Assembly: GCA_020725175.1 (NCBI GenBank) | Contig: DYFM01000009.1 | Coordinates: 1-55,048, forward strand | Source: Candidatus Paceibacter sp. | GTDB lineage: Bacteria > Patescibacteriota > Patescibacteriia > Magasanikbacterales > UBA922 | Length of the DNA stretch: 55,048 nt | Reading direction: 5' to 3' | Shown: piece by piece, positions 1-55,048 of the stretch | Layout of the letters: each line of letters begins with the position of its first letter | Position numbering within the stretch: position 1 is the stretch's first letter | Notes under the pieces: generated by a model | Seen by the model: only the letters and a program-made list of their open reading frames with translations | Databases searched by the model: none | What the model was told of the DNA's origin: nothing | Translations under genes and position numbers: made by a program

Positions 1-19
1 CTAGTTTCTTTTTAGGCAT
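1..19 (-). CDS. Possible 5' end of a gene running off the left edge (MPKKKL...)
   Basis: ATG CCT AAA AAG AAA CTA on the minus strand from 19, preceded by TACTAT-N5. Only 6 codons are visible. Confidence 0.3.
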
Positions 20-87
20 AAAATATAGTACCGTTCGTATGGTATCACAAAAAGTAAATAGAATGAAGAAGATCTTAAGCGGAGTTA

Positions 88-123
88 TTTCTCTATTTCT
101 CTATTTCTCTATTTCGCTATTTC
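88..123. repeat. Octamer tandem array (TTTCTCTA)x3 TTTCGCTA overlapping the helicase stop codon
   Basis: Read directly. Preceded by GCGGAGTTA; GCGGAGTTATTTC at 79-91 recurs at 10793-10805. Confidence 0.85.
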
Positions 124-1455
124 CCCATCATTTTGTAATCCCCGCACATACTCCATCACCCGCCGATCGGTCCATATATGCCGCCGTTCGATTGGTTGCT
201 TGAGAACAATCCCTTCGAGCGAGGTGCAGCGGGATAGGGCGACATAGAGCTGTCCGGGAGAAAAAGTACCGGAACCAATATCAAGCAGCACACGGTCAAA
301 AGTCTTGCCTTGTGACTTGTGAATAGTCACAGCCCAGGCGAGTTTGAGAGGGTACTGGATAAACGAGCCGGCAATATCGGAGTCAATCTGTTTAGTTTCC
401 TTGTCATAGGTATACGTAAACATTTCCCAACGCGCCGGTAACACATCAACCTCAGTTCCATCATGCAACTCGACCACTACCACGTCCTTTTTCTCCTCTT
501 CATCAAAATGAAACGCAGTAACGCGACCAATAGTACCATTGATCCAGCGACCATACGGGTCATTATTGAGCATCATGACTTGCGCGCCAATTTTGAGCGT
601 CAAAAGTTCATCCGTCGGCAAGGCGTTTTTTTCAAACTCACCGGTAATGCGACCAAAAAACGTCCGCTCTTCCGTCTCGAGTTGTCGAAGGCTTTGTTCA
701 TTTATCCTTCCGGCGATCGCATTTGTTGTCGTGAGATACATGACTAAATCATCCGGATCAAACTCATGGTCAGAATCATGGCGACGATTGAGCAGTGTCA
801 AATGATGATCATTGGCGGTATTATTTCTAATAGCATTCAAAAGTTCAATAAAACGAGTATCATCTTGACGATAGATATGGGTTAACTCGATACATTCAAG
901 CGCTACCGATCGCGCGTCAACCAATAGTTGCCGTTGACTCGTAAACACATGCGCGGAAAAAAAGTATGGACTATCGTAATGCGCGGAAAAAATTTCTCGG
1001 TCCGCATTTGTCACGATTGGCGGGAGCTGATACAAATCTCCGATAAACACCATCTGCACCCCTCCAAACGGAACATCTCGCTCCCGACCATTGAGACGCA
1101 AAAACTTATCAATGCAGTCAATAAGATCAGCACGCACCATGGAAATCTCATCAATCACAATCGTGTCAAGCGTTTGATACAGTTTTCTTTCTCCGGCTGA
1201 ATCCAACCGATGCACCCGTTTCAAATTGACATCCGGTTTGAATCCGAAAAAAGAGTGAATTGTTTGCCCTTTTACATTGACCGCCGCGACACCGGTCGGA
1301 GCCAGCACTGCCAAGTTTTTCCTCGTTGTTTCTCGGACATAGTTCAATAAGGTCGATTTTCCGGTACCGGCTTTTCCGGTGATAAAGAGGTGTTTAGTCG
1401 TCTTTTCTATAAGATTAATAGCCTCTGTGAATTGTGGATTCAGATCTAGTTTCAT
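109..1455 (-). CDS. PIF1/RecD-like superfamily 1B DNA helicase
   Basis: 448 aa. Walker A GKAGTGKS, Walker B IDEISM, GDLYQLPP and AVTIHKSQGKTFD...YVALSR motifs. Confidence 0.92.
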   Translation of the reverse strand: MKLDLNPQFTEAINLIEKTTKHLFITGKAGTGKSTLLNYVRETTRKNLAVLAPTGVAAVNVKGQTIHSFFGFKPDVNLKRVHRLDSAGERKLYQTLDTIVIDEISMVRADLIDCIDKFLRLNGRERDVPFGGVQMVFIGDLYQLPPIVTNADREIFSAHYDSPYFFSAHVFTSQRQLLVDARSVALECIELTHIYRQDDTRFIELLNAIRNNTANDHHLTLLNRRHDSDHEFDPDDLVMYLTTTNAIAGRINEQSLRQLETEERTFFGRITGEFEKNALPTDELLTLKIGAQVMMLNNDPYGRWINGTIGRVTAFHFDEEEKKDVVVVELHDGTEVDVLPARWEMFTYTYDKETKQIDSDIAGSFIQYPLKLAWAVTIHKSQGKTFDRVLLDIGSGTFSPGQLYVALSRCTSLEGIVLKQPIERRHIWTDRRVMEYVRGLQNDGEIAK

Positions 1456-1459
1456 ATTT

Positions 1460-1580
1460 CAGATAACAGATAACAGATAGCAGATAACACACAACAAATA
1501 ACACTGTACCAAAAAATGAAAATATTTCTCAAACATGAGTAACAATGAGAAACATCGAAGAGGTTATGTTATTTGTTATC
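1460..1580. repeat. Heptamer array (CAGATAA-like x6, 1460-1501) with an inverted partial copy (TTATGTTATTTGTTATC, 1564-1580)
   Basis: Read directly; the reverse complement of 1564-1580 is GATAACAAATAACATAA. Confidence 0.75.
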
Positions 1581-1606
1581 CAAACAAGTATACTAAAAAT
1601 AGACAA

Positions 1607-1640
1607 GAAAAACCACCCTCGGATAAAAGGGCGGCTCTTC
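1607..1640 (-). terminator. Probable intrinsic terminator after the PA14 gene
   Basis: Minus strand GCCGCCCT-loop-AGGGTGGT followed by TTTTC, just downstream of the stop at 1654. Confidence 0.6.
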
Positions 1641-1653
1641 ATGTGTCGGTTTG

Positions 1654-4584
1654 TTAATGAATGACCGTAATTGTCTCGGTGTCAATGACAACATCTGAAA
1701 GATTTTTGGCTTGGAATTCGAGATCATACATATTGTCTGCTTCCCAATTCCAACCACTAAAATCTATATAGTTGTGTTTGTAGTCTCCAGAAGGATCGTC
1801 TATGAGAGACGTATACGGACCACTCCCATTGACGCGCCAACCGAGGGTGTAATCGGACAAATCTCGTCCTTCCACATACGCTCGTACTTCTACCACACCC
1901 GAAACAGTACTTCCGTCAGTCGGTTGCAATACTACAATATCATCCGGTTCGACTGAAACATCTGTCCACGAAAGTTCTGCCACTGCTCCGCCGCCGTTTT
2001 CATAATACTCTACCTCAACAAGATGTACGCCGGCAGAAAGCTCTGCGGTAAAGATGTGTGTGGTTGGGGGTTGGTCGTAAAATTTATCCAAGACCACGTC
2101 ACCATCGATTTTTACCCGCATTCCATCATCGGTCCTTGCGGTAAACTGATGCGTTCCGCTCGAGAACATAAAGTTACCGGCCCATGCAACAGAAAATGTA
2201 TCCGGAGCAATGGACGCATCCGGTGAACCACCGCCCCAATCAAAATCAATCATTGGATCATTGCGAACCACTTTAAGGTCTGTGAAGTTTTGGTTGTCGT
2301 AGTAGCAGCCGGTAAATGTTTCACTTCCCGGAACTCCACAGCTTGGCACCACCCCGGCTTTTTCCCAGGACAGTTTGGCAACCGCATCACCACCATGTTC
2401 ATAATATTTCACTTCGATCATATGTGTTCCACTCGTCATTGTTTCATTGAACGTATACGTTGTAGCTGATTGATCAAAGTATTTATCCAGTACCAAGACT
2501 CCATCAATCCATATTTGCATTCCATCATCCGTTACAGCGGTAAATGTATATTCCGCGGCATCAAACGTGAAGTTTCCTTTCCAATGCGCCGAGAATGTAT
2601 CCGGTTGAACTGCCGGATCTGGTGAACCACCGCCCCAATCATTGTTAATCGTCGGATCGGTGCGAACAACGGCTAGATTGGTAAAGTCTTGATTGTCGTA
2701 ATAACACGCGGTAAACGCTCCACTCGCCGCCGGACCACAAACCAGCCCACCGCTACTTGAGACCGTAAAAGTTGTCCCAACATTATCCCAATGATACAGG
2801 GCGGACCAATCGCTCGCAAACACACCAAGTTTCACCTGATATTCTCCCGGAGTTATGGGCGCACTGAGATTCCACACCACTTCTTTGGCAACTCCGGCCA
2901 ACAAATCAGCAGGCACAATCTGCTGGTCCACCATCACATCGGAACTATTGTAGAGCTCAAGATCAATGTTGGCGTTCAAGAGCGTTTGATTCGATGTAAT
3001 CATAGCCGTAACTTCGACCGGATCACCAGCTGTATAACTAGCCGCGTCTGAGGTGATCGTATCATCAATCATGAGATCCCCCATCATTTCCCATGACAAT
3101 TGCGCCACCGCATCACCTTCATTTTCGTAATACTTCACCTCAATCAAGTGTTCTCCGGCCAAATCCTCCGTAAACTCATACACAGTTTCCGGTTGGTCAA
3201 AATACTTATCGAGTAGGAGGACGCCGTCAATGTATACTTGCATTCCGTCATCTGTTATAGCGGTAAATTTGTACGTTCCGGTTGCAAAAGTAAAGATTCC
3301 TTTCCACACAACCGAAAACGTATCCGGTTCCACTGACGAATCCGGAGAACCCATACCGACATCCATGTTTACGGCTGGTTCTGTTTGAACTACTTGAAGA
3401 TCAGTAACATCCATGTTGTTGTAATAGCACGCGGTAAATGCTTCTGTACCAGGAGCCCCACACAGCGGACCAACCGGTGGTTCAAGTTCCCAAGAAAGTT
3501 TTGCTACCGACTTACCGAGATTTTCATAATACTTTACTTCAATTAGATGTTCTCCCGCAGTCATTTCATACGGAAACTGGTACTCCGTCTCTGCTTGATT
3601 GAAATACTTATCAAGAACCATTACCCCATCAACATATACCTGCATTCCGTCATCGGTTACTGCGGTAAAATTGTACGTTCCACTACTAAAGGTAAATTCA
3701 CCTTTCCAAACGACAGAAAATGTATTTGGATCAATAGCCGGATCAGGTGAACCGGTCGCAAAGTTGAAGTTAATTTCACTATCAGTTCTTACTACAACCA
3801 AATCAGTGTGATCTGAATTGTTGTAATAACAACCGGTAAACGCGTTTGTTGCCGGACCAGAACATACCAATGGTAATGGAATGACAGGTTCTGGTACCTC
3901 TGGCACCACGTTGGTAGGTATTTCCTCCTCACTCTCTTCATTCCCCTCCTCTTCTTGTTGAGTTGTATCTTCACACACAAGTTCTGTCTTTACCCAGTTC
4001 ATACTCGCCACGGAAAGATGCAATTGACTTTTTCCGGTTTTTGGCAAAAGAAACAAAATGTGTTGCAATGATTCAGCGGTAAACGCTGGTGAAGAAAAAT
4101 GGCTCAATGGTACTGTGACTACCACATCAGTATCACTGATGATAGAGGCATCTACCGGAACAATCACCGAAGCGCCGGCAGTCCATTCATTATCATAAAA
4201 CTGCAACGATACTGGGGCTTCTCCCAAATCTCCTTGCAGCACCTCACCGTGTAATGTGAGTTCCAATGAATGATACATGGAAATATCCATTGATGAATCA
4301 AAAGTAAATCGAACATACCCTTGATCATTTGCATCCCACGCACCTAATGTCGCGGTAAATGACCCAACATCAGCCTGGGTAACAGTTGATGTAGTTAAAC
4401 CATTTTGCACCACAGTTTCCGGCAATTGAACCGGAGTTTTAACCTCAGAGGCAACCGGATTTTCACATCCCGGCTCTTCCACCGCTTGTACTGTCTGGGG
4501 TGGATTAAACAGAAACGTTTGCGCAAGGACCATAGCGCTTGCGACAAAGAAAAACAATGTTTTTCTGGTAACTTCGTATACCAT
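1654..4584 (-). CDS. Secreted/surface protein with four PA14 domains plus beta-sandwich (CBM/Ig-like) regions
   Basis: 976 aa with an N-terminal signal-like segment. Four ~125-aa repeats AFT(G/A)CYY..TDDGM..H.IEV.YYE..G..VA.LSW, each keeping the PA14 DDG motif. Confidence 0.85.
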   Translation of the reverse strand: MVYEVTRKTLFFFVASAMVLAQTFLFNPPQTVQAVEEPGCENPVASEVKTPVQLPETVVQNGLTTSTVTQADVGSFTATLGAWDANDQGYVRFTFDSSMDISMYHSLELTLHGEVLQGDLGEAPVSLQFYDNEWTAGASVIVPVDASIISDTDVVVTVPLSHFSSPAFTAESLQHILFLLPKTGKSQLHLSVASMNWVKTELVCEDTTQQEEEGNEESEEEIPTNVVPEVPEPVIPLPLVCSGPATNAFTGCYYNNSDHTDLVVVRTDSEINFNFATGSPDPAIDPNTFSVVWKGEFTFSSGTYNFTAVTDDGMQVYVDGVMVLDKYFNQAETEYQFPYEMTAGEHLIEVKYYENLGKSVAKLSWELEPPVGPLCGAPGTEAFTACYYNNMDVTDLQVVQTEPAVNMDVGMGSPDSSVEPDTFSVVWKGIFTFATGTYKFTAITDDGMQVYIDGVLLLDKYFDQPETVYEFTEDLAGEHLIEVKYYENEGDAVAQLSWEMMGDLMIDDTITSDAASYTAGDPVEVTAMITSNQTLLNANIDLELYNSSDVMVDQQIVPADLLAGVAKEVVWNLSAPITPGEYQVKLGVFASDWSALYHWDNVGTTFTVSSSGGLVCGPAASGAFTACYYDNQDFTNLAVVRTDPTINNDWGGGSPDPAVQPDTFSAHWKGNFTFDAAEYTFTAVTDDGMQIWIDGVLVLDKYFDQSATTYTFNETMTSGTHMIEVKYYEHGGDAVAKLSWEKAGVVPSCGVPGSETFTGCYYDNQNFTDLKVVRNDPMIDFDWGGGSPDASIAPDTFSVAWAGNFMFSSGTHQFTARTDDGMRVKIDGDVVLDKFYDQPPTTHIFTAELSAGVHLVEVEYYENGGGAVAELSWTDVSVEPDDIVVLQPTDGSTVSGVVEVRAYVEGRDLSDYTLGWRVNGSGPYTSLIDDPSGDYKHNYIDFSGWNWEADNMYDLEFQAKNLSDVVIDTETITVIH

Positions 4585-4747
4585 AGGCGTATAGTTAATG
4601 ATACACGACCGTCTGAATGTTGAGATGGATAATCACCACACTGGTGATTGGTGGATTGCATATGTATTGCTACCACCTGTATGTACTATAACCATCTCAG
4701 CAATTAATGCAAGTACCAATCTACAACGCCCGAAACAGTTGCTTTGT

Positions 4748-5941
4748 TTACCCAAAACTTCGCACCGATCGCTTTTCCTGATGAAGCCAGTGCACAATGT
4801 CCGATAACTGAATCATTCCAAGAATTCCCCGCGTATCAACCACCGGCAACTGCTGCAATTGTCTTTGAGAGAGTTTTCGATATGCTGTCACAACCCGGTC
4901 TCCCGGAGCCACTCGTTCAACATGCTCTATCGGCTTCATTATATCGGCGGCAACATGCTTTTGTCGCTCTTTTGTATCCATTCCAACAATGTCTTGATAT
5001 CGTATACACCCGACCGTTTCTCCCTTTTCAAGCACCATAAACAGCTCCGTTTGATTGTGCTTCAAATGCAATTCGTAGAGTTCCTGCACAGACACTTGCG
5101 CGCCCACCGATACATACCCTGCACGCATCACATCTTCTACCCGAAGTCCGCTGAGAAGCGAATCAATGACAGTATCACGATAGCTGGCTCTAGCGATAAC
5201 ATATAAAAACCATCCGATAAAAATAAGCCATAGCCCGGAAAAAATTCCGGTTCCTAACACTGGAAATACAAAACCCACCGCCATCAAAAAACCGATTGCC
5301 ATAAAACTGATCGCCACCCCTCGACCGAGCCAAGAAGCGTACACAGTAGCGCGCTGAATATTTCCGGTCAATGCCCATAAGAATGACCGGACAATTCTTC
5401 CGCCATCAAGTGGAAACCCCGGCACCAGATTAAAAATTCCCACAAATATATTGACAGTTCCAAGCCACATCAACGTCAACGCCAACGGACTGAGAAATTG
5501 GAGTACGATCAATGGATCTTGAACTCCAGCTGGAAAGGTTCCCGGAAGATACCCGGCAAACAGCAAACACACCACCCCAATGACCAAACTGGTCAATGGT
5601 CCGGCCGCGGCCATAAAAAACTCTGTCCGGGGAGTCGGTGGTTCATGTTCCATGTTGGCAACTCCCCCAAATAAAAATAGCGTAATTCGATCAATAGCAA
5701 TTCCTTTTTTCTTGGCCACCAAAGAGTGCGCGAGCTCATGTGCTAATATGGATACAAAAAATAAGATCGCTGCGACTCCGGCCAATACCCAGGTAAAGAG
5801 AGCTGACCATTCCGGATGAAGAGATGGGAATACACCCAACGCCAAATCAAGTGTCACCAAAAAGAAAATCAGAAACCAGCTCATGTGTAAATACAGTGAA
5901 ATACCAAAAAGTTTTCCTATATACCAAGAAGATTTCCACAT
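4748..5941 (-). CDS. Site-2 protease (peptidase M50) with C-terminal CBS pair
   Basis: HELAH zinc motif, NLVPGFPLDGG motif, several TM segments, C-terminal CBS-like repeats. Confidence 0.92.
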   Translation of the reverse strand: MWKSSWYIGKLFGISLYLHMSWFLIFFLVTLDLALGVFPSLHPEWSALFTWVLAGVAAILFFVSILAHELAHSLVAKKKGIAIDRITLFLFGGVANMEHEPPTPRTEFFMAAAGPLTSLVIGVVCLLFAGYLPGTFPAGVQDPLIVLQFLSPLALTLMWLGTVNIFVGIFNLVPGFPLDGGRIVRSFLWALTGNIQRATVYASWLGRGVAISFMAIGFLMAVGFVFPVLGTGIFSGLWLIFIGWFLYVIARASYRDTVIDSLLSGLRVEDVMRAGYVSVGAQVSVQELYELHLKHNQTELFMVLEKGETVGCIRYQDIVGMDTKERQKHVAADIMKPIEHVERVAPGDRVVTAYRKLSQRQLQQLPVVDTRGILGMIQLSDIVHWLHQEKRSVRSFG

Positions 5942-6089
5942 ATATCAAACATTACAAGTACTCTTTTTTAGTATGACCCTCTGATGTCATTCTGTCAAAA
6001 GAAATAAAAAACATGTATCAGAAAAACATGTTTTGGTGCCACCCCTATACCTTTCTTTCAGTATGGTACTAAAAAACTAACCGAATACA

Positions 6090-6935
6090 TTATTGGTTGA
6101 AGAAAGAAAATGTTTCGAGCATTGTCTCCACCACGGTAGCATATCCTCGATTCTCCGGATCGGGTGCTACATATGAAATATGAAGCGTAGAAGTAGGTGA
6201 AAGAAACACGTATCGATGATGACTTACCCCCAACGTATCCGCCGAATACTCATACGCTCTTCTCCCAGCAAACGTTGTTGTAGAAACCGGATTGATTAAT
6301 TCCCCAATTGCCTGCACGTCAGTTATTTGTTCTCGTACATACGCGTTGAGAGATTCATAATCAGTCGTATCTACTACAGCAATTGTAAGAGATATCCCGT
6401 CAAAAAACTCCGTATTTGGATCTTGGGTTGGTCCGGAATACGTAAAAGCAACCGACCCGTCCACTGGATTCTTTACCATGAGAGCATTTGGGTATAATAA
6501 AGAAAACCCAATTTCAGTATTGGTATACTCTTGCCACTGAGATACCGGAGAAAAACCGTTTGGAAATGATCCATTGTTCACTGATCCATCTGGACTATCA
6601 GGTGCGTTGGTTACAGTAAAGGTACATGTATAGGCACAAACCTCTGCACAAATTTCCGCGCCCGGTTCACAGACTGTCCCACAAGCATCAAAATTTCCAC
6701 CTCGTTCTTCACAGTGCTGCCGGTAAGGTATCTCATTTTCAGACGTGTCTGTCGTATATACGATTTTATTGGTATACTCTGACAGAATGTCTACCGTACT
6801 GGTAGTTGGTTGCCCTGTATTTGGAGTTTCCTCCGGCCCTCCGGAATACCGATTTACATAGGTAAACACTACAGCCAAAACCACAGCCAAAACAATAATC
6901 CCAACCAACAAATACAAGATTGTTTTTTTATTCAT
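6090..6935 (-). CDS. Membrane-anchored hypothetical protein with a Cys-rich motif and a PsbP-like C-terminal domain
   Basis: N-terminal TM helix, CEERGG..CGTVC..C..VC..TC motif, WQEYTN..GFSLLYP start of a PsbP-like region. The domain call is by resemblance only. Confidence 0.6.
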   Translation of the reverse strand: MNKKTILYLLVGIIVLAVVLAVVFTYVNRYSGGPEETPNTGQPTTSTVDILSEYTNKIVYTTDTSENEIPYRQHCEERGGNFDACGTVCEPGAEICAEVCAYTCTFTVTNAPDSPDGSVNNGSFPNGFSPVSQWQEYTNTEIGFSLLYPNALMVKNPVDGSVAFTYSGPTQDPNTEFFDGISLTIAVVDTTDYESLNAYVREQITDVQAIGELINPVSTTTFAGRRAYEYSADTLGVSHHRYVFLSPTSTLHISYVAPDPENRGYATVVETMLETFSFFNQ

Positions 6936-7173
6936 AAAAAAAATTGTACTATATCGTCTCTATGTACCATAGCAAGCATGATGTATAGCGTCAAGTGTGA
7001 CATTATCTACTGCTCGTGTAATATCTTAGAACTCCAAATGAATGAATTTTACCGCCGCACGTGTCCGCCTTGCTTGTCCGCCTTGTTTACCCGCCTCGGG
7101 TGGAGGTGGGGGCTGTGGGTTGATTTACAACAAAAATTTCGAATCGTTTGTGATTTTTTGCTAATCCTCAAAG

Positions 7174-7205
7174 AAAAAACCTACCAACAAAGGTGATAGG
7201 TTTTT
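7174..7205 (-). terminator. Probable intrinsic terminator (AAAAACCTA...TAGGTTTTT)
   Basis: 9-bp inverted repeat 7175-7183/7197-7205, T-run on the minus strand downstream of the 7241 gene. Confidence 0.65.
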
Positions 7206-7240
7206 GGATTATTTCAAGACAAAGCTGTGTAAAGTACACT

Positions 7241-7594
7241 TCACTTTCTATTTTTTTTCGTTGCTGATGATAATTTTTTTTCTTTGGCCAATTTTTTCTT
7301 TTCCTTCTCCTTATCTTCTTTTTTTGCCAGCCGACTCACATAGATGGACACAGTAACAACAACCAGAGAAATGAGTAACGCATAGACAAACTTGGCTTTC
7401 ACGGTATTTTCTTGTTGCGGAAAATAAGCTTCGATCAAGGCTTTTATCGCGTCATTCCAAGCCAACCCGGCCACAAGTCCGAGCGCGGCCACAATATACC
7501 CAACAATTTTTGCAGTTACTTCAGTTCGTAACGAGCGAGTTTCTTCTCGAAATCGCTCAAGCTGTGGCGGAAAAGGAAGTCCATCTGGAGACAT
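7241..7594 (-). CDS. Small two-TM membrane protein (DUF5654-like)
   Basis: IVAALGLVAGLAWNDAIKALI motif, two hydrophobic helices, Lys-rich tail. Confidence 0.75.
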   Translation of the reverse strand: MSPDGLPFPPQLERFREETRSLRTEVTAKIVGYIVAALGLVAGLAWNDAIKALIEAYFPQQENTVKAKFVYALLISLVVVTVSIYVSRLAKKEDKEKEKKKLAKEKKLSSATKKNRK

Positions 7595-7598
7595 AACA

Positions 7599-8111
7599 CT
7601 ATGTTTTCTTTAATAAGTAAAAAATCAATACGACACCCACCAACACTCCCAAGATACCTAAGAATAGCATACCAAACAATAGCATAGAAGTTACGGAAAA
7701 AAAGGTAAGTACCGAACCGGCTACCATCGGATCAAAGATCAAAAGAAAACTAGGAACTATAAACAATGGGGCGAGAGTAAAAACTAACACAATGAGTAAC
7801 ACCCCTAGCCATCGTCGCTTTTCCGCTGTTTCAAGAAGCCGATACGCCGGCGGCGGACACACTTCTGTTGGATCCACTTTGGTACTTCTAAGTTCGCTTT
7901 CATGCTGTTCCGGTGTCACAGTATCTTGCTCTGGTTTTTCGGGAGTAATAATTGCCAAAGCAATATACACGATTACTCCTACCCCACCAAAGAAAATACT
8001 CAAGACAAACAATAGCCGCACAATAACCGGATCAATATCTAGATATTCAGCGACACCCCCTCCTATCCCAGCCAGCATTCGATCCGTCTTTGACCGATAC
8101 AAACGTTTCAT
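7599..8111 (-). CDS. PspC domain-containing membrane protein
   Basis: MKRLYRSKTDRMLAGIGGGVAEYLDIDPVIVRLLF is a classic PspC N-terminus, so the start was moved to the ATG at 8111. Confidence 0.88.
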   Translation of the reverse strand: MKRLYRSKTDRMLAGIGGGVAEYLDIDPVIVRLLFVLSIFFGGVGVIVYIALAIITPEKPEQDTVTPEQHESELRSTKVDPTEVCPPPAYRLLETAEKRRWLGVLLIVLVFTLAPLFIVPSFLLIFDPMVAGSVLTFFSVTSMLLFGMLFLGILGVLVGVVLIFYLLKKT

Positions 8112-8244
8112 AAAAGATTTGTAACAATTGTAGTATAAGTGTATTGGAGGTATTGATGAATTTATACGAACAAACCGCACAGAATCACGACAGAATTCCC
8201 TAACAATTCGTTCTATTCGTCAATGTATATTCCATCAAAAAAAA

Positions 8245-9021
8245 TTATTTTTTCGCCACCACCACCGGAGTCTTTCCAATTACTTCAACCGGCACACCCA
8301 CCCCAATATGCTCATACAAAAATTTTGCGTCCGCTTCTTTCATGTTTACACAACCATGCGACATAGGACGCACCCCAAATTGATTGTGCCAGTAGGCGGT
8401 ATGGATAAAATAGCGCGGAATAAACTGCATGTTCCATTTTACATTTGGGATATCATAGTCAAATGCTCGATAGCGCGCGACCGGAATTTTTCGTTGCACC
8501 GCAAATGTACCGGTTGGAGTTGGGGTTGACAGTTTTCCGGTTGATACGGGAAAGTGTTTTACCGCAATCTCATTCACATGATATGCAAGTTGCTGTTCAT
8601 TCAAGTTGACAATCAACTTTTGACTGAGTCGTGCATCTGCTTTCGGAATAAGTGGACTGTACCCGTGCATCACTTCGGTATAGTCGGAAAAACTGTCTCC
8701 GTCTGTATCATAATTAGTTGGGTCAGTCTGAAATAAATGTTCCAACCAATCATTCAACCCATCAGTATCTGTGTCCACAAGTCGAGCCTCCGCCTCCACA
8801 ATAGGAGGAGACAATGGATCTGTCCCTCGCAACACCTCTATCCCATCCTCAATACCATCTCCATCCGTATCTGTTTTGGTGGGATCTGTACCGTACTTGA
8901 TTTCAAGATCATATGGTAATAAGTCAAAATCATCATCATTATCAATGGCTCCAACCGGAAGAGAAAAAGAAAGAAGTATTAAAAAAACCAAAGAAGAGGC
9001 AAAAAAAGCAATTCGTTTCAT
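8245..9021 (-). CDS. L,D-transpeptidase (YkuD domain) with DxDxDG Ca-binding repeats
   Basis: FIHTAYW...SHGCVNM catalytic motif, PVSTGK..PTPTGTF, signal peptide, DTDGDG repeats. Confidence 0.9.
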   Translation of the reverse strand: MKRIAFFASSLVFLILLSFSLPVGAIDNDDDFDLLPYDLEIKYGTDPTKTDTDGDGIEDGIEVLRGTDPLSPPIVEAEARLVDTDTDGLNDWLEHLFQTDPTNYDTDGDSFSDYTEVMHGYSPLIPKADARLSQKLIVNLNEQQLAYHVNEIAVKHFPVSTGKLSTPTPTGTFAVQRKIPVARYRAFDYDIPNVKWNMQFIPRYFIHTAYWHNQFGVRPMSHGCVNMKEADAKFLYEHIGVGVPVEVIGKTPVVVAKK

Positions 9022-9106
9022 ACGTAATACATTAACAAGTTACAGTGATAGCCTATCATGCTTTTCTCAATCTGTAAAATACACATTTATCAGAACAAAA
9101 CTCCGA

Positions 9107-10471
9107 TTATTGTTCTTCAGATCCAAAATCTTCATCTCTCTGGCGTCTTCCGGCTGCCATAGCCAATCCTAGAAGCGCTGCTCCAAAACCAAGTACGAGC
9201 CAAGTTCGGACGCGGCTGAATGTTGGTAGTAAACTCTTTTCCAAGGGGTTATTATCCTGTTTATCATTTCGATCATCACCATCAGTATCCATTTTCAATG
9301 GATCCGTGCCAAGTGTTCGTTCTTCTTTGTCCGTCAAACCATCCCCGTCAGTATCTTTACTTTGCGGATCTGTTCCCAGTGCCCGCTCTTCTTCGTCACT
9401 CAGTCCATCATTATCATCATCCGGATCCGCTTCATTTCCTGTTCCATCAAGGTCCGTATCTGCCCATTCTTTTGGATCAAGGGGAAATAAATCTAAAAAG
9501 TCATCAAATCCGTCGCCATCGGTATCTTTTTTTAATGGACTAATACCTTGAATAACTTCACTACCATCTTCCACCCCATCGTCATCAGTATCAGCTTTGG
9601 ATGGATCTGTTCCACGGGTCTGCTCTTCCGTATCGGTCAAACCATCATCATCAGAATCAGTTTTTCCGGGTTGCAACCCCAGTCGCACTTCTTCCGCATC
9701 TGATATTCCGTCTCCATCGGAATCAGCTTTTCTTGGATCACTGCCATATTGATATTCTTCGGCATCAGTAAGTCCGTCTCCATCAGTATCTGAATTCAAC
9801 GGATCACTCCCAAACACAACTTCATCACTATCCGGAAGCCCATCATTATCATCATCCGGATCACTTGCATCTCCTATTCCATCATTGTCCGCATCCGACC
9901 AATTGTGAGGATCTAGCGGAAACAAATCTCGATCATCAGCGTACCCATCGCCATCAGTATCTTTTTTTAATGGATCAGTTTTTTTCTGCTGCTCCTCAAT
10001 ATCACTCACACCATCACCATCATCATCTTCATCAGTACTATTTCCAATCCCATCTGCATCCGTATCTTGCTCAATGGATATTGTTCTTTCAGTAACATAC
10101 CCACCGGCATCTTTTGGAAGTACAGTAGGTTTCAAAGCATTATCGGCCGCACTCGGGTTTTTGATTTCAGCGCGAAACACCTGCTCACCCTCGGGCAACG
10201 TAAACTCAACCCATACTTGCCGAGCTTGTTCATAGCCCAAATTTTTTACTACTGCTTTTCCTATTTCTTTATCATGATTATAAAACACCACGTCAGCGGA
10301 AAAAAACGGCACCTCATTATTGACAACCACCGTATACACTTTCACCGTCTCTCCGGCAAACGCATGTGAATTTGATAACCAAATTCCATCAGATACCACA
10401 AAAGCATGTGCTTGTGCTGGAAGAAAAAGAATGGTAAAGATGGTACTAAGAAAAAGGAGTGATTTGCGCAT
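9107..10471 (-). CDS. Surface protein with many thrombospondin type 3-like (DxDxDG) repeats and a C-terminal TM anchor
   Basis: More than 12 DxDxDG(L/I)xD units, signal peptide from MRKSLLF (ATG 10471), C-terminal TM followed by RRQR. The ORF-track extension to 10540 comes from a DNA repeat. Confidence 0.85.
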   Translation of the reverse strand: MRKSLLFLSTIFTILFLPAQAHAFVVSDGIWLSNSHAFAGETVKVYTVVVNNEVPFFSADVVFYNHDKEIGKAVVKNLGYEQARQVWVEFTLPEGEQVFRAEIKNPSAADNALKPTVLPKDAGGYVTERTISIEQDTDADGIGNSTDEDDDGDGVSDIEEQQKKTDPLKKDTDGDGYADDRDLFPLDPHNWSDADNDGIGDASDPDDDNDGLPDSDEVVFGSDPLNSDTDGDGLTDAEEYQYGSDPRKADSDGDGISDAEEVRLGLQPGKTDSDDDGLTDTEEQTRGTDPSKADTDDDGVEDGSEVIQGISPLKKDTDGDGFDDFLDLFPLDPKEWADTDLDGTGNEADPDDDNDGLSDEEERALGTDPQSKDTDGDGLTDKEERTLGTDPLKMDTDGDDRNDKQDNNPLEKSLLPTFSRVRTWLVLGFGAALLGLAMAAGRRQRDEDFGSEEQ

Positions 10472-10488
10472 GATAAGATGAAAAGTTT

Positions 10489-10552
10489 GCAAGTTGGCAG
10501 GTTGGCAAGTTGGCAAGTTCGCAAGTTGGCAAGTTGACAAGTTGGCTAGTTA
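10489..10552. repeat. Octamer tandem array (GCAAGTTG)x8, degenerate
   Basis: Units GCAAGTTG GCAGGTTG GCAAGTTG GCAAGTTC GCAAGTTG GCAAGTTG ACAAGTTG GCTAGTTA. Confidence 0.92.
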
Positions 10553-10584
10553 TTGTTTCTAAGAATAAAATCTATAAACGGAAA

Positions 10585-10646
10585 GCAATATAACAATTCA
10601 GCAATATAACAACAAACCCTAATTTCCAATTCCTAATTTCCAATTT
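10585..10646. repeat. Short arrays: GCAATATAACAA x2 (16-nt period) and heptamer CTAATTT/CCAATTT x4
   Basis: Read directly at 10585-10612 and 10619-10646. Confidence 0.7.
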
Positions 10647-10672
10647 CATATACCAACTTACAAGTACCACCA

Positions 10673-10748
10673 TTTCTCTATTTCGTTATTTCGCTATTTC
10701 GTTATTTCGCTATTTCGTTGTTTCGTTATTTCGCTATTTCGTTATTTC
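10673..10748. repeat. Octamer tandem array (TTTCG[T/C]TA)x9
   Basis: TTTCTCTA followed by mostly alternating TTTCGTTA/TTTCGCTA units; same family as 88-123 and 10839-10866. Confidence 0.92.
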
Positions 10749-10835
10749 CCCGCCCAAGGCGGGTCCGCCTTGCTTGCCGGCCTAGGGTGGGGGCGGAGTT
10801 ATTTCGCAACTTGTCAGGCGCAGCGAAGCGGAGAC
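10749..10835. repeat. GC-rich REP-like dispersed element
   Basis: CCCGCC-CAA-GGCGGG hairpin. GTCCGCCTTGCTTG (10763-10776) is identical to 7063-7076, and both are followed by CCT(A/C)GGGTGG...GGGG. Confidence 0.65.
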
Positions 10836-10859
10836 TGATTTCCCTATTTCTCAATTTCT

Positions 10860-11780
10860 TTATTTCAAAGTTTCAACATCCAATTCTTCGCCATCTGTCT
10901 TCACTAGTATATCACCTTGTGTGTCTGTGCGCCACACCTCACTTCCGACCCGTTCGACACGGCGAATGACGCGCAATGACGGATGACCAAACTTATTCCC
11001 CAAACCGGCCGAAAATATCGTATGCAGTGGCGTTGTTTTTTCTATCATTTCAGGAATTGATGAACCGGCACTTCCATGATGTCCGGCTTTTAGCACTTCT
11101 ACATCTAGGATATCCGGATATGATTCGACCAAGTATTCCTCTAACTCTGCTTCCGAATCAGCGAGAAGTAATGTGTCAACATTTCCGTAAGTTAACTTTA
11201 GGATAATTGAACTATTATTGGAGCCGGTATCTTTTTCATGCCCCGGAACATTCGGATTCCGAGCAATTGAGTGGTCCGGATAAAGAAAATGTACAGTCGT
11301 ACTGGCAATTTCCCATGTTTCCGGTTGAGCTAATTCATAATACGCGTTTCCTTCCGCATGTGCCGCTTCCCAAAACGTTTGCCACATATCACTTTGATCT
11401 TTCATATACCCATTGTAGATAATGTTTCCAATCTCAAACCGCTTGATGACATCAACACAGCCACCATAATGATCAAGATCTGGATGCGTCACTACTAAAT
11501 AATCAAGTGTTCGATCATAATACGGCATCACCCGACCCAACGCTTCCAAAATCCGTGCATCAATCGCGCAGTCAACCAACATTTGTCGACCATCCGGAAA
11601 GACAATAAATGTTGCGTCCCCTTGTCCGATATCAAGAAACGTCATTTGTAGCGTTCCGGTAGTTGTTTCTAAAGAAGAATCAAGTGGTTGCGATTCATTT
11701 TGTTCTTTACTTTCGAGAATAAAAAGAAGTACGATTATCACGAATAAAAGGGAAAGAAGAATGAGAAACAGTTTTTTCAT
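10860..11780 (-). CDS. ComEC/Rec2-type metallo-beta-lactamase-fold nuclease domain as a stand-alone protein
   Basis: FLDIGQGDA, THPDLDHYGG, NNSSI, DVEVLKAGHHGS and FGHPS motifs; N-terminal TM anchor. Confidence 0.9.
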   Translation of the reverse strand: MKKLFLILLSLLFVIIVLLFILESKEQNESQPLDSSLETTTGTLQMTFLDIGQGDATFIVFPDGRQMLVDCAIDARILEALGRVMPYYDRTLDYLVVTHPDLDHYGGCVDVIKRFEIGNIIYNGYMKDQSDMWQTFWEAAHAEGNAYYELAQPETWEIASTTVHFLYPDHSIARNPNVPGHEKDTGSNNSSIILKLTYGNVDTLLLADSEAELEEYLVESYPDILDVEVLKAGHHGSAGSSIPEMIEKTTPLHTIFSAGLGNKFGHPSLRVIRRVERVGSEVWRTDTQGDILVKTDGEELDVETLK

Positions 11781-11792
11781 AGCTTAAAAGTA

Positions 11793-11874
11793 ATAGGAAC
11801 ACGGATTGAACGGATATAACGAATACTAACGGATCCGTTTTAATCTGTTTCATCCGTCAAATCCGTGTTTCTAT
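11793..11874. repeat. 82-bp imperfect palindrome of AACGGAT-type ~9-nt units centred on GGATCC
   Basis: The 41-bp arms match at 31 of 41 positions; the sequence closely resembles the GxxExxY-flanking inverted repeats. Confidence 0.9.
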
Positions 11875-11878
11875 CAAA

Positions 11879-13456
11879 TCAATACTCGACCCCCTTATCT
11901 TCGACCGCATCACTTACACTCACTCCTGTCATATATATCGGCACTGGAACACCTTTTTTCTTCACCCCTTTCTGATACTGCCAAATCCAGTATCCAAGCA
12001 GTCCATATAATCCCATCATTCCCCACACCGGCACCGTCAAATCAATCGCCGCAAAGGACAAATCTGAAAACCATCGCACCACTGTCACAATATACGCCAT
12101 TCCCGCCCAAGCCACCCACGCAATAAGCTGACCGAGTGGTTGAAGTATGGCCGAGATTATCACGGCAAAAAACCCAATTCCCATGATAAATGGCAAAGCC
12201 CAAAGAATAAGCACATTGACCATGGGCGCAACAGTGGACAGACGACCAAACTGAAACAAAATTAACGGTAACGTAGAGAGTATCGCGGCAAAGGTCGAAA
12301 TCAAGGTTTCACGCATTCCCAATACCTCCGGTACACGGACAAACCACCGCCGAATCAGCGGCGCAACATAAACTAATCCAAGGGTAGATAAAAATGATAG
12401 CTGAAATCCGGCGTCATATATCAACACAAATGGATTGTGAAGTGTCATCAAAACCGCTGTCAAAACAAGTACATTACCAACCCGAGATAAGCGACCAATT
12501 TGTCGAGTCAACAACACAATGATACCCATGATTCCGGCCCGCACCACCGATGCGCTTGCTCCGGCAAATATTACAAACAGTACTATTCCGGTCACAACAA
12601 CCCAAAACGCTTTTCTTCTTGGGATATACAAATTTACGCAAATACCAATAAAAATAGTCGCAATCAAGGTAATATTATATCCGGATATCGCCACAATATG
12701 CGTTACCCCGGTTCGACTAAATTGTTCATTCAGGCTTCCAAGTCCACCTCGGTACCCATACAAAAGTCCGGCCATAAAGCTCGCATACGGTTCATGCCAC
12801 AAAAGATTGATCTTCAAAGCAAACCAGTCTTTTAATCCCAAAATTCCTCGCATAAACACCGATCCTTCTCCTTCCCCCACTTTTACCATGCTCATTGGCT
12901 CACAAATACTAAACACTCCAAACCGTGCCAAATATTTATCATATTGAAAATCCTCAATCGGCCCCGGCTGTTTCAAATTACAATTCATTTCCAAAACATC
13001 CCCATATGCATACCGCGGATACAAACCTCCTTTAATGTATACGCTGCCGTTCAAATCAAAGTCGTCATTTTTTATGTTTTGTTTGTTTTGAATGTTTTTA
13101 ATATTTACAATATACCTCACCCCATCCATTCGCACATCCGGCTCTGCTCGAACATAGCCCACTAGAGACACTTTCTGTCCGTTATAATAAGAAACGTGTC
13201 GAGAAGAATCTGTCGGGTAAGCCAGGACATATCGAACAAGCCCGAGAAAAAAACAAAACAGTAAGACAACGATAAAACGACTCTTTGGTTCTTTCCAAAA
13301 AATTATAAACAATGTAATGAACAAGAAAAGTGAAAAATAAAGATGGTGATAAGAAATCTGGATATCAACTATAGAAATTGTTCCGACGCCAAGTAAAAAA
13401 GAAAAACAAAACGCGAGAAACGTTTTGCTTTTAAATTGTATGATCCCCCTGAGCAT
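11879..13456 (-). CDS. comEC: ComEC/Rec2 competence DNA-uptake membrane protein (OB plus Competence domain)
   Basis: GVTHIVAISGYNI, ASVVRAGIMG, DAGFQLSFLSTLG motifs; many TM helices. Confidence 0.93.
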   Translation of the reverse strand: MLRGIIQFKSKTFLAFCFSFLLGVGTISIVDIQISYHHLYFSLFLFITLFIIFWKEPKSRFIVVLLFCFFLGLVRYVLAYPTDSSRHVSYYNGQKVSLVGYVRAEPDVRMDGVRYIVNIKNIQNKQNIKNDDFDLNGSVYIKGGLYPRYAYGDVLEMNCNLKQPGPIEDFQYDKYLARFGVFSICEPMSMVKVGEGEGSVFMRGILGLKDWFALKINLLWHEPYASFMAGLLYGYRGGLGSLNEQFSRTGVTHIVAISGYNITLIATIFIGICVNLYIPRRKAFWVVVTGIVLFVIFAGASASVVRAGIMGIIVLLTRQIGRLSRVGNVLVLTAVLMTLHNPFVLIYDAGFQLSFLSTLGLVYVAPLIRRWFVRVPEVLGMRETLISTFAAILSTLPLILFQFGRLSTVAPMVNVLILWALPFIMGIGFFAVIISAILQPLGQLIAWVAWAGMAYIVTVVRWFSDLSFAAIDLTVPVWGMMGLYGLLGYWIWQYQKGVKKKGVPVPIYMTGVSVSDAVEDKGVEY

Positions 13457-13460
13457 ACAG

Positions 13461-13953
13461 AATAGACCGCGAATTAAACGGATGTAACGAATAAAAACGG
13501 ATCTTTTGAAAGTGACTTTTTCAGCTTATTTTCATACACCCTTCTCCGAAACTCTGGTTTTAATCCAAAATTAAACAAAAGACCAACTTCCATGGAAGTG
13601 GCCTTTAAATAGTTTAAGAGCTGTGCTTCATGTTCTAAGCACAAAGATTCAGCAGCTTTAAGTTCAATTATTATCCTCTCCTCAACGACAATATCAGCAA
13701 AATACTCACCAACTTTTATTCCCAAGTCAAACACTTGAATTGGCACCTGCCTTCTACCATGAATATTCATTCTCTGCAATTCATATATCAAAGAGTTTTC
13801 ATACACTTTCTCCAAAAAACCATACCCAAGTCTATTGTATACATTGTAATACGCACGTATAATTTTACCACTAAGCTCCTCCTCTAGCATAGAAATAAAG
13901 TTATAAAACTAATTCGTTATTATTCGTTACATCCGTTTAATTCGCGGTCTATT
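13461..13953. mobile_element. Putative GxxExxY cassette bounded by perfect 34-bp inverted repeats
   Basis: 13461-13494 AATAGACCGCGAATTAAACGGATGTAACGAATAA is the exact reverse complement of 13920-13953. The repeat is certain; mobility is inferred. Confidence 0.7.
13474..13890 (-). CDS. GxxExxY protein (PD-(D/E)xK nuclease-like fold)
   Basis: 138 aa. GFLEKVY is the GxxExxY motif; ADIVVEERIIIELKA gives D...ELK; QLLNYLK..G.L.NFG. Confidence 0.93.
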   Translation of the reverse strand: MLEEELSGKIIRAYYNVYNRLGYGFLEKVYENSLIYELQRMNIHGRRQVPIQVFDLGIKVGEYFADIVVEERIIIELKAAESLCLEHEAQLLNYLKATSMEVGLLFNFGLKPEFRRRVYENKLKKSLSKDPFLFVTSV

Positions 13954-13968
13954 ATACCATCAAATCCT

Positions 13969-16900
13969 TCAAATCACAATCGACACCAACTTTCCTTTCA
14001 CATAAATCACCTTCTTCGGTTCCTTCCCTTCCAACCACTTCGCTACATTTTCCTGCTTGAGTGCCAACTGTTTCACTTCTTCTTCATCAACATCAACGGC
14101 AACATCAATCGTCCCTCGCAATTTTCCATTTACCTGAATGGCAATTGTTACATTGTCAATTGTAAGGTACTGTTCATCACACATCGGCCAACCGGAACGA
14201 GCGATAGATTGCCCATACCCAAGCTGCTGCCACAGTTCCTCTGCAATATGTGGCGCAAATGGTGCCAAAAGCTGAATCAGTGATGCGTATGCTGATTTAG
14301 AAATAGTCTCCGCTTTCATCCACTCATTGGTCAATTCCATCATTTTAGCAATTGCCGTGTTAAACCGCATTTCATCAATATCTTCACTAACTTTTTTTAT
14401 GGTTTGATGTAATGTCTGTAAAACCTTCTTTTCGTTTTCAGCACCTTCTTTTACTTTTCCTTGCAAATTCCATACCCGATCCAAAAACCGTCGTACCCCA
14501 ATCAACCCGTTGATATCCCATTCCACTGCCTGATCAAATGGACCCATAAACATAATATATGTCCGCAAAGTATCAGCACCAAATTGCTCTACCATTTCAT
14601 CCGGATTCACCACATTTCCTTTACTCTTACTCATCTTTTCTCCACCTTTTGCAAGAATCATGCCATGACTGGTTCGTTTGTTGTATGGTTCCTTAAACGG
14701 CACCACACCGATGTCGTACAAAAATTGATTCCAAAAACGGGAGTACAATAAATGTAAAACAACGTGCTCCATACCACCATTGTACCAATCTACCGGTCCC
14801 CAATATTTCATTGCTTCAGGAGATGCCAAGGCCTCAGAATTATTCGGATCCATGTAGCGTAAAAAGTACCAACTTGATCCGGCCCAGTTTGGCATAGTGT
14901 CAGTTTCTCGCCGCGCTTCTCCGCCACATTTCGGACAAGTCGTCTTTACCCAGTCTTCCATCGCAGCCAGCGGTGATTCCCCTGTATCTGTTGGTTGATA
15001 TTTTTCTACTTGCGGCAAGGTTAATGGCAATTGATCTTCTGGAAGCGGAATCCAGCCTGTTGGTTCAACATTTTTTTGAACAATAGGTTCATTTGTTGAA
15101 CAAAAATGACTTACCTCAGGCTCAGCAATAATAATATTTGCCCCCAACTTCGTATGAAAAATTTTCTCTTGACCTTGGGGGACAACCGGATGGTCTTTAT
15201 CGACTATTACGACCCACTCTTTTGCCAATGAACGAATATCATCAAAACTAAATTTCCAATCACAGCTTTTTTCAACCGGCTCACGGCGTTTATCGTTAAA
15301 AGTAGGCTCTGTAAAACAGTCTACCAACACTACTTTTTCTACTGACTCCTGAAGATTTACTTGTTCTAAAAGTTTCATGACTACTGCCCCACCTAAACTA
15401 TGAGCAACAACAATAGTGTTTTTGTCTAACACACACTTCTGTTTCAAATATGCAACCTGTTCTTCAATATTTGGTGCGTCTGAATTTGGAAGAGATGGGT
15501 AAGAAACCTCATGCCCTTTATCTTCCAGACTCTTCTTAAGTTCAATAAAAAAATCTTCTCGTGCAGTCGGATTGAAACCATGAACAAATACGTATTTATA
15601 CTTTTTATTTTCACACTGATCGCACTTAACCAACGGAATCGGCTCCCCCCAATATCTTTGTCGAGAAAATACCCAATCTCGGAGCTTGAACTGTACTTTT
15701 CGTTTTCCCACACCTTTTTCTTCAAGCCACTGAATCATGGTTTCCTTTGCTTGGGGTGTTTTTAGATCATTTAGAAATTCTGAATTGATGGTAATACCTT
15801 CGTCAGAAAAACAATCATTCTTCATGGATAATTGTCGCCAAACATATTTGAAATTCGGTAAATTTAAAAACTCAACCATACTATCTTTTTCTATCCAAAC
15901 AGCTGTATGATTTTTTATTTCTTCCTCATTGGGTTTTTCATACTCACCATCTATCAACTCAAAATATAATCCATGACCAATTGCATATCGATTTTCATCT
16001 TTATGACGTGCAAAAAAAACATTATGGTTTTCTCCACCGACAGATCGCACAAATTTAATATTCTTATATCCTGTTTCTTCACGAATTTCACGCATTGCCG
16101 CTTCCACAATATCCTCACCCTTCTCTACTCCACCAATAATACCAGTGTGCCAACCAAATTTCTCCCAATCAAGACATAAATATGTATCATCTTGCCAATG
16201 TTTTACTATCGCATTAATAGTGTGCCTTTTTAACACCGGTTTATCAGGTCGATACGCATCATCAACTGTATCATTAGCATGAAAAAAGGCCACCACTTGT
16301 TTAATTGGAATATTATATTTTTTAGCAAACTCATAATCCCTCTCATCATGCGCCGGCACCGCCATAATCGCTCCGGTTCCATACGTAGCCAGCACATAAT
16401 CAGCCACAAAAATTGGAATTTCTTCCTCTGTCGCCGGATTGATCGCTTTCAAGCCTTTCAATTCAACCCCGGTCTTTTCTTTCTGCAATTCCGTCCGCTC
16501 CAAATCAGACTTTAACCTTGCCTTCTCAACATAGGTATGTACTTCGTCAACATTTTTAATTGTTCCTTGTTCCTTGTTCCTTGTTCCTTCGAGGAGCTGT
16601 GCGACGAGTTCATGTTCCGGCGCCACAACCATGTACGTCACCCCAAACAAGGTATCTGGACGAGTCGTAAAAACTTCAAGCTCACCAATTTCGCCTTTAT
16701 TTGAACTTAAAACTTTAAACTTTATACTTGCTCCCGAAGAGCGCCCTATCCAATTTTCCTGCTGTGTCCGTGCCATAGGGATATAATCCACTTCATTCAA
16801 TCCATCAAGTAAACTATCGGCGTATTTGGTAATGGCGAGCATCCACTGTTCTTTATCGCGTTTTTCTACCGGACCACCACAGCGTTCACACGTTCCATCG

Positions 16901-17415
16901 ACCACTTCTTCATTAGCGAGACCAATCTTACAGTTCAAGCACCAATTAATCGGCATGTTTTTCTTGTAGGCTAACCCATGTTTGTAGAGTTGCAAAAAAA
17001 TCCACTGCGTCCATTTGTAGTACGCCGGATCAGTCGTATCCACCATGCGTGACCAGTCAAACCCAAAACCGAGCGACTTGAGTTGGCGGGTAAAATTGGC
17101 AATATTTTCAGCCGTCACCTCAGCCGGAGGTCGTCCGGTTTTAATCGCGTAATTTTCTGTCGGAAGTCCAAACGCGTCAAACCCGATCGGATAGAGAACA
17201 TTTTTTCCTTCCATTCTTTTTTTACGAGAAATCACATCCATGGCAGTAAATGGCCGCGGATGCCCAACATGAAGTCCTGCTCCCGATGGATACGGAAACT
17301 CAATCAGCGCGTAAAATTTTTCTTTACTTTCATCAAGATCAGCACGATACGTTTGCTGTTCATCCCAATGCTTTTGCCATTTTGGCTCTATTTCTTTTGG
17401 GTTATAAGGTTGCAT
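13969..17415 (-). CDS. leuS: Leucyl-tRNA synthetase, enlarged (1148 aa) by inserted Nudix and alpha/beta-hydrolase domains
   Basis: HVGH (HIGH), KMSKS, FTTRPDTLFG, GTGAIMAVPAHDERD, LRDWVFSRQRYWGEPIP and C-terminal IQVNGKLRG motifs. Confidence 0.97.
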   Translation of the reverse strand: MQPYNPKEIEPKWQKHWDEQQTYRADLDESKEKFYALIEFPYPSGAGLHVGHPRPFTAMDVISRKKRMEGKNVLYPIGFDAFGLPTENYAIKTGRPPAEVTAENIANFTRQLKSLGFGFDWSRMVDTTDPAYYKWTQWIFLQLYKHGLAYKKNMPINWCLNCKIGLANEEVVDGTCERCGGPVEKRDKEQWMLAITKYADSLLDGLNEVDYIPMARTQQENWIGRSSGASIKFKVLSSNKGEIGELEVFTTRPDTLFGVTYMVVAPEHELVAQLLEGTRNKEQGTIKNVDEVHTYVEKARLKSDLERTELQKEKTGVELKGLKAINPATEEEIPIFVADYVLATYGTGAIMAVPAHDERDYEFAKKYNIPIKQVVAFFHANDTVDDAYRPDKPVLKRHTINAIVKHWQDDTYLCLDWEKFGWHTGIIGGVEKGEDIVEAAMREIREETGYKNIKFVRSVGGENHNVFFARHKDENRYAIGHGLYFELIDGEYEKPNEEEIKNHTAVWIEKDSMVEFLNLPNFKYVWRQLSMKNDCFSDEGITINSEFLNDLKTPQAKETMIQWLEEKGVGKRKVQFKLRDWVFSRQRYWGEPIPLVKCDQCENKKYKYVFVHGFNPTAREDFFIELKKSLEDKGHEVSYPSLPNSDAPNIEEQVAYLKQKCVLDKNTIVVAHSLGGAVVMKLLEQVNLQESVEKVVLVDCFTEPTFNDKRREPVEKSCDWKFSFDDIRSLAKEWVVIVDKDHPVVPQGQEKIFHTKLGANIIIAEPEVSHFCSTNEPIVQKNVEPTGWIPLPEDQLPLTLPQVEKYQPTDTGESPLAAMEDWVKTTCPKCGGEARRETDTMPNWAGSSWYFLRYMDPNNSEALASPEAMKYWGPVDWYNGGMEHVVLHLLYSRFWNQFLYDIGVVPFKEPYNKRTSHGMILAKGGEKMSKSKGNVVNPDEMVEQFGADTLRTYIMFMGPFDQAVEWDINGLIGVRRFLDRVWNLQGKVKEGAENEKKVLQTLHQTIKKVSEDIDEMRFNTAIAKMMELTNEWMKAETISKSAYASLIQLLAPFAPHIAEELWQQLGYGQSIARSGWPMCDEQYLTIDNVTIAIQVNGKLRGTIDVAVDVDEEEVKQLALKQENVAKWLEGKEPKKVIYVKGKLVSIVI
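16560..16587. repeat. Perfect heptamer repeat (TTGTTCC)x4 inside leuS
   Basis: Encodes GTRNKEQGT in frame. Confidence 0.95.
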
Positions 17416-17457
17416 AATAAACTAACAAATTAATTTCATACACGCTATTTTTGCACT

Positions 17458-17796
17458 TTACACAACATCATTAATTTTATGCGGAGAGTTTTCTCTCCCA
17501 GATTCTTCTACACGTCGATATGCTTTATCAGCTTTTTTTCTAGTCTGTTGCGTAGCATCTAACCCTTCTTGTTGAGTAGGGATAGATTTTTCTGCTGCTT
17601 GCGCTATAGCAGGCACACCCTCTTGTTTTTTCACCGCTGGCGATTTAATTAATCTTGCACCCTTAGGTCTAAGCACTCTCCCAACCCTAATCATTACTGC
17701 ACCATGACTATTATACAATACACCATCAAGTTCTATGAGACCACCTTCTCTTGAGACTGTCGATCCTAAATTTTTTATCGGAAATTTTTCCTTCAT
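17458..17796 (-). CDS. Hypothetical protein (112 aa)
   Basis: Fills the rplU-leuS gap on the same strand and has TAATCT-N7-ATG upstream; no recognisable motif. Confidence 0.55.
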   Translation of the reverse strand: MKEKFPIKNLGSTVSREGGLIELDGVLYNSHGAVMIRVGRVLRPKGARLIKSPAVKKQEGVPAIAQAAEKSIPTQQEGLDATQQTRKKADKAYRRVEESGRENSPHKINDVV

Positions 17797-17851
17797 AAAA
17801 TACAGATTAATTCCTACCCATCTTACCCCACCATCTTAAAAAAATCAAGAC

Positions 17852-17878
17852 AAAAAATCCGCCTCTTCAGCGGATTTT
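17852..17878 (-). terminator. Intrinsic terminator after rplU
   Basis: AAAATCCGC-7nt-GCGGATTTT stem with a T6 tail on the minus strand. Confidence 0.85.
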
Positions 17879-17890
17879 GATAGTGTTGTA

Positions 17891-18205
17891 TTACGCAACC
17901 TTTTTCACTTTTACTTTGGTAAAGTGTTGGCGGTGACCATAGACTTTATGGTAGCGTACTTTTCGCTTATACTTGACCACACGAATTTTTTTCGCACGGC
18001 CTTGCTGCTCCACATCAACAGTTACTGTCGCGCCTTCGATATATGGAGTTCCAACTTTTACTTTGGTTCCATCATCTTCAGCCAACAAGAGCACTTTGTC
18101 AAACGTAAATTCAGTACCGGCATCTACTGGAAGTTTTTCAATTTTAAGGGCTTTTCCCGGTTCTACCAGGTATTGTTTACCACCGGTTTCAATAACGGCA
18201 ATCAT
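17891..18205 (-). CDS. rplU: 50S ribosomal protein L21
   Basis: [14 protein letters not shown]...[10 protein letters not shown]...[11 protein letters not shown]...[11 protein letters not shown]. Confidence 0.97.
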
Positions 18206-18330
18206 ACAGAAGAAATTTTAGATAATTACTAGACTTGATAATTTGGCTACTAGGAGCCATTCTACCCTTTGTACCGAGGGGAGAAGAATGGCACTAGTAT
18301 ACACCCTTTTTTCGATTTCGTCAAGTACCG

Positions 18331-20331
18331 TCAATATTCACCAAGAAGTTTCATACCAATTGGTGAATTTTCCCCAAATGGCCACCACTCATCGACTTTT
18401 CGCACTTTACTACTAAAAACTCGAACCGGTACACCTCCGGACAAGGGAGATACCACAATATCCTCATTCTCATCGTCATCATATCGCCCGACAATCACAT
18501 CAAGCCCACCACGGTAACTTGGGTCGTACGCCCAAAAATGACGCTTTATTTTTCCGCTGAGCTCATAATAGAGTAAAAATGGCTCTTCACCTTTTCCGGC
18601 AGCCACGACCAGTTCCGATTCGTTGTCACCATCAATATCCCCCACTGCAATGGTTCCTCGAAATTGAATATAATCAATCGGACTGGTTTGCTCCAGTGTT
18701 CCGATACCAGAAAAACGTTGCATCATTAGTTGATCACCATTGTGAGAAAGCGTGATCAGTTTATCCTTTTCTTCACCCTGTCCTTTTTCAACAGCCAATG
18801 ATACGCCTTTATGCGCTTTACTATGTTCATACCGACCAAGCTCTTTCCCTTGTAAAGAAAATAGTCGAAACACCGTCTTTTCTCCGATATCAGATGCAAG
18901 CACCACTTCCACCGTCTCGTCACCCGTCATATCCGCCAGAACCAGCTCTTGCTTACCCGGAACCGCTACCGCCCAAGATGCCAAAGGAAACCACTTACTG
19001 GTATATACCTGCACTTCGGCTTTACCATTAACTGTTTTTACCATTGAAAACAAAACATCTGTTTTTGTGGTATATGTGTATACATCATCACGATCAATGA
19101 GCGCAGTAAGAGTAGAAAGTGAAATATTGTCGGTAGTAAGATTCTTTTTTCTTGTTTCCCCGGTCACCGGATTATATGTGGAAATATAAGAAAAAGTATT
19201 GGCATTCCCTATCTTTGGGGATGTTTTTTGCGATGAGGCATAGGCAATGACTTTATCCACTTGCAACAACCCTTTCCCAAACAAGTTCGCATATTCCTTT
19301 TCGTCTTGCGGTGGCGTTTTGTGTGTATTGGTCAAGATTGCATTGGTAATTTCTTTTGCCCCCCAATTTGGATGCAGACTTTTTATCAACGCGGCCGTAC
19401 CACTCACGAGCGGTGTTGCGAATGATGTTCCGTTCCAGCCATCCGCGAACGTTTCTGACAATCCATTGACCGGAGAATACAAGACTGTACTTCCGAGTTG
19501 CACTCCGGGAGCTGTGATATCAATACAGTTTGACCCGCTATTTGAAAACTGAGCAATTTGATGTGTTTTTTGTATGGCACTTACTCCAATTACCCACTGC
19601 TCGATGCGCCCTTCATCGGCACAAATTGGATACAATGGAGAACGATTAAGATCCGTCATATCGTTTCCCGCGGCTGCCACCACCACAACCCCTTTTTTAT
19701 AAGCTCGCTCAATAGCAGTCGATAAATCATCAGTTTTCTGACCCACCATGCTAATATTTATAATGTCAGCACCATTATCAACCGCATAGTCAATCGCTTT
19801 TGCCACCGGCGTAATGGAACCAGAACCGTTGTTGCCAAGTACTTTGATATTCATGAGGCGTACTTGCCAATTGACTCCCACCCCATCAAGCGCGTTGTTC
19901 CCAACTGCACCAATCAGTCCGGCAACGACTGTTCCATGATGAAATACACCCTCTTTTTTTTGCGCGGCCGTGACATCAGAAACATCGGGAACTGGATTAT
20001 TGTTATTGTCTAAAAAATTCCATCCGTATACATCGTCTACATACCCATTATTGTCATCATCTTTGTTGTTGTTGGCAATTTCTTTGGAATTTTTCCAAAC
20101 ATTGGCCTTGAGATCAGGATGATGAATATCAAATCCATTATCAATCACGGCCACCACGACATTTCTTGAACCGGTCGTATACTGCCAAGCATCATACAGC
20201 TTAATATCCGTGTACGCCCATTGCGACGCGTTCGGATCGTTTGCTGTTTTAGCAAGCGCGAAAGATAAAGGAAAAAACATCATGATCACCATCATGATGT
20301 TTAGAAATTGTGAAAAACGTTTTGTATGCAT
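18331..20331 (-). CDS. Subtilisin-like S8 serine protease with C-terminal FG-GAP-like repeats
   Basis: Catalytic triad VIDNG / HHGTVVAG / GTSFATP, AAAGND, signal peptide; C-terminal GDIDGDNESELVVA-type repeats. Confidence 0.9.
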   Translation of the reverse strand: MHTKRFSQFLNIMMVIMMFFPLSFALAKTANDPNASQWAYTDIKLYDAWQYTTGSRNVVVAVIDNGFDIHHPDLKANVWKNSKEIANNNKDDDNNGYVDDVYGWNFLDNNNNPVPDVSDVTAAQKKEGVFHHGTVVAGLIGAVGNNALDGVGVNWQVRLMNIKVLGNNGSGSITPVAKAIDYAVDNGADIINISMVGQKTDDLSTAIERAYKKGVVVVAAAGNDMTDLNRSPLYPICADEGRIEQWVIGVSAIQKTHQIAQFSNSGSNCIDITAPGVQLGSTVLYSPVNGLSETFADGWNGTSFATPLVSGTAALIKSLHPNWGAKEITNAILTNTHKTPPQDEKEYANLFGKGLLQVDKVIAYASSQKTSPKIGNANTFSYISTYNPVTGETRKKNLTTDNISLSTLTALIDRDDVYTYTTKTDVLFSMVKTVNGKAEVQVYTSKWFPLASWAVAVPGKQELVLADMTGDETVEVVLASDIGEKTVFRLFSLQGKELGRYEHSKAHKGVSLAVEKGQGEEKDKLITLSHNGDQLMMQRFSGIGTLEQTSPIDYIQFRGTIAVGDIDGDNESELVVAAGKGEEPFLLYYELSGKIKRHFWAYDPSYRGGLDVIVGRYDDDENEDIVVSPLSGGVPVRVFSSKVRKVDEWWPFGENSPIGMKLLGEY

Positions 20332-20351
20332 GTGTCTATGTGTTTTACTAT

Positions 20352-21860
20352 TTATAACGGAATAATATGAGATTGTTTTTTCACTGTAGGCACTTGAATT
20401 TCATCGGAATTTGAAGAAATGCTCTTTTTTTCTCCCACACCCAGATCTATTCCATATGGTGTAACCGCGACAAATGCCGGAGGGAATGCAAAAGAACTCA
20501 AACTTTTTTCAGAAACCGAACTGGCTACCGGATACACTTTTTTACTACTCGACATATAGTATACTTTTTTCTTTTCTTTTTGCCACACAAATGAACCGGA
20601 TGGATACACATAGGTTTGTTCAGTCAGGTCTTTGATAGCACCTACACCAACCGGCGAAAACCCGCCGGCAATTTCTTGTCCATCTTGGTAGCCATCTCCA
20701 TCGGTATCAGGGTTCATTGGATCACTGAGCCAGTAATATATTTCTTCATAATCACTGACCGCGTCATTATCAGAATCACGTTTACTTTCCGATGTGCCAT
20801 AAAGTTGTTCTGTTTCTTTATCTACCCCATCACCATCCTTATCAGTGCCAGATTTGGCTTTTAAACTTTTCACACTGTAGTAGGTCTGCAGTGACGTTGG
20901 AAGCTGAATCACCCGTTTATGCCATGTAGGTCCATAGAGAATATATGCCTCTGCGTCTGAACGGAGCGGACGCAACACACACCCCGGCTCTACTGCGTAA
21001 TACTGCCCAAATGATTCAAACTGCACGAGCCAAGTACCCGGACGCACACACACCGGTATTCCAATTTGATACTTCCCAATAAGTGCGTTACTCACCGTTT
21101 TTACCCCAACAAAATCTTCAAACCAAGAATGAAACACCGCCAAATGCCCAAACGGATGCAATCGTCCATCGAACCCAACATAATATAGCCCATCTTGTGG
21201 ACTCTTGACCACCGTTCCTTCCGGAATATAATCTTTTGGTTGTTGATAAACAATAGTATCACTAACAACCAGCGTTTTTCCGTCAACATCAGTAAAACGC
21301 GCATAGACCGTTTTGGTTCCGGCTCCAGGTGAGACTACCCACGAAAGACTGTCTTCAATCGGATACGTCTCTGACGTTTCAAAGTTGCTGGTATTACTGA
21401 GTTCCACTTCTTCCACACCATTCGAATACGCAAAATAGAGAGTCACATAGCGTGAAGTGGTCTCAGTTTTTTTCTTATTTATATCAACACTTCCAGCCAA
21501 TGTTCCGGGGCTTGCCAACACAATCGTGTCTTTGTATATTTCCGTTTGGCTTCCGTTTTTCAGTTTAAAACGAACATAGACTGTTTTTGTCCCACTACCA
21601 TAACTGACGTTCCAGGCTGTTTCTTTTTGTACCGGCTTCCATGATACATCCGACAAATCAGACAGATTGGAAACTTTCATACTCACGGCTTTTTTGGGAG
21701 GCGTGACCGAAAGCGTCACCGCACGCGTCTTCGTCTGTGAAGCATTGTTATTTATCACAACGCCCGGCGTTACTTCGGCAGCCAGACTTCCCGACCAAAG
21801 AATCATAGCTCCCAAGATTCCAATGAAGACTCCAAGCCGAATGACTTGATTTTTGGACAT
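20352..21860 (-). CDS. Secreted hypothetical surface protein (two Ig-like repeats, DxDxDG motifs)
   Basis: Signal peptide; duplicated T.R.VTL...G.KTVY.RF...Y.DTI segments; DKDGDG/DTDGDG motifs; YYVGFDG..HPF..F.SWF.DF motif. Confidence 0.7.
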   Translation of the reverse strand: MSKNQVIRLGVFIGILGAMILWSGSLAAEVTPGVVINNNASQTKTRAVTLSVTPPKKAVSMKVSNLSDLSDVSWKPVQKETAWNVSYGSGTKTVYVRFKLKNGSQTEIYKDTIVLASPGTLAGSVDINKKKTETTSRYVTLYFAYSNGVEEVELSNTSNFETSETYPIEDSLSWVVSPGAGTKTVYARFTDVDGKTLVVSDTIVYQQPKDYIPEGTVVKSPQDGLYYVGFDGRLHPFGHLAVFHSWFEDFVGVKTVSNALIGKYQIGIPVCVRPGTWLVQFESFGQYYAVEPGCVLRPLRSDAEAYILYGPTWHKRVIQLPTSLQTYYSVKSLKAKSGTDKDGDGVDKETEQLYGTSESKRDSDNDAVSDYEEIYYWLSDPMNPDTDGDGYQDGQEIAGGFSPVGVGAIKDLTEQTYVYPSGSFVWQKEKKKVYYMSSSKKVYPVASSVSEKSLSSFAFPPAFVAVTPYGIDLGVGEKKSISSNSDEIQVPTVKKQSHIIPL

Positions 21861-21948
21861 ATATTTGATACTATTCGAGTAAAATAAGAGAAATTTTTAT
21901 CTCTCATATAGTATACACTATTTTCTCTTCATCCACAATAACTTCAGT

Positions 21949-23340
21949 ATGCTCCACAGTCGGTACCGACTCAAACAACTCACCTTAGCTATCGGAGACG
22001 TATTGGCTTGTTACATCGCTCTTATTATTGCGCTGTCGTTGCGTCAACTCTCCCCGGTCGATATACACGAAGTACTTCGAGTGGCCCCGGCGTTTACTTT
22101 GGCTTTTTTTGGTTGGATCATGATCAATTTTATCAATGGTCTCTATGATATAGGTGCGCAAACAAAAACATGGCAGTTTTTACGCCGCCTCGGAGAAGCC
22201 GGCACCATGGCGTTTGTCGTGACCGTCTTTTTCTTTTATCTCAATCCATCTTCTATTACCCCAAAAACCATATTAGCGCTCACCGTTCTTATCTCGTACC
22301 TTCTCATGTGGAGCTGGAGAAGTCTCACGGCCGGACTTTTAACTTCAGCAAAACGATTGCAAACTCGAGTGGCCTTTGTGGGATACATGGAAGAAGTTCA
22401 GGAACTGGTCACTATTTGCAACAATTTTCCAGGTCGCGGGTATTTGCCGGTACTCTGTATTGATCCAAACCTACCACTGCAAAAATTGCTTTCAAAAAAC
22501 ATTGCTACTTCAAATGATATAAATAATTTACCCGCGTTGATTCATGAATATCATGTTGACGTGGTGGTCATAGCCCCGCATCTCGAGCAACAAAAAGACA
22601 TGTTGCAAAAACTATATACCCTGCTTTTTTCTCCAGCCACAGTTACTGATCTGACCAGTTTTTACGAATTGGTAACCGGCAGAATTCCACCGTTTACCTT
22701 TTCCGAAGGTTGGTTTTTGCGTCATCTCAAATATCGTCAACCCACGTACGAAAAACTCCGCTCTTTAGTAGACATTATGGTTGGAATACTACTACTTTTT
22801 CTCATGGCAGTCCTTTTTGTGCCAGTAGCAGTGCTGATCAAAACCACCTCAAAAGGACCCGTGTTTATTTCTCAACGCCGTGTTGGAAAAGATGGAAAAA
22901 TTTTTACCTTGTATAAATTTCGTTCCATGTATGCCTTGGCTCCAGATGGGAGTGCGGAGGTAAATGGCGTGCTATTGGCGCAGCAAGGTGATAAACGGAT
23001 TACTCCGATCGGAAACATTCTCCGCAAACTTCGCATTGATGAACTGCCGCAGTGTATCAATCTTTTGAAGCGTGATATTACTCTCATCGGTCCTCGTCCG
23101 GAACGTCCGGAAATCGTGGCAGAGCTGGAGCAACAAATGCCCTACTACCGCCTTCGCCATGTCGTCCTCCCCGGTCTCACCGGCTGGGCAGTACTGCACC
23201 AACACTATGCTGATACCCTGGAAAAAAATCTCCAAAAACTCCAGTACGATCTTTACTATATCAAAAACAGATCCCTATTGCTGGACCTATCAATTGTACT
23301 CAAAACCGTCAATGTAATTGTGCGAATGCTGGGACAATAA
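21949..23340 (+). CDS. Priming polyprenyl glycosylphosphotransferase (bacterial sugar transferase, WcaJ/WbaP-like)
   Basis: N-terminal TMs; LYKFRSM, LRIDELPQ, GPRPERP, PGLTGWA and YDLYYIKN motifs. Confidence 0.93.
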   Translation: MLHSRYRLKQLTLAIGDVLACYIALIIALSLRQLSPVDIHEVLRVAPAFTLAFFGWIMINFINGLYDIGAQTKTWQFLRRLGEAGTMAFVVTVFFFYLNPSSITPKTILALTVLISYLLMWSWRSLTAGLLTSAKRLQTRVAFVGYMEEVQELVTICNNFPGRGYLPVLCIDPNLPLQKLLSKNIATSNDINNLPALIHEYHVDVVVIAPHLEQQKDMLQKLYTLLFSPATVTDLTSFYELVTGRIPPFTFSEGWFLRHLKYRQPTYEKLRSLVDIMVGILLLFLMAVLFVPVAVLIKTTSKGPVFISQRRVGKDGKIFTLYKFRSMYALAPDGSAEVNGVLLAQQGDKRITPIGNILRKLRIDELPQCINLLKRDITLIGPRPERPEIVAELEQQMPYYRLRHVVLPGLTGWAVLHQHYADTLEKNLQKLQYDLYYIKNRSLLLDLSIVLKTVNVIVRMLGQ

Positions 23341-23481
23341 CGGAAGAAGTTCCAAGGGTAAATTTCCAAGTTCCAAATAACGTCTTATATGTGTTTTTTT
23401 TTTATTTTTTCGTTAGCTGAACTACACTTACGTATACACGTGGTTTTGTATTATACTACTGATATAGACCATTTTTACTAT

Positions 23482-23799
23482 ATGAACATAATGAAAAAAA
23501 CCACAATCCAACAGCTATATCAAGAGATTGCCACTACGATTTTTCAACATGTAGATCCACGAACACATCGTGTGTTTATATTTGGTTCCCGGGCCAGAGG
23601 AGATAACTCAGAACGATCTGATATTGATATTGGAATTGAAGGTCCCACAAAAATCCCAGGATACACCATGACAAATATACGAGAAGCACTTGACCTACTT
23701 CCAACACTTCTTTCCTTTGATGTCATAGATTTCTATTCCGCCTCAGATAAATTTAAAAAAGAAGCCTACACCACAATCAAACCACTTTCTCATTATTAA
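23482..23799 (+). CDS. Minimal nucleotidyltransferase (MNT) antitoxin-like protein
   Basis: FGSRARGDNSERSDIDI fits GSx10DxD, plus FDVID. The start is probably 23482 or 23491, not 23389. Confidence 0.88.
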   Translation: MNIMKKTTIQQLYQEIATTIFQHVDPRTHRVFIFGSRARGDNSERSDIDIGIEGPTKIPGYTMTNIREALDLLPTLLSFDVIDFYSASDKFKKEAYTTIKPLSHY

Positions 23800-23808
23800 C
23801 CTCTTTCC

Positions 23809-24189
23809 ATGGAACCTACTTTTCTCGATTTTCAAAAAGCTGTGCAACGTTTACAAGAATAACTTTTGCTTACTAAAACAGATATCACAAGAGATTCTGC
23901 CATCAAACGATTTGAGTTATGTTTTGACCTTTCCTGGAAACTTCTCAAACACTATGCAGCTCATGAAAGTATCATCTGCAATTCTCCTCGTGCTTGCATG
24001 AAAGCAGGTTTTCAGTTTCACCTCATAGATGATGATCTAGGATGGCTTAATATGATAGAAGATAGAAATAAAAGTGTACATATTTACGACGAAGCATTGG
24101 CAGAAGAAGTGTTCCAGACCCTTTCTAACCATCTAGAACGTTTTCAAAAACTTATTTCTCAATATCAAAAATCTGTATCGGAAATATAA
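23809..24189 (+). pseudogene. HEPN (HI0074-type nucleotidyltransferase substrate-binding) toxin-like gene interrupted by in-frame TAA at 23860-23862
   Basis: ATG 23809 MEPTFLDFQKAVQRLQE*LLLTKTDITRDSAIKRFELCFDLSWK continues in frame with the 23866 ORF; RNKSVH is an Rx4H motif. Confidence 0.85.
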
Positions 24190-24208
24190 AACCAAAAAAC
24201 AAGAAAGT

Positions 24209-24243
24209 AAAAAGACACCGAACATGAATGATCGGTGTTTTTT
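24209..24243 (+). terminator. Intrinsic terminator after the MNT-HEPN pair
   Basis: ACACCGA-loop-TCGGTGT followed by a T-run. Confidence 0.8.
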
Positions 24244-24261
24244 ACCTCACAAGGAGTGATA

Positions 24262-24282
24262 TTTCTAATTTCTAATTTCTAA
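24262..24282. repeat. Heptamer (TTTCTAA)x3
   Basis: Read directly; abuts the stop codon of the epimerase. Confidence 0.8.
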
Positions 24283-24284
24283 TA

Positions 24285-25193
24285 TCAAAGACCAAACTCT
24301 TTTTTCAACTCCGAAACCCCTTCTTCTATCGCAATCGTCGGTTCCCAGCCCAATAATTCTTTCGCCTTTGTGTTGTCCGCTTCCATATAGCGAATGTCTC
24401 CCTGACGCGGTTCAATATTAATGTGTGGCCCACCAATTAAAGATACGAGATCGTTGACTGATTGTGGTTTGCCGTTTCCGATATTAATTCTTTCTCCTTT
24501 TCCAACCGTATCTTTTGTCATAGCCAAAATGTTCGCCCGAACAGCGTCAGCGACATGAGTAAAATCTCGATAATATTCTCCGTCACCACAGACCGTCATT
24601 GGTTCACCGTTTTTCAGTTGATTCATAAACTTTCCAATAACCAGCGCGTACGGTCCTTCCGGATCAAAATATGGTCCATAGATATTGAAATAAATCAAAC
24701 TCCCCGTCTCAAGACCATAAATTTCAGAAAATACCCGACAATACTCTTCCCCAATCAATTTATGCAGCGCGTACGGAGCAATCGGTTTTTTAATTCGATC
24801 ATCTTCGGTCACCGGAAATACTTCTTGATCTCCATAGGTTGACGATGAGGAGGAAAAGACCACGCGTTTTACTCCGGCATCACGAGCTGCCAAGAGCACA
24901 TTCACGGTTCCGTTTACATTGACATCGTGCGTTTCTTGCGGGTGTTGAATAGAGTATGGTACTCGAGGAAGTGCGGCCATGTGAAATACTCCATCGACGC
25001 CCTGCATCGCTCTAAGGAGTGTGTCAAAGTCCCGAATATCCCCCTCTATATATTCCGCGCCAGCTTGAATGCGCTCCGGCTTTCGCCCAGCAGAATAATT
25101 ATCAATAACCCGAACTGTGTGTCCGTCAGCAAGCAATTGTTTGGTAAGATTGGTACCGATAAATCCGGCGCCACCGGTGACGAGATAATGCAT
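24285..25193 (-). CDS. NAD-dependent epimerase/dehydratase (extended SDR, UDP-glucose/GlcNAc 4-epimerase-like)
   Basis: MHYLVTGGAGFIG start at 25193; YALHK as YxxxK; YFNIYGP; RQGDIRY. Confidence 0.92.
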   Translation of the reverse strand: MHYLVTGGAGFIGTNLTKQLLADGHTVRVIDNYSAGRKPERIQAGAEYIEGDIRDFDTLLRAMQGVDGVFHMAALPRVPYSIQHPQETHDVNVNGTVNVLLAARDAGVKRVVFSSSSSTYGDQEVFPVTEDDRIKKPIAPYALHKLIGEEYCRVFSEIYGLETGSLIYFNIYGPYFDPEGPYALVIGKFMNQLKNGEPMTVCGDGEYYRDFTHVADAVRANILAMTKDTVGKGERINIGNGKPQSVNDLVSLIGGPHINIEPRQGDIRYMEADNTKAKELLGWEPTIAIEEGVSELKKEFGL

Positions 25194-25240
25194 ATATATG
25201 TTAGTTAGCAGGTTTATAAGATTACAAGTTGATAAATGAG

Positions 25241-25327
25241 GATTAGGCAGATTACGCTTATATACAAAACAAATTTTGATTGGGTTAGTATGTATAGTAA
25301 AACTTAATCTGCTTAATCTGCCTATTC
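25241..25327. repeat. Inverted pair of GCAGATT-type nonamer arms in the intergenic region
   Basis: 25241-25257 GATTAGGCAGATTACGC matches the reverse complement of 25311-25327 (GAATAGGCAGATTAAGC) at 15 of 17 positions. Confidence 0.7.
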
Positions 25328-25335
25328 TACTTACC

Positions 25336-26124
25336 CTATTCCTCCACTTGCCATTGTTCAATGTATTGTTGAAACTTCTGTATTCGAAGAGCATCTCGTT
25401 CGTGGAATAAAAATGGCTGAACATCACGGACCATTTCATTGAAGTCAACTTCTTGGCAACGCTTTAACAGGGCAACCTTGAGATCCACAAGAGACGTAAT
25501 CTGAAACTTATGTGCCAAATATCCAACATGAGGCTTGGTAATTCCATCGAGAAAGATAAAATCATAGAAGTCACGTCCTTTAGCAGTTTTTCTACCCAGA
25601 ATTGCGCCGGCTTTTTGGGCCATGAGAATATCCTTTGGATTTACTGCAATTTCTTCCACAATGCCATAGCGATTGAAAAACTTTTTTTCCGGCTCGATCG
25701 GAAAATCTTGTACAACAGTGTCTATCTTCACTAATATTTTTTCGTCAGCGTAAGGTGATAATTTATGCTGATACAGTAAGTTCCCAAACCGCACATAACA
25801 ATGAAAGGCTCCTTTGATTTTAATTACTGCATCCACCTGAAATCCTTGTAACAATAAATCACGCACTACCAACTCAATAGTCGCTTCAAATTCATCAACA
25901 GCCAAACCAAAATTATCAAAATCAAGGTCTTCAGAAAACCGAGAGATGTTATAAAAAAAACGCAAACTGGTTCCACCGATAAAGCTTATTTTTCCACTTG
26001 GCACATGCTGAAATAATGACTGCAACATAATGCACTGTAGATACTCCGCCAAGGCTTGCTTTTCTCTACCAGCTGGAAAATTATGTTCTTTTGACAAGGC
26101 CACTATTTGTTCTAATGTCAACAT
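25336..26124 (-). CDS. AbiEii-family nucleotidyltransferase (type IV TA toxin-like)
   Basis: FIGGTSLRFFYNISRFSEDLDF motif; K...ILGRKTAKGRDFYD. Confidence 0.9.
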   Translation of the reverse strand: MLTLEQIVALSKEHNFPAGREKQALAEYLQCIMLQSLFQHVPSGKISFIGGTSLRFFYNISRFSEDLDFDNFGLAVDEFEATIELVVRDLLLQGFQVDAVIKIKGAFHCYVRFGNLLYQHKLSPYADEKILVKIDTVVQDFPIEPEKKFFNRYGIVEEIAVNPKDILMAQKAGAILGRKTAKGRDFYDFIFLDGITKPHVGYLAHKFQITSLVDLKVALLKRCQEVDFNEMVRDVQPFLFHERDALRIQKFQQYIEQWQVEE

Positions 26125-26145
26125 AGATGATGACTGATAAACAGT

Positions 26146-26775
26146 TTAAACTGAAGAAAGATATGACTTTAGCGAGTCAACTCGTTTGGCTAAAGATTTA
26201 TTATTATACAGCTTTACCAAATTGTAAACACCACGCCAATCGAGTTTGGTACGCATATCTTCTTCATGAAATCGGGCTTCTACAAAATCAGACGGCTTCT
26301 GCCATTTTTTCGGTTGTAAGTATAGTAAGTCTACGAGTGCTTTCTCCGGTGTTGCAATATAGAATCGCTTTCCTATCTCGTCTTTTTGTCCGCTTTGTTG
26401 TAATACATAATCTGTAAAAACATCTGTTTTGATATGTTGATAAAAGTATGTTTTATCCTGAACCCGAATTGTTCGTGTTCCGCGGGTAGTAACAGACGTG
26501 ATATGAAAAGGAATGTCGACAGTAAGATTGTAATAGTACAGAGCAGACTCAAGAGAAATATAGGATGGTTCACGTAACTGATTGGCAATATATTCCGGCA
26601 TCACCTCCGCCTTGGTAAAAAGATATTTTCCGGCCATGAGTCGAACAATATAGCCTTTTTTAACCCATTCTGACAGTCGATATGAACCAATCCGAAAACC
26701 GGCCAGTTCGAGATCTTTGGCTGTAAAAACAGGTTTCTGCTTAATTAAGCTATATTGTATATTAATATATTTCAT
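26146..26775 (-). CDS. AbiEi-family antitoxin (winged-helix transcriptional regulator)
   Basis: LSEWVKKGYIVRL..GKY, PSYISLESALYYY and IATPEKALVDLLYL motifs; directly upstream of AbiEii. Confidence 0.9.
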   Translation of the reverse strand: MKYINIQYSLIKQKPVFTAKDLELAGFRIGSYRLSEWVKKGYIVRLMAGKYLFTKAEVMPEYIANQLREPSYISLESALYYYNLTVDIPFHITSVTTRGTRTIRVQDKTYFYQHIKTDVFTDYVLQQSGQKDEIGKRFYIATPEKALVDLLYLQPKKWQKPSDFVEARFHEEDMRTKLDWRGVYNLVKLYNNKSLAKRVDSLKSYLSSV

Positions 26776-26793
26776 TTTTGTATGTAAAACAGT

Positions 26794-26828
26794 AAAAAAA
26801 AGAAACGTATTGATAGTATACGTCTCTT
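26794..26828 (-). terminator. Intrinsic terminator between the polysaccharide operon and abiEi
   Basis: Minus strand AGAGACGTAT-7nt-ATACGTTTCT followed by a T-run. Confidence 0.75.
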
Positions 26829-26868
26829 CTTAGAGTTTGTACACTAGGGGTGTGGATAAGTCTGATAC

Positions 26869-28173
26869 TCACAATGACCAGTACTGAATCCCCTCTCCCT
26901 CTATCTCTTCTTGGTTATAGATATGTTTGATGTCAATCAAAAGTAATGTATCATGGTTCATTTGTGCTCGCAACTCACCGGCTGATAACCGCTTAAACTC
27001 ATCATGTGCCACCGCCACAATCAACGTATCTGCTTTTGGTAACGCTTCTTTTTGTGCCAAACGAAAGCCGTACTCATGCTCAACTTCTTCACTATCTGCG
27101 TGTGGATCATACACGAGCGGGTTCACCCCAAACACTTTTAATTCTTCATAAAGTGCCACCACTTTTGAGTTACGCACATCCGGAACATTTTCTTTAAAAG
27201 TAATACCATAAATCACAAAATTCGACTTACTTACATCCTTTCCGGCCTGCACCATTTTTTGAACAATTTGATGAGCAATAAATTTATGCATTGAATCATT
27301 GATACTTCGACCGGCCAAAATAACTTCCGGATGGTGTCCTACTTGCTGTGCTTTAAAAGTAAGATAGTATGGGTCCACCCCAATACAGTGCCCCCCAACT
27401 AAACCGGGTTCAAACGGTAAAAAATTCCATTTTGTTTTAGCTGCAGCCAGAACATCATACACACTGATTCCCATTTTATAAAAAAGTATAGCGAGCTCAT
27501 TCATGAGAGCAATGTTCAAATCACGTTGCGTGTTTTCAATCACTTTGGCCGCCTCAGCAACTTTGATTGATTTTGCACGATACACATTAGTGATTGAACC
27601 ATACACGTTTGCAATTACTTCGAGCGACGGTTCATCCATTCCGGAAACAACTTTTGTCACCTTATCAATCGTATGGACTTTATCACCCGGAGTGATACGT
27701 TCCGGAGAATACCCGATCCAAAAATCAACTCCTGCCTTAAGTCCAGATTCTTGTTCCAAAATAGGGACACAAATATCTTCAGTTACCCCAGGATACACCG
27801 TTGACTCGTACACAACAATGCTTCCTTTTTTTAATTGTTTCCCTACGGTCAAAGAGGCTTTCTCAACAATCGAAAGATCAGGAATATTATTCTTATCTAC
27901 CGGAGTTGGAACCGCAACGATGATAAACGACGCTTGTTTGAGAATTTCCGGATCGTGTTAAAATTTTAATGAAGATGTCTGCAACTCTTCCGTAGAAACT
28001 TCACCGGTATCATCAACATGATTTCGTAGCGCCGCAATTCTTTTTTGATTGATATCGAACCCAATAACTGAAAAATGCTTTGCCAAGTGTACCGCAAGAG
28101 GTAGCCCCACATATCCGAGACCCACGATACAAAGAGAAACTGTTTTTTGTTGGAGTGAATTAAAATCTATCAT
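26869..28173 (-). pseudogene. Nucleotide-sugar dehydrogenase (WbpO/TviB/WecC-like) interrupted by in-frame TAA at 27958-27960
   Basis: GLGYVGLPLA start; ...TSSLKF*HDPEILKQASFIIVAVPTP continues in the same frame into the 27852 ORF; VGGHCIGVDP active site. Confidence 0.9.
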
Positions 28174-28220
28174 AACGTTATTACTTAATTACTTACCTTC
28201 CAATGATATTCAGAAAATTT

Positions 28221-28274
28221 AATATCTATATCAATATCCATCTTAATCTTAATCTTAATCTTAATCTTTACCTT
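28221..28274. repeat. Hexamer array (AATCTT)x4 perfect with degenerate flanking units
   Basis: Read directly; lies between two dehydrogenase genes. Confidence 0.85.
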
Positions 28275-29652
28275 AGTGTTTCAATAAAGGACTCCCCACC
28301 GCAATAACAGCACATCCAGCAGCCACCAAATCATCATACCGATGTTGCAGCATGCGTCTTCCATCCATAACCAATGGTCGGGACTTCTCTCCCAAAATCA
28401 TATCGGCCACACCCCGAAACTGTGGCCAGTCAGTTGCCACAACTACACAATCAGCAGTGACAATGGCTTCCATTTCATGCCCCACATACTGAATAGTTTC
28501 ATTTGCCGGAAAAAGAGCCTCAAACATCTCTCGCGCTGATGGATCGTAAATACGGATTGCTTCAACTTGCTTTTCTTGCAAAAATCGAACAATATCAATA
28601 CTCGGTGAATTTCGAATATCATTGGTATCCCGCTTGAACGCAGTTCCTAGCAGGGCAATAGTTTTTCCTTTCCAGTCAAATTTCGCTTCTTTTTCCGCAC
28701 GAGATAAAAACAGTTCCAGTTGTCGCTTGTTCGCCAAGTAGGTTTCATTGACCAGTACCGCCTCCTGCCCCTTGGTTTGAAGTTGGTGAGAAAGAGAGCG
28801 CGCGTCTTTGATAAAACAACTCCCGCCGGCATAGAGGCTGTTGTAAAATCCCCAACTCCCGATTCGGTTATCACTCGTTAAAATACGACGAATATGCTCA
28901 AATCTCACCTCCGGAAATGTTTCGCAGGTACGGCCAATTACATCGTAACACACCGCCAGTTTATTGAACAAATAATAATTGGCAAGGAGTTTTCCGGCTG
29001 CGGCTTCTTTGGGATTGACTTCGATGTATTCCACATTCGGGGAATCATAAAACCGTTGATAAATGCGACGCATAACCAAAAAATCGTCTTCATTCCAAGC
29101 TCCTACTACGATACGATCCGGTTTCAGAGAACCCTGAATCGCTTTTCCTTCAACCAAAAATTCCGGATTGGAAACCACTCCTACATTTTGTACAGCATGT
29201 TTTTTAAGTATTGTCTCAGTAAGATCTACCGTATCGATCGGCACAGTGCTTTTATTGATGATAACCAACCGCTTTGACTGAGTGCCTGAGTTTCGCTTGG
29301 TCAAGGCTTCTGACAATTGCTCAAGCGCGGTAGTATAGTAGGTCAAATTACTTTCCCCGGTTTCACCGATTTCTGGGGTTGGGAGACACAAAAATACCGC
29401 ATCACAGGTATCTAAACACTCTTCCACTTTTCGGTAATCTGTGGTAAAGTCAATGCGATCTTGATGGCGAATGAGGAGATCAGCCAGACCGTCTTCGTAG
29501 AGGCAGGATTCTATTTGCTCTCTATTTTTTGAAGACAGTTTCTGTATTTTAACTTGATCAATATCGAATACGAGAGCCTGATGACCACTGTCGGCTGATA
29601 CGGCAGCAGAACAGGAGCCGACGAAGCCGGCGCCTATGTAGAGAAGGTGCAT
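28273..29652 (-). CDS. UDP-glucose/GDP-mannose family 6-dehydrogenase
   Basis: IGAGFVG, CLPTP, NKSTVP, SNPEFLVEG, GGSCFIKD and AFKRDTNDIRNSP motifs. Confidence 0.92.
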   Translation of the reverse strand: MHLLYIGAGFVGSCSAAVSADSGHQALVFDIDQVKIQKLSSKNREQIESCLYEDGLADLLIRHQDRIDFTTDYRKVEECLDTCDAVFLCLPTPEIGETGESNLTYYTTALEQLSEALTKRNSGTQSKRLVIINKSTVPIDTVDLTETILKKHAVQNVGVVSNPEFLVEGKAIQGSLKPDRIVVGAWNEDDFLVMRRIYQRFYDSPNVEYIEVNPKEAAAGKLLANYYLFNKLAVCYDVIGRTCETFPEVRFEHIRRILTSDNRIGSWGFYNSLYAGGSCFIKDARSLSHQLQTKGQEAVLVNETYLANKRQLELFLSRAEKEAKFDWKGKTIALLGTAFKRDTNDIRNSPSIDIVRFLQEKQVEAIRIYDPSAREMFEALFPANETIQYVGHEMEAIVTADCVVVATDWPQFRGVADMILGEKSRPLVMDGRRMLQHRYDDLVAAGCAVIAVGSPLLKH

Positions 29653-29658
29653 AAGAAA

Positions 29659-30744
29659 TTACAATTTACTCAAAATGTAGTTTAACTGTTCGCCCATTTT
29701 TTTGCAAGTATAAATTTCACAAACTTTTTTGTACCCTCTAATCGCAACTTGACTTCTTAATATGGTATTATCAGCAAGTAATTTTATTTTACTACTCAAA
29801 TCTTCGGGGTTTTCTGGCTCATAATAAAGACACTCTTTACCATCTTCAAACAATTCATACATAGTTTGTGCTCCTGAAATAATTACAGGTCGCGCACAAG
29901 CCATTGCTTGGGTTGCAGAACTTAAACCCGAAGACTCATTCTTTACAGCAATACTTGGAATAACAACAATTTTGGCTTTATTATACATCTCTCTAACTTC
30001 CTCATTTGTTAGGTCAGAAAGTATTTCAATATTTTTACCCTGAGTATCTACACTTTTTTTTGTAATTACCTTTAAATGCATGCCTGTAGGTAGTGCAGTA
30101 ACTAGTGTAGCAAAATCACGATTCATGTCATTACCAATAGAAAGAATGAAGTCTTCTTTCGCAATACCTTCTATCGGCTTCCAAAACTCAGTATCTACAC
30201 CGAAGTAAAGTGTTTGTACTTTTTTTTTATTTAAATGATAGTCATGAACAAAATCAGACTGAACATATTCAGAAAGAGTCAGCAATGTATCAGCGCGACG
30301 AAGTAAAAAACCCATAAACCATACAAGAGGGTAATTCCATCGAAAATACTTAATCCGTTCTTGAAGACTCATTACGATACAGGACATTTTTTTTTGTTTG
30401 AGAAAACCTACCGCTTTCCAAAACAAGAGCGAAAGGCTTATTTGATCATTCACACAGACAATAATATCAGCAGAATCAATCTCTTTTTTATAAAGTAAAT
30501 ATATTTCTAGTGGAAGACCAATTTTTGCAAAGAAACGGAACGGGTATTCAAGAACCGAAAATAATCGCCGAATACCCGTCTTCCTTTCATCTCGCGGTGC
30601 ATTTACATAAGTAATATCATAAAGTGATGGGTCTAGATAATTCATACCCCACAGGAATTCTGTTGGACCCACAGTTTTTCCATTATCTAGGAGGATATCG
30701 TTAAGTGCATTAAATCGATAAACAAAAAGTACTTTTTTTTTCAT
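29659..30744 (-). CDS. Glycosyltransferase family 4 (GT-B)
   Basis: FGVDTEFW; SSATQAMACARPVI; C-terminal PENPEDL. Confidence 0.85.
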   Translation of the reverse strand: MKKKVLFVYRFNALNDILLDNGKTVGPTEFLWGMNYLDPSLYDITYVNAPRDERKTGIRRLFSVLEYPFRFFAKIGLPLEIYLLYKKEIDSADIIVCVNDQISLSLLFWKAVGFLKQKKMSCIVMSLQERIKYFRWNYPLVWFMGFLLRRADTLLTLSEYVQSDFVHDYHLNKKKVQTLYFGVDTEFWKPIEGIAKEDFILSIGNDMNRDFATLVTALPTGMHLKVITKKSVDTQGKNIEILSDLTNEEVREMYNKAKIVVIPSIAVKNESSGLSSATQAMACARPVIISGAQTMYELFEDGKECLYYEPENPEDLSSKIKLLADNTILRSQVAIRGYKKVCEIYTCKKMGEQLNYILSKL

Positions 30745-30745
30745 A

Positions 30746-32506
30746 TCATGTAAGATTTATCAAAGCCTGATTTTTTTTAAACCAATAAGCAAAAACAAGA
30801 CAACGCCAGAGTAGAGAAACATTTTTTTGGTTTTTTTGATAATCTGTTATTATGTACAGTAATTTTTTTTTATTAAACCACGGAAGAGAACCTAATACAG
30901 AATAGACTTCAGAGATAGTATCAGGAGTAAATAGCTGATGCGTCGGTCTACCAAACCCCTTCTTTGGCCGAAAAATAACTGTAGTTGGTAATTTACCAAC
31001 CATTGCTCGTTTCAATAGTAGCTTACCAAAACCAAAAAAATAATGCTGTCTTACTGCACTAGACAAAACCATATTTATAAACGGTCGATAGAGAAAGGGG
31101 GTTCTTACCTCAAGAGAGGCCATCATACTGGTAATATCACTTTTTCTCAAATAATATTCTGGTAGTGAGTATTCTAAATCAAACTGACGAAGATCAAGCA
31201 ATTTTTCTACAGGGTTATTTGTATTGTTAAAGATATATTTCGCACTAACTTGACTAGAGTCTATGGATAACAACTGATTTACTAACGATTCATCATATGC
31301 AAAATATTTTTGTAACACGAGGCTGCTTTGATTATCATTTTTAAAAAAGAAATTTCTTCGTCTCATCCAATCAATTTGTCGATATATAGGATAACCAAAA
31401 AACAACTCATCTCCGCCATCACCACCTAAAGATACTTTGACGTCTCGAACTACTTCTTTTGATACTAGAAAATTTGAAATCATTGCTGGATCTGCAAATG
31501 GTTCATCTATATATGACAAAACCTCTTCTGCAGCATTGCTATACTCCTTGAGATCTATCCACACCTCACGATGGTCTGTCCCAAGCTTCTTTGCCACTTG
31601 TCTAGCATGGATAATATCTGGATCATCTGGTTTATGAATAAAACCAACAGTAAATGTCTTCACATCATTACGGATTTGTTTCATTGCCCATACGATTGAA
31701 CTTGAATCAAGACCACCACTCAAGAAAGCACCCACAGGCACATCACTAACCATATGAGACTTAACAGTGTCGATAAGATGCGAGCGAAACAATTTAGGTG
31801 TCAACAGACGTGTATCTTTATCAAATTGTTTTGCACTCCAATACCTGACCGGTACATCATCCAGTATGTTATTATTATTTTTCAGTTTAATAGTCAAATG
31901 ATGTCCAGCGGGTAATTTTTTTATATCCTCAAATATAGTTGCTGGAGCAGGGATATGCTTAAGACAAAAAAAATCATAAATACTCTGTTGATCAATCGTT
32001 AATTGTGTTCCCAACAATGGAAGTAAAGATTTTATTTCAGAAGCAAAATAGAATTGATCACTAATATAGGCATAGACTAAAGGCTTCATCCCTATAGGAT
32101 CACGAGCTAAAAAAAGTAGTTGATCTTTTTTATCATAAATAGCAAAAGCAAACATACCTTCAATATAATCAACCAGCTTCTCTCCATATACAGAATATGC
32201 CGCTATAATAACCTCTGTATCAGAATTAGTAATAAAATTATAGTGATCCGAAAGAGAAGATCTTAATGTTTTATAATTATAAATTTCACCGTTAAATACA
32301 ATTACAAAACGTCCACATGAAGATGTCATAGGCTGATGTCCTGTCGCCATATCAATAATGGACAATCTCCGGTGACCAAGGGTACACAAAAAATCAGAAA
32401 AAATACCACTATCATCTGGCCCTCTTTTTTTGAGCTCCTCTAACCCTTTTTGAAATTCCTCCCTAGAAAAAAAGGTCAATCCAAATGTCCCAAGAATACC
32501 GCACAT
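30746..32506 (-). CDS. asnB: Asparagine synthase (glutamine-hydrolysing)-type amidotransferase, probably glycan amidation
   Basis: N-terminal MCGI, RGPD, HRRLSIID, FNGEIYNY, FLSGGLDSS, GDGGDELF and RPKKGF motifs. Confidence 0.92.
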   Translation of the reverse strand: MCGILGTFGLTFFSREEFQKGLEELKKRGPDDSGIFSDFLCTLGHRRLSIIDMATGHQPMTSSCGRFVIVFNGEIYNYKTLRSSLSDHYNFITNSDTEVIIAAYSVYGEKLVDYIEGMFAFAIYDKKDQLLFLARDPIGMKPLVYAYISDQFYFASEIKSLLPLLGTQLTIDQQSIYDFFCLKHIPAPATIFEDIKKLPAGHHLTIKLKNNNNILDDVPVRYWSAKQFDKDTRLLTPKLFRSHLIDTVKSHMVSDVPVGAFLSGGLDSSSIVWAMKQIRNDVKTFTVGFIHKPDDPDIIHARQVAKKLGTDHREVWIDLKEYSNAAEEVLSYIDEPFADPAMISNFLVSKEVVRDVKVSLGGDGGDELFFGYPIYRQIDWMRRRNFFFKNDNQSSLVLQKYFAYDESLVNQLLSIDSSQVSAKYIFNNTNNPVEKLLDLRQFDLEYSLPEYYLRKSDITSMMASLEVRTPFLYRPFINMVLSSAVRQHYFFGFGKLLLKRAMVGKLPTTVIFRPKKGFGRPTHQLFTPDTISEVYSVLGSLPWFNKKKLLYIITDYQKNQKNVSLLWRCLVFAYWFKKNQALINLT

Positions 32507-32509
32507 ACA

Positions 32510-33349
32510 TTATTTCATTGTAGAATAGAACCTATTTTCGTTAGCAACTCGCCACAGGATAAGTGGTATACGTACAGCTATACTGTCACGAAATGTTTCT
32601 GCCACCCAAAAGTTAAAATCCTGGTCAGTCCCTCGCCCATTGAAGGATGGTCTGGTTCGTTCATATAAAGGTCGAAAATGGCATTTCTCGAAAACTTCTC
32701 GTTTTAACAAAGGCATACTAGCAGCACAAGGAAAGGATGTCCAATCATGAAAGAATTTTCTATCAATTTTATGAATCAATTTAATAAAAATTGATTCATC
32801 TTCCAATTTACTGAAAGGGAATTTAAATATTCTATTTTTTGTTTTATTTACAAGCGACATAATATCTTTTGTATGAATTATCATATTCCTTTCCATGCTC
32901 CAACCGGACAATGTACAATTAAGCCGGTCGTCGTATTTTCGCCAATCTACTACCACATGATGTGAATTATATTCTTGAGATATTTGATACTGTATCTCTA
33001 TACGATCCGAATGTGAACCATCATCTGCATCTTGAAAAGTTATGTACTCACCCTTCGCCACTGACACTCCAAAATTTCGTGCCGCCCAACCAGAATCGGT
33101 ATTTTTTGTTGTATTCCCAAATGCTTTTTGTTTCTTTGGTGACCCAAACTCATTTTTAACAAAATGGATATTCTGGTATTTCTTTAAATATGGTTGTACA
33201 ACCTCAGTAAGATTATCTGTACTATAATCATCTACAATAATAATCTCAATATTTAAATATGTTTGTGATAAAATAGCATCAAGCGCATGAGTGATATATG
33301 CCGCATGATTATAACAAGGAATGACAACTGATATAAGTGGAAGCTTCAT
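32510..33349 (-). CDS. Glycosyltransferase family 2
   Basis: ISVVIPCYN, IIVDDYSTD, ARNFGV and FQDADD motifs. Confidence 0.9.
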   Translation of the reverse strand: MKLPLISVVIPCYNHAAYITHALDAILSQTYLNIEIIIVDDYSTDNLTEVVQPYLKKYQNIHFVKNEFGSPKKQKAFGNTTKNTDSGWAARNFGVSVAKGEYITFQDADDGSHSDRIEIQYQISQEYNSHHVVVDWRKYDDRLNCTLSGWSMERNMIIHTKDIMSLVNKTKNRIFKFPFSKLEDESIFIKLIHKIDRKFFHDWTSFPCAASMPLLKREVFEKCHFRPLYERTRPSFNGRGTDQDFNFWVAETFRDSIAVRIPLILWRVANENRFYSTMK

Positions 33350-33358
33350 CGAATTATA

Positions 33359-34252
33359 TTACTTTCTAAATGGATTTCTATACTCTAGTTGCCACATATC
33401 TTCTTGTGTAGAATATACAAATACTCTATACATATATCTCTTCAAAAGAGGCATCCGCATATACATTGAATGAGGAATCCACATAAATAAAGGATAAAGC
33501 GACTTGAGAATTTTATAAAAAATAGCAAACGCTTTTTCTATTACAGTCACATTATTTTGAAACCGCTCAAGGTAAAAATGATTCGGTGTAAGAAACAAAT
33601 CATTATCTGAAACGCTTTTACTTTGTTTTCCTACTCGAAATGCGCCAAGAGGAGTTTCCAAATGATAATGCTTTGTATAATGAAAAAATCTTGTCCATAA
33701 TTCTGTATCAAATGCCCATTTTTTTTCGCCTTCAAGCTTCCCTCCTACATCCTCCCAAAGCTCTTTTCGCCAAAAGGTTGATTCTTGCTGAATGATTTTC
33801 CAATCACCAAGAAGATAATCATAACGATGCTTTAAACGAAGTTTTGAATTTACAATTTCTGATCGCGCATTTATCGTTGTAGCCATTCCTGTAATCCATG
33901 AAACTTCTTTCGGCTGATGAGAAAAAAAATGGCCAATCACAAATAAACTCTTTGGCAAAAGGATATCATCACTACTAATCCATCCCATAATATCTCCTGT
34001 TGTTTTTTTAAATCCATAATTGAGCGCAATGGTTGGTGTATCTCTATAACCTTCCATACGCTCACAGTAGGTAATTTTATCTTTATATTGTTGAATCACG
34101 TCCCAACTTCCATCAGTACTTCCATCATCTATAACAACATACTCAAGATTTGGATATCCTTGAGAGATAATGGACTCTATCGTATCAGCAATATACTGTT
34201 TATGGTTATAACAGACTGTAACAATAGATATTTTTGGAAATTTAATATCCAT
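33359..34252 (-). CDS. Glycosyltransferase family 2
   Basis: ISIVTVCYN, VIDDGSTDGS, WISSDD and QQESTFWR motifs. Confidence 0.9.
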   Translation of the reverse strand: MDIKFPKISIVTVCYNHKQYIADTIESIISQGYPNLEYVVIDDGSTDGSWDVIQQYKDKITYCERMEGYRDTPTIALNYGFKKTTGDIMGWISSDDILLPKSLFVIGHFFSHQPKEVSWITGMATTINARSEIVNSKLRLKHRYDYLLGDWKIIQQESTFWRKELWEDVGGKLEGEKKWAFDTELWTRFFHYTKHYHLETPLGAFRVGKQSKSVSDNDLFLTPNHFYLERFQNNVTVIEKAFAIFYKILKSLYPLFMWIPHSMYMRMPLLKRYMYRVFVYSTQEDMWQLEYRNPFRK

Positions 34253-34275
34253 ATTTTTTTATTATAATGCTCATC

Positions 34276-35097
34276 TCATTCTTTTATTGCTGTTATACAC
34301 AGATGCCATCCAAAGACCTTTTCTAATACTCTAAATATTAAGTTAGGCATAAATCTAAAATACCATACTTTTTTATACTTATATTCTTTATACTCAGGTA
34401 TTGAATATGGAAATATATGATCCACAAAAATATTCTTAATTTTGAATCCCCTTAATAAATTTTTTGCGTCTTTCTTACTATAATAATATGTAACAGGAGA
34501 ACCAACTTGTGCTTCAGAATATTTTGGTACTAACTCTTTAATTCTCCAAAATTGAAACTTTCCATATCTCATTATTATCCATAATATTTTCCAAGAAAAT
34601 TTATAATAAACCATGATTTTGAGTGTACCCCCTGGTTTTAAATACTTGTGTAATTCACCTATTACCCTCTCTGGATTTGGAGTATGATGTATCACACCAA
34701 AAGAATAAATAAGATCATATTTCTCAGTTGGAACAGTACTTGATAATTCTTCTGCATTTACACAATAAAATGTAACTTTATTTTCAAAATTAAATATTCT
34801 AGCACGTTCTTTTGCTATTTTTAAAGATTCTTCTGAAAGATCTACTGCTGTAACAGTTGCCCCTTTCTTTAAAAAATTTATTGTATCTGTCCCAATTCCA
34901 CATCCAATTTCAAGAACTTTTTTATTAGACCATTTATCAAATTCAGCGAACATTGGTATATGTGATTCAACAAAATATTTTCTTTTTTCTACCTCATCAA
35001 AATATTCTACTGTCCCAATATTTTTATTTGAATGTCGAATGTTACAAGGTCTGATATTCCAATATTTTCTTACATCTTCTATACTCTTATTTTGCAT
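34276..35097 (-). CDS. Class I SAM-dependent methyltransferase
   Basis: VLEIGCGIG, AVDLSEESL, YDLIYSFGVIHHTP and LKPGG motifs. Confidence 0.9.
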   Translation of the reverse strand: MQNKSIEDVRKYWNIRPCNIRHSNKNIGTVEYFDEVEKRKYFVESHIPMFAEFDKWSNKKVLEIGCGIGTDTINFLKKGATVTAVDLSEESLKIAKERARIFNFENKVTFYCVNAEELSSTVPTEKYDLIYSFGVIHHTPNPERVIGELHKYLKPGGTLKIMVYYKFSWKILWIIMRYGKFQFWRIKELVPKYSEAQVGSPVTYYYSKKDAKNLLRGFKIKNIFVDHIFPYSIPEYKEYKYKKVWYFRFMPNLIFRVLEKVFGWHLCITAIKE

Positions 35098-35154
35098 AAG
35101 TAAGTGTTTAAATATATAATTGTTCTAACCGCAGAATTCTTTCATTGAGAGTCT

Positions 35155-36459
35155 CTAGCTATATTGACCAAAGGTTAGATAATCTATACCTAATGGAATA
35201 TTCTTAACATCTAACTGCCTCCAAGGATCAATAATAATTTTTAGGGAAGTATTTGAATGCATTTCTTGAATATATTGAGAAAGCCCCATATTCCCTAAAA
35301 ACAATACAGTAGCCTCTTTCACACAACCAAGTGCCGTTTCATGATATATGACAGTATCTTTCAATATAGCTTTTACATGATCATTTCCATCTGGGTTACA
35401 TACATGCACAGTATATCCTTCTTTTACCAAACGATCCGTTATCAAAACAGGATGAGATTCCTCTGCAAAATACGTCCCCGGCTTGTAACTTAAACTCAGC
35501 ATTGCAATACGATCGGCTTTTGAAGCAATCGAAGTAATTTTTTTAACACTTCTTTCAATTATAGACCTATTGTATTCATCTGTTTTTTCTGCAAATGGTA
35601 CCTTTACACCTCTTCTCTCAGCCATATAGGCAAAGGCTCTATTATCCCGTGGAAAACATGGACCACCAAATCCAAGTCCCCCTCGCAAATAATATTTCCC
35701 TACACGCTTATCACTTCCTATTGCTTCCGTTACATGATCAATATGTACACCTGGAATATGCTCAGCTACTTCAGTAAGCATGTTTGCAAATGTAATCTTC
35801 ATCGTAAGAAATGAGTTAAGACTTATCTTGGTAAGTTCTGCACTAGAGATACTCATACGACGGACAGGCGCATTATTATCTGACACAGTCGCATAAAAAG
35901 ATTCAAGCAAGTCACCAGATTTTTTATCAGATTCTCCTATCAAGAAAAAATCTGGATGCAATAAATCATATACCACGGATCCAATTGCAATAAATTCTGG
36001 ACTATAGCAAAATCCAAAATCTTCTCCACATATCTTTCCAGAGTATTTCTCCAGTATTGGTATTACTTTTTCCTGACAATCTCCTGGGAGAAGGGTACTT
36101 GTAAGTACAACTACATGATAGGACGACTTTTTTTGTAACTCTCTTCCTATATTTTCACATACGGCTTCAACATATTTTGCTGTAAATCCACCAGTTTCAT
36201 CAGTAGGTGTAGGAACAATAATAAATGTTATATCACTTTGTTGAATTGCTACACTATACTCAGTGGTAGCACGAAACATCTCTTTTCCTTTCTGAATATA
36301 TTCATCCAAATCTTTTTCTTTTACTGGGGCCTCACCTGCATTAATTTTATCTACAAATTCTTTTTGTATATCTACACCAACCACAGTATGACCCTTACTT
36401 GCATATACAACGGCCATACATGATCCGAGTTTTCCTAAACCGATAACTGATATGTTCAT
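35155..36459 (-). CDS. UDP-glucose/GDP-mannose family nucleotide-sugar dehydrogenase
   Basis: IGLGKLG, IVPTP, YSPEFIAIG and GFGGPCFPRD motifs. Confidence 0.92.
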   Translation of the reverse strand: MNISVIGLGKLGSCMAVVYASKGHTVVGVDIQKEFVDKINAGEAPVKEKDLDEYIQKGKEMFRATTEYSVAIQQSDITFIIVPTPTDETGGFTAKYVEAVCENIGRELQKKSSYHVVVLTSTLLPGDCQEKVIPILEKYSGKICGEDFGFCYSPEFIAIGSVVYDLLHPDFFLIGESDKKSGDLLESFYATVSDNNAPVRRMSISSAELTKISLNSFLTMKITFANMLTEVAEHIPGVHIDHVTEAIGSDKRVGKYYLRGGLGFGGPCFPRDNRAFAYMAERRGVKVPFAEKTDEYNRSIIERSVKKITSIASKADRIAMLSLSYKPGTYFAEESHPVLITDRLVKEGYTVHVCNPDGNDHVKAILKDTVIYHETALGCVKEATVLFLGNMGLSQYIQEMHSNTSLKIIIDPWRQLDVKNIPLGIDYLTFGQYS

Positions 36460-36498
36460 ACAAATTTTATTACTAATTATTATTGTTTATTCTCAGAA

Positions 36499-37569
36499 TC
36501 AATTTTCCAACAATAAATCTCGTAGTTCTTCAACCGATTTATCAGCATGTTCCCAGCCATGATAAATTGGCGGACACGAATGGTGTGTCTTAACCCATTG
36601 CGAGTTTATAAACTCACTAGGGATATGCATTAAATCATGGCACAACTCATCAAATACAGCTCCTGTTTTCTGTCGCACAGGGACATCAAACACAATATAT
36701 TTATAAAATCCAGATATCATACCATCTGGAAATACAATCCTGTGCGCAGGATCAAAAATCTGATCATACTTTTTTGCCAACACACGTTTCCATGACAATA
36801 TAGCATCTATACGATCCATTTGAACAATACCAAAAGCAGCCATAATTTCACTCATTCGAAAGTTAAACCCTTCTACAGGGTATGTAAACCGGCCTGGAGC
36901 ATATTCTACTTTGCCATAATTTCTAAACTTGTGCAAATACTCAATGACGTCCTTATGCTTACTGACCACCATACCACCCTCTCCCATCGGCATGGTCTTT
37001 GTCGCATAAAAACTGTATGATCCACCAACACCAAAACTTCCTGCCATTTGACCTTTAAACACAGAACCATGCGCATGAGCACAATCTTCTATCAATGCAA
37101 TATTGTTTTCTTCACAGAATTGTGCAATCTCAAATATATCGAAGGTGATATGCCCACCAATATGCACCACAATTATCGCTTTTGTATTTGGTGTTATGAC
37201 TTGTTTGATTTGTTCTAATCCAATACAAAGATCTTCTTTTTTACAATCAGCAAATACCACATTACCTCCTGCGCGCTTCACTGATAGAGGAGTCGCCATA
37301 AATGTATTGGTGGGAACTATGACATCTTTTCCTCTCACATCAACATAACTGAGAAGCGCAAGCAATCCTGCACCACCATTAGTTATTGCTGAGCTATACA
37401 GTCCTGAATATGTACTAAATTTTTCTTCAAAAGCTTTTGTCATGGGACCATGAGAAAGAAAACTACTATCAAATACCTGGTCGAGCAATTGATAATACTT
37501 TTCTCGATACTCTTTTTCAAATGGGATAATCATACAAAAAAGTGAAATAGCATTAAACTTTATTTTCAT
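36499..37569 (-). CDS. DegT/DnrJ/EryC1/StrS PLP-dependent sugar aminotransferase
   Basis: PTNTFMAT, VHIGG, IEDCAHAHG, SFYATKTM (PLP Lys) and GEGGMV motifs. Confidence 0.92.
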   Translation of the reverse strand: MKIKFNAISLFCMIIPFEKEYREKYYQLLDQVFDSSFLSHGPMTKAFEEKFSTYSGLYSSAITNGGAGLLALLSYVDVRGKDVIVPTNTFMATPLSVKRAGGNVVFADCKKEDLCIGLEQIKQVITPNTKAIIVVHIGGHITFDIFEIAQFCEENNIALIEDCAHAHGSVFKGQMAGSFGVGGSYSFYATKTMPMGEGGMVVSKHKDVIEYLHKFRNYGKVEYAPGRFTYPVEGFNFRMSEIMAAFGIVQMDRIDAILSWKRVLAKKYDQIFDPAHRIVFPDGMISGFYKYIVFDVPVRQKTGAVFDELCHDLMHIPSEFINSQWVKTHHSCPPIYHGWEHADKSVEELRDLLLEN

Positions 37570-38497
37570 TTTCTATATACCACATGTAGTAATGCCTCAG
37601 GGCATCTTCATAACGGTCCTGCGGTTCCCATCCCAACAATTGTTTTGCTTTTTCTATTTGAACAATCCTTCCTGTGTAGTTACCAGCTCTTTCTCGGTGT
37701 ATTTCATATTCAATTCGCCGTCCCATAATTTTTTCAAGGGTGGTAATAATGTCCACTATTCGTATTTTTTCCATACCATTGATGTTAAAAATATGGTTTT
37801 TACCTTCTTCTTTAAGGCATGCGATACATCCGTTCACAAGATCCTTCACATATATAAACTGTCGGAAATTATTTTCATCACCGTCGACAGTAATTTTTTC
37901 GTTTTTTAATGCTTTGGAAATAAAAATAGGGGTTACTGTCTGCGGGCGAGCACGTTCACCAAATGGAATACCAAAACGAATAATCGTGTAATCGACACCA
38001 TACAGTTTTTGGTAATTTATCAAATACAACTCAGACGCGAGTTTCGATGAGGTGTAGATATGATCTGGAGCATTCGGGTAGAGTTGCGTTTCTTCATTCA
38101 CAAGAAGTTCTTTTGCACCTTGATATACCCATTCTGTTGAAGCAAACAATACTCTTTGTATACCATTTACACGCGCAGCTTCCAAGACATTGATGGTACC
38201 AATTGTATTAAGTATCGTAGATTCCCTTGGAGCATTGTGATAAAAATTTACATTTGCCTCCGCCGCTAAATGGTATATCGCATCCACCCCCTCTGTTTCT
38301 TTGATAAGCAATGGGAGATTGAGTACGTCTCCCTGTATATATCTATACGAATTGTGATAAACAGGATCTTTTATATCGTATATATACGTATCATAACCCT
38401 GTTCGATGAGGGCATCAACTAAATGTGACCCTATAAATCCGGATCCTCCGGTAACCAGTATTTTTTTACATGTCATACTATTATTTATGAACTCCAC
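37553..38497 (-). CDS. NAD-dependent epimerase/dehydratase (SDR)
   Basis: ILVTGGSGFIG, YTSSK and RFGIPFG motifs. The start may be the later MTCKK. Confidence 0.9.
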   Translation of the reverse strand: MEFINNSMTCKKILVTGGSGFIGSHLVDALIEQGYDTYIYDIKDPVYHNSYRYIQGDVLNLPLLIKETEGVDAIYHLAAEANVNFYHNAPRESTILNTIGTINVLEAARVNGIQRVLFASTEWVYQGAKELLVNEETQLYPNAPDHIYTSSKLASELYLINYQKLYGVDYTIIRFGIPFGERARPQTVTPIFISKALKNEKITVDGDENNFRQFIYVKDLVNGCIACLKEEGKNHIFNINGMEKIRIVDIITTLEKIMGRRIEYEIHRERAGNYTGRIVQIEKAKQLLGWEPQDRYEDALRHYYMWYIENENKV

Positions 38498-39954
38498 AAG
38501 ATACCTTTTGCGTCGCTTGCAAAAATATTTTGGTCATTATAATGCGAAGCATTTTCAATGTCGTTCGCTTTAAATTCATCTAATGTTGCTGTATAAAGGT
38601 TTTCTAAAATAATTGGAACTGTTTCCTTTGTTTTAACATGAAGCTGAGACCTTATTTTTTGAAATGAAACCTTATAGTCGCGTTGATCAACCGTATTCTC
38701 CACAATTTCAAGCTCAACCGGTAATCCTTTTTGTTGTAAAAATTTCACTATCATTTCTCCCAAATCCTGTATTTGGTAATTTTCCTGCTCATCTCCCACA
38801 TTATATATTTGTCTTTTTACAGTATCAATATCAGCTTGCAAGGCAGCAATATATGCTTTAGCAGCGTCTCCAACAGATAACAATGGGCGCCACTGTTTTC
38901 CACCAAAAACAGTAATTTTATTCTGCGTAATTCCTTTCATCACCATGGTGTTCACCACAAGATCATACCGCATTCTATAGGAAGGACCATATAAGGTAGA
39001 CATTCTCATAATAGTTGGTGCAAAATTTGGCGAGGAAATACTCAATATCGCTTGTTCAGCATTAATTTTTGTGCGAGCATAATGAGAAACAGGATTGAGT
39101 GGTGCACACTCATCCAAAGCATGGCTTGTACCACTCTGACCATACACTGAACAGGTTGAGGCAAAGAGAAAACGATTAATATTGAGATATGCACATGTTT
39201 CGGCAATCATTTGTGCAGATAAATAGTTTACCTCAAAAGTAGACATAGGATACCTGCTAGATGCAGGATCACCTACTACCGCTCCAAGCAGCACAACAGC
39301 ATCCATATGTTCTAAGGCTCTGGTAATATCCGATATACTCCGCATGTCACCCTCGTATATCTCTAGCGAATCAGAATACTCCTGGTTTTCCATTTGAAGT
39401 TTTTGAATGGGAGTATGTCCAAACACAAACGTATCAAAAATCCGTACACGATATCCCTGTCTGAGAAGCTTCTCACTCAGCACGGTTCCAAGATATCCTC
39501 CCCCACCAATTACACACACATTTCGCACAGCTTGATTACTTTTTATATCCCAGACTGGAGCAATCTGTCGTTGTTGCCCTGCCCGTGTTAATGTCTCTAA
39601 ATTACTAACCTGTACAATGTGCATTTGATTATTGCATACAGGTACCAAATCTTCTTGTTTCAATGCAAAAGTTGACCGTAAATAATCAAGTTTATTTTTT
39701 AATTCAAATTCGTTTTCAATCTCCGTTTCTATCAAAAATGGAACAGTTCTATTCATTGCTTTTTCCACCTTTTCCGAGATAGGTATACCATTTTGTACAC
39801 ATGTACGTAAATCTGTTTTTGTAATTTTTCCACATATATGTGCTTGTTGATCTGTAACAAACAAAGTATCCGTTTTTTGTTGGTCCATTTGAGAAAAGAC
39901 AGAATCTATTGTATCTGAATATAGGCAGATAATTTTTTTTTGTTCTTCATTCAT
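38485..39954 (-). CDS. SDR epimerase/dehydratase fused to an N-terminal CBS-like region
   Basis: C-terminal VIGGGGYLG...YARTK...RYDLVVN. The N-terminal ~120 aa LFVTD..ICGKITKTDLR..AMNR resemble a CBS pair. Confidence 0.82.
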   Translation of the reverse strand: MNEEQKKIICLYSDTIDSVFSQMDQQKTDTLFVTDQQAHICGKITKTDLRTCVQNGIPISEKVEKAMNRTVPFLIETEIENEFELKNKLDYLRSTFALKQEDLVPVCNNQMHIVQVSNLETLTRAGQQRQIAPVWDIKSNQAVRNVCVIGGGGYLGTVLSEKLLRQGYRVRIFDTFVFGHTPIQKLQMENQEYSDSLEIYEGDMRSISDITRALEHMDAVVLLGAVVGDPASSRYPMSTFEVNYLSAQMIAETCAYLNINRFLFASTCSVYGQSGTSHALDECAPLNPVSHYARTKINAEQAILSISSPNFAPTIMRMSTLYGPSYRMRYDLVVNTMVMKGITQNKITVFGGKQWRPLLSVGDAAKAYIAALQADIDTVKRQIYNVGDEQENYQIQDLGEMIVKFLQQKGLPVELEIVENTVDQRDYKVSFQKIRSQLHVKTKETVPIILENLYTATLDEFKANDIENASHYNDQNIFASDAKGILWSS

Positions 39955-39963
39955 ATATGGTCA

Positions 39964-40656
39964 TTATTCTAATTCGATATAATAAAGCGAACAAAGATTG
40001 GGAAATAATGGATCAAGCATGCTATTTACGATACGTACAAAAAACACAGGGATGAGTTTCACGCGAAAATTATGAAACAGAGTAATTGGCATGAGAAAAC
40101 CAACCCCCATTCTTTTTTTTATTTTTCAGCCCTCATCCAGAGCTATCTTTTCAAACTGTTTTACTGAATACAGATAGACAAATGCTGCTTTAAAATTTCT
40201 CCAGGTTACCCATTTTCCTTGTAGGGAATCGCGATTCGGCATGGTAATGAGGAGCTTGGAAGTAATAGGCCGTAATTTTTGAAGAATTTTTTTTGTGTCT
40301 TCTTCATCAAAATTTTGTACGAGTTCTATCGCTGTTATCAAATCGTATTTTTTTTCTGGCACCCACTGATTAATATCAGCTTGAATAATCTCAACAGTTG
40401 GAAAGCGTTTTTTCAGTTTTTCAGCGGCTTCACTACTGTATTCTATTCCATCAACTGTATAGCCCTTATTGAGCAGAATGCGAATAATTGCACCTGCACC
40501 AGAGCCTAGATCCAATGCAGTTTTACCTTCACCGGGTTGGATCAGTCGCGCAATTTTTGAATTTAATTTAGCAAAGACAGCACCTCGGGGATCACAAGGA
40601 TTTTCCCACCATTCATTGTAATATTCGGCCATAGATTCCAACAGTTTTTGATTCAT
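39964..40656 (-). pseudogene. Class I SAM methyltransferase interrupted by in-frame TGA at 40126-40128
   Basis: ALDLGSGAG motif; ...ALDEG*KIKKRMGVGFLMP...YYIELE continues 53 codons to TAA 39964-39966, 9 nt before the next ATG. Confidence 0.8.
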
Positions 40657-41840
40657 ATTTTTCTTTCAATAATTCTAGTCAAGTATGTTTTATACTTTTG
40701 TCTAAACAGTTCCGGTGAAAATCTTTGAGCCGCTTGCTGTTGTATGTATGCGCTTCGTTCACGGTACCATGATTCATCATGTGAAGAAATACGTTCGACC
40801 AAGGTGCGAATATTTTCAATCGTACACGGTTCAATATATTCTCCGAACCCATCAATAGTGATATGAGATGTCTTACTGACCAAAGGAATTAGACCTTGTA
40901 CCAAGCAATCAGCGACTGATCCCGGGCTTCCTTCACTACAACTTGGGAAAATAACATATGCACAGTTGTTTATTAGCTCATAGAATTTTTTTTTATACAA
41001 CTGAATATGTCCGATATAGTGTATATTTTCTTTTTTAAATAAATCTTCGTGGTACAAATTAACAAAATCATCCTCTAATTTACTACATATATATAAATGT
41101 TGATGGGTTAATCCTCGAAAGGCGTCAAGCAGAATATCCAACCCTTTATGTACATTACCGGAACCACTTAGAAAAAGAAAATTGTTTTTTGCTATATTAA
41201 AATTTTTTTTTCTATTATTTATTACTTTCTTATCAACATAGGATGCGCCGGGCAAGTTAAATATCTTATTCCGAAATGAAATCGGGTATGTATTTTTACA
41301 TGCTTCATTTCCAAGGAGTATTATACCATCTGAGTTCTTAAGGGCATAGTCATCACTTTCCACGAAAGATCTCCGTTTTATAACATGTAAACCTTTTCGT
41401 GAAAACAAATCATTTAAACGTTGCTTTTCTTGTCGATTATGGTACATCCAATATGACGCCGCTGCATAAAAAATTTTAACAGTTTTGTTTGGTAATAACC
41501 TTGACAATCTTTCATAATTATAGCCATGATGCCCAATTAGTAAATCATAGTTTCTTTCTGGAATGAATTTATGATCTTCTGAACACACAACATCAGTTTT
41601 ATAACCTAATTGGCTCAGGACTCGAATAATATCAAATACGTCACCACCAGAACTCCACGTTTGTTTTGAATTCTCGCGTATATGAAAAACCCTGTATGAC
41701 AACAATGCATACTTTTTAAAACATGTATCATTTTCATAAAAAAAAACTGAACGAAGCGGTTTCCGGCCAATGATAATACCAAAAAACTTTCTAAGAAACT
41801 TTGTAATACACACTCGCAAAATCGTGGATAAATTTATCAT
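40653..41840 (-). CDS. Glycosyltransferase family 4
   Basis: GNVHKGLDILL, FPSCSEGSPGSV and GLIPLVS motifs. Confidence 0.85.
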   Translation of the reverse strand: MINLSTILRVCITKFLRKFFGIIIGRKPLRSVFFYENDTCFKKYALLSYRVFHIRENSKQTWSSGGDVFDIIRVLSQLGYKTDVVCSEDHKFIPERNYDLLIGHHGYNYERLSRLLPNKTVKIFYAAASYWMYHNRQEKQRLNDLFSRKGLHVIKRRSFVESDDYALKNSDGIILLGNEACKNTYPISFRNKIFNLPGASYVDKKVINNRKKNFNIAKNNFLFLSGSGNVHKGLDILLDAFRGLTHQHLYICSKLEDDFVNLYHEDLFKKENIHYIGHIQLYKKKFYELINNCAYVIFPSCSEGSPGSVADCLVQGLIPLVSKTSHITIDGFGEYIEPCTIENIRTLVERISSHDESWYRERSAYIQQQAAQRFSPELFRQKYKTYLTRIIERKI

Positions 41841-41913
41841 ATTTAAGTTGGATGAATCTGCTTCAAATCACAATTTATAAAGTAGTATTTTAATTTCAGA
41901 AACATCAAATAAG

Positions 41914-42690
41914 CTAAATCCTTCTAAGGAAATTTTGAGAATTTAAAAAAAATACGACATCATCCTGAACCCCAATGAGAATGATAAGGTAACCATTATT
42001 TTTTTCCTTAGAATCGTCAACCATATAAAAAGGAACAAAAAAGGTATATTGCTTATCCTTCTTAATATACTGATGGATGAAATTAAAATCTAAATTTTCT
42101 CTTCTATATCCTAATGGGTTATTCGAAAAATCAAAAATAACGTCATATTGAAAATTATTATCTCCAGGGACTTTAAAATCATCAACAATAATTACAGCCT
42201 TATCAAAATTTTCTGTTATACTTTTTAACTCACGTGACAGAGGAGAATCTTCAGCCCACTTGTAATGTGCATCTAAATAAAATAGAGGGTAACCCCCAAA
42301 TTTTTCAAAATACTTTGGCAATTCACTCCCAGAATCTCCATAAACAAGTGTTACATCTCTACCGCCTAAATTTTTTTGAGCCAGTTCATAAAGTTTCCTC
42401 TTTTTTTCAAAACTATAAATTGGCCCTGCGTAGTTTTCCCTAACATATAAAGTACTTCTTCCCAAAAACGTGCCAGTCTCCACAAATGAAGTAATCTTTT
42501 GTTTAAATAAATATGACAAAACTTCTTTTAAATGTTTATCGCCATGAAAAGATTTACTTTGATCCTGAGACATGTAGGAAGTTATATCTTTTTCTATATC
42601 TTTCTTCTTACGAAAGAATTTAAACCTAACAGTTAATTCAAATTGTATCTTGCTAATTAACTTATTAACAATTTCTATTTTCATATACAA
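41914..42690 (-). CDS. Putative SAM-dependent methyltransferase-like protein
   Basis: FVETGTFLG, LVYGDSG, LFYLDAH and IIVDDF motifs. Confidence 0.7.
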   Translation of the reverse strand: MYMKIEIVNKLISKIQFELTVRFKFFRKKKDIEKDITSYMSQDQSKSFHGDKHLKEVLSYLFKQKITSFVETGTFLGRSTLYVRENYAGPIYSFEKKRKLYELAQKNLGGRDVTLVYGDSGSELPKYFEKFGGYPLFYLDAHYKWAEDSPLSRELKSITENFDKAVIIVDDFKVPGDNNFQYDVIFDFSNNPLGYRRENLDFNFIHQYIKKDKQYTFFVPFYMVDDSKEKNNGYLIILIGVQDDVVFFLNSQNFLRRI

Positions 42691-42739
42691 GTTATTACTA
42701 AAATTACCTTCATATCAATTACTAATAGTAATATACCAC

Positions 42740-43843
42740 CTATAATAAACTGGCTATTTCAACCAAAGATTGTAGACCGAGCTCCTTACGTGAAATAGCA
42801 ATACCTATAGACCCCTTTGTTCTTTTCCAAACAGATGCTGGACTAGACATCTGAGCAATCAATACATCCACAACCTCTTGTGTTGCATACGGACTATCAA
42901 TCAATGAAGCATCAACATGAACTTGATTCGAAACCGTTAAATCCAATCCTTGTGCTGCGGCATGACAAATAATAGCATCAAGATGAGGATATTGTACACC
43001 ACGAAAGGCATCTGTGTCACCTCCCTCTTGATCATCTAAAGAAGTATGAACCTCAAGTCCATCCGTAGGCTTTGCCCCCAGCGTACGATCTGGTACTCCC
43101 AAAGCATATGCAATAGATGGTAACTCCAACCCTTTGAGAATGTTTTGAATAGGACCAAAGGCACCTACGTCCCCCATAAGGGTCCAAAAAGCCATATACA
43201 GCTCAGATAAGTTATCCGTTGAGACTACGTATCCCCCACGCTTTGTCGTACCAAAAAAGTTCACAATCATTCGAATGCGTGCTTTTATATTCCCTAACCC
43301 ACGTCGCCACTCTTCTTCAGTAAAAGTAAGAGATTGACCAACTGGTTCAACCGATTGTTTCAATGCATGAAATGCTTCATCTAGTCCTTTTATTGTAATA
43401 TGTTTCAATCCAAATGCTTCAGCCGTTTCTTCTGCTCTGTTATTATGTTCCGGATTACTTGCTATCGGCATTCCATAAGAAATAACTTCAAATGAGGCAC
43501 CAAGTTCCTTAGCAAGCTTCTGAGCTCGGGAGTATAAAGCACATATTGTTGCGCTATCCAATCCACCAGAATTACCAAAAAATACTTGCCTCATTTGGTT
43601 TATATGATGATATCTAAGAATTTCAACCACCGCACAAAAAACAATTCTTCCAATATCTTGTACGGTAAGATAATATGAATATTTGTGCGCGTAATATTTA
43701 AATGAAGTTAAAATATTTGGGTCAAAAGTTTTTAATGTAAAAAACTCTCCCCAAAAAAACTGTTCTTCAGGTGTATATTGTTGCCAGTTTTCAATACCAG
43801 AAAACGATAAATCAATAGTTGAAAGAATTTGCTTCGTTTGCAT
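42740..43843 (-). CDS. nadE: NH3-dependent NAD+ synthetase-like protein
   Basis: SGGLDSA PP-loop, GNIKARIRM, STDNLSE..WTLMGD, A.ALGVP and KPTDGL motifs. The actual substrate is uncertain. Confidence 0.8.
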   Translation of the reverse strand: MQTKQILSTIDLSFSGIENWQQYTPEEQFFWGEFFTLKTFDPNILTSFKYYAHKYSYYLTVQDIGRIVFCAVVEILRYHHINQMRQVFFGNSGGLDSATICALYSRAQKLAKELGASFEVISYGMPIASNPEHNNRAEETAEAFGLKHITIKGLDEAFHALKQSVEPVGQSLTFTEEEWRRGLGNIKARIRMIVNFFGTTKRGGYVVSTDNLSELYMAFWTLMGDVGAFGPIQNILKGLELPSIAYALGVPDRTLGAKPTDGLEVHTSLDDQEGGDTDAFRGVQYPHLDAIICHAAAQGLDLTVSNQVHVDASLIDSPYATQEVVDVLIAQMSSPASVWKRTKGSIGIAISRKELGLQSLVEIASLL

Positions 43844-43845
43844 AA

Positions 43846-44445
43846 TTATCTTTTGTCAATTTTTTGTGCTTTAATAAAATAAGACTTTGGTTTCAATTCA
43901 TGACCCCACCACTTAATAGAAATATGCTCGCAACCTTCTCGAAGTAACTCTTCCCACCCCTGTCTTGTTATTCTCCAATAATCTCCATATGTTTCACCAT
44001 GAAGTTCTTTGTCAAATGGACAGCTGAACAATAAATAACCACCCGGCTTGAGGGCAAATAGCATTTGCTCAATCGCCATAAAAGGATTTGCAACGTGCTC
44101 AATAACATCCGTGCAAATAATGCCGTCAAATTCATTAGTTTTAAAGAATTTAGACAATTCGTATATATCACCAACCACATCAACGTTCGAATGTGGAAAC
44201 TTATCAAAAGAAATGACATCACATCCCTTACTTACCAACATTTCCTTAGTCCATGTCCAATCGCCACTACCAACATCCAATATTTTTCCTTTTATCTGGT
44301 GAAAATTCTCTTCCAAAAAAAATTTTAGTTCCACTCTATATCCACCGAAATCCACCTTGGCTTTGTCACGATCCAATATTGAAATGGTATAATCGATAAC
44401 ACGATTACCACCTCGAAGAAACTTAATCCATAATTGTTTCATCAT
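43846..44445 (-). CDS. Class I SAM-dependent methyltransferase (type 11-like)
   Basis: ILDVGSG, FDGIICTDVIEHV, LKPGG and DYWR motifs. Confidence 0.88.
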   Translation of the reverse strand: MMKQLWIKFLRGGNRVIDYTISILDRDKAKVDFGGYRVELKFFLEENFHQIKGKILDVGSGDWTWTKEMLVSKGCDVISFDKFPHSNVDVVGDIYELSKFFKTNEFDGIICTDVIEHVANPFMAIEQMLFALKPGGYLLFSCPFDKELHGETYGDYWRITRQGWEELLREGCEHISIKWWGHELKPKSYFIKAQKIDKR

Positions 44446-44451
44446 AAAAAA

Positions 44452-45162
44452 TTATTGAAGGAAATAATCATGAATATCCTCATACGTTTGCTTCTTTTTT
44501 GTAGCAATAAACAGAAGCCACGGTCCAAGTAATTTAATTTCTAGCACGGTAACATGTTTTCGAAGAAAATGATATAATCGATCAACATCAAAATACGTAA
44601 CATGTTCACTTATCACGATCTTATTCTCAAATGGCACTGAAATAATGAGATAACCATCATCTTTCATACACCGAACCATTTCTTTAATAGCCTCTTTCCA
44701 TTTACGAGTATGCTCCAACGTCTCAAATGATGTAATAATATCAAATTTTTTTTCTGTCAAAAAAATATTCGGCAGTTCGCGTTGATATGCATCTATACCT
44801 ACTTCTTTAGCCATTGCTACGGCCGCATGAGAAATATCTATTCCCACCCTTTCTATAGCCTCAGGAATTTGGCTCAAAAAAATTCCTCTACCACATCCCA
44901 CATCCAATACTTTCTTCCCTGAAAAATCAATTGTCTTTAGTAGTTCTAGCACCTTATCTTCAAAACGCCCAATTGGAGATGTGGCTTCCTTTGCATGAAT
45001 TCTTGACCAGTATGCTTCATTGTTAATATTTCCTATTGTATAAAACTTGGCAAATAAAAAAATTTTTGAAGCATACTTATAAGTAAATTTATTTAAAAAA
45101 GGTTTACGTAACAAATGAAGTCCAAACCTTTTCATTTTATCAAACAATTTAGTCATAATCAA
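44452..45162 (-). CDS. Class I SAM-dependent methyltransferase
   Basis: VLDVGCGRG, GIDIS, FDIITSFETLEH and IISVP motifs. Confidence 0.9.
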   Translation of the reverse strand: MIMTKLFDKMKRFGLHLLRKPFLNKFTYKYASKIFLFAKFYTIGNINNEAYWSRIHAKEATSPIGRFEDKVLELLKTIDFSGKKVLDVGCGRGIFLSQIPEAIERVGIDISHAAVAMAKEVGIDAYQRELPNIFLTEKKFDIITSFETLEHTRKWKEAIKEMVRCMKDDGYLIISVPFENKIVISEHVTYFDVDRLYHFLRKHVTVLEIKLLGPWLLFIATKKKQTYEDIHDYFLQ

Positions 45163-45170
45163 GTAATTAG

Positions 45171-46712
45171 TTATACAACTTTCTGTTGAAAAAACCGGCT
45201 ATAACGTTGTAATTTGAAAAGAAAAAAACGCCTTTCTTCTGACGAAAAAACTAATAAATAAACTAAAAAGACATACGCACACCCCACCACCGACGCTGAG
45301 AATAAAATGTGCATAGCTTCAGAAAAAATTATATTTGTCACGTAATACACTACCCAAAGCAAAAAACCGGGGAAAAAAAAGCTTTTTAAAATTTTTGCTA
45401 ATTCATACCATGGGCGAATCGGCAAATATCTTGAAAGTAATCTAGGTAAGTATATCACATTTGTAAATAAGTTTCCGGCTAGTGTACCAAAAATTATCCC
45501 TAAAAGTCCAATTTTTATTCCTAAAAGTATTGATATAGCCAGATTAATGGCCACATTCATCGCCATTGGAACTAACTCAGCTTTTTGTTTAAACATTGCG
45601 TTGATAAATTCAAAATGTGGACCGACCCATGAGTAAATGAGGTATAGAAATAAAAAAGAACCAGTAAATAAGTAGCCATAAAAAAATTCTTTACCCACCC
45701 AAATTGTAATTATTTCTTGTGAATATACAAATAGAAACCACAGAATTGTCAAGCGAAAAATGATATGCATTCTCAAAACTCTTCCATATAAAATTACCAT
45801 ATCATTGTACCGGTGTAATTGATGTAGTGCTGTAATACTAGGCAAAGAAGCATCTGATACTTGTATTGCCTGGGCAGGTAAACGAAACAGCTTATCCGCA
45901 AAAGAATATATTGGTGCAAACGCAACCCCCACAATGTGAGAGATAACCAAAAAATCTGTTTTACTAATAAGACTATTGAAAAAGGAGAGGAGAAAAAAGC
46001 TTAAGCTATGAGAAAGAAGGGGTAATATATCTCGGATACATACAAGCTTTTTTGTAAATTTTAACCAGTAAAAACGTCGTTTTGCAAATGCAAAAAGAAA
46101 AATTACTCTAAGACTTAAGCATCCCCCTTGAAAAAATGCAATTTGTGTTATACTTGGTTTTGAAAGTAAAAAAAGGATAAAGCTAGCAGAGTATAAGATT
46201 ATATATATAAATTGAAGTGTATTATATGTGGGCATCTCATTCATGCCACGGAATAGCGAGTTCAGAATTCCTCCAATAAGAACATTTACAGCAGCAAAAA
46301 ACAAAAGAATAAAAAAAAGGTTTTGAGCAAGTGTTGCTGTATTTCCTGAGATGCCAAGTAAAAGATTAAGAGAAATAATATCCACCAAAAAAAGGATTAC
46401 CAAAAAAATTCCAAATAAGACAACAATTGAGAGTAAGAACCAAATGGCACCACTGAGCAGCCAAGTTATTTCTTCATATTTTTTCTCTGCAGCTAAATAT
46501 CCAATTTTATTCGTAACCGCAGCTGTTATACCGATATCGGTAAGACTCACAAAACCAACTAAAGATGTGATCACCAAATATAATCCATAATCTTCCAAAC
46601 CAACTGCACGCATAAACAGTGGCACAGTTATAATAGAAGATATTACTGAAATGATCGTGGTCAGAGAATTTGTCACGGCGGACAAACTTATTTTTTCAAT
46701 ATAACCTACCAT
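45171..46712 (-). CDS. Wzx/MOP-family polysaccharide flippase
   Basis: 513 aa with ~12-14 hydrophobic segments; GLEDYGLY..I; operon context. Confidence 0.85.
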   Translation of the reverse strand: MVGYIEKISLSAVTNSLTTIISVISSIITVPLFMRAVGLEDYGLYLVITSLVGFVSLTDIGITAAVTNKIGYLAAEKKYEEITWLLSGAIWFLLSIVVLFGIFLVILFLVDIISLNLLLGISGNTATLAQNLFFILLFFAAVNVLIGGILNSLFRGMNEMPTYNTLQFIYIILYSASFILFLLSKPSITQIAFFQGGCLSLRVIFLFAFAKRRFYWLKFTKKLVCIRDILPLLSHSLSFFLLSFFNSLISKTDFLVISHIVGVAFAPIYSFADKLFRLPAQAIQVSDASLPSITALHQLHRYNDMVILYGRVLRMHIIFRLTILWFLFVYSQEIITIWVGKEFFYGYLFTGSFLFLYLIYSWVGPHFEFINAMFKQKAELVPMAMNVAINLAISILLGIKIGLLGIIFGTLAGNLFTNVIYLPRLLSRYLPIRPWYELAKILKSFFFPGFLLWVVYYVTNIIFSEAMHILFSASVVGCAYVFLVYLLVFSSEERRFFLFKLQRYSRFFQQKVV

Positions 46713-46717
46713 ACCAT

Positions 46718-47647
46718 CTATACGAAGTTAATATACGGGTTATCAAGATTAATCAACTGGAACGCCCGCACCATCTCACCAATTCCTTCTTCCAGCGAAA
46801 TTGTTGTATGATATCCTGTTGAACGTATTTTCTTGTATGATACTTCATAATCCCGTTTATCAGGATCTGAACCTATGTCAGCAAAATGAAGATAAAACTT
46901 TACTTTTTGGTGGATGAGCTTTGCCACCTCTTCTTTTGTAGCATTTAACGATTCATCACCTACATTATAAATATTATCTTTCATGTTATCATACTCTTTA
47001 ATCCCGTGAATAAAAGCCCTTGCGATATCTCTTACATGAATAAATGTTCTCCTAACATGTTTCTCATAAACAATTAGATTACCTGTCCTCAAAGCTTGAA
47101 AAGTAAAATCATTTGGTAACAAATCAAGTCGAAGACGAGGTGAAATCCCAAAAGCTGTCGCAAAGCGATAACCAACAATCTCACCACTTTCTTGCAATAT
47201 TTGCTCCGCTTTTGTTTTTGTTTGTCCATAAACCGACAGTGGTCGCAATGGGCTCTCTTCTGTACAAATACCTTCTACGACGCCATAATTACTCCCTGTC
47301 GAAGCATAGATAATTGGCTGTGAAGAAGATCTTGCTAAATTAAGATTTATTGTTCCCTGGACATTTACTTGCTCAGCCAATACAGGGGATGCATTACATA
47401 CAGGAGCCCCCAGTATAGCCGCTAGATGAATAATTAAATCCACATCTTTGACGGATTCTTGCAATAAACTAAAATCTCTAATATCTCCTTTTACAAACTC
47501 AAAACGTTTGTCTGCGAAAAATGGTAGTAAGGAGGTCTGTTTGAAGAGTAAACTATCGTACACTTTAACATGATAATCCTCCTGTAATAATTGTGGCACA
47601 AGAACCGACCCTATGTATCCAGCTCCGCCTGTTACAAGTATTTTCAT
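46718..47647 (-). CDS. NAD-dependent epimerase/dehydratase (SDR)
   Basis: MKILVTGGAGYIG at 47647; YGQTK; RLRLDLLPN. Confidence 0.92.
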   Translation of the reverse strand: MKILVTGGAGYIGSVLVPQLLQEDYHVKVYDSLLFKQTSLLPFFADKRFEFVKGDIRDFSLLQESVKDVDLIIHLAAILGAPVCNASPVLAEQVNVQGTINLNLARSSSQPIIYASTGSNYGVVEGICTEESPLRPLSVYGQTKTKAEQILQESGEIVGYRFATAFGISPRLRLDLLPNDFTFQALRTGNLIVYEKHVRRTFIHVRDIARAFIHGIKEYDNMKDNIYNVGDESLNATKEEVAKLIHQKVKFYLHFADIGSDPDKRDYEVSYKKIRSTGYHTTISLEEGIGEMVRAFQLINLDNPYINFV

Positions 47648-47657
47648 AGTTAATAAA

Positions 47658-47903
47658 TTACCAATCACGAGTTCTTTGTTGTATCGTTTTTTTTATGCGC
47701 CGGTATGCGGTTGTGGCCCCCTTGTCAAACTCAGGCGATACAAGTGCAAGTAATTCATGACCTAAAATACGATATTGCCCTCCGACTTTATTAGCACGAA
47801 TAAGCCCTTGCTTAAGCAAGCGCTTTATTGTGCTATTACTCACCTTCAACAGCTCCTGCGCTTCAGCAGTAGTATATACTTCATTTGACTTAATTTCTGC
47901 CAT
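47658..47903 (-). CDS. Excisionase-like (MerR/HTH_17-type) small DNA-binding protein
   Basis: YTTAEAQELLKVSNSTIKRLLKQGLIRANKVGGQYRI pattern. Confidence 0.85.
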   Translation of the reverse strand: MAEIKSNEVYTTAEAQELLKVSNSTIKRLLKQGLIRANKVGGQYRILGHELLALVSPEFDKGATTAYRRIKKTIQQRTRDW

Positions 47904-47930
47904 ATCTATATAAAAAAGCTATTTCAATAG

Positions 47931-47960
47931 TATCAAAAAGTGTCAATAGGTGTCAATAGA
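47931..47960. promoter_or_regulatory. Three 10-bp direct repeats upstream of HTH copy 1 (putative operator)
   Basis: TATCAAAAAG TGTCAATAGG TGTCAATAGA; a homologous triplet lies at 52870-52899. Confidence 0.6.
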
Positions 47961-47962
47961 CT

Positions 47963-49066
47963 CTATGCTGTGAATTCTTTAAAACCCATATTTTCGTCAA
48001 AATGTAATACTTGAGCGATGAGACTTATCCCCCATAAAAAAAGTGTCGTTCCGTGGATATCCGGTTCAGATAAACCACGAGAAACTGGAGCATGATAATA
48101 TAATCTATTTGCTCTTTCTTTGTGAAAAGAAAATCCACCTTTCTCTTTATAATAATACTGCTTATATGTTTCTAATCTCTGTAACATAAATGTACAAATA
48201 TCATCATATCTATAGGAAGACTGTACTATTTCATTGCAGTATTTTAAAACATATACGATATTAAAATTATCACATGCATGCGCATCATGTTGCTTCAGCA
48301 AACAAAAGTCAATGATTTTTTTTGCTTTATCAAACATAACGCTATCAACGACCTTAAGTCCAGTAATAATTTTCATTGCTCCATTTATCTTTTCTTGTGC
48401 AGATACAGAGCTACCCTTGTACCAAAAACCATCAGATTGTTGCATATGATGTATCCAATCTATTACAACTGTAATCAGTTCATCATTATCAAACTGTGCA
48501 TGCTTCAAAAAGAAAAGAAGATGGCTCACATGGCTTCCCGCATGCCATGGCTTACTCCAATCGAGCCGTTCAAGATATTCATGAACTTCTTTTTTTGATT
48601 TTTGAATATCTTTTAGTGAATAATCAAATTTTGGAGTATGAAGCAATACAGCAGAAATTGCTTGCCTTGTTTCTGCACGTTTTATTTCGTTGTAGTATAA
48701 TGGTGAAAGTGATCTCGCTTGAACCCCTTTTATTGTACGAATAGGAAAAGATACGTACGCCAGGAATCGATCATACACATATCCATCTTTTTTTTGAAAA
48801 GATTGTATATATGAGATAGCATCCGAAATTTCCTTTGTATATTGTGCTTCAAGATCAAGCGTATATACAATTTTTAAAAAAAAACTTGCATTCCCAAGCC
48901 CCCATTTTATGTGTTCTCCAAAATAATCACCCGATAAAGAATAATGATAAAATCCTGCTCTTTTCTTTCCTTTTAAAAATGACAAAAAATGAGGAACATT
49001 GTTCTTTACATAAAAAAGCCAATCATATATATCCTGATTTACTTTATTTTCTGAATGATGTGACAT
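47963..49066 (-). CDS. Hypothetical protein, possible alpha/alpha-toroid (prenyltransferase-repeat-like) fold
   Basis: Repeated Q.K/S.DG.(V/F/W)Y motifs, LDWSKPWHAGSH, PDIHGT. The start is uncertain (49066 or 49087). Confidence 0.6.
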   Translation of the reverse strand: MSHHSENKVNQDIYDWLFYVKNNVPHFLSFLKGKKRAGFYHYSLSGDYFGEHIKWGLGNASFFLKIVYTLDLEAQYTKEISDAISYIQSFQKKDGYVYDRFLAYVSFPIRTIKGVQARSLSPLYYNEIKRAETRQAISAVLLHTPKFDYSLKDIQKSKKEVHEYLERLDWSKPWHAGSHVSHLLFFLKHAQFDNDELITVVIDWIHHMQQSDGFWYKGSSVSAQEKINGAMKIITGLKVVDSVMFDKAKKIIDFCLLKQHDAHACDNFNIVYVLKYCNEIVQSSYRYDDICTFMLQRLETYKQYYYKEKGGFSFHKERANRLYYHAPVSRGLSEPDIHGTTLFLWGISLIAQVLHFDENMGFKEFTA

Positions 49067-50076
49067 ATTTTTGACTTGATTTTCCATGCCAGTGAAGATG
49101 TCATTAATGAGAGTACATCTTTGCATGTAGGTACTGTGTGTGTTTCTGCACTTTTTTGCCTATCGGTAAAAATAGTATGAGCAAACGTATAGTACTGTTT
49201 TGCTATATCCTGTAATGTTTGAACCGATATAGCGGATTGGTACTTCTGATACTGTGAAGCAACATTCTCTATCTTCTGTAAAATATCATCTTTGGAATCA
49301 AACACTTCACCTGCATGCTGCATAAGCTCAGGATGTCCACCATCATTCAAAACTACCACAGGTAACCCACAATGAAGTGCTTCCAAAAGAGAATTGGAAC
49401 ATGGATCAGACTGTGATGCCGTAACATATATATCAGCCTGCTTCAATTGCTCCGCGAGATCTTCGCTCGACATGGGTGAGAGCATACGAATATGTTTGAA
49501 ATTAATTGGTGAATTTCCAATAAATGTCATGCCATATCTTGAAAAATCTAAATGAGAATCAAGATATTGATATATCTCAAATCCCTTCCTCATATTTGAT
49601 GACCAGCTTGTAGCAATCAGGCGAATCTTTCCATCTTTTTTATATTCATTTTTATTTTTTCTGTTAAAGACGTGTGGATTCGGTGCATTTACAATAACCG
49701 CTTCATATTTAGAAGATGGCATCCCCATGCGAATATTTTGCTCTTTACTCCATTGAGATTGAAAAATAGTCCCTTCTGAATATACGGCATTTATCTTGTA
49801 GATAAGATGATCTATCTCTTTATCTTTATCTCTTATAATAGAAATCGGACCATCTATACGATGAAGAATAATTTTTCCACGCCGTTTCAAAGAAAAAAGT
49901 TTTCGTATTCTCCATTCTTCTCCAAAAGGAAAACTATTGAATAAAATTACATCTGCTTTTTCAACATCTTCTTCATACACATTCGTTTGCTGGAATTCAT
50001 TTCTAAGCGCCTTTAAAAACTGATTTCCACCACCCCATGGTCCTTCTTTTATACCGAAAAAAATATGGATTTTCAT
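49039..50076 (-). CDS. Glycosyltransferase family 4
   Basis: WGGGNQF, RKGFE, SDPCSNSLLEALHCGLPVV and GGHPEL motifs. Confidence 0.88.
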   Translation of the reverse strand: MKIHIFFGIKEGPWGGGNQFLKALRNEFQQTNVYEEDVEKADVILFNSFPFGEEWRIRKLFSLKRRGKIILHRIDGPISIIRDKDKEIDHLIYKINAVYSEGTIFQSQWSKEQNIRMGMPSSKYEAVIVNAPNPHVFNRKNKNEYKKDGKIRLIATSWSSNMRKGFEIYQYLDSHLDFSRYGMTFIGNSPINFKHIRMLSPMSSEDLAEQLKQADIYVTASQSDPCSNSLLEALHCGLPVVVLNDGGHPELMQHAGEVFDSKDDILQKIENVASQYQKYQSAISVQTLQDIAKQYYTFAHTIFTDRQKSAETHTVPTCKDVLSLMTSSLAWKIKSKICHIIQKIK

Positions 50077-51137
50077 ACTTTTGTACTATCATCTCGATAT
50101 AATTCATCGAAATAGCGCTGAGACAATAAACTCCAATCATAAAAAGCAATATCCCTTAGTCCTTGATCTATCAGAGAAACACGTGCATCAAGAGAATCCA
50201 AAAGAATACTTGCATAATGAGAAAGACCTTCCACATCTTCCACATCCACGATATATCCATTTTCCCCATGTCTCATTATGTCTACAGCCATACCAACCTT
50301 CGTAGAAACTACAGGGACTCCACACGCCCAAGATTCTAAAAGGGCCATAGGTCCTCCCTCTACACGAGAACCAATAATATACAGATCAAGTGCATTATAA
50401 TATTCTACCATTTGTTCATATGTATCAACATATACATGTGTATAGGGAATATTTTTATCCTCTAGCTGTTTCTTTACATATCCACGTGCTGGTCCTGTGA
50501 GTAATATATGTATTGGAAATTGCTTAACCAAACTTTCGACGACATCACAAAAAATATCAGGTCCTTTGACATATTTTGGTGTCAAACCCTCTCCCCATCC
50601 ATTTCCATCTTTTTGAAATGAACCTATGACATGTACACCATCAGGAATTCCAAGGTGTTGCCTAATTTCATGTCGCTTCTCTTTAGTAAATGGATAAAAA
50701 TGCGTTGTATCAATTCCTAGAGGAATAGTATGAATCTTTTCTTCATCAAATCCATGTGTAATAAGCTGTGTTTTTGAAATTGATGATGCAGTATGTACTT
50801 TTGCTATTTTCGTATTCAATGCTGGAATATATTTTATTCGAGAGTCATCTGGTTCGATGTGAAACCATGTTAAAATATTTCTATTTGATGTATGAGGTAA
50901 TAAAATTTTCTCTCCCTTTATAAGGGTAGCAACTGTTCCAAAGTGAATTGTCGAATGCTTGAGAAACTGTGTAGACGTAGCTATGTGAAAGGCAGTGTGA
51001 GATAATAAATGTGTTTGTAGTGATTTGCCAATACTTTTTATTACCCAATCCGCCCCATCTGTAATAAAATGGATACCTTTCCTAGAAGCAAATAAATTTT
51101 GTACGAGATCTAAAGATATGTGCTTCAATCTTCTCAT
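50073..51137 (-). CDS. Glycosyltransferase family 4
   Basis: IPLGID, KGPDIF and SRVEGGPMALLESWACGVPVVSTKVG motifs. Confidence 0.9.
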   Translation of the reverse strand: MRRLKHISLDLVQNLFASRKGIHFITDGADWVIKSIGKSLQTHLLSHTAFHIATSTQFLKHSTIHFGTVATLIKGEKILLPHTSNRNILTWFHIEPDDSRIKYIPALNTKIAKVHTASSISKTQLITHGFDEEKIHTIPLGIDTTHFYPFTKEKRHEIRQHLGIPDGVHVIGSFQKDGNGWGEGLTPKYVKGPDIFCDVVESLVKQFPIHILLTGPARGYVKKQLEDKNIPYTHVYVDTYEQMVEYYNALDLYIIGSRVEGGPMALLESWACGVPVVSTKVGMAVDIMRHGENGYIVDVEDVEGLSHYASILLDSLDARVSLIDQGLRDIAFYDWSLLSQRYFDELYRDDSTKV

Positions 51138-52108
51138 ATTCTTAGTATTCTCTGCTCATCTGCCCGAACCATCTCTGCAACTAAATTTGAAAAGTCAACT
51201 TTAGGTTTCCATCCAAGCTGCTCTTTCGCTTTTTGTGGATTCCCGCACAATTGGTGGGGCTCTAGTGGTCTAAAAAAACGCTCGTCCTCTACAACATAAT
51301 TTCTCCAATCGGATATTCCCGCCAACTCAAAAGCTGTGGATAAAAATTCTTCGATTGAATGAGTAACACCGGTAGCCAATATATAATCCCCTGCCGCAGG
51401 TTGCTGTAACATGAGCCACATTGCCTCCACATAATCCTTTGCGTATCCCCAGTCTCGCCGTGACTGAATATTTCCTAATCTAATTTCTTTCAGCAAACCA
51501 TATTTTATCCTAACAACCCCATCTGTTATCTTACGAGTAACATACTCCATTCCTCGCAAAGGTGATTCATGATTATAACAAATAGCATTACAAGCAAAAA
51601 CATTATATGCCGAACGATATATATCCACCAACTGAAACGCAGCCACTTTAGAGACACCATATGGATTGCATGGTTTAAATTCAGTTTTTTCGTTTTGAAT
51701 AGATTCAACCGGACGGCCAAACATCTCAGAGCTTCCCGCTTGATATAGCTTTGTTTCCGGGGACATCTGTCGAATAGCTTCCAGAAGATTCAAGACACCA
51801 GTTGTGTTGATATTCATAGTAACACTTGGAACTACCCATGATTGTCCTACAAAAGAAACGGCAGCAAAGTTATAACATTCGTCAGGCTTATACTTTGCCA
51901 TAATATGAAGGACAAAAGTAGCATCGGAGATATCACCGCTTACCACTTCGATTTTATCTAAAAGTCCCAACTCAACCAAACGCCACAATTTGTTATTCTC
52001 CAGTGAACGACCGATCCCTATTACTCGATACCCTTTTTCTAAAAGAAAATGGGCCAGGTAAGCGGCATCCTGTCCAGAAATGCCTGTTATGATGGCTGTT
52101 TTACTCAT
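51134..52108 (-). CDS. gmd: GDP-mannose 4,6-dehydratase
   Basis: ITGISGQDAAYLA, YQAGSSEMFG, PYGVSK, YNHESPLRG..YVTRKI and RDWGYAKDYV motifs. Confidence 0.95.
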   Translation of the reverse strand: MSKTAIITGISGQDAAYLAHFLLEKGYRVIGIGRSLENNKLWRLVELGLLDKIEVVSGDISDATFVLHIMAKYKPDECYNFAAVSFVGQSWVVPSVTMNINTTGVLNLLEAIRQMSPETKLYQAGSSEMFGRPVESIQNEKTEFKPCNPYGVSKVAAFQLVDIYRSAYNVFACNAICYNHESPLRGMEYVTRKITDGVVRIKYGLLKEIRLGNIQSRRDWGYAKDYVEAMWLMLQQPAAGDYILATGVTHSIEEFLSTAFELAGISDWRNYVVEDERFFRPLEPHQLCGNPQKAKEQLGWKPKVDFSNLVAEMVRADEQRILRI

Positions 52109-52143
52109 ACTCTGTTACGTTTTCTAAACTAAAAAAAATGAAA

Positions 52144-52479
52144 TTAATCGACAGCAACCCCAAAGTAAAGAAAATGTGTTATTTTGTCATACTTATTTTC
52201 TAGGGCGTGCACTTCACCCGGCTCAACAACAATACATTCTCCAGAATGAACATTAAAAGATCGATCTTCAAAAGTGAAAAGTACTACTCCTTGTGTAACA
52301 TAGAAAACTTCATACATAGTTTGGTGAGCATGAAAATCAATGGTTTGCCCGACAAGAAGAGAAGACACTGATAAACCCGTTAAGTTCGGTATAAAACCAT
52401 TACCGAGCAAAACTTTTTTACTAACCCCAGAGTGTTGAGTGAATTCTTGCCTTGAGTTTTCACTATTTATGAAATACAT
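52144..52479 (-). CDS. Cupin domain protein
   Basis: HAHQTMYEVFYV..G and VEPGEVH cupin motifs; the start was moved to MYFINS at 52479. Confidence 0.8.
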   Translation of the reverse strand: MYFINSENSRQEFTQHSGVSKKVLLGNGFIPNLTGLSVSSLLVGQTIDFHAHQTMYEVFYVTQGVVLFTFEDRSFNVHSGECIVVEPGEVHALENKYDKITHFLYFGVAVD

Positions 52480-52747
52480 ATTTAGCACTATATTGATGAC
52501 AAGACCAATCCTTAGTCTTCTCAATCGTCTTAATCTTAACCTTTTGATACAAACCAGTAGCCTTCTCATCAAACTCAGGAAAAACCAAACGTAATAATTC
52601 ATGTCCCAAAATTCGATACTGTTTCCCAATTTTATTTGCCTTAATCAAGCCCTTTTTTATTCAGCGCTTCATGGTACTATTACTCACCTTAAGAAACTCT
52701 TGAGCCTCGGCAATAGTATAAACTTCATTTGGACGGATTTCGGGCAT
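52463..52747 (-). pseudogene. Second excisionase-like HTH gene with in-frame TGA at 52661-52663
   Basis: MPEIRPNEVYTIAEAQEFLKVSNSTMKR*IKKGLIKANKIGKQYRILGHELL... is colinear with the 47658-47903 protein. Confidence 0.88.
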
Positions 52748-52780
52748 AGACGTGTTATATGTCAAAAGACTGTAAAGCCG

Positions 52781-52850
52781 AAAGTCCAAAAGTCCAAAAG
52801 TCCGTTGAAGTCGCAACTTTGGACATTAAAGACTCTGTGGACTTTTGACT
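52781..52850. repeat. Octamer (AAAGTCCA)x3 with inverted remnants (TTTGGAC, TGGACTTTTGACT) around a GTTG..CAAC core
   Basis: Read directly. Confidence 0.75.
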
Positions 52851-52869
52851 ATTTGAGTATACCAGAAAG

Positions 52870-52899
52870 TGTCATTAGATGTCAAAAGGTGTCAAAAGG
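52870..52899. promoter_or_regulatory. Three 10-bp direct repeats upstream of HTH copy 2 (putative operator)
   Basis: TGTCATTAGA TGTCAAAAGG TGTCAAAAGG. Confidence 0.6.
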
Positions 52900-52911
52900 T
52901 TATTCACACCT

Positions 52912-52946
52912 AAAGTCAAAAGTTTAAAGTTAAAAGTCCAAAAAGC
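52912..52946. repeat. Heptamer array AAAGTCA/AAAGTTT/AAAGTTA/AAAGTCC
   Basis: Read directly. Confidence 0.7.
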
Positions 52947-52984
52947 CACAACCATACCATAAGCACAGTACTTTATGAACTTTC

Positions 52985-53938
52985 CTACTTTCGACTATTC
53001 ACATACCACTCGCAAGTCATCCGAATCCCCTCATCAAGCTCGATCGAATGTCTCCACCCAAGCGCATGCATACGTGTCATATCCTGTAGTTTTTGAGGCA
53101 TGCCATCCGGCTTACTCGTATCCCACTCGATTTCTCCATGATAATCAACCACATCTTTAAAATGTTCAACCAGTTCTTTTACTGTCAGGTCTGATCCTGT
53201 TCCAAGATTGAAAAATATTTCCCCTTTTTCGTTTTGTTCCTTAGTCGGATTAAAATTATTCATTAAGAAAAGACATCCATCTACCATATCATCGACATGT
53301 AAAAATTCACGTCGTGCAACTCCGGTTCCCCAAATAGTAACTTTAGTTTCGTTATTCTTTTTTGCCTCACAAAATTTTCGAACAAACGCCGCAAACAAAT
53401 GTGAATGTTCGGGATCAAAATTATCGTTCGGACCATACAAATTTGTCGGCATGACTGCAATAAAATTCGTACCGTATTGGCGATTATAACTCTGACACAT
53501 CTTGATTCCCGCAATCTTTGCAATCGCATATGCTTCATTTGTCGGTTCAAGAGGTCCTGTCAATAAATATTCTTCCTTCATTGGCTGAGGGGACAGGCGG
53601 GGATAAATACAAGAAGAGCCTAAAAATAACAATTTTTTAACTCCGTATACATGCGACTGATGTATTACATTGTTTTGAATTTCTAAATTCTGAAGTAAAA
53701 AATCTGCAGGGTGAGTATTGTTTGCCATAATCCCACCGACCTTTGCAGCAGCAAGAAAAACATACTCAGGTTTTTCATCCTCAAAAAATTCCCTAACAGC
53801 CTGCTGATTAGTCAAATCAAGTTCCGCATGAGTACGAACAACTATATTTAAGTATCCCTCACTTTGTAATCTTCTAATAATTGCGGAACCAACTAACCCT
53901 CGGTGACCAGCAACATATATTTTTGCGTTCTTTTCCAT
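52985..53938 (-). CDS. fcl: GDP-L-fucose synthase
   Basis: VAGHRGLVGSAI, AAAKVGGI, LGSSCIYP, YAIAKIAG, MPTNLYGP and KPDGMP motifs. Confidence 0.96.
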   Translation of the reverse strand: MEKNAKIYVAGHRGLVGSAIIRRLQSEGYLNIVVRTHAELDLTNQQAVREFFEDEKPEYVFLAAAKVGGIMANNTHPADFLLQNLEIQNNVIHQSHVYGVKKLLFLGSSCIYPRLSPQPMKEEYLLTGPLEPTNEAYAIAKIAGIKMCQSYNRQYGTNFIAVMPTNLYGPNDNFDPEHSHLFAAFVRKFCEAKKNNETKVTIWGTGVARREFLHVDDMVDGCLFLMNNFNPTKEQNEKGEIFFNLGTGSDLTVKELVEHFKDVVDYHGEIEWDTSKPDGMPQKLQDMTRMHALGWRHSIELDEGIRMTCEWYVNSRK

Positions 53939-53957
53939 AAATATTTAATTAATAAGG

Positions 53958-55045
53958 CTTAGATCCTAGAATCTAACGCAACAGCGTTAGGAATTAATTA
54001 ATTGATTAAAGATTTCATACGGAGTATGATAGCCTAAAATTTTTCTCGGTCGTCCATTTAACTGGTGCTGTGCTCTTTTTATCTGATATCTCGAAACTTT
54101 GTTAAAATCAGTGCCTTTGGGAAAATATTGTCGAACGAGTCCATTGGTGTTTTCATTTGTCCCCCGTTCCCACGGACTTCTCGGGTGAGCAAAGTAAACT
54201 TTAACTCCAGTAATGTCGGTAAACAGTTTGTGACTGGCCATTTCCCGTCCTTGATCATAGGTCATGGTGAGTCGCATTTGTTTAGGAAGTTTCTTTACTT
54301 CTTTAGCAAAGGCTTTGGCCACTACATCCGCACTTCTGTTTTTAATCGGGATGAGAATAGTCGTTCGGGTCGTGCGCTCTACCAGAGTGCCAAGAGCTGA
54401 ACGATTGTTCTTTCCAACAATGAGGTCACCCTCCCAATGTCCGGGTATGATTCGATCTTCTATGTCTTTCGGTCGCTCTTCAATACTGAGCATATCTTCA
54501 AGTTTTCGCTTTGCTTCCACGCCACGACGTTGTTTGTGTCGACGTTTTCTATTTTGCCGAAGACAAGAAAGAAGCTCTTTTTTGAGAGTACCTTTCGGTA
54601 AAACAAATAGATAGCTGTAGATGGATTCGGGAGATATTCGCATAGTCATATCCTGAGGATACTCCATTTTCAGAGTTTCGGCAATCTGGGTTGGTGACCA
54701 TTTGAGACGAAGTTTGCGATATACGTACCGTTTCAGCCGGATATGCTCATCCAAGAGGTATTTGCCAAGCTTTCGTTTGCGGCTGTTTCTCCAGGCTCTA
54801 GCGTGAGCTCTTTTGGCTCGATAGGTATATTTGTTACAGCTTCCAGCTCGAACCTCTCGACTAATGGTACTGACTGATCGTTTCAATGATTTTGCAATAT
54901 ATTGAAAAGAACAATGTTGAGCGAGCATCCGACTGATTTCCTCCCGCTCCTCTTCACTTAAACGTGTGTATTTATTCATATGAATCCAACGTATCATCTA
55001 TGGCACTTCGTGCCAAGACTGTTGCGTTAGATTCTGGAGTGAAAC
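53958..55045 (-). mobile_element. IS30-family insertion sequence
   Basis: Perfect 17-bp inverted core AGAATCTAACGCAACAG at 53968-53984 and 55019-55035, ending in AACGCAACAG as IS30 ends do. Outer ends are estimated assuming ~27-bp IRs. Confidence 0.9.
53987..54997 (-). CDS. IS30-family DDE transposase
   Basis: HTH (RSVSTISRE), GHWEGDLIVG, TYDQGREM and PWERGTNENTNGLVRQYFPKG motifs. The start is probably MNKYTRL at 54979. Confidence 0.96.
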   Translation of the reverse strand: MIRWIHMNKYTRLSEEEREEISRMLAQHCSFQYIAKSLKRSVSTISREVRAGSCNKYTYRAKRAHARAWRNSRKRKLGKYLLDEHIRLKRYVYRKLRLKWSPTQIAETLKMEYPQDMTMRISPESIYSYLFVLPKGTLKKELLSCLRQNRKRRHKQRRGVEAKRKLEDMLSIEERPKDIEDRIIPGHWEGDLIVGKNNRSALGTLVERTTRTTILIPIKNRSADVVAKAFAKEVKKLPKQMRLTMTYDQGREMASHKLFTDITGVKVYFAHPRSPWERGTNENTNGLVRQYFPKGTDFNKVSRYQIKRAQHQLNGRPRKILGYHTPYEIFNQLINS

Positions 55046-55048
55046 TTA

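Follow-up and report, generated by a model that had tools for sequence, protein, structure and literature searches.

A comEC–MBL intergenic palindrome as a gene-less member of a dispersed hairpin-repeat family with a nuclease-bearing full form

The 82-nt palindrome lying between comEC and the MBL-fold gene in the window (by which we mean the whole 55,048-nt stretch of DNA analysed here) can best be regarded as an element of hairpin and nuclease in its form without the gene, and as a variant of the REP or MITE kind of repeat. The family to which it belongs is dispersed, multi-copy and hairpin-forming, with a nuclease gene at the dyad of its full form, and it occupies operon gaps only, in a lineage-specific manner. 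The best explanation, to which we assign a probability of about 0.55, is that the palindrome is a non-autonomous, REPIN- or MITE-like member of this family with the nuclease as its trans-acting partner. The window matches a contig of a JGI subsurface metagenome, homologues of the proteins that it encodes are named Candidatus Magasanikbacteria or Patescibacteria, and the coordinates of the features are collected in Table 1.

Table 1. Features of the window around comEC and gene-less family members at other loci (L numbers)
Feature	Locus	Coordinates	Strand	Remark
Gene-less palindrome	window	11793–11874	-	empty member of the ATAGAAC...GTTCTAT family, in the co-directional comEC–MBL gap
5' arm (transcription direction)	window	11834–11874	-	ATAGAAACACGGATTTGACGGATGAAACAGATTAAAACGGA, i.e. 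terminal ATAGAAC motif plus 9-nt units
3' arm (transcription direction)	window	11793–11833	-	reverse complement of ATAGGAACACGGATTGAACGGATATAACGAATACTAACGGA
Dyad centre GGATCC	window	11831–11836	.	axis is the unit's own GATC; 0 nt between arms
MBL-fold gene (Lactamase_B, Pfam)	window	10860–11780	-	split-off C-terminal ComEC domain, directly downstream of palindrome
comEC channel part (DUF4131 + Competence, Pfam)	window	11879–13456	-	between full and empty element
Cassette 3' arm (transcription direction)	window	13461–13502	-	encodes last 10 codons and stop of the nuclease ORF
GxxExxY / PDDEXK_3 nuclease gene	window	13474–13890	-	138 aa; single copy in genome
Cassette 5' arm (transcription direction)	window	13912–13953	-	begins 15–16 nt past leuS stop
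leuS	window	13969–17415	-	1148 aa; 3' end is the conserved cassette site in Magasanikbacteria
Gene-less palindrome, 101 nt	L005	3227–3327		KSB1 MAG JAFGJB010000321
Gene-less member	L016	3840–3926		TAA stop overlaps TAATAG
Gene-less member, 80 nt	L026	176–255		element's own ATAG supplies the stop TAG
Gene-less member	L029	1235–1308
Gene-less members, two	L032	3996–4085 and 5545–5624		first copy, TGA TGA TAG leads into element; second copy, TAA stop overlaps TAATAG
Gene-less member, 80 nt	L033	9434–9513
Gene-less short form, 42 nt	L036	562–603		TAA stop overlaps TAATAG

The palindrome, its copies and its family

Read directly, the palindrome consists of ATAGGAACACGGATTGAACGGATATAACGAATACTAACGGA joined without interruption to TCCGTTTTAATCTGTTTCATCCGTCAAATCCGTGTTTCTAT, and the repeat finder returns the same object, with two 41-nt arms, zero loop and 31 of 41 positions paired (76%). 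Both agree with the earlier note, which had described an 82-bp palindrome closed at GGATCC with no gene between its arms, and the open reading frame coordinates bear out the distances that it gave, 4 nt from the comEC stop (11879–11881) and 12 nt to the MBL start. A dyad falling on the unit's own GATC without spacer is common to the window palindrome and to those of L026, L029, L032 and L033. The unit-for-unit match claimed with the cassette arm is also recovered, at 82% identity over 39 nt (11797–11835 against 13465–13503), the alignment containing an indel of 1 nt close to the terminus. The window palindrome carries a 1-nt insertion mirrored in both arms, and arm-to-arm identities were taken from a gapped alignment, which is suited to it. 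Within the window, the 9-nt unit pattern is matched five times against 0.8 expected, and a profile search with the arms finds exactly four matches, namely the arms of the palindrome and of the cassette (E 2e-5 to 3e-4). Folding gives -36.5 kcal/mol for the sense-strand RNA (z = -5.9) and -35.6 kcal/mol for the antisense strand (z = -7.7), with none of 200 shuffles as good in either case. Rfam has no match on the palindrome or its arms, at the gathering threshold or at E ≤ 1, and no rRNA, tRNA or tmRNA genes were found in the window.

An intrinsic (Rho-independent) terminator has a short stem rich in G+C and, immediately behind it, a U-tract. This candidate was rejected for the palindrome, which is not called by the terminator scan, has no U-tract and is followed on its 3' side by UACUUUUAAGCU. 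Canonical GC-stem/T-run terminators are found as separate structures beside family members, at L005 3145–3179 and in L008 after 4416; the KSB1 palindrome of L005 lies ~50 nt after such a terminator. That two low-complexity tandem tracts should resemble each other by accident, one of them with an ordinary terminator hairpin, is hardly credible. The genome is indeed rich in short tandem repeats, which inflates the similarity of such tracts, but the shuffle tests speak against chance, more than ten independent elements share the specific termini and length, and the U-tract is lacking where canonical terminators stand apart.

In runs X1, X2 and X4, the palindrome matches other contigs of depth 78, 23 and 7, against 69, 21 and 9 for the window contig, and these depth-matched contigs share 37–86 nt across the dyad at 80–95% identity with differing flanks. 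Summed over contigs, depth is 790–1010 in the region of the cassette arms but 70 in the gene body. The element terminus 13461 is the exact starting point of nine contigs whose upstream sequences are unrelated, and one genome-depth contig fuses both cassette arms directly, while the nuclease gene body stands at single-copy depth. From arm depth, contig starts and gene-body depth, the genome contains a single full element next to nine or more without the gene, a count that reflects the depth of contigs from the source samples and not a closed genome. The centres of the further copies read ...ACGGATCCGT..., as in the window copy, and the breaking of the locus by the assembler at the arms is what is expected of a repeat. 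The search for full and empty copies thus turned out in favour of the earlier note: the family is multi-copy in the genome, so the palindrome is not the isolated, ordinary conserved terminator that the note had held against its own reading, and comEC is bracketed, as it had proposed, by one full and one empty member whose arms fall in one repeat family.

Among relatives, we surveyed eighty loci around MBL homologues as well as the loci around GxxExxY homologues, and a pattern scan was run on species-representative genomes, a set in which the source genome is not included. The scan gave two matches, of which one is the KSB1 palindrome and the other (Culturomica) was discarded as a chance match in coding sequence. 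Family members are present in other Magasanikbacteria, a KSB1 MAG, Ignavibacteria and Bacteroidota. They end in ATAGAACAY(R)GAT...ATC(Y)RTGTTCTAT, are typically ~80 nt long and have no loop spacer, since a GATC or AATT of the unit itself forms the dyad. Each arm comprises about four 9-nt units of the form xAACRRATx with invariant AAC and AT cores (positions 16–18, 21–22, 25–27, 30–31 and 35–37), and the terminus is ATAG(A/G)AAC or ATAGACC in 22 of 22 aligned arms. The internal dinucleotide depends on the lineage (ACGGAT, ACGAAT or ACAGAT, with CCAGGAT in L033). One arm of the KSB1 palindrome shows 88% identity with the cassette arm of the window, a value matching the closest Magasanikbacteria copies. 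In L033, the cassette arm is 85–90% identical to its own empty copy 9 kb away and at most 80% identical to any other genome, and the two share lineage-specific units. For the window palindrome, arm identity is ~78% in the comparison with the cassette next to it and 80–83% in that with the L026 palindrome. Being nearer to L026 than to the cassette of its own genome, the palindrome relates to that cassette as a fellow family member and not as offspring to parent. The proposal of the earlier note that it is a non-autonomous, MITE- or REP-like derivative is therefore supported as regards membership of one family, whereas direct descent from this cassette is not supported.

Further intergenic palindromes of 65–95 nt were seen in CPR relatives (L016 6409–6487, 13549–13624, 17697–17782 and 20221–20287; L032 6236–6300; L029 781–874; L053 4636–4706; L067 7303–7387; L074 3009–3103). 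Their arms are tandem 7–9-mers of unrelated units, e.g. AAGCAGATT (common to L016 and L032), CACGTAA, CACGAAG and TTCGGAT, which suggests a whole set of such hairpin families. In the window itself, the 320-nt gap after the MBL gene (10470–10870) holds non-palindromic tandem octamer arrays around a GC-rich core, on the minus strand (GAAATAAC/GAAATAGC)x9, (CCAACTTG)x8.6 and (GGAAATTA)n. This gap folds no better than shuffles (z = 0.5), and its tracts reach ~94x depth versus 3–5x for the flanks in related metagenomes, so that they are multi-copy as well. Short tandem arrays of 6–10-nt units are found in many of the larger gaps between genes, with a different unit each (86–123, 1460–1503, 24261–24283, 25303–25333, 28240–28275, 47924–47959 and 52781–52937), and such arrays may represent solo arms of tandem-unit hairpins or the material from which these arise. 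The open reading frame for a TSP3-repeat protein (9107–10540) begins with a TTG that prolongs its 5' end across the (CCAACTTG)n array, and the true start lies probably further downstream. The window also carries a PIF1-like helicase gene at its start (109–1455), and a Polbeta-type nucleotidyltransferase (23389–23799, plus strand) and an AbiEii-type toxin (25336–26124, minus strand) with an epimerase/dehydratase gene between them.

The GxxExxY cassette and turnover at gene junctions

The genes leuS, GxxExxY, comEC and MBL all lie on the minus strand. The cassette spans 13461–13953, and its 42-nt arms are 95% complementary according to the repeat finder. Its product scores 131.5 bits against PF13366 (cut-off 22) and 125.8 bits against TIGR04256 (cut-off 35), and the catalytic residues D66, E76 and K78 are invariant among 20 homologues. 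The solved folds nearest to its structure model (pLDDT 89, pTM 0.81) are Cas4 SSO0001 and the lambda/alkaline exonucleases, with Hjc lower in the list. PHROGs, PADLOC and PDB sequence searches with the nuclease returned nothing useful, and a transposase domain was not found in the cassette. In L016, the open reading frame occupies the dyad exactly (...ACGAAT/ATG...TAG/ATTCGT...), and the running of the window frame into its arm accounts for the odd C-terminal tails of many GxxExxY family members. Identity between GxxExxY proteins is high across phyla (59–65%), and the Magasanikbacteria with a cassette after leuS share just 65–88%; this recurrence at one site looks like vertical inheritance and is to be weighed against the explanation that we favour. 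Strain variants aside, the closest relative of the MBL protein is only 64% identical.

Several side observations concern the same genes. A promoter-like site is present on the minus strand at 13951–13979 (TTGTGA-17-TG-TATAAT, extended -10, 10 of 12 matches), and its -10 box, made of the leuS 3' flank and the terminal AT(AG) of the cassette, recalls the promoters at Correia ends. The promoter scan at family ends gave no consistent -10/-35, with a good match only at the outer end of the cassette. The leuS product owes its length to NUDIX and serine-hydrolase/alpha-beta-hydrolase domains that follow the editing domain as insertions, and the same long architecture occurs in several Magasanikbacteria (L008, L009, L016). 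ComEC is likewise encoded as a channel gene plus a separate MBL gene in the window (10860–13456), L016 (10422–13545), L032, L033 and L036; the split comEC of a JGI contig is caused by a run of N, which rules out a frameshift there.

Every family member that we read occupies the stop-to-start gap of co-directional genes, 0–17 nt after the upstream stop (16 nt for the window cassette, 1 nt in L033), with 1–15 nt left to the start that follows. Directly after leuS, the nuclease gene is present in the window, L007, L008, L016–18 and L033, with arms always of the ATAGAAC...GTTCTAT family. The leuS–comEC junction holds the cassette in the window, L007, L008, L016 and L033, and L032 has an empty palindrome there with no nuclease gene. 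At the next junction, comEC abuts MBL without palindrome in L019–22, L024, L025 and L034, and a methyltransferase gene is found between them in L016, L023, L026, L032, L033 and L036. This methyltransferase, of 200–212 aa in several relatives, is absent from the window. The methyltransferase–MBL junction holds a palindrome of the window family in L026, one of AAGCAGATT units in L032 and a GC-rich one in L033 and L036; in L032, palindromes flank the methyltransferase gene on both sides, and L016 has comEC, methyltransferase and MBL without any palindrome. None of the relatives examined has a GxxExxY gene between comEC and MBL. Junctions that match across relatives thus display gain, loss and replacement of elements. 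Since they are empty or filled with other palindromes, the window palindrome is not conserved at its orthologous site. The comparison of this spacer proposed in the earlier note was therefore informative, giving abutment, a methyltransferase or differing palindromes with lineage-specific occupancy, and the sorting into full and empty forms succeeded in part: both forms occur in different relatives at leuS–comEC, but not at comEC–MBL.

These junctions also bear on a local origin of the palindrome, in which a full cassette, or a gene lying between two palindromes such as the methyltransferase, would have been lost and the arms fused as a scar. The empty palindrome of L032 lies exactly at the cassette site of five relatives, six relatives have the methyltransferase between comEC and MBL, with palindromes on both its sides in L032, and arms that are only 76% complementary are what a chimera of two elements would look like. 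However, empties at unrelated sites are equally imperfect (75–80% complementary), at least nine empties stand against one full copy in the genome, and the precise zero-spacer GATC dyad is that of every other empty and not of a ragged deletion. Moreover, comEC abuts MBL in so many relatives that the absence of the methyltransferase need not be recent. Together with the lack of any relative with GxxExxY at this junction, these points make a local remnant rather improbable, and the excision scar entertained in the earlier note finds no direct support in the relatives, which have abutment or a methyltransferase there. No insertion polymorphism was seen in contigs of strains 93–97% related, X6–X9 retaining the palindrome at the comEC–MBL site, and counting against our own explanation, neither a transposition event nor an excision product was seen in the contigs examined. 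Several copies have TA on both flanks, which can equally be read as an extension of the palindrome (TAATAG...CTATTA); the window palindrome is flanked by TG/TA, and no target-site duplication is readable in the flanks of the copies.

Proposed mechanism and its rivals

The full form of the element has a promoterless GxxExxY/PDDEXK_3 open reading frame placed exactly at the dyad. According to the explanation that we favour, the gene-less copies would be non-autonomous selfish repeats comparable to REPINs or MITEs. They would spread or persist as DNA, in the shape of an extruded hairpin or cruciform, and the single-copy Cas4/RecB-like nuclease would be their partner acting in trans. The dependence of the gene-less copies on the nuclease is suggested by analogy with REPIN-RAYT, and we infer it from the ratio of one gene to many repeats, from the vertical inheritance of a gene flanked by the arms and from the co-variation of arm and empty copy in L033. 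We know of no PD-(D/E)XK nuclease of GxxExxY size acting as a transposase. Between comEC and MBL, the palindrome would merely be carried along in the host transcript, where its imperfect ~41-bp stem may serve as an RNase III or stability site. Since elements such as IVS and Correia repeats also ride in host transcripts as long stems, processing by RNase III would be a reasonable consequence.

Within one element, the two arms co-vary. Own-arm matches number 325 versus 291 ± 9 when arms are swapped between elements, a score reached in 2 of 2000 permutations, and the co-variation also holds at positions 15–38 (15 of 2000). The variable positions between unit cores pair poorly (4–5 of 11), sense-strand G.U exceeds A.C by 34 to 25 over all elements, which is not significant, and by 21 to 12 in the empties, and the commonest class of mismatch between arms is transversions. 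Poor pairing, transversions and the 34:25 ratio leave no clear signature of selection for a sense-strand RNA helix, and the conserved feature may be something other than stem stability, for instance a repeated protein-binding motif. Three elements (L026, L036 and L099) have a sense-strand U.G at position 9 in common. The metatranscriptomes of the same study contain no reads from the source organism.

These figures have to be weighed for a host RNA element, in which the host would reuse the motif as an intercistronic stem-loop, as an RNase III site, a barrier to 3'-exonucleases or a stop-proximal device tuning the two ComEC halves. Such a function would fit the stability of the sense-strand fold, far beyond shuffles, the constant placement just past a stop and just before a start in co-directional pairs, the co-varying arms, the excess of G.U in the empties and the shared U.G at position 9, and it has precedents in the stems of 23S rRNA IVS, which RNase III cleaves (PMC4990558), and in the Correia elements, which this enzyme binds or cleaves (PMC2649163). 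We nevertheless consider it unlikely. The overall G.U excess is not significant where transversions prevail, conservation resides in the 9-nt-period unit sequence and not in pairing at variable positions, the antisense strand folds as well, many relatives have the same junction without a hairpin or with an unrelated one, and an RNA hairpin does not need a zero-spacer dyad.

The conservation of the unit sequence is also what would be expected if the 9-nt xAACRRATx units were bound by a protein as double-stranded DNA, in the manner of iterons or of nucleoid or partition-type sites, with the hairpin as a by-product. The AAC and AT cores, which do not vary and recur every 9 nt while the bases between them are free, the termini conserved across phyla and the non-palindromic arrays of 7–9-mers in other intergenic gaps of the genome all agree with such an array. 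Still, a 9-bp period does not hold sites on one face of B-DNA, the co-variation of arms within an element exceeds what shared cores account for (the permutations restricted to positions 15–38), an open reading frame lying exactly at the dyad is left unexplained, and no candidate binding protein was identified. We thus regard a protein-binding array as very unlikely.

Wider occurrence and comparison with known systems

The pairing of GxxExxY with tandem-unit hairpins is seen in several phyla. The gene lies between inverted repeats of tandem 8–9-mers in Ignavibacteria, Tenuifilaceae, Sphingomonas, Bacteroides finegoldii (after radA) and Treponema, and it is co-directional with both neighbours in all cases whose neighbours were examined. 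The inverted repeats of Ignavibacteria (L099) and Tenuifilaceae (L104) are 43–45 nt long with the terminus ATAGAACAC of the window family; other tandem 8–9-mers flank the gene in the IMG/VR contig L114, Sphingomonas, Bacteroides finegoldii and Treponema. A copy on a plasmid of Fusobacteria has no clear inverted repeats. Viral contigs scanned with the nuclease alignment gave a single distant locus, so the element is not typically viral.

Two of these loci deserve a description of their own. In Sphingomonas parapaucimobilis (L116, NZ_CP155749.1 482837–483265), the gene interrupts the operon for fatty-acid synthesis, where it has fabD on one side and fabG on the other, and is flanked by 25-nt inverted repeats of CGCGAAGG units that are 92% complementary. 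In L099, inverted repeats of 31 nt, made of AAATGTGAAACGTGA-type units, enclose a 23S_rRNA_IVP/four-helix-bundle gene (516–872; whole element 437–933), one gene (aconitase) upstream of the GxxExxY cassette, and both elements are co-directional and inserted between metabolic genes. The 23S_rRNA_IVP genes may form a parallel element class.

PDDEXK_3 was listed as of unknown function in a superfamily survey of 2012 (PMC3424549), and a literature search (GxxExxY, PDDEXK_3/PF13366, IVS protein) found no account of the hairpin-plus-nuclease arrangement or of its genomic setting. We tentatively propose, and would not put it at even odds, that GxxExxY genes with tandem-unit hairpin arms could constitute an undescribed class of bacterial elements and an analogue of REPIN-RAYT, in which a nuclease encoded at the hairpin tip would maintain or spread gene-less hairpins in the stop-to-start gaps of essential operons of CPR, Ignavibacteria, Bacteroidota, KSB1, Spirochaetes and Alphaproteobacteria. 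The GxxExxY family is very large, with at least 8000 candidates in the homologue search, and the arrangement offers a testable hypothesis for it, namely that the hairpin arms are the substrate. In CPR genomes, it would account for many short intergenic palindromes, assembly breaks and odd peptide tails derived from repeat arms, and open reading frames running into arms should be trimmed or flagged in annotation.

Free-standing homing endonuclease genes, of the seg/mob type of phage T4, are inserted between conserved genes. The cassette is like them a small, promoterless, co-directional nuclease gene between essential genes with a patchy presence among relatives and a high protein identity across phyla. 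To our knowledge, homing endonuclease genes of this kind lack hairpin arms at their sides and do not leave copies without the gene scattered in the genome. An integron attC site is an intact imperfect palindrome 3' of an open reading frame, with core sites RYYYAAC...GTTRRRY, in an array near intI. Such a gene cassette was rejected as a model, the open reading frame splitting the palindrome at the dyad (L016), ATAGAAC/GTTCTAT matching only the AAC/GTT triplets and the copies being dispersed singly between housekeeping genes.

With the 23S rRNA IVS (the Coxiella IVS with S23p, PMC4990558; CPR rRNA insertions, bioRxiv 10.1101/2024.02.27.582315), the element shares a promoterless small open reading frame between complementary stem-forming ends, the existence of versions with and without this frame, and transport in a host transcript, and the 23S_rRNA_IVP gene of L099 is itself set in a tandem-unit inverted repeat beside a GxxExxY cassette. 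It differs by its place between protein genes instead of in an rRNA helix and by the family of its open reading frame. Like the Correia elements of Neisseria (PMC2649163), the family is short, non-coding, bounded by inverted repeats, intergenic, co-transcribed, present or absent between relatives and possibly endowed with a promoter at the element end (13979–13951). Unlike them, the whole element is one palindrome and not a core between terminal inverted repeats, there is no sequence similarity, the full partner encodes a nuclease and not an IS transposase, and no target duplication is demonstrable. As in a MITE, terminal inverted repeats are common to a longer protein-coding element (82% over 39 nt, or ~78% gapped); with no readable target duplication and no transposase, the palindrome is not filed as a classical MITE.

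Close parallels exist with REPIN-RAYT, in which REP doublets form hairpins and the REP-associated tyrosine transposase is single-copy (Bertels & Rainey 2011, PMC3116915; PMC3337134). In both systems, extragenic palindromes of ~80–100 nt are able to form hairpins in single-stranded DNA or mRNA, many gene-less copies stand against one protein gene flanked by inverted repeat arms, the partner gene is vertically inherited at a fixed site, and, inside a genome, the repeats follow the partner gene in their sequence, as in L033. The differences lie in the number of gene-less copies, tens and up to hundreds in REPIN-RAYT versus ~10 in the window family, in the flanked gene, which is a PD-(D/E)XK (Cas4/RecB-like) nuclease and not a Y1 HUH transposase, in the terminus, ATAG(A)AC and not GTAG or CGTC (PMC3733652), in the arms, made of tandem 9-mers and not of one REP stem, and in the hosts, which for the window-type family are CPR, Ignavibacteria, Bacteroidota and KSB1. 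With another partner and another terminal tag, the palindrome cannot be filed as a REP or REPIN itself. If the proposed partnership is true, long-lived intragenomic replicators of the REPIN-RAYT type would comprise a second class of enzyme.

Follow-up and report, generated by a model that had tools for sequence, protein, structure and literature searches.

In REPIN-RAYT systems, a short repeat occurs in inverted copies on both sides of a small enzyme gene and also as gene-less hairpin doublets dispersed over the intergenic DNA of the same genomes, and the enzyme gene, inherited vertically at a fixed site for a long time, is under purifying selection (PMC3116915, PMC3337134, PMC5581495, 10.1101/2021.07.10.451892). 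Intervening sequences of 23S rRNA in Coxiella and Leptospira have a similar layout, with an ORF of ~120-140 aa (S23p) within terminal inverted repeats and with ORF-less hairpin versions, and such an element has been described as selfish (PMC4990558). Here we describe a cassette that resembles both systems in these respects. It consists of a GxxExxY gene between inverted arms and is located at the leuS-comEC junction of the window, that is, of the whole analyzed stretch of 55,048 nt.

The differences from both systems are equally clear. REPIN-RAYT membership requires an HUH tyrosine transposase (HUH/Y1, IS200/IS605-type), which RAYTs are, whereas the GxxExxY protein is predicted to be a RecB/Cas4-like PD-(D/E)XK nuclease. 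The arms are composed of AATAG and four C-N-GAT units of 9-10 nt rather than of a single REP palindrome, the gene often occupies the precise dyad of the hairpin and follows the orientation of the host operon, and the arm profile detects one gene-less hairpin only in the 55-kb window. Unlike the rRNA intervening sequences, the cassette lies between protein-coding genes (no rRNA was found in the window or in 40 GxxExxY loci), its PD-(D/E)XK protein contrasts with the four-helix-bundle S23p, and its arms bear no sign of selection on RNA-level pairing, lacking both a G·U bias and register-specific covariation (see below). Because defining features of REPIN-RAYT and of ORF-bearing rRNA intervening sequences were tested and were not found here, we place the locus in neither of these systems and regard it as a variant of the general kind, a palindromic repeat family with a cognate enzyme gene.

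Two further groups of elements are comparable in some respects. Correia and ERIC elements are imperfect palindromes of ~85-130 bp situated between operon genes and co-transcribed with them, and no transposase is known for elements of this type. The GxxExxY hairpins are likewise palindromes between operon genes and presumably co-transcribed, but their full-length copies hold a candidate cognate enzyme gene, their arms are arrays of units, and the family crosses many phyla. The ends of Tn7 and Mu, which are inverted relative to each other, consist of a conserved terminal motif and repeated subterminal binding sites; TnsA, the nuclease of Tn7, is a PD-(D/E)XK protein with the restriction-enzyme fold. 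The GxxExxY element shares with them a terminal motif, several inverted subterminal sites and a nuclease of the restriction-enzyme fold, but it is only ~0.5 kb long and has neither a DDE strand-transfer protein, nor a consistent target-site duplication, nor evidence of recent transposition.

The leuS-comEC cassette, its protein and its age

The first-pass annotation of this DNA had reported a GxxExxY gene between perfect 34-bp inverted repeats. The inverted-repeat search in the window recovered the exact 34-nt match and extended the arms to 42 nt, with 95% complementarity and a distance of 409 nt between them (Table 1). The reported composition of the arms from short units is also real, as on the gene strand the arm starts with AATAG, followed by four units of 9-10 nt, and the reported geometry was confirmed: GxxExxY is the only ORF enclosed, its stop codon falls within the left arm (the 3' arm relative to the gene), and only 15 nt and 4 nt separate the arms from leuS and comEC, respectively. 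All three genes are encoded on the minus strand. Protein matches point to a Candidatus Magasanikbacteria-like bacterium of the Patescibacteria as the source of the DNA. The arm pattern of 33 nt occurs at two places only in the 55-kb window, with up to three mismatches allowed, while shuffled sequences are expected to give zero. The 3' arm encodes the C-terminal tail of GxxExxY, DPFLFVTSV, which is disordered in the AF2 model (tail pLDDT < 50). Hairpins of this family affect genome annotation in general, as they extend across stop codons, give ORFs spurious C-terminal tails and occupy operon junctions. In a promoter and terminator scan, the counts were not above those in shuffled sequences; a -10-like TATAAT arises at the junction of leuS and the arm, without statistical significance. 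A gene-less hairpin of the same family, 1.6 kb from the cassette, had been overlooked in the first-pass annotation.

Table 1. Coordinates of the cassette, the gene-less hairpin and the neighboring genes in the window
Feature	Position	Strand	Remarks
leuS, upstream host gene	13969-17415	-	stop codon 13969-13971, 15 nt before the 5' arm
5' (upstream) arm	13912-13953	-	AATAG 13953-13949; ACCGCGAAT 13948-13940; TAAACGGAT 13939-13931; GTAACGAAT 13930-13922; AATAACGAAT 13921-13912
5' arm, profile match	13915-13953		nhmmer arm profile
Exact inverted match, 34 nt	13461-13494 and 13920-13953		outer parts of the two arms
GxxExxY / PDDEXK_3 ORF	13474-13890	-	138 aa; Pfam and NCBIfam matches; stop codon 13474-13476
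3' (downstream) arm	13461-13502	-	95% complementary to the 5' arm, with 34 nt exact; arm-profile match
comEC (DUF4131 and Competence domains), downstream host gene	11879-13456	-	ATG 13454-13456, 4 nt past the 3' arm
Gene-less hairpin, same family as the cassette arms	11792-11875	.	comEC/MBL-fold intergenic gap; arm-profile matches 11796-11834 and 11833-11869
MBL-fold (ComEC C-terminal-like) gene, downstream of the gene-less hairpin	10860-11780	-	

The encoded protein matches PF13366 (E-value 2.5e-38, 131.5 bits with the cut-off of 22) and TIGR04256 (1e-36, 125.8 bits, cut-off 35). Its motifs are G24-x-x-E27-x-x-Y30, D66, E76-x-K78 and Q90-x-x-x-Y94, and the eight residues G24, E27, Y30, D66, E76, K78, Q90 and Y94 are invariant in 59 homologues. 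Residues E27, D66, E76, K78, Q90 and Y94 correspond to the E...D...ExK...QxxxY motif set of RecB-family nucleases. The AF2 model (pLDDT 89.7) has an alpha-beta-beta-beta-alpha-beta core of the PD-(D/E)XK type. Its best Foldseek matches are Cas4 SSO0001, the LHK and lambda exonucleases, MGME1 and Hjc; the fold is nearest to those of Cas4 and lambda exonuclease, with a TM-score of only 0.57 and sequence identity of ~20%. Compared to Cas4/RecB nucleases (PDB 4ic1; lambda exonuclease 1avq), GxxExxY keeps the motif set, but it is small (~125 aa), has no Fe-S cluster domain and is found outside the CRISPR context. According to this model, GxxExxY is likely a minimal RecB/Cas4-like PD-(D/E)XK nuclease.

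The search for domains revealed no transposase domain in GxxExxY, the phage families (PHROGs) gave no match, and the sequence search in PDB yielded nothing meaningful (the best match being 3ff4, E-value 0.68). Among the defense-system models (PADLOC) there was a marginal match to Cas4 alone (E-value 0.03), well below significance. The PF13366/TIGR04256 family is of very large size: clustering at 50% identity gives 13,240 clusters (E-value up to 1e-3, tandem fusions included). The only entry on its function that we have found, in the 2012 survey of PD-(D/E)XK families, reads "Unknown", and the literature on GxxExxY, PF13366, the unit sequences, and DUF559 together with palindromic repeats returned nothing about function or repeats.

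The order leuS-GxxExxY-comEC-MBL is retained, together with the arms, in ten Magasanikbacteria lineages (the window, L002, L165, L166 and L168-L173). The first-pass annotation had considered the cassette to be discrete and self-contained and had proposed looking for empty leuS-comEC sites in relatives. Such sites exist in two more distant relatives, with the ATG of comEC located 3 nt after the leuS stop codon in L084 and a leuS-comEC gap of 29 nt in L124, and neither junction contains a visible replacement of the cassette. Since leuS is directly beside comEC in these genomes, the cassette is an insertion, which supports the suggested discreteness.

Identity to the window protein in the nine relatives that have the cassette is 68-88% for GxxExxY, 48-87% for the LeuS C-terminus, 52-65% for ComEC and 52-64% for the MBL-fold protein (52-65% for the latter two jointly). 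GxxExxY is the best conserved of the compared proteins in seven of nine relatives, the exceptions being L171, where the LeuS C-terminus is slightly above it, and L002, where the two are approximately equal. As ten lineages share the site and GxxExxY is conserved above its neighbors, the cassette is ancient and vertically inherited. The comparison indicates that it has been kept at the leuS-comEC junction under purifying selection through deep divergence, and that the window copy has stayed in place ever since lineages with LeuS C-termini of ~50% identity diverged from their common ancestor. A module riding in host operons can persist at one site through the deep divergence of reduced-genome Patescibacteria.

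The near-perfect complementarity of the window arms is atypical within the hairpin family, as they rank first among 74 arm pairs (95% versus the median of 76%). In the closest relative, L002, with 88% protein identity and the cassette at the same site, the arms are just 71% complementary, though their outer 15 nt are still perfect due to one compensatory change (CCGCG/CGCGG in the window, CCTCG/CGAGG in L002). Hence the perfect repeat is not a sign of recent mobility, given the ten lineages sharing the exact site and the diverged arms of L002. Its simplest explanation is a recent arm-to-arm conversion in the lineage of the window, rather than recent transposition.

Arms and gene-less hairpins at other GxxExxY loci

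By scanning one genome per GTDB species, 80 GxxExxY loci were collected from Patescibacteria, Bacteroidota, Ignavibacteria, Chloroflexota, Planctomycetota, Deltaproteobacteria, Cloacimonadota and other groups. Their flanks were compared by the Smith-Waterman search for inverted repeats between the 150 nt upstream of the gene and the region around and after its stop codon, with random placements of identical geometry in the same loci used as controls. The median score was 34 for 75 GxxExxY genes, compared to 17 for the controls, with the 99th percentile of the latter being 28. The nhmmer arm profile identified 161 arms in 60 of 80 loci, while the 518 kb of LeuS-selected control loci contained no match; the profile under-detects the AT-rich GAAT variant present in L168, L169 and L172. 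In the window it found exactly four arms, two of the cassette and two of the gene-less hairpin, while in the GxxExxY contigs at distances of more than 600 nt from the gene the frequency is one arm per 13 kb. Therefore, the arms almost always flank GxxExxY genes, across many bacterial phyla, and are not private to the window locus. The first-pass annotation had mentioned similar arms beside GxxExxY genes in other bacteria and proposed checking them against other genes; the enrichment of repeats over the controls strongly confirms that such arms exist elsewhere.

The aligned arms have a common plan, consisting of the terminal (A/T)AATAG(A/C)AC and four C-R-C-N-G-A-T units with 9-9-10-nt spacing. 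In each of the four units, conservation across phyla is 91-100% for GAT and for the C before it, whereas N and the spacers are free to vary. The AATAG...CTATT termini are conserved by 95-100%, and the outer terminus AATAG(A/C)AC with the first unit forms the most conserved part of the arm. The two arms of each hairpin are in inverted orientation. Usually the 5' arm ends at the ATG or a few nucleotides from it, and the 3' arm overlaps the stop codon. The ORF occupies exactly the hairpin dyad, with its ATG touching the fourth unit.

Gene and arms travel together, as seen in one subclade of proteins (L012, L016, L019, L053; 73-90% identical) with unusual TATGAT/TAAGAT inner units, which spans Ignavibacteria and a Chitinophaga from Bacteroidota. 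In L073 there are two paralogous hairpin-gene-hairpin units, 81% identical, whose homology starts at AATAATGGAAC and stops at GTTCTATAA, and hence the arm termini are the ends of the repeated unit. The copies of L023 and L058 are ~70% identical, and we have not found near-identical copies at different sites, paralogues being at most 81% identical. No consistent direct repeat that could represent a target-site duplication was seen at the ends of the orthologues, the gene-less hairpins or the L073 paralogues, all with A/T-rich flanks. No cargo other than GxxExxY was found between the arms, although the loci were selected by GxxExxY and this test is biased, and no functional neighborhood is conserved across phyla. 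Several GxxExxY paralogues are present in some other genomes.

Two known types of elements agree with the cassette in part. Terminal inverted repeats with conserved termini are a trait of TIR transposons and MITEs, but no transposase domain is present, near-identical copies at different sites are lacking (see above), and the arms are unique in the window, except for those of the diverged gene-less hairpin. Integron gene cassettes have in common with the GxxExxY cassette only a promoterless co-oriented ORF, as repeats are present here on both sides, the termini AATAGAAC and GTTCTATT do not fit the RYYYAAC and GTTRRRY attC cores, and no integrase gene was seen among the ORFs beside the cassette.

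Gene-less hairpins are common among GxxExxY loci, in the same genomes as the gene, with 0-25 nt between the arms, and they are intergenic, mostly between co-directional genes. The one in the window has four units per arm, placed head to head at the GGATCC dyad (ATAGAAACACGGATTTGACGGATGAAACAGATTAAAACGGAT|CCGTTAGTATTCGTTATATCCGTTCAATCCGTGTTCCTAT), and folds with -36 kcal/mol (z -7) on either strand. The comEC/MBL gap contains such a hairpin also in L165 and L168, and a decayed one in L166, while L170 and L173 have none. In L165, L168 and the window, the fourth units of the gene-less hairpins abut at a perfect palindrome (GAATTC or GGATCC), and in the cassettes of the same three genomes the ORF is placed exactly at this dyad. 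In other loci the arrangement differs. Complete hairpins are situated on both sides of the gene in L023 and L057; L068 has a tandem array of hairpins with a period of 94 nt, one of which holds the gene in its loop; and further gene-less hairpins are found in L073, L028, L062, L070 and L082. Many loci have the hairpin-gene-hairpin or other layouts rather than gene-in-loop. In the scan of viral contigs for the arm pattern a single contig matched, a phage-like one with portal and capsid genes, having four hairpins between genes; the BLAST search of plasmids with the consensus hairpin gave one record, a Runella plasmid with one hairpin between two esterase genes.

The direction of the GxxExxY gene follows that of the adjacent genes. 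The two agree for the upstream ORF in 60 of 66 cases and for the downstream one in 56 of 65 (~90%), and all ten orthologous cassettes point the same way as their neighbors. Between the stop codon of the upstream gene and the element there are 9.5 nt in the median, and between the element and the start codon that follows 16 nt; in 11 cases the upstream stop codon overlaps TAG or TAA of the terminal motif. Given this geometry, the module appears to be promoterless and expressed by read-through in host operons, which would explain both its orientation and its tight fit between the stop and start codons of the neighboring genes.

Proposed recognition of the arms and competing explanations

The pairing data argue for recognition of the units at the DNA level and against selection for an RNA stem. 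The 49 arm pairs examined for mismatches have 340 such positions, of which 73 are G·U-compatible on the transcribed strand and 66 are A·C (p=0.61). Partner arms are 73-78% complementary, compared to 69% for arms from unrelated loci. In the variable R and N positions, a unit agrees with the one that it faces in the partner arm no better than with the remaining units, and the concordance equals that among the units of one arm. Moreover, units are swapped or shifted between the arms in L168, L170 and L173, and same-side arms from different hairpins of one locus are 82% alike, above the level of partner arms. To judge from the alignments, it is the unit motif and the copy of the whole hairpin that are conserved, not the base pairing, and this is what would be expected of protein recognition of DNA sites and copying of the element as a whole.

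The explanation that we prefer, with a probability falling somewhat short of an even chance, is a pairing of the REPIN-RAYT kind, in which a RecB/Cas4-type nuclease is associated with hairpin repeats of its own and the cassette represents the gene-carrying form. GxxExxY would be a metal-dependent DNA nuclease recognizing arrays of C-N-GAT units as DNA, in the form of a duplex or of a hairpin/cruciform, and the arms would serve as its cis-acting sites. The gene-less hairpins would then be non-autonomous derivatives served in trans, parallel to REPINs and the single-copy RAYT. Having no promoter of its own, the gene would be expressed by read-through inside host operons, and rare spread would occur at the DNA level, via cleavage at the element followed by copying by host repair or recombination. 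We infer binding or cutting of the units by GxxExxY from association; the dependence of the hairpins on it and the copying route are putative. The model is opposed by the lack of near-identical copies at different sites and of a consistent target-site duplication, by the nature of the protein, a nuclease alone, without a strand-transfer activity, by the long fixed position of the window copy, and by the single gene-less hairpin found in 55 kb. A function useful to the host would account for the strong purifying selection and the long vertical persistence just as well as a selfish one, and since both arms are necessarily co-transcribed, there may be room for an effect at the RNA level.

Other explanations assign different roles to the same features. 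The hairpins could be independent of the gene, with GxxExxY being a homing-type parasite: its dimer would cut the dyad of the innermost units (ACGGAT|CCGT, ACGAAT|TCGT), the ORF would be copied in from a filled copy with the arms providing homology, and the filled site would be immune, as the ORF splits the target. Like a homing endonuclease gene, the ORF is at the center of a hairpin that exists uninterrupted elsewhere, in the same genomes and exactly at the palindrome where the fourth units abut; the gene in the loop of one member of the L068 array points in the same direction, and so do the genome-specific unit variants common to cassette arms and gene-less hairpins, as gene conversion would give. 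PD-(D/E)XK enzymes, moreover, commonly cut palindromes as dimers. Nevertheless, we consider such homing unlikely, since a dyad-cutting enzyme leaves the conservation of the outer terminus and the first unit unexplained, the arms give only ~40 bp of imperfect homology, gene-in-loop is not the layout of many loci, and homing genes usually degenerate once fixed, while GxxExxY has a long vertical history and is conserved above its neighbors. An element acting at the RNA level is, in our estimation, quite unlikely. It would form an mRNA stem that is cut by RNase III or hides the start codon, thus releasing or throttling the GxxExxY message and uncoupling leuS from comEC, and the gene-less hairpins would be processing or stabilizing signals within operons, as reported for Correia and ERIC elements. 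As the gene is mostly (~90%) co-oriented with both neighbors and space for a promoter or terminator of its own is lacking, the arms are transcribed together; if transcribed, they are predicted to form stable stems (z -6.7 for the cassette, z from -4 to -16 for the hairpins on either strand), the start codon being placed where the stem ends on its inner side and the stop codon inside the 3' arm, and the compensatory change between the window and L002 also agrees with a stem. However, G·U is not in excess over A·C on the transcribed strand, the complementarity of partner arms (median 76%) hardly exceeds that of non-partner arms (69%), the covariation lacks register specificity, and both arms conserve the sequence of the GAT triplets, which a stem does not need. 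Rfam yielded no credible family and no rRNA, either at the gathering threshold (the window and 40 GxxExxY loci) or at E-values up to 10 (the cassette region), and characterized members of the closest folds act on DNA. The same observations argue against the removal of the cassette as an RNA stem, which the first-pass annotation had considered.

A third possibility, which we regard as improbable, is a domesticated host function, where GxxExxY or some other protein of the host would bind the unit arrays cooperatively, for instance in the service of local DNA repair, control of recombination, defense or chromosome organization, and mobility would be a thing of the past. It would agree with the site being filled in ten lineages of small-genome Magasanikbacteria, with the conservation of GxxExxY above LeuS, ComEC and the MBL-fold protein, and with the very large size of the family; RAYTs, the closest characterized parallel, have been described as domesticated and vertically inherited (PMC5581495; 10.1101/2021.07.10.451892). 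On the other hand, the neighborhood is not functionally conserved across phyla, the defense models produced just the marginal Cas4 match and the phage families none, hairpins occur also on the phage-like contig and the plasmid, and the related outgroups do without the cassette, with nothing visible in its place. Finally, the first-pass annotation had suggested that the cassette might be invertible, that is, a DNA switch in which recombination between the perfect arms flips the gene. The sole observation in its favor is the 34-nt perfect inverted repeat of the window, and we consider it effectively excluded by the single orientation of all ten orthologous cassettes, the ~90% co-orientation of copies elsewhere, the absence of a recombinase gene among the ORFs adjoining the cassette, and the divergence of most arm pairs, too high for homologous inversion.

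If the preferred pairing of nuclease and hairpin repeats is correct, it suggests a second long-lived partnership of an enzyme with hairpin repeats besides REPIN-RAYT, based on a RecB/Cas4-like nuclease, and in any case the very large GxxExxY/PDDEXK_3 family gains a concrete testable substrate, the arms. A wider generalization, which is more doubtful, is that GxxExxY proteins are the dedicated nucleases of an undescribed cross-phylum class of hairpin "sequence symbionts". This class would be characterized by arms made of unit arrays, by the position of the gene at the dyad of full-length copies, and by trans-acting service to the gene-less ones, and its mechanism would be distinct from those of HUH-, DDE- and recombinase-based elements. 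At the same leuS-comEC junction, the genome L086 has a DUF559 nuclease gene with hairpins of its own, and DUF559 nucleases with their hairpins may represent a parallel system.

Hairpins with and without a nuclease gene

Hairpins of the unit-array family, whose arms elsewhere enclose the GxxExxY nuclease gene, also occur without any gene between the arms. One such copy, not mentioned in the first-pass annotation, is found in the window between comEC and the adjacent MBL-fold gene, and the same gap holds a gene-less hairpin in two relatives with the leuS-GxxExxY-comEC order, L165 and L168. In L165 a GC-rich mini-hairpin, CCCCGCCAGTGAGGCGGGCAGGCG, is nested within the 3' arm of this copy (3889-3990). 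Four more gene-less hairpins are located on L163, a 5.6-kb contig fragment that is phage-like, encoding portal and major capsid proteins; it has no GxxExxY gene.

The arrangement around GxxExxY itself can deviate from a single inverted pair of arms, as in the tandem array of L068 and on the plasmid L164, where the arm-like sequences flanking the gene are in direct orientation, not inverted.

At the leuS-comEC junction of another Patescibacteria relative, L086, the gene is DUF559, also encoding a small PD-(D/E)XK nuclease, different from GxxExxY. It is set within its own palindromic repeats, CCCTCTCCTTTATAAGGAGAGGG / CCTTCTCCTTTGTAAGGAGAAGG, present in eight copies with a period of about 109 nt, and looks like a parallel nuclease-plus-hairpin module.

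Hairpins and associated nuclease genes in the window and the compared loci
Feature	Locus	Coordinates	Location or arrangement
Gene-less unit-array hairpin	window	11792-11875	gap between comEC and MBL-fold gene
Terminator-like hairpin AAAAGCAAAACGTTTCTCGCGTTTTGTTTTT	window	13402-13432, minus strand	within first codons of comEC
DUF559 gene (PF04480), 131 aa, and palindromic repeats	L086	4560-5350	leuS-comEC junction
Four gene-less hairpins	L163 (IMG/VR contig)	233-327, 511-617, 1358-1484, 3548-3659	intergenic gaps
Tandem hairpin array, period ~94 nt	L068	3786-4713	one member's loop contains GxxExxY gene
Two 3'-arm-like sequences	L164 (Fusobacteria plasmid pZRK30-1)	2905-2950, 3365-3415	either side of GxxExxY

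The split comEC and its start-proximal hairpin

ComEC is encoded by two ORFs in the window (10860-13456), one comprising DUF4131 and Competence domains (525 aa), the other the metallo-beta-lactamase domain (306 aa). This split is common to all relatives examined, and in some of them additional genes lie between the halves, namely a methyltransferase gene in L172 and a gene for a 222-aa unknown protein in L169. In L171 the gap contains an element some 300 nt long (3690-4000) that is GC-rich and appears to be structured, the rest of the genome being AT-rich.

L002 shares the nucleotide sequence of the terminator-like hairpin at the start of comEC, and so does even the more distant relative L084, in which ComEC has only 40% identity. 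This conservation may point to a regulatory stem, or may just reflect a conserved peptide.

Other proteins of the window

The window LeuS (13969-17415; 1148 aa) carries inserted NUDIX and serine-hydrolase/alpha-beta-hydrolase domains; the same insertions, in varying combination, are seen in the orthologues from L165, L166, L170, L171 and L172. The window also encodes a secreted or anchored protein of 477 aa (9107-10540), composed of aspartate-rich, thrombospondin-type-3-like calcium-binding repeats.

Follow-up and report, generated by a model that had tools for sequence, protein, structure and literature searches.

Results

The leuS gene and the limits of its insert

The window analyzed here is a stretch of 55,048 nucleotides from contig DYFM01000009.1 of the Candidatus Paceibacter sp. 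assembly GCA_020725175.1, which represents a member of the Patescibacteria with a tiny genome. Its minus strand carries a leuS gene whose features are given below, with nucleotide positions in the window and residue numbers in the encoded leucyl-tRNA synthetase (LeuRS).

13969–17415, minus strand: leuS, encoding a bacterial-type LeuRS of 1148 aa in a single continuous ORF
15796–16263, minus strand: nested Nudix domain at the CP1 (editing domain) exit, aa ~385–540, with the Nudix box at 16066–16134 (PF00293, E 2.4e-10)
15613–15624, minus strand: first ZN2 knuckle, C598-D-Q-C601, directly ahead of the insert (alignment and AF2)
15058–15612, minus strand: nested YdeN/RBBP9-type alpha/beta serine hydrolase, aa 602–786, ~185 aa (PF06821, AF2 and insert-free relatives)
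15391–15405, minus strand: nucleophile elbow AHSLG with Ser673, codon 15397–15399 (conservation)
15190–15201, minus strand: altered acid region D739-K-D-H742, after domain strand beta5, which corresponds to the canonical beta7 (alignment)
15106–15108, minus strand: catalytic His770 in SHF (invariant)
14926–14937, minus strand: second ZN2 knuckle, C827-P-K-C830 (alignment and translation)

The LeuRS scored 990 bits against the equivalog HMM TIGR00396, whose cut-off is 548, and was the sole match over this threshold in the genome, which is 98% complete. The signature motifs HVGH, KMSKS, TTRPDT and HDERD were all found in its translation. The AF2 model of the full-length protein had a pLDDT of 92.5, and T. 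thermophilus LeuRS (2BTE) ranked first in a Foldseek search with this model. Similar to the canonical bacterial LeuRSs of T. thermophilus (2BTE/1H3N) and E. coli (4AQ7), the protein possesses the core fold, the cysteines of ZN1 and ZN2, the CP1 editing motifs, HIGH and KMSKS. Different from them, however, it contains 185 additional residues at a site where the canonical enzymes have a plain hairpin turn, as well as a Nudix domain that is absent from their CP1 exit.

The insert is located at the tip of the second zinc-knuckle (ZN2) hairpin, with CDQC before it and GW after it. A sequence-only reading of this DNA had placed an insert of 15075–15605 at a CxxC knuckle; the location was borne out, and the span falls within the refined limits of 15058–15612. 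The sequences of insert-free relatives, which have a turn of a single residue here (CxxC-V-GW), set these limits at aa 602–786. Following the CDQC knuckle, the insert begins with ENKKYKYVFVHG and ends with VSHFCSTNEPIVQKNVEPT, after which LeuRS resumes with GWIPLPEDQLPLTLP. The strands that border the insert in the AF2 model (residues 595–597 and 788–790) are paired as a hairpin, and all four ZN2 cysteines (598, 601, 827 and 830) were found in 127 of 130 close LeuRSs.

Fold and family of the nested domain

Residues 609–765 matched the Pfam family PF06821 (Ser_hydrolase) with 33.4 bits, over the gathering cut-off of 22 (E 5.5e-8). Searches by sequence linked the insert to YdeN of B. subtilis (1UXO) with E-values of 3.4e-11 for the single sequence and 3.7e-48 for a profile. 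The excised domain was modeled by AF2 with a pLDDT of 96.4 and a pTM of 0.92 and was composed of six beta-alpha units. The top Foldseek matches of this model were YdeN 1UXO (TM 0.83/0.81, rmsd 2.5 Å) and RBBP9 7OEX (TM 0.83). The YdeN/RBBP9-like assignment that had been made from the sequence was thus correct in predicted fold as well as in family, and the predicted fold is that of a minimal, lid-less alpha/beta hydrolase of ~180 aa. In Pfam, aa 602–786 matched only alpha/beta hydrolase families, with no homology to CP1, YbaK/ProX, AlaX or Dtd. Together, the sequence matches and the models show aa 602–786 as a complete PF06821 serine hydrolase, predicted to fold independently, inside the otherwise intact and only LeuRS of this genome.

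To our knowledge, no bacterial member of the family has a known substrate. YdeN of B. subtilis (PDB 1UXO; PF06821/COG3545) is the best match in both sequence and fold and shares the lid-less architecture of ~180 aa and the Ser and His positions. Different from the insert, YdeN is free-standing and has the canonical S-x-x-D acid; the insert is nested, has His at the canonical acid position and Asp three residues before it, and contains an additional conserved F-x-D-x-x-R-P loop. Human RBBP9 (PDB 7OEX, 2QS9) shares the fold (TM 0.83), but is only ~19% identical to the insert. RBBP9 is a serine hydrolase that trims N-terminal aromatic residues and requires a free alpha-amine (PMC8866121). Its amine anchors Ser76, Tyr99 and Glu108 had no confident match in the insert, in which Leu674 and Phe701 occupy the places of Ser76 and Tyr99 and the Glu108 loop differs. 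ML-005, a metaproteome-derived esterase of the YdeN family, has an AHSLG nucleophile elbow identical to that of the insert, but is secreted and free-standing and keeps the canonical Asp; it is a short-chain (C4) esterase whose Ser-Asp-His triad was proven through mutagenesis (PMC6119806).

Catalytic residues

Residue conservation was assessed over 146 aligned domains, including 23 inserts in the ZN2 hairpin (site A), 33 site-B inserts and 67 stand-alone proteins. The nucleophile Ser was found in 23/23 site-A inserts, 33/33 site-B inserts and 65/67 stand-alone relatives, and the elbow A-H-S673-L-G, which follows the central strand, fits the small-x-Ser-x-small pattern. His was present at the column of His770, the position of the catalytic His in the loop that follows the last strand, in all 146 domains. 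Given that the Ser is near-invariant and the His invariant over 146 domains that average ~36% identity, we infer that hydrolase activity has been retained.

The canonical acid column contained D in all 67 stand-alone proteins and D/E in 29 of the 33 site-B inserts. In the site-A inserts, it was occupied by F/Y/H/E and other residues, with F, Y or H in most of them. In the Candidatus Paceibacter LeuRS, the S-x-x-D expected after the penultimate strand is replaced, with His742 at the acid position. The altered motif DKDHPVVP had already been pointed out from the sequence, and the alteration proved to be shared by the site-A clade. Column 739, three residues before the canonical site, contained D/E in 22 of the 23 site-A inserts, and the stand-alone proteins have S there, so that Asp739 is a possible substitute acid. 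On this alignment, the shift looks like an active-site migration in progress, in which the canonical Asp would have been lost only after the new Asp arose. The D164N substitution at the canonical acid position of ML-005 abolished its activity (PMC6119806). As the canonical acid is absent from the insert, it could therefore be inactive or operate through a Ser-His dyad. Other conserved residues specific to the clade were Q653, F706-x-D708-xx-R711, W720, F722 and E776-P777.

Distribution and turnover of the nested hydrolase

In an unbiased sample of 201 genomes of the class, 29 (14%) possessed a nested copy and 86% did not. All but one of the 29 copies were in LeuRS, where three sites were used: the ZN2 hairpin, the CP1 entry and the CP1 exit. 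One LeuRS contained two copies. The LeuRS-nested domains formed a clade of their own, the members of which were mainly nested in Patescibacteria LeuRSs. Members of the same clade were also nested in ValRS, AlaRS, SecA, TsaD, Der, Fmt, UvrB and a glycosyltransferase, and free fusions had Nudix, Ham1 and HD domains as partners. A stand-alone hydrolase match was about as common in the genomes that had a nested copy (8/28) as in those that lacked one (67/172).

Among 130 close LeuRSs, all combinations of hydrolase and Nudix domain were found, including proteins of 810–842 aa with neither. Hydrolase presence required 23 changes on the tree of the LeuRS core, and at least 13 of these changes were forced by well-supported branches; close relatives without the insert had core identities of up to ~74%. 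The mean identities were 64% for the core and ~36% for the insert, and the two were uncorrelated (Spearman -0.04). For instance, the cores of P0001 and P0201 were 74% identical, whereas their inserts were 20% identical. The insert therefore behaves as an exchangeable cassette. Moreover, identity along certain LeuRS pairs was mosaic, and the ZN2 hairpins of closely related LeuRSs contained either of two divergent hydrolase types, an unrelated insert of 132 aa or no insert. The suggestion of a recurrent domain-insertion hotspot is strongly supported by the varied hairpin contents and the two further LeuRS sites. These sequence comparisons show a hydrolase clade that is optional, often gained, lost or replaced among close relatives and also present in a few other housekeeping proteins.

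Direct or inverted flanking repeats, as a signature of mobile DNA, were searched for at the insert borders and none were found. The GC3 values were 0.27 for the insert, 0.23 for the Nudix domain and 0.41 for the LeuRS core, and those of the genes in the window ranged from 0.16 to 0.46.

Companion domain, gene neighbors and editing functions

The second enzyme domain that had been suspected in the same LeuRS is a Nudix domain, as confirmed by the PF00293 match (aa 422–513). Its presence or absence was independent of that of the hydrolase and required 31 changes on the host tree.

Among 20 loci with stand-alone hydrolase genes, none adjoined leuS, and 19 were not beside any gene for an aminoacyl-tRNA synthetase (aaRS). 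The remaining gene was located upstream of an IleRS-like gene with a nested histidine phosphatase, at a distance of 3 nt. Adjacency of stand-alone hydrolase genes to leuS was therefore rejected (0/20 loci). Eight domain-first proteins had raised the idea of a split LeuRS whose second gene opens with the hydrolase; the one case checked was a truncated gene call, with the frame open from LeuRS residue 1.

The CP1 editing motifs were intact in 64/66 hydrolase-bearing and 64/64 hydrolase-free LeuRSs. Replacement of a decayed CP1 editing site by the hydrolase was thus rejected as a general rule. In the first alignment, the T-rich motif of P0004, P0005 and P0007 was degenerate. The genome contains the genes for both Dtd and Pth, and the hydrolase was also rejected as a stand-in for either of them if missing.

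Discussion

Few known enzymes are as conserved as the aminoacyl-tRNA synthetases, and domains added to them usually mean new functions. Our literature searches found no account of a LeuRS with a serine hydrolase nested in it. In a one-sentence remark, Kantor et al. (2013) (PMC3812714) mentioned a nested enzyme domain in IleRS, a class Ia synthetase, of candidate-phyla bacteria. That case is of the same architecture type and from the same radiation, but it involves neither a serine hydrolase nor LeuRS and comes with no analysis of site, turnover or catalytic residues.

The leading explanation, for which we judge the chances to be about even, is that the nested hydrolase is an active, autonomous enzyme, that LeuRS is mainly its carrier and that the cassette has spread by homologous recombination. 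The domain would be an esterase or an aminoacyl-type hydrolase, with Ser673 and His770 as catalytic residues and Asp739 in place of the lost canonical acid, and its target would be a soluble small-molecule ester. It would probably belong to the same nucleotide-linked "house-cleaning" guild as its recurrent fusion partners Nudix, HAD, Ham1 and HD, and LeuRS would serve mainly as a tolerant and constitutively expressed carrier. The cassette may move among leuS alleles via homologous recombination in the highly conserved flanks (..C and GW.P.PE..LP.ELP), as suggested by mosaic identity only. Recombination through these flanks, we propose, would account for the host bias as well as for the repeated use of the same site. 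A function tied to LeuRS could be an equally good reason for the LeuRS bias (28/29), the three LeuRS sites and the conserved surface that is specific to the clade.

A tentative and rather doubtful alternative of the latter kind is that the hydrolase is an accessory of LeuRS, in cis or nearby, that cleaves aminoacyl esters or anhydrides made or bound by the synthetase and thereby complements CP1 editing. Candidate substrates would be mischarged tRNA-Leu, released non-cognate aminoacyl-AMP and aminoacyl-nucleotide poisons such as leucyl-adenylate mimics, the nucleotide part of which would fall to the adjoining Nudix, HAD or Ham1 cassettes. Concentration of 28 of the 29 nested copies in three sites of LeuRS, the LeuRS with two copies and the separate clade with its own conserved residues are consistent with such a role. 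So are the presence of other aaRSs and Met-tRNA formyltransferase among the rarer hosts and the one stand-alone copy that lies just ahead (3 nt) of an IleRS-like gene. An aminoacyl-ester activity is plausible because RBBP9, which has the same fold, needs acyl substrates whose alpha-amine is free (PMC8866121), a chemistry near that of aminoacyl-tRNA and aminoacyl-AMP; RBBP9 has also been listed as an activating enzyme of valacyclovir, an L-valyl ester (Shenoy 2020, via PMC7730578). However, the domain is optional, given that relatives with up to ~74% core identity and 86% of the class genomes are without a nested copy, and the CP1 editing motifs are intact regardless of the hydrolase. Moreover, 19/20 stand-alone genes are away from aaRS genes, and spread by homologous recombination alone can yield a host bias. 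The cis-acting deacylase or editing function that had been suggested from the sequence is somewhat weakened by the intact CP1 motifs, by the presence of Dtd and Pth in the genome and by nested members of the clade in SecA, UvrB, Der and TsaD; against an accessory role in general, a glycosyltransferase is also among the hosts.

In a bolder and unlikely version, Patescibacteria LeuRSs would possess a third hydrolytic site, a serine aminoacyl-esterase of the YdeN/RBBP9 type that has a relocated catalytic acid and acts on the synthetase's own chemistry. Its targets would be non-cognate aminoacyl-adenylates, mischarged tRNA or antibiotics that mimic leucyl-adenylate and would be detoxified, and the nucleotide moiety would be destroyed by a co-nested Nudix, HAD or Ham1 domain. 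We propose that the cassettes would then be swapped between strains because they are under conflict-type selection.

It appears improbable that loss of the canonical Asp has left the domain of this clade without catalytic activity, and that the ZN2 hairpin keeps it for a structural, regulatory or binding role or as a remnant that is tolerated. His at residue 742, F/Y/H there in most site-A inserts, the inactivation of the homologous esterase ML-005 by D164N (PMC6119806) and an evolution faster than that of the core (mean identity 36% vs. 64%) would all fit a dead domain. Ser673 and His770, however, are kept in 23/23 site-A copies despite ~36% identity, and Asp/Glu739 in 22/23; decay would not be expected to remove the acid and yet spare Ser and His in every member. 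Finally, a chimeric assembly or an element excised post-translationally in the manner of an intein is extremely improbable and was rejected, as no supporting point was found, the architecture occurs in well over 60 distinct LeuRSs from many sources and dozens of independent assemblies, 3 contigs encode the identical 1148-aa protein, the reading frame is unbroken, Pfam gave no Hint/intein match, the junctions C/ENKK and EPT/GW lack Cys/Ser/Thr on the N-terminal side and His-Asn on the C-terminal side, and AF2 predicts a single uninterrupted chain in which the hairpin strands pair on either side of the insert.

Here, surface loops of an essential synthetase house what appears to be an active esterase, in many cases accompanied by nucleotide pyrophosphatases, and the domain is passed around as a cassette within a large and little-understood bacterial radiation. 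An action of the domain on aminoacyl-tRNA, aminoacyl-adenylates or poisons of the synthetase would make it a new form of translational quality control or self-defense. If instead the hydrolase is a passenger carried by LeuRS, it would be a clear natural example of ultra-small genomes nesting whole enzymes within essential genes, and the permissive insertion sites of LeuRS offer a ready map for protein engineers.

Location and structure of the hydrolase insert

The LeuRS of the window and its two nested domains are located as follows.

13969..17415, minus strand, LeuRS, a single ORF of 1148 codons that contains the hydrolase insert
15058-15612, minus strand, hydrolase insert (aa 602-786), with borders taken from insert-free relatives
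15796-16263, minus strand, complete Nudix domain with the box GGVEKGEDIVEAAMREIREETGY, nested at the CP1 exit

The host protein was identified as a bacterial-type LeuRS by NCBIfam TIGR00396 (990 bits in three pieces versus a cut-off of 548). It possesses the HVGH and KMSKS motifs, the TTRPDT and HDERD motifs of CP1 editing and both zinc-knuckle pairs, and the core of its model resembled the LeuRSs of T. thermophilus, E. coli and N. gonorrhoeae. The 1.24-Mb genome, which is 98% complete, has no other LeuRS copy. The names of the nearest homologues assign this genome to Candidatus Magasanikbacteria (Patescibacteria/CPR). Two segments foreign to LeuRS matched Pfam families: aa 422-513 matched NUDIX, and aa 609-765 matched PF06821 Ser_hydrolase (33.4 bits, with the cut-off at 22). 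The GC3 values of the hydrolase insert, the Nudix insert and the LeuRS core were 0.27, 0.23 and 0.41, respectively, and the genes of the window ranged from 0.16 to 0.46. In addition, a 264-aa frame elsewhere in the same genome (C33:28115-28561, locus L010) also matched PF06821, though weakly (24 bits, E 2e-5).

The sequence-only reading placed an extra segment at a CxxC knuckle, and comparison with relatives that lack the insert confirmed both the segment and its junctions. The insert follows the second Cys, plus one residue, of the first ZN2 knuckle and precedes the conserved GW. No repeats were found at its borders. In the AlphaFold2 model of the whole LeuRS (113-sequence alignment; pLDDT 92.5, pTM 0.85), the insert region was confident, and strands 595-597 and 788-790 formed the two hairpin arms around it. 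Modelled alone, the domain had six beta-alpha units (pLDDT 96.4, pTM 0.92). Its joint best PDB neighbours were YdeN of B. subtilis (1UXO; TM 0.83, rmsd 2.5 Å) and human RBBP9 (7OEX/2QS9; TM 0.83), both far ahead of other alpha/beta hydrolases. Thus, the model and its neighbours support the alpha/beta-hydrolase fold that had been proposed.

The finding joins two known kinds, a YdeN-family hydrolase and a domain-nested synthetase. A nested enzyme domain in IleRS of candidate-phyla bacteria is remarked on in one sentence of an earlier study (Kantor et al., 2013; PMC3812714). No description of a serine hydrolase inside LeuRS was found in the literature searched.

Distribution and turnover of the insert

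A word-indexed search with the insert region found the same domain in 14 other LeuRSs, of which the named ones were from Magasanikbacteria. When 1.84 billion representatives were searched exhaustively with only the insert as query, 854 matches were obtained. Long proteins accounted for about 60 of the best 150 of these matches. They were mostly LeuRSs, in which the insert was either in the ZN2 hairpin (site A) or at the point where the linker strand meets the CP1 editing domain (site B, the CP1 entry). Hosts other than LeuRS were ValRS, AlaRS, SecA, TsaD, Der/EngA, Met-tRNA formyltransferase and UvrB. The domain tree contained two well-supported clades. The first comprised mostly stand-alone proteins, and the second (79 rows) mostly LeuRS inserts, with the other hosts scattered within. 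With the exception of one pair that grouped within the site-B inserts, the site-A inserts essentially made up a single sub-clade.

An even sample of 201 genomes from the class included 96 with a family member and 29 with one inside an ORF of at least 900 aa. Of these 29 nested copies, 28 were in LeuRS, at site A, site B or the CP1 exit, the last being where the window LeuRS carries its Nudix domain. The remaining copy was in a glycosyltransferase, and one LeuRS had copies at two sites.

The 120 closest LeuRSs included proteins with Nudix and hydrolase, with either one or with neither (810-842 aa), and some carried HAD, methyltransferase or Ham1 domains instead. Hydrolase presence required 23 changes on the LeuRS tree (828 core columns), of which at least 13 were forced by well-supported branches. 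For 63 LeuRSs with a site-A insert, the mean identities were 64% in the core and 36% in the insert, and the two did not correlate (Spearman -0.04). The window LeuRS and that of a relative, P0201, were 74% identical in the core and 20% identical in the insert; therefore, this hairpin holds hydrolases of at least two divergent types. A third kind of insert, unrelated and 132 aa long, was found there in P0233. Moreover, identity along the gene was mosaic in some LeuRS pairs. These results point to an insert that behaves as an exchangeable cassette. Such a cassette might have spread by homologous recombination in the strongly conserved sequences on either side of it, which would also account for the bias towards LeuRS hosts.

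The second alpha/beta-hydrolase type (VLxxHG...GKGHF) was found in P0201, P0177, P0198, P0247, P0237 and others, in exactly the same ZN2 hairpin. It matched Pfam Hydrolase_4/LIDHydrolase, and its LeuRS hosts were about 70-74% identical to the window LeuRS in the core. In P0012, P0013 and P0241, the hydrolase was in the same hairpin though all four ZN2 cysteines were absent; therefore, zinc binding is not required for tolerance of the insertion.

Relation to editing and catalytic residues

We give about even odds to an autonomous esterase cassette that LeuRS carries. A hydrolase linked to LeuRS, for which the cis-deacylase idea of the sequence-only reading is one form, is rather unlikely. The YdeN-family member ML-005 has short-chain esterase activity (PMC6119806), and RBBP9 takes off N-terminal aromatic residues, for which a free alpha-amine is strictly needed (PMC8866121). 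In addition, a title among the references of PMC7730578 names RBBP9 as an enzyme that activates valacyclovir. Given these family activities, an aminoacyl-ester hydrolase is chemically plausible by analogy, which keeps the deacylase idea alive. Several results, however, speak against the domain being required for proofreading by LeuRS. Among LeuRSs that carry the hydrolase, 64/66 had intact CP1 motifs, as did 64/64 of those that lack it, Dtd and Pth were found in the same genome, and close relatives manage without the domain. Furthermore, the same clade is nested in proteins without a tRNA connection, and in none of 20 loci did a stand-alone hydrolase gene adjoin leuS. The CP1 threonine-rich motif was lost in the hydrolase-bearing P0004 and P0007 (and P0005), which have DSIPQT or TTWPHT versus TTRPDT, so CP1 editing may be impaired there.

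Translation verified Ser673, His770 and the DKDH at 739-742, as first read. In an alignment of 146 related domains, Ser673 was kept in 23/23 ZN2-site inserts, 33/33 CP1-entry inserts and 65/67 stand-alone proteins, and His770 in 23/23, 33/33 and 67/67, respectively. The canonical acid was Asp in all 67 stand-alone proteins and Asp/Glu in 29/33 CP1-entry inserts; ZN2-site inserts had Phe, Tyr, His or another residue, His742 in the window protein. Substitution here matters, as a D-to-N change of the canonical acid abolishes the activity of ML-005, whose AHSLG elbow is identical (PMC6119806). Three residues before this position, where stand-alone proteins have Ser, Asp/Glu was found in 22/23 ZN2-site and 23/33 CP1-entry inserts. 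We infer that the second acid may have arisen first and the original one been lost later in the ZN2-site lineage. Residues specific to the nested clade were also conserved (Q653, F706-x-D708-x-x-R711, W720, F722 and E776-P777). An inactive structural module is improbable, and judged from these residues the hydrolase with its shifted acid is probably active. An artefact or an intein can be dismissed almost entirely, and the nested serine hydrolase is real and conserved.

Companion domains

Nudix presence required 31 changes on the host tree, and relatives had HAD, Ham1, a second Nudix or the serine hydrolase at the CP1 exit instead. In L070, a locus in other DNA (1605-5694), a stand-alone Nudix gene lay immediately upstream of a LeuRS that carries the hydrolase at the CP1 entry and Nudix at the CP1 exit. 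The database entry for this LeuRS (P0028) is a truncated gene call; its reading frame extends openly from residue 1 of LeuRS. In L021 (7216-11249), one of the 20 stand-alone loci, a stand-alone 184-aa Ser_hydrolase gene ended 3 nt upstream of a gene for an IleRS-like synthetase of 1158 aa, in which a histidine-phosphatase domain (His_Phos_1) was nested.

Free hydrolases were also fused with Nudix, HD, peptidase S51 or Ham1/ITPase domains. The free two-domain proteins of L063 (445-aa frame), L064 (336-aa frame), P0109, P0128 and P0154 suggest a functional guild independent of LeuRS. Repeated fusion with Nudix, Ham1 and HD domains outside LeuRS and co-nesting with Nudix, HAD or Ham1 inside it suggest that these enzymes may share a nucleotide-linked task.

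Follow-up and report, generated by a model that had tools for sequence, protein, structure and literature searches.

A derived NadE-like protein from a Patescibacteriota surface-glycan cluster as a candidate NDP-uronate amidoligase

The window, i.e. the whole stretch of 55,048 nucleotides that was analysed, contains a surface-glycan gene cluster in which a NadE-like protein, here called P0001, is encoded among sugar-modifying enzymes (Table 1). Besides the genes listed in the table, the cluster encodes at least seven SDR/epimerase ORFs, a DegT aminotransferase, glycosyltransferases, methyltransferases and a flippase, all of them on the minus strand. The stop codon (TAA) of the methyltransferase gene at 43846-44445 lies at 43848-43846 and the ATG of P0001 at 43843-43841, which leaves a gap of exactly 2 nt, the distance given in the original prediction. 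An operon with an AsnB-type amidotransferase, three dehydrogenases and several SDRs had been described as well, and all of these were recovered, although the N-domain of one dehydrogenase is incomplete. When compared with solved structures, UGDH_a scored 230 bits against the GDP-mannose 6-dehydrogenase 1mfz, with the catalytic Cys motif aligned, and 197 bits against UDP-glucose dehydrogenase, whereas the best solved relative of UGDH_b is the UDP-glucose dehydrogenase 4a7p. The AsnB-type gene (30746-32506) is grouped with UGDH_b and not with UGDH_a. For P0192, Pfam and NCBIfam searches returned no match; judged by its motifs, the protein may have the fold of class I methyltransferases. Between positions 24285 and 53938 the gaps between genes are too short to hold an additional gene, save two of ~360-420 nt, and acyl carrier protein or ANL ligase domains were found in none of the ORFs of this region.

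Table 1. Genes and protein features of the surface-glycan cluster in the window.
Feature	Position	Strand	Basis
NadE-like PP-loop amidoligase gene (P0001, 367 aa)	42740..43843	minus	ATG-start ORF
PP-loop SGGLDS (S92-S97), ATP pyrophosphatase signature	43553..43570	minus	alignment
Substrate-site motif AFWTLMGDVG (A218-G227)	43163..43192	minus	column comparison with canonical NadE
Lid (P2-loop) with clade-specific 6-residue insertion, invariant H266/G274	43001..43054	minus	alignments
Clade-specific N-terminal extension, residues 1-55, four short helices	43679..43843	minus	alignments, model
AlgD-like NDP-hexose 6-dehydrogenase UGDH_a, partner gene	35155..36459	minus	best solved relative 1mfz
Class I SAM methyltransferase MT_273, cassette member	34276..35097	minus	Pfam
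GT2 glycosyltransferase GT2_b, cassette member	33359..34252	minus	Pfam
Conserved 258-aa neighbour P0192	41914..42690	minus	no Pfam/NCBIfam match
Two methyltransferase genes directly upstream of P0001	43846-44445, 44452-45162	minus	Pfam
UDP-Glc-DH-like UGDH_b	28273-29652	minus	Pfam, NCBIfam; best solved relative 4a7p
GT1	29659-30744	minus	Pfam, NCBIfam
AsnB-type amidotransferase	30746-32506	minus	Pfam, NCBIfam
Third UDPG/GDP-Man dehydrogenase-family ORF, without approximately the first 100 residues of the N-domain	26869-27852	minus	

P0001 belongs to the NadE family. Residues 80-309 matched the Pfam model NAD_synthase (PF02540) with 81 bits (E 1e-22), and the cut-off of TIGR00552 was passed (78.9 bits, cut-off 63.65), while the scores stayed far below the cut-offs of the full-length NadE equivalogs NF010587 (74.9/255 bits), NF001979 (50.5/250) and NF010588 (51/479). 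The PP-loop motif is invariant across 100 aligned sequences and canonical NadE matches at this site as well, in agreement with the full set of NAD-synthetase-like motifs originally predicted. Invariant in the P0001 family are S92GGxD96S97, N185, R189, R191, T209, E214, T221, D225, K237, D276, Y285 and K340, and the protein is identical to E. coli NadE at D52, N136, R140, R142, T160, E165, T172, D176, K189, D223 and K261. With NadE (EC 6.3.1.5; H. pylori 1xng, B. subtilis 1nsy, E. coli 1wxe) P0001 has in common the fold, the PP-loop, the Mg/ATP residues, the elements GN.KAR.RM, T..GD and the C-terminal aromatic-K-R, as well as a single domain without glutaminase, but sequence identity is only 20-28%. 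An AsnB-type architecture was not detected in P0001: there is no GATase domain, and a PF00733 match of 23 bits covers only the PP-loop (residues 92-153). The N-acetyl-sugar amidotransferase family of WbuX/PseA/LfnA (TIGR03573) was absent from its NCBIfam matches at E ≤ 1.

The AF2 model of P0001 (pLDDT 95.8) has a NadE fold, superposing on 1xng with Z 27.4 and an rmsd of 2.1 Å over 245 aa, and on the solved NAD synthetases 1xng, 1nsy and 1wxe with Z 21-27 and ~2.1-2.7 Å. Since the NadE core begins at about residue 56 in the structural alignment, the N-terminal extension really comprises ~55 aa; an extension had rightly been predicted, but the ~80 aa then given correspond to the stretch before the Pfam match. 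Measured against the nearest relatives, in which the PP-loop lies near residue 37, it is ~55 aa long, and against E. coli NadE ~45 aa; it has no counterpart in either and was modelled at pLDDT >92. Whereas alignment to single-domain NadE sets in at about residue 56, alignment to two-domain NadE sets in at about residue 8, and the linker and C-terminal elements of two-domain NAD+ synthetases (NF010588/PRK13981; M. tuberculosis, human NADSYN1) superpose on the extension and C-tail of P0001 (model residues 8-360). No sequence similarity was found between extension and linker, and with structural overlap but no such similarity a relic of the two-domain linker was kept as a lead only. The lid, with the clade consensus H.SLD..EGGD.DAF, was modelled at pLDDT 84-87, lower than the rest, which fits a mobile loop in the model.

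The motif AFWTLMGDVG is identical in 32/32 family members, whereas canonical single-domain NadE reads G(F/Y)(F/Y)TKYGDGG; over AFWTLMGDVG.A the differences are K to L, G to V and D to A. The variant T-L-x-G-D is shared with the two-domain NAD synthases, which read TLYGD. The K to L exchange in the FTK motif was considered as proof of a new substrate and rejected, as it is common to the nearest GFWT(L/I)xGDVG clade (~150 clusters), inside which K recurs sporadically. In solved NadEs, both the nicotinate and the adenine ring of NaAD are stacked against aromatic residues (PMC6946656). These positions, with roles mapped by alignment from the same study, stay aromatic in the P0001 clade (F219, and W339 of WKR), which speaks against a change of substrate. 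Inspection of the NaAD-binding residues, proposed earlier as a check, covered these two aromatic contacts.

The P0001 clade comprises ~31 proteins, with orthologues at 56-65% identity, and forms a single 50%-identity cluster among 1.84 billion representatives, the next relatives having 34-42% identity. In a phylogeny with NadE relatives, a check that had been suggested, the clade is distinct and monophyletic (SH-aLRT 100), its stem branch measures 1.09 substitutions per site, and it groups with single-domain GFWT-type NadE-like proteins and not with two-domain NadEs. With its tight clade, long stem, extra N-terminus and lid insertion, P0001 is not an ordinary nadE product. An orthologue was found in 0 of 40 relatives, so that the gene is accessory and not housekeeping. 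Its nearest homologues, at 56-66% identity, were without exception found in this glycan cassette and none in a housekeeping context, contrary to what the original prediction had named as its refutation. The idea that the wider GFWT clade is uniformly glycan-linked was rejected: CPR members from families f39 and f121 adjoin a response regulator/ComM or BipA and not glycan genes, and those of f39 carry a SEGLDS loop.

The cassette around P0001 is conserved in other CPR genomes. In all 11 orthologous loci with sufficient flank a UGDH_a orthologue was present in one co-oriented cluster with the NadE-like gene, likewise a GT2 gene, and a methyltransferase orthologue was found in most, not all, of them. 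The NadE-like gene directly adjoins the dehydrogenase in five loci (L047, L048, L054, L055, L059; gaps of ~8-30 nt) and GT2_b in four (L047, L048, L056, L057). In L013-L015, from three Magasanikbacteria/Parcubacteria genomes, the MT_273 orthologues share 71-74% identity with it, while L012 has none and those of other CPR families share 56-63%; in G038 the methyltransferase is fused to the dehydrogenase. GT2_b orthologues (43-65% identity) lie beside the NadE-type gene or the dehydrogenase. In L015 and L050 the NadE-like gene is followed directly by a P0192 orthologue (46% identity), and in L014 and L052 it is preceded directly by an MT_236 orthologue.

The UGDH_a-type dehydrogenase was searched in an order sample (120 genomes plus our own genome, G000; E ≤ 1e-60) and a phylum sample (400 genomes plus G000; E ≤ 1e-80) and was found in 6 and 3 genomes, respectively. 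In neither sample did this type occur without a NadE-family gene in the same cassette, although any NadE-family gene at all was present in only 35 of the 401 phylum-sample genomes. The pairing spans four CPR families and three NadE architectures, namely the P0001 clade, two-domain CN_hydrolase+NadE proteins (f7, f80) and a 261-aa single-domain protein (f29). The two-domain NAD+ synthetase type thus occupies the same cassette slot in f7 and f80, but differs from P0001 by its CN_hydrolase domain and its separate branch in the tree. These f7 and f80 proteins pass the glutamine-dependent NAD+ synthase equivalog (695-737 bits, cut-off 479).

A NadE-dehydrogenase pair was also found in glycan islands of five marine myoviruses (S-SSM7, Bellamy, Sf-FS3, S-SCSM2R and HTVC008M). 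The methyltransferase gp226 of Synechococcus phage Bellamy is 49% identical to MT_273, and Sf-FS3 encodes a separate CN_hydrolase gene. The NadEs of these islands are of the canonical GFYTKYGDGG type, whereas phage NadEs of true salvage clusters adjoin NAPRTase/NaMNAT instead. As far as can be read from sequence, the cassette NadEs of f7, f80 and the phages carry no sign of a new substrate.

P0001 is the sole NadE-family protein of G000. In this genome (98% complete) no NadD, NadM, NAPRTase, NadA, NadC or NAD kinase was found, and the only PF01467 match is a 132-aa RfaE-II/TagD-like protein. NadD, NadM and NAPRTase were likewise not found in G041, G038, G442, G104 and G143, so that six of nine carriers, G000 included, are without any known enzyme able to make NaAD. 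G043 encodes a canonical nadE (306.8 bits, cut-off 255) in a nadE-nadM-nadA-nadC operon and, separately, the clade gene in a glycan cassette. In G042 and G044 nadM-nadA-nadC are kept and canonical nadE is absent; a 25-aa relic of it, 80% identical, remains at the syntenic site in G044. Every other nadA-positive genome of family f1 for which context was available has a canonical nadE.

Taken together these results suggest that P0001 is a derived single-domain NadE-family PP-loop ATP pyrophosphatase which was recruited to a glycan cassette, where it probably catalyses the ATP- and NH3-dependent amidation of an NDP-uronate. Because the gene is the fixed partner of one dehydrogenase that makes a sugar acid, amidation of a sugar acid is a more likely activity than NAD synthesis. 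From gene context we infer the identity of the carboxylate substrate, its nucleotide, ammonia as the nucleophile and the order of the steps. UGDH_a would oxidise C6 of a nucleotide sugar to a uronic acid, which, as its best solved relative suggests, may be GDP-mannuronate-like. The NadE-like enzyme would then adenylate the uronate carboxylate using ATP/Mg, with the nucleoside-diphosphate handle placed in the subsite for the ADP part of NaAD, and free ammonia would displace AMP to give an NDP-uronamide, which neighbouring enzymes may methylate and/or transfer into the surface glycan. The glutaminase of the two-domain versions and the CN_hydrolase gene of Sf-FS3 point to transfer of NH3, i.e. 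to a primary amide. Francisella tularensis NMN synthetase (3fiu), on which the P0001 model superposes with Z 26.4 and an rmsd of 1.8 Å over 231 aa, is a NadE variant acting on NaMN, which we take as a precedent for a change of carboxylate substrate in the family; unlike the proposed role of P0001, it uses a pyridine nucleotide and works inside NAD synthesis.

AsnB-type sugar-uronate amidotransferases, such as P. aeruginosa WbpS, would share with the proposed reaction the ATP-dependent adenylation of a C6 carboxylate leading to a uronamide, and their synthetase domains belong to the PP-loop superfamily; P0001 differs from them by having neither an Ntn glutaminase nor a full Asn_synthase domain. 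Bordetella WbmC/WbmI/WbmZ are further AsnB-type candidates for this activity (PMC2615507). It should be noted that the known uronamide-forming candidates are AsnB-type and that one such protein is encoded in the same cluster. In a limited literature collection no paper tying NadE to uronamide or glycan synthesis was found. The P0001 cluster also differs from AsnB-ACP-ligase-NadE carrier-protein cassettes, as the partner of P0001 is a nucleotide-sugar dehydrogenase and no ACP or ANL ligase domain was found. In Haloferax volcanii, AglM, AglP and AglG are a UDP-glucose dehydrogenase, a SAM methyltransferase of hexuronic acid and a GT2 enzyme. By analogy, the cassette may correspond to this triad of dehydrogenase, methyltransferase and GT2: among the NCBIfam equivalogs UGDH_a matched AglM best, with 271 bits and below the cut-off, and GT2_b matched AglG weakly. 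However, similarity is far below the equivalog cut-offs and the Haloferax set has no NadE-type component.

The original prediction had left the choice between amidation of a glycan carboxylate and a local NAD salvage step that feeds the sugar oxidoreductases. Comparative genomics supports uronate amidation, while salvage is disfavoured. It is unlikely that P0001 is a genuine NAD+ synthetase (NaAD + ATP + NH3 to NAD), acting either as the only NadE of the cell or in support of the NAD-dependent dehydrogenases. The fold and all catalytic residues would allow it, G000 has no other NadE-family gene, the cassette NadEs of other lineages and phages are sequence-standard NAD synthases, and canonical nadE was lost in exactly the two clade carriers that are positive for nadA, nadC and nadM. 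On the other hand, six carriers encode no known pathway leading to NaMN or NaAD, G043 possesses the canonical operon as well as the clade gene, and the clade has a long stem, the extension, the lid insertion and an accessory distribution. Moreover, NAD supply does not explain why the gene is so strictly tied to one dehydrogenase subtype as its neighbour, in CPR as in marine phages, since a dehydrogenase recycles NAD and does not consume it irreversibly.

As G042 and G044 lost canonical nadE yet kept nadA, nadC and nadM, the clade may still make NAD. An enzyme of dual specificity, which amidates a uronate in the cassette and is still active enough on NaAD to stand in for canonical NadE in genomes with a NAD pathway, would reconcile these independent losses with the orphan gene of G000 and G041, and the motifs of the family do not differ between carriers. 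We nevertheless consider it improbable: only two losses are involved, in related genomes, for which simple counting gives a chance of ~0.1 and which, as kin, are not independent, and the NAD pathway of both genomes may just be decaying. Equally improbable is a different carboxylate or nucleophile, e.g. a uronate that is lipid-linked or part of the polymer, the carboxylate of a pyruvyl or lactyl group, or, in place of ammonia, an amine or amino acid. The extension and rebuilt lid could form a new acceptor site, the cluster encodes many tailoring enzymes including the DegT aminotransferase, and the P0001 clade is without a fused glutaminase partner; yet the two-domain cassette homologues and the Sf-FS3 CN_hydrolase indicate ammonia, and a soluble NDP-sugar dehydrogenase is the tightest and most universal neighbour. 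NDP-uronate amidation by P0001 is thus the reading we prefer.

More broadly, the NadE-dehydrogenase pair could represent an unrecognised, widespread route to NDP-uronamides in CPR and marine T4-like phages, in which an NDP-uronate, probably one resembling GDP-mannuronate, would be the substrate even of 'NAD+ synthases' with standard sequences, and the P0001 clade would be its dedicated, specialised synthetase; this extension is tentative, and we rate it at slightly less than an even chance. As S-SSM7, Bellamy and HTVC008M are cultured phages with the same pair, the proposal is directly testable. If it is true, the NadE family would gain a substrate beyond pyridine nucleotides, and sugar uronamides, modifications that neutralise surface charge and have a part in shaping phage and host recognition, would be accessible by a second enzymatic route besides that of AsnB. 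Many annotations of 'NAD synthesis' in CPR and of 'NAD auxiliary metabolic genes' in cyano- and pelagiphages would then be wrong, and, in a genomic setting that can be recognised, 'NAD+ synthase' calls in marine phages and in CPR, which are otherwise without NAD synthesis, may be erroneous.

The NadE-like gene was found where the original prediction had placed it, as an ATG-started ORF (see table), separated by the predicted 2 nt from the methyltransferase gene upstream (methyltransferase stop 43848-43846, NadE-like ATG 43843). It belongs to a single co-oriented glycan cluster of a 1.24-Mb, 98% complete genome (G000), which the label of its relatives, Candidatus Magasanikbacteria, assigns to the CPR/Patescibacteria. 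The operon partners claimed for it were likewise recovered, namely an AsnB-type amidotransferase, at least seven SDR/epimerases and three ORFs of the UDPG/GDP-Man-dehydrogenase family, one of them N-terminally truncated. The cluster further encodes a GDP-mannose 4,6-dehydratase, a DegT aminotransferase, GT1 and GT2 transferases, at least five methyltransferases and a flippase. An AbiEii-type toxin gene and a 209-aa ORF, possibly the antitoxin, lie inside the cluster next to the truncated dehydrogenase ORF, which lacks approximately the first 100 residues of the N-domain; the pair looks like an insertion that truncated this gene. Also within the cluster, a small excisionase-like HTH_17 gene and a second gene, whose 387-aa product matches no known family, are kept together in three homologue loci (L013-L015; 65-67% and ~46% identity). 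One SDR/epimerase carries ~140 extra N-terminal residues without a domain match and is conserved in L012 and L050 (52-58% identity), and an IS30-like transposase gene marks the upstream edge of the cluster.

Coordinates of the features discussed (window positions, or locus and position for other genomes)
Feature	Coordinates	Strand	Remarks
Glycan cluster	~24.3 to 53.9 kb		
AbiEii-type toxin gene	25336-26124		
ORF beside toxin gene	26146-26775		209 aa
Truncated dehydrogenase ORF	26869-27852		
UDP-glucose-dehydrogenase-like gene (UGDH_b)	28273-29652		
GT2 gene (GT2_b)	33359-34252		
Methyltransferase gene (MT_273)	34276-35097		
AlgD-like dehydrogenase gene (UGDH_a)	35155-36459		
SDR/epimerase gene	38485-39954		489 aa
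NadE-like ORF	42740-43843	minus	ATG start, 367 aa
HTH_17 gene and 387-aa protein gene	47658-49126		
IS30-like transposase gene	53987-54997		HTH_38 + rve
nadE relic, genome G044 (G044:C3)	L065:1270-1444		25 aa
Dehydrogenase-methyltransferase fusion, genome G038	L067:6251-8467		738 aa
Stand-alone CN_hydrolase gene, phage Sf-FS3	L074:6222-7082		

The protein matched the Pfam NAD_synthase model over residues 80-309 (81 bits) and passed the TIGR00552 domain model (78.9 bits, cut-off 63.65), while the full-length NAD synthase equivalogs were all missed widely (74.9/255, 50.5/250 and 51/479 bits, score/cut-off). In an AlphaFold model built from 100 homologues (pLDDT 95.8), residues 56-344 superposed on entire single-domain NAD synthetases (1xng, Z 27.4, rmsd 2.1 Å over 245 aa; 3fiu, Z 26.4), and two-domain glutamine-dependent NadEs aligned with residues 8-360. 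The NAD-synthetase-like motifs read from the sequence are genuine, all ATP/Mg positions invariant in canonical NadE being kept (S92GGxD96S97, N185, R189, R191, T209, E214, T221, D225, K237, D276, Y285, K340). Compared with canonical NadE, the protein has ~55 additional, helical residues at its N-terminus, and 6 residues, with His/Gly invariant, are inserted in its mobile lid. AFWTLMGDVG stands in place of the G(F/Y)(F/Y)TKYGDGG of canonical single-domain enzymes, and a few further substitutions are confined to the clade. The K to L change was rejected as diagnostic, since the nearest 'GFWT' clade has the same change and two-domain NAD synthases read TLYGD.

A word-indexed search retrieved ~31 proteins of ~365 aa with 56-65% identity, after which identity fell to ≤35%; among 1.84 billion representatives searched exhaustively, one cluster exceeded 50% identity and the next matches reached 34-42%. 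The NadE-like clade was monophyletic (100 SH-aLRT), with a stem of 1.09 substitutions per site and a shallow crown, and was placed within the GFWT-type clade, apart from the canonical NadEs that related CPR genomes encode. Neighbouring clusters in the ESM Atlas were mostly from tailed phages. No orthologue was detected in 40 close relatives or in 400 genomes sampled evenly from the phylum; the gene is a patchy accessory one. The large clade with GFWT(L/I)xGDVG (P0042-P0189; L032, L035, L036) comprises at least ~150 clusters at 50% identity, its Atlas neighbours also being mostly labelled tailed phages, and its members from CPR family f39 have a SEGLDS PP-loop variant and lie beside genes for a response regulator and a ComM-like protein.

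The closest homologues of the NadE-like gene come from four species-representative genomes (L012-L015) and from thirteen metagenome contigs; with three contigs repeating these genomes, the distinct loci, the window included, number 15. Wherever flank exists, the homologue sits in the same glycan cluster, not among housekeeping nadE genes in non-glycan contexts. UGDH_a orthologues (57-62% identity) were present in 11 of 11 assessable loci, GT2_b orthologues in twelve and MT_273 orthologues in most, and AsnB was not conserved alongside. In five loci (L047, L048, L054, L055, L059; gaps ~8-30 nt) no other gene separates the NadE-like gene from the dehydrogenase gene, and in four (L047, L048, L056, L057) none separates it from GT2. 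The L012 sequence (CAZFTR010000002.1), a 1.2-Mb MAG with a CPR-type cassette at 49-75% identity, is labelled 'uncultured Gammaproteobacteria', which is probably wrong.

The closest solved relative of UGDH_a is the GDP-mannose 6-dehydrogenase AlgD (1mfz, 230 bits, catalytic Cys motif aligned; UDP-glucose dehydrogenases, 197 bits). UGDH_b, the other full-length dehydrogenase, adjoins GT1 and AsnB genes. UGDH_a was searched in 120 genomes of the order plus G000 (E≤1e-60), yielding six genomes (G000, three other clade carriers and two of family f7), and in 400 genomes of the phylum (E≤1e-80), yielding only one f29 and one f80 genome. Every genome with a match has a NadE-family gene in the same cassette with MT_273 and GT2_b homologues, except that no MT_273 homologue was detected in the G442 cassette, where a different methyltransferase is present; NadE-family genes of any kind occur in only 35 of 401 genomes (the 400 and G000). 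In f7 and f80 the cassette NadE combines a CN_hydrolase and a NAD_synthase domain and scores above the cut-off of the glutamine-dependent NAD synthase equivalog (695-737/479 bits); that of f29 is a single-domain NadE of 261 aa. Because an AlgD-like dehydrogenase is naturally fused to an MT_273-type methyltransferase in G038, we argue that this methyltransferase acts on the dehydrogenase's product.

Following the phage matches, annotated phage genomes were inspected. 'NAD synthetase' adjoins 'UDP-glucose dehydrogenase' within glycan islands of Synechococcus phages S-SSM7, Bellamy, Sf-FS3 and S-SCSM2R and Pelagibacter phage HTVC008M. It lies immediately upstream, with frequent overlap; in Bellamy alone the two are separated, by a methyltransferase gene. 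The pair is flanked by methyltransferases, carbamoyltransferases and glycosyltransferases, and Bellamy's methyltransferase shares 49% identity with MT_273. The dehydrogenases of the four phages compared (all but S-SCSM2R) are closer to UGDH_a than to UGDH_b. Two genes downstream of the Sf-FS3 pair lies a stand-alone CN_hydrolase gene, which could encode a split glutaminase subunit. Unlike these, the NadE genes of Bacillus phage G and Sinorhizobium phage Phosso adjoin genes for NAPRTase and NaMN adenylyltransferase, in true salvage clusters. The S-SSM7 island was described as an LPS cluster of unknown function, with NadE undiscussed (Sullivan et al. 2010; PMC3037559).

In G000, no NadD, NadM, NAPRTase, NadA, NadC or NAD kinase was found; its sole PF01467 protein, an enzyme of 132 aa, is RfaE-II/TagD-like, and the second PP-loop match is MnmA. 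NadD, NadM and NAPRTase were likewise not found in G041, G038, G442, G104 and G143, the last (100% complete) having no PF01467 protein. G043 has a canonical nadE-nadM-nadA-nadC operon besides its cassette gene, and in G042 and G044 a nadM-nadA fusion and nadC persist without canonical nadE. In G044, a relic of 25 aa, 80% identical to the canonical NadE of G043, remains at the syntenic site just upstream of the fusion, and the glycan-cassette gene is the only intact NadE-family gene; the relic also has a degenerate C-terminus with a stop. Within family f1, canonical nadE is adjacent in six nadA-positive genomes; among the nadA-positive genomes with context, only G042 and G044 are without it.

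The original prediction had offered amidation of a uronate or local NAD salvage as alternatives; cassette conservation and carriers without NaAD-making enzymes support the former and disfavor the latter. We hold it somewhat probable that the enzyme amidates a C6 carboxylate made by its partner dehydrogenase and that the window-lineage clade is specialized for such a task. The dehydrogenase would produce the carboxylate, which NadE chemistry, adenylation followed by ammonia attack, would then turn into the amide. Purine-NDP uronates, GDP-mannuronate for example, share with NaAD a nucleoside diphosphate and a carboxylate bound to a ring, a likeness that would make NadE recruitment plausible. The new extension and rebuilt lid of this strongly derived clade are read as specialization, and glutaminase domains or genes in some cassette versions agree with ammonia transfer.

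A pure NAD synthetase seems unlikely, even though cassette NadEs elsewhere are entirely standard in sequence and the positions at which solved NadEs stack aromatic residues against the rings of nicotinate and adenine (PMC6946656) remain aromatic here. The dehydrogenase recycles NAD, and NAD synthesis therefore fails to explain why one dehydrogenase subtype should be an obligatory neighbour, particularly where the genome is unable to make NaAD. The direct substrate-product link of the proposed amidation, by comparison, would explain this adjacency across CPR families and marine phages. The canonical nadE losses in G042 and G044 suggest that the clade retained NaAD activity; an enzyme serving both functions is considered quite improbable, and so is the use of another carboxylate or another nucleophile.

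The enzymes known, or proposed, to form uronamides belong to the AsnB-type glutamine amidotransferases and use sugar nucleotides as substrates (PMC2615507); the reaction proposed here is alike, but the NadE-like protein stands outside the AsnB family. Membership in the WbuX/PseA-type amidotransferases was rejected, the family-model search giving no match, as was an AsnB-ACP-ligase-NadE cassette, the glycan cluster having no carrier protein or ligase. No paper linking NadE to glycan synthesis was found in the limited set of papers searchable. NadE is an enzyme kind already known; the dehydrogenase-NadE cassette is conserved and apparently undescribed so far.
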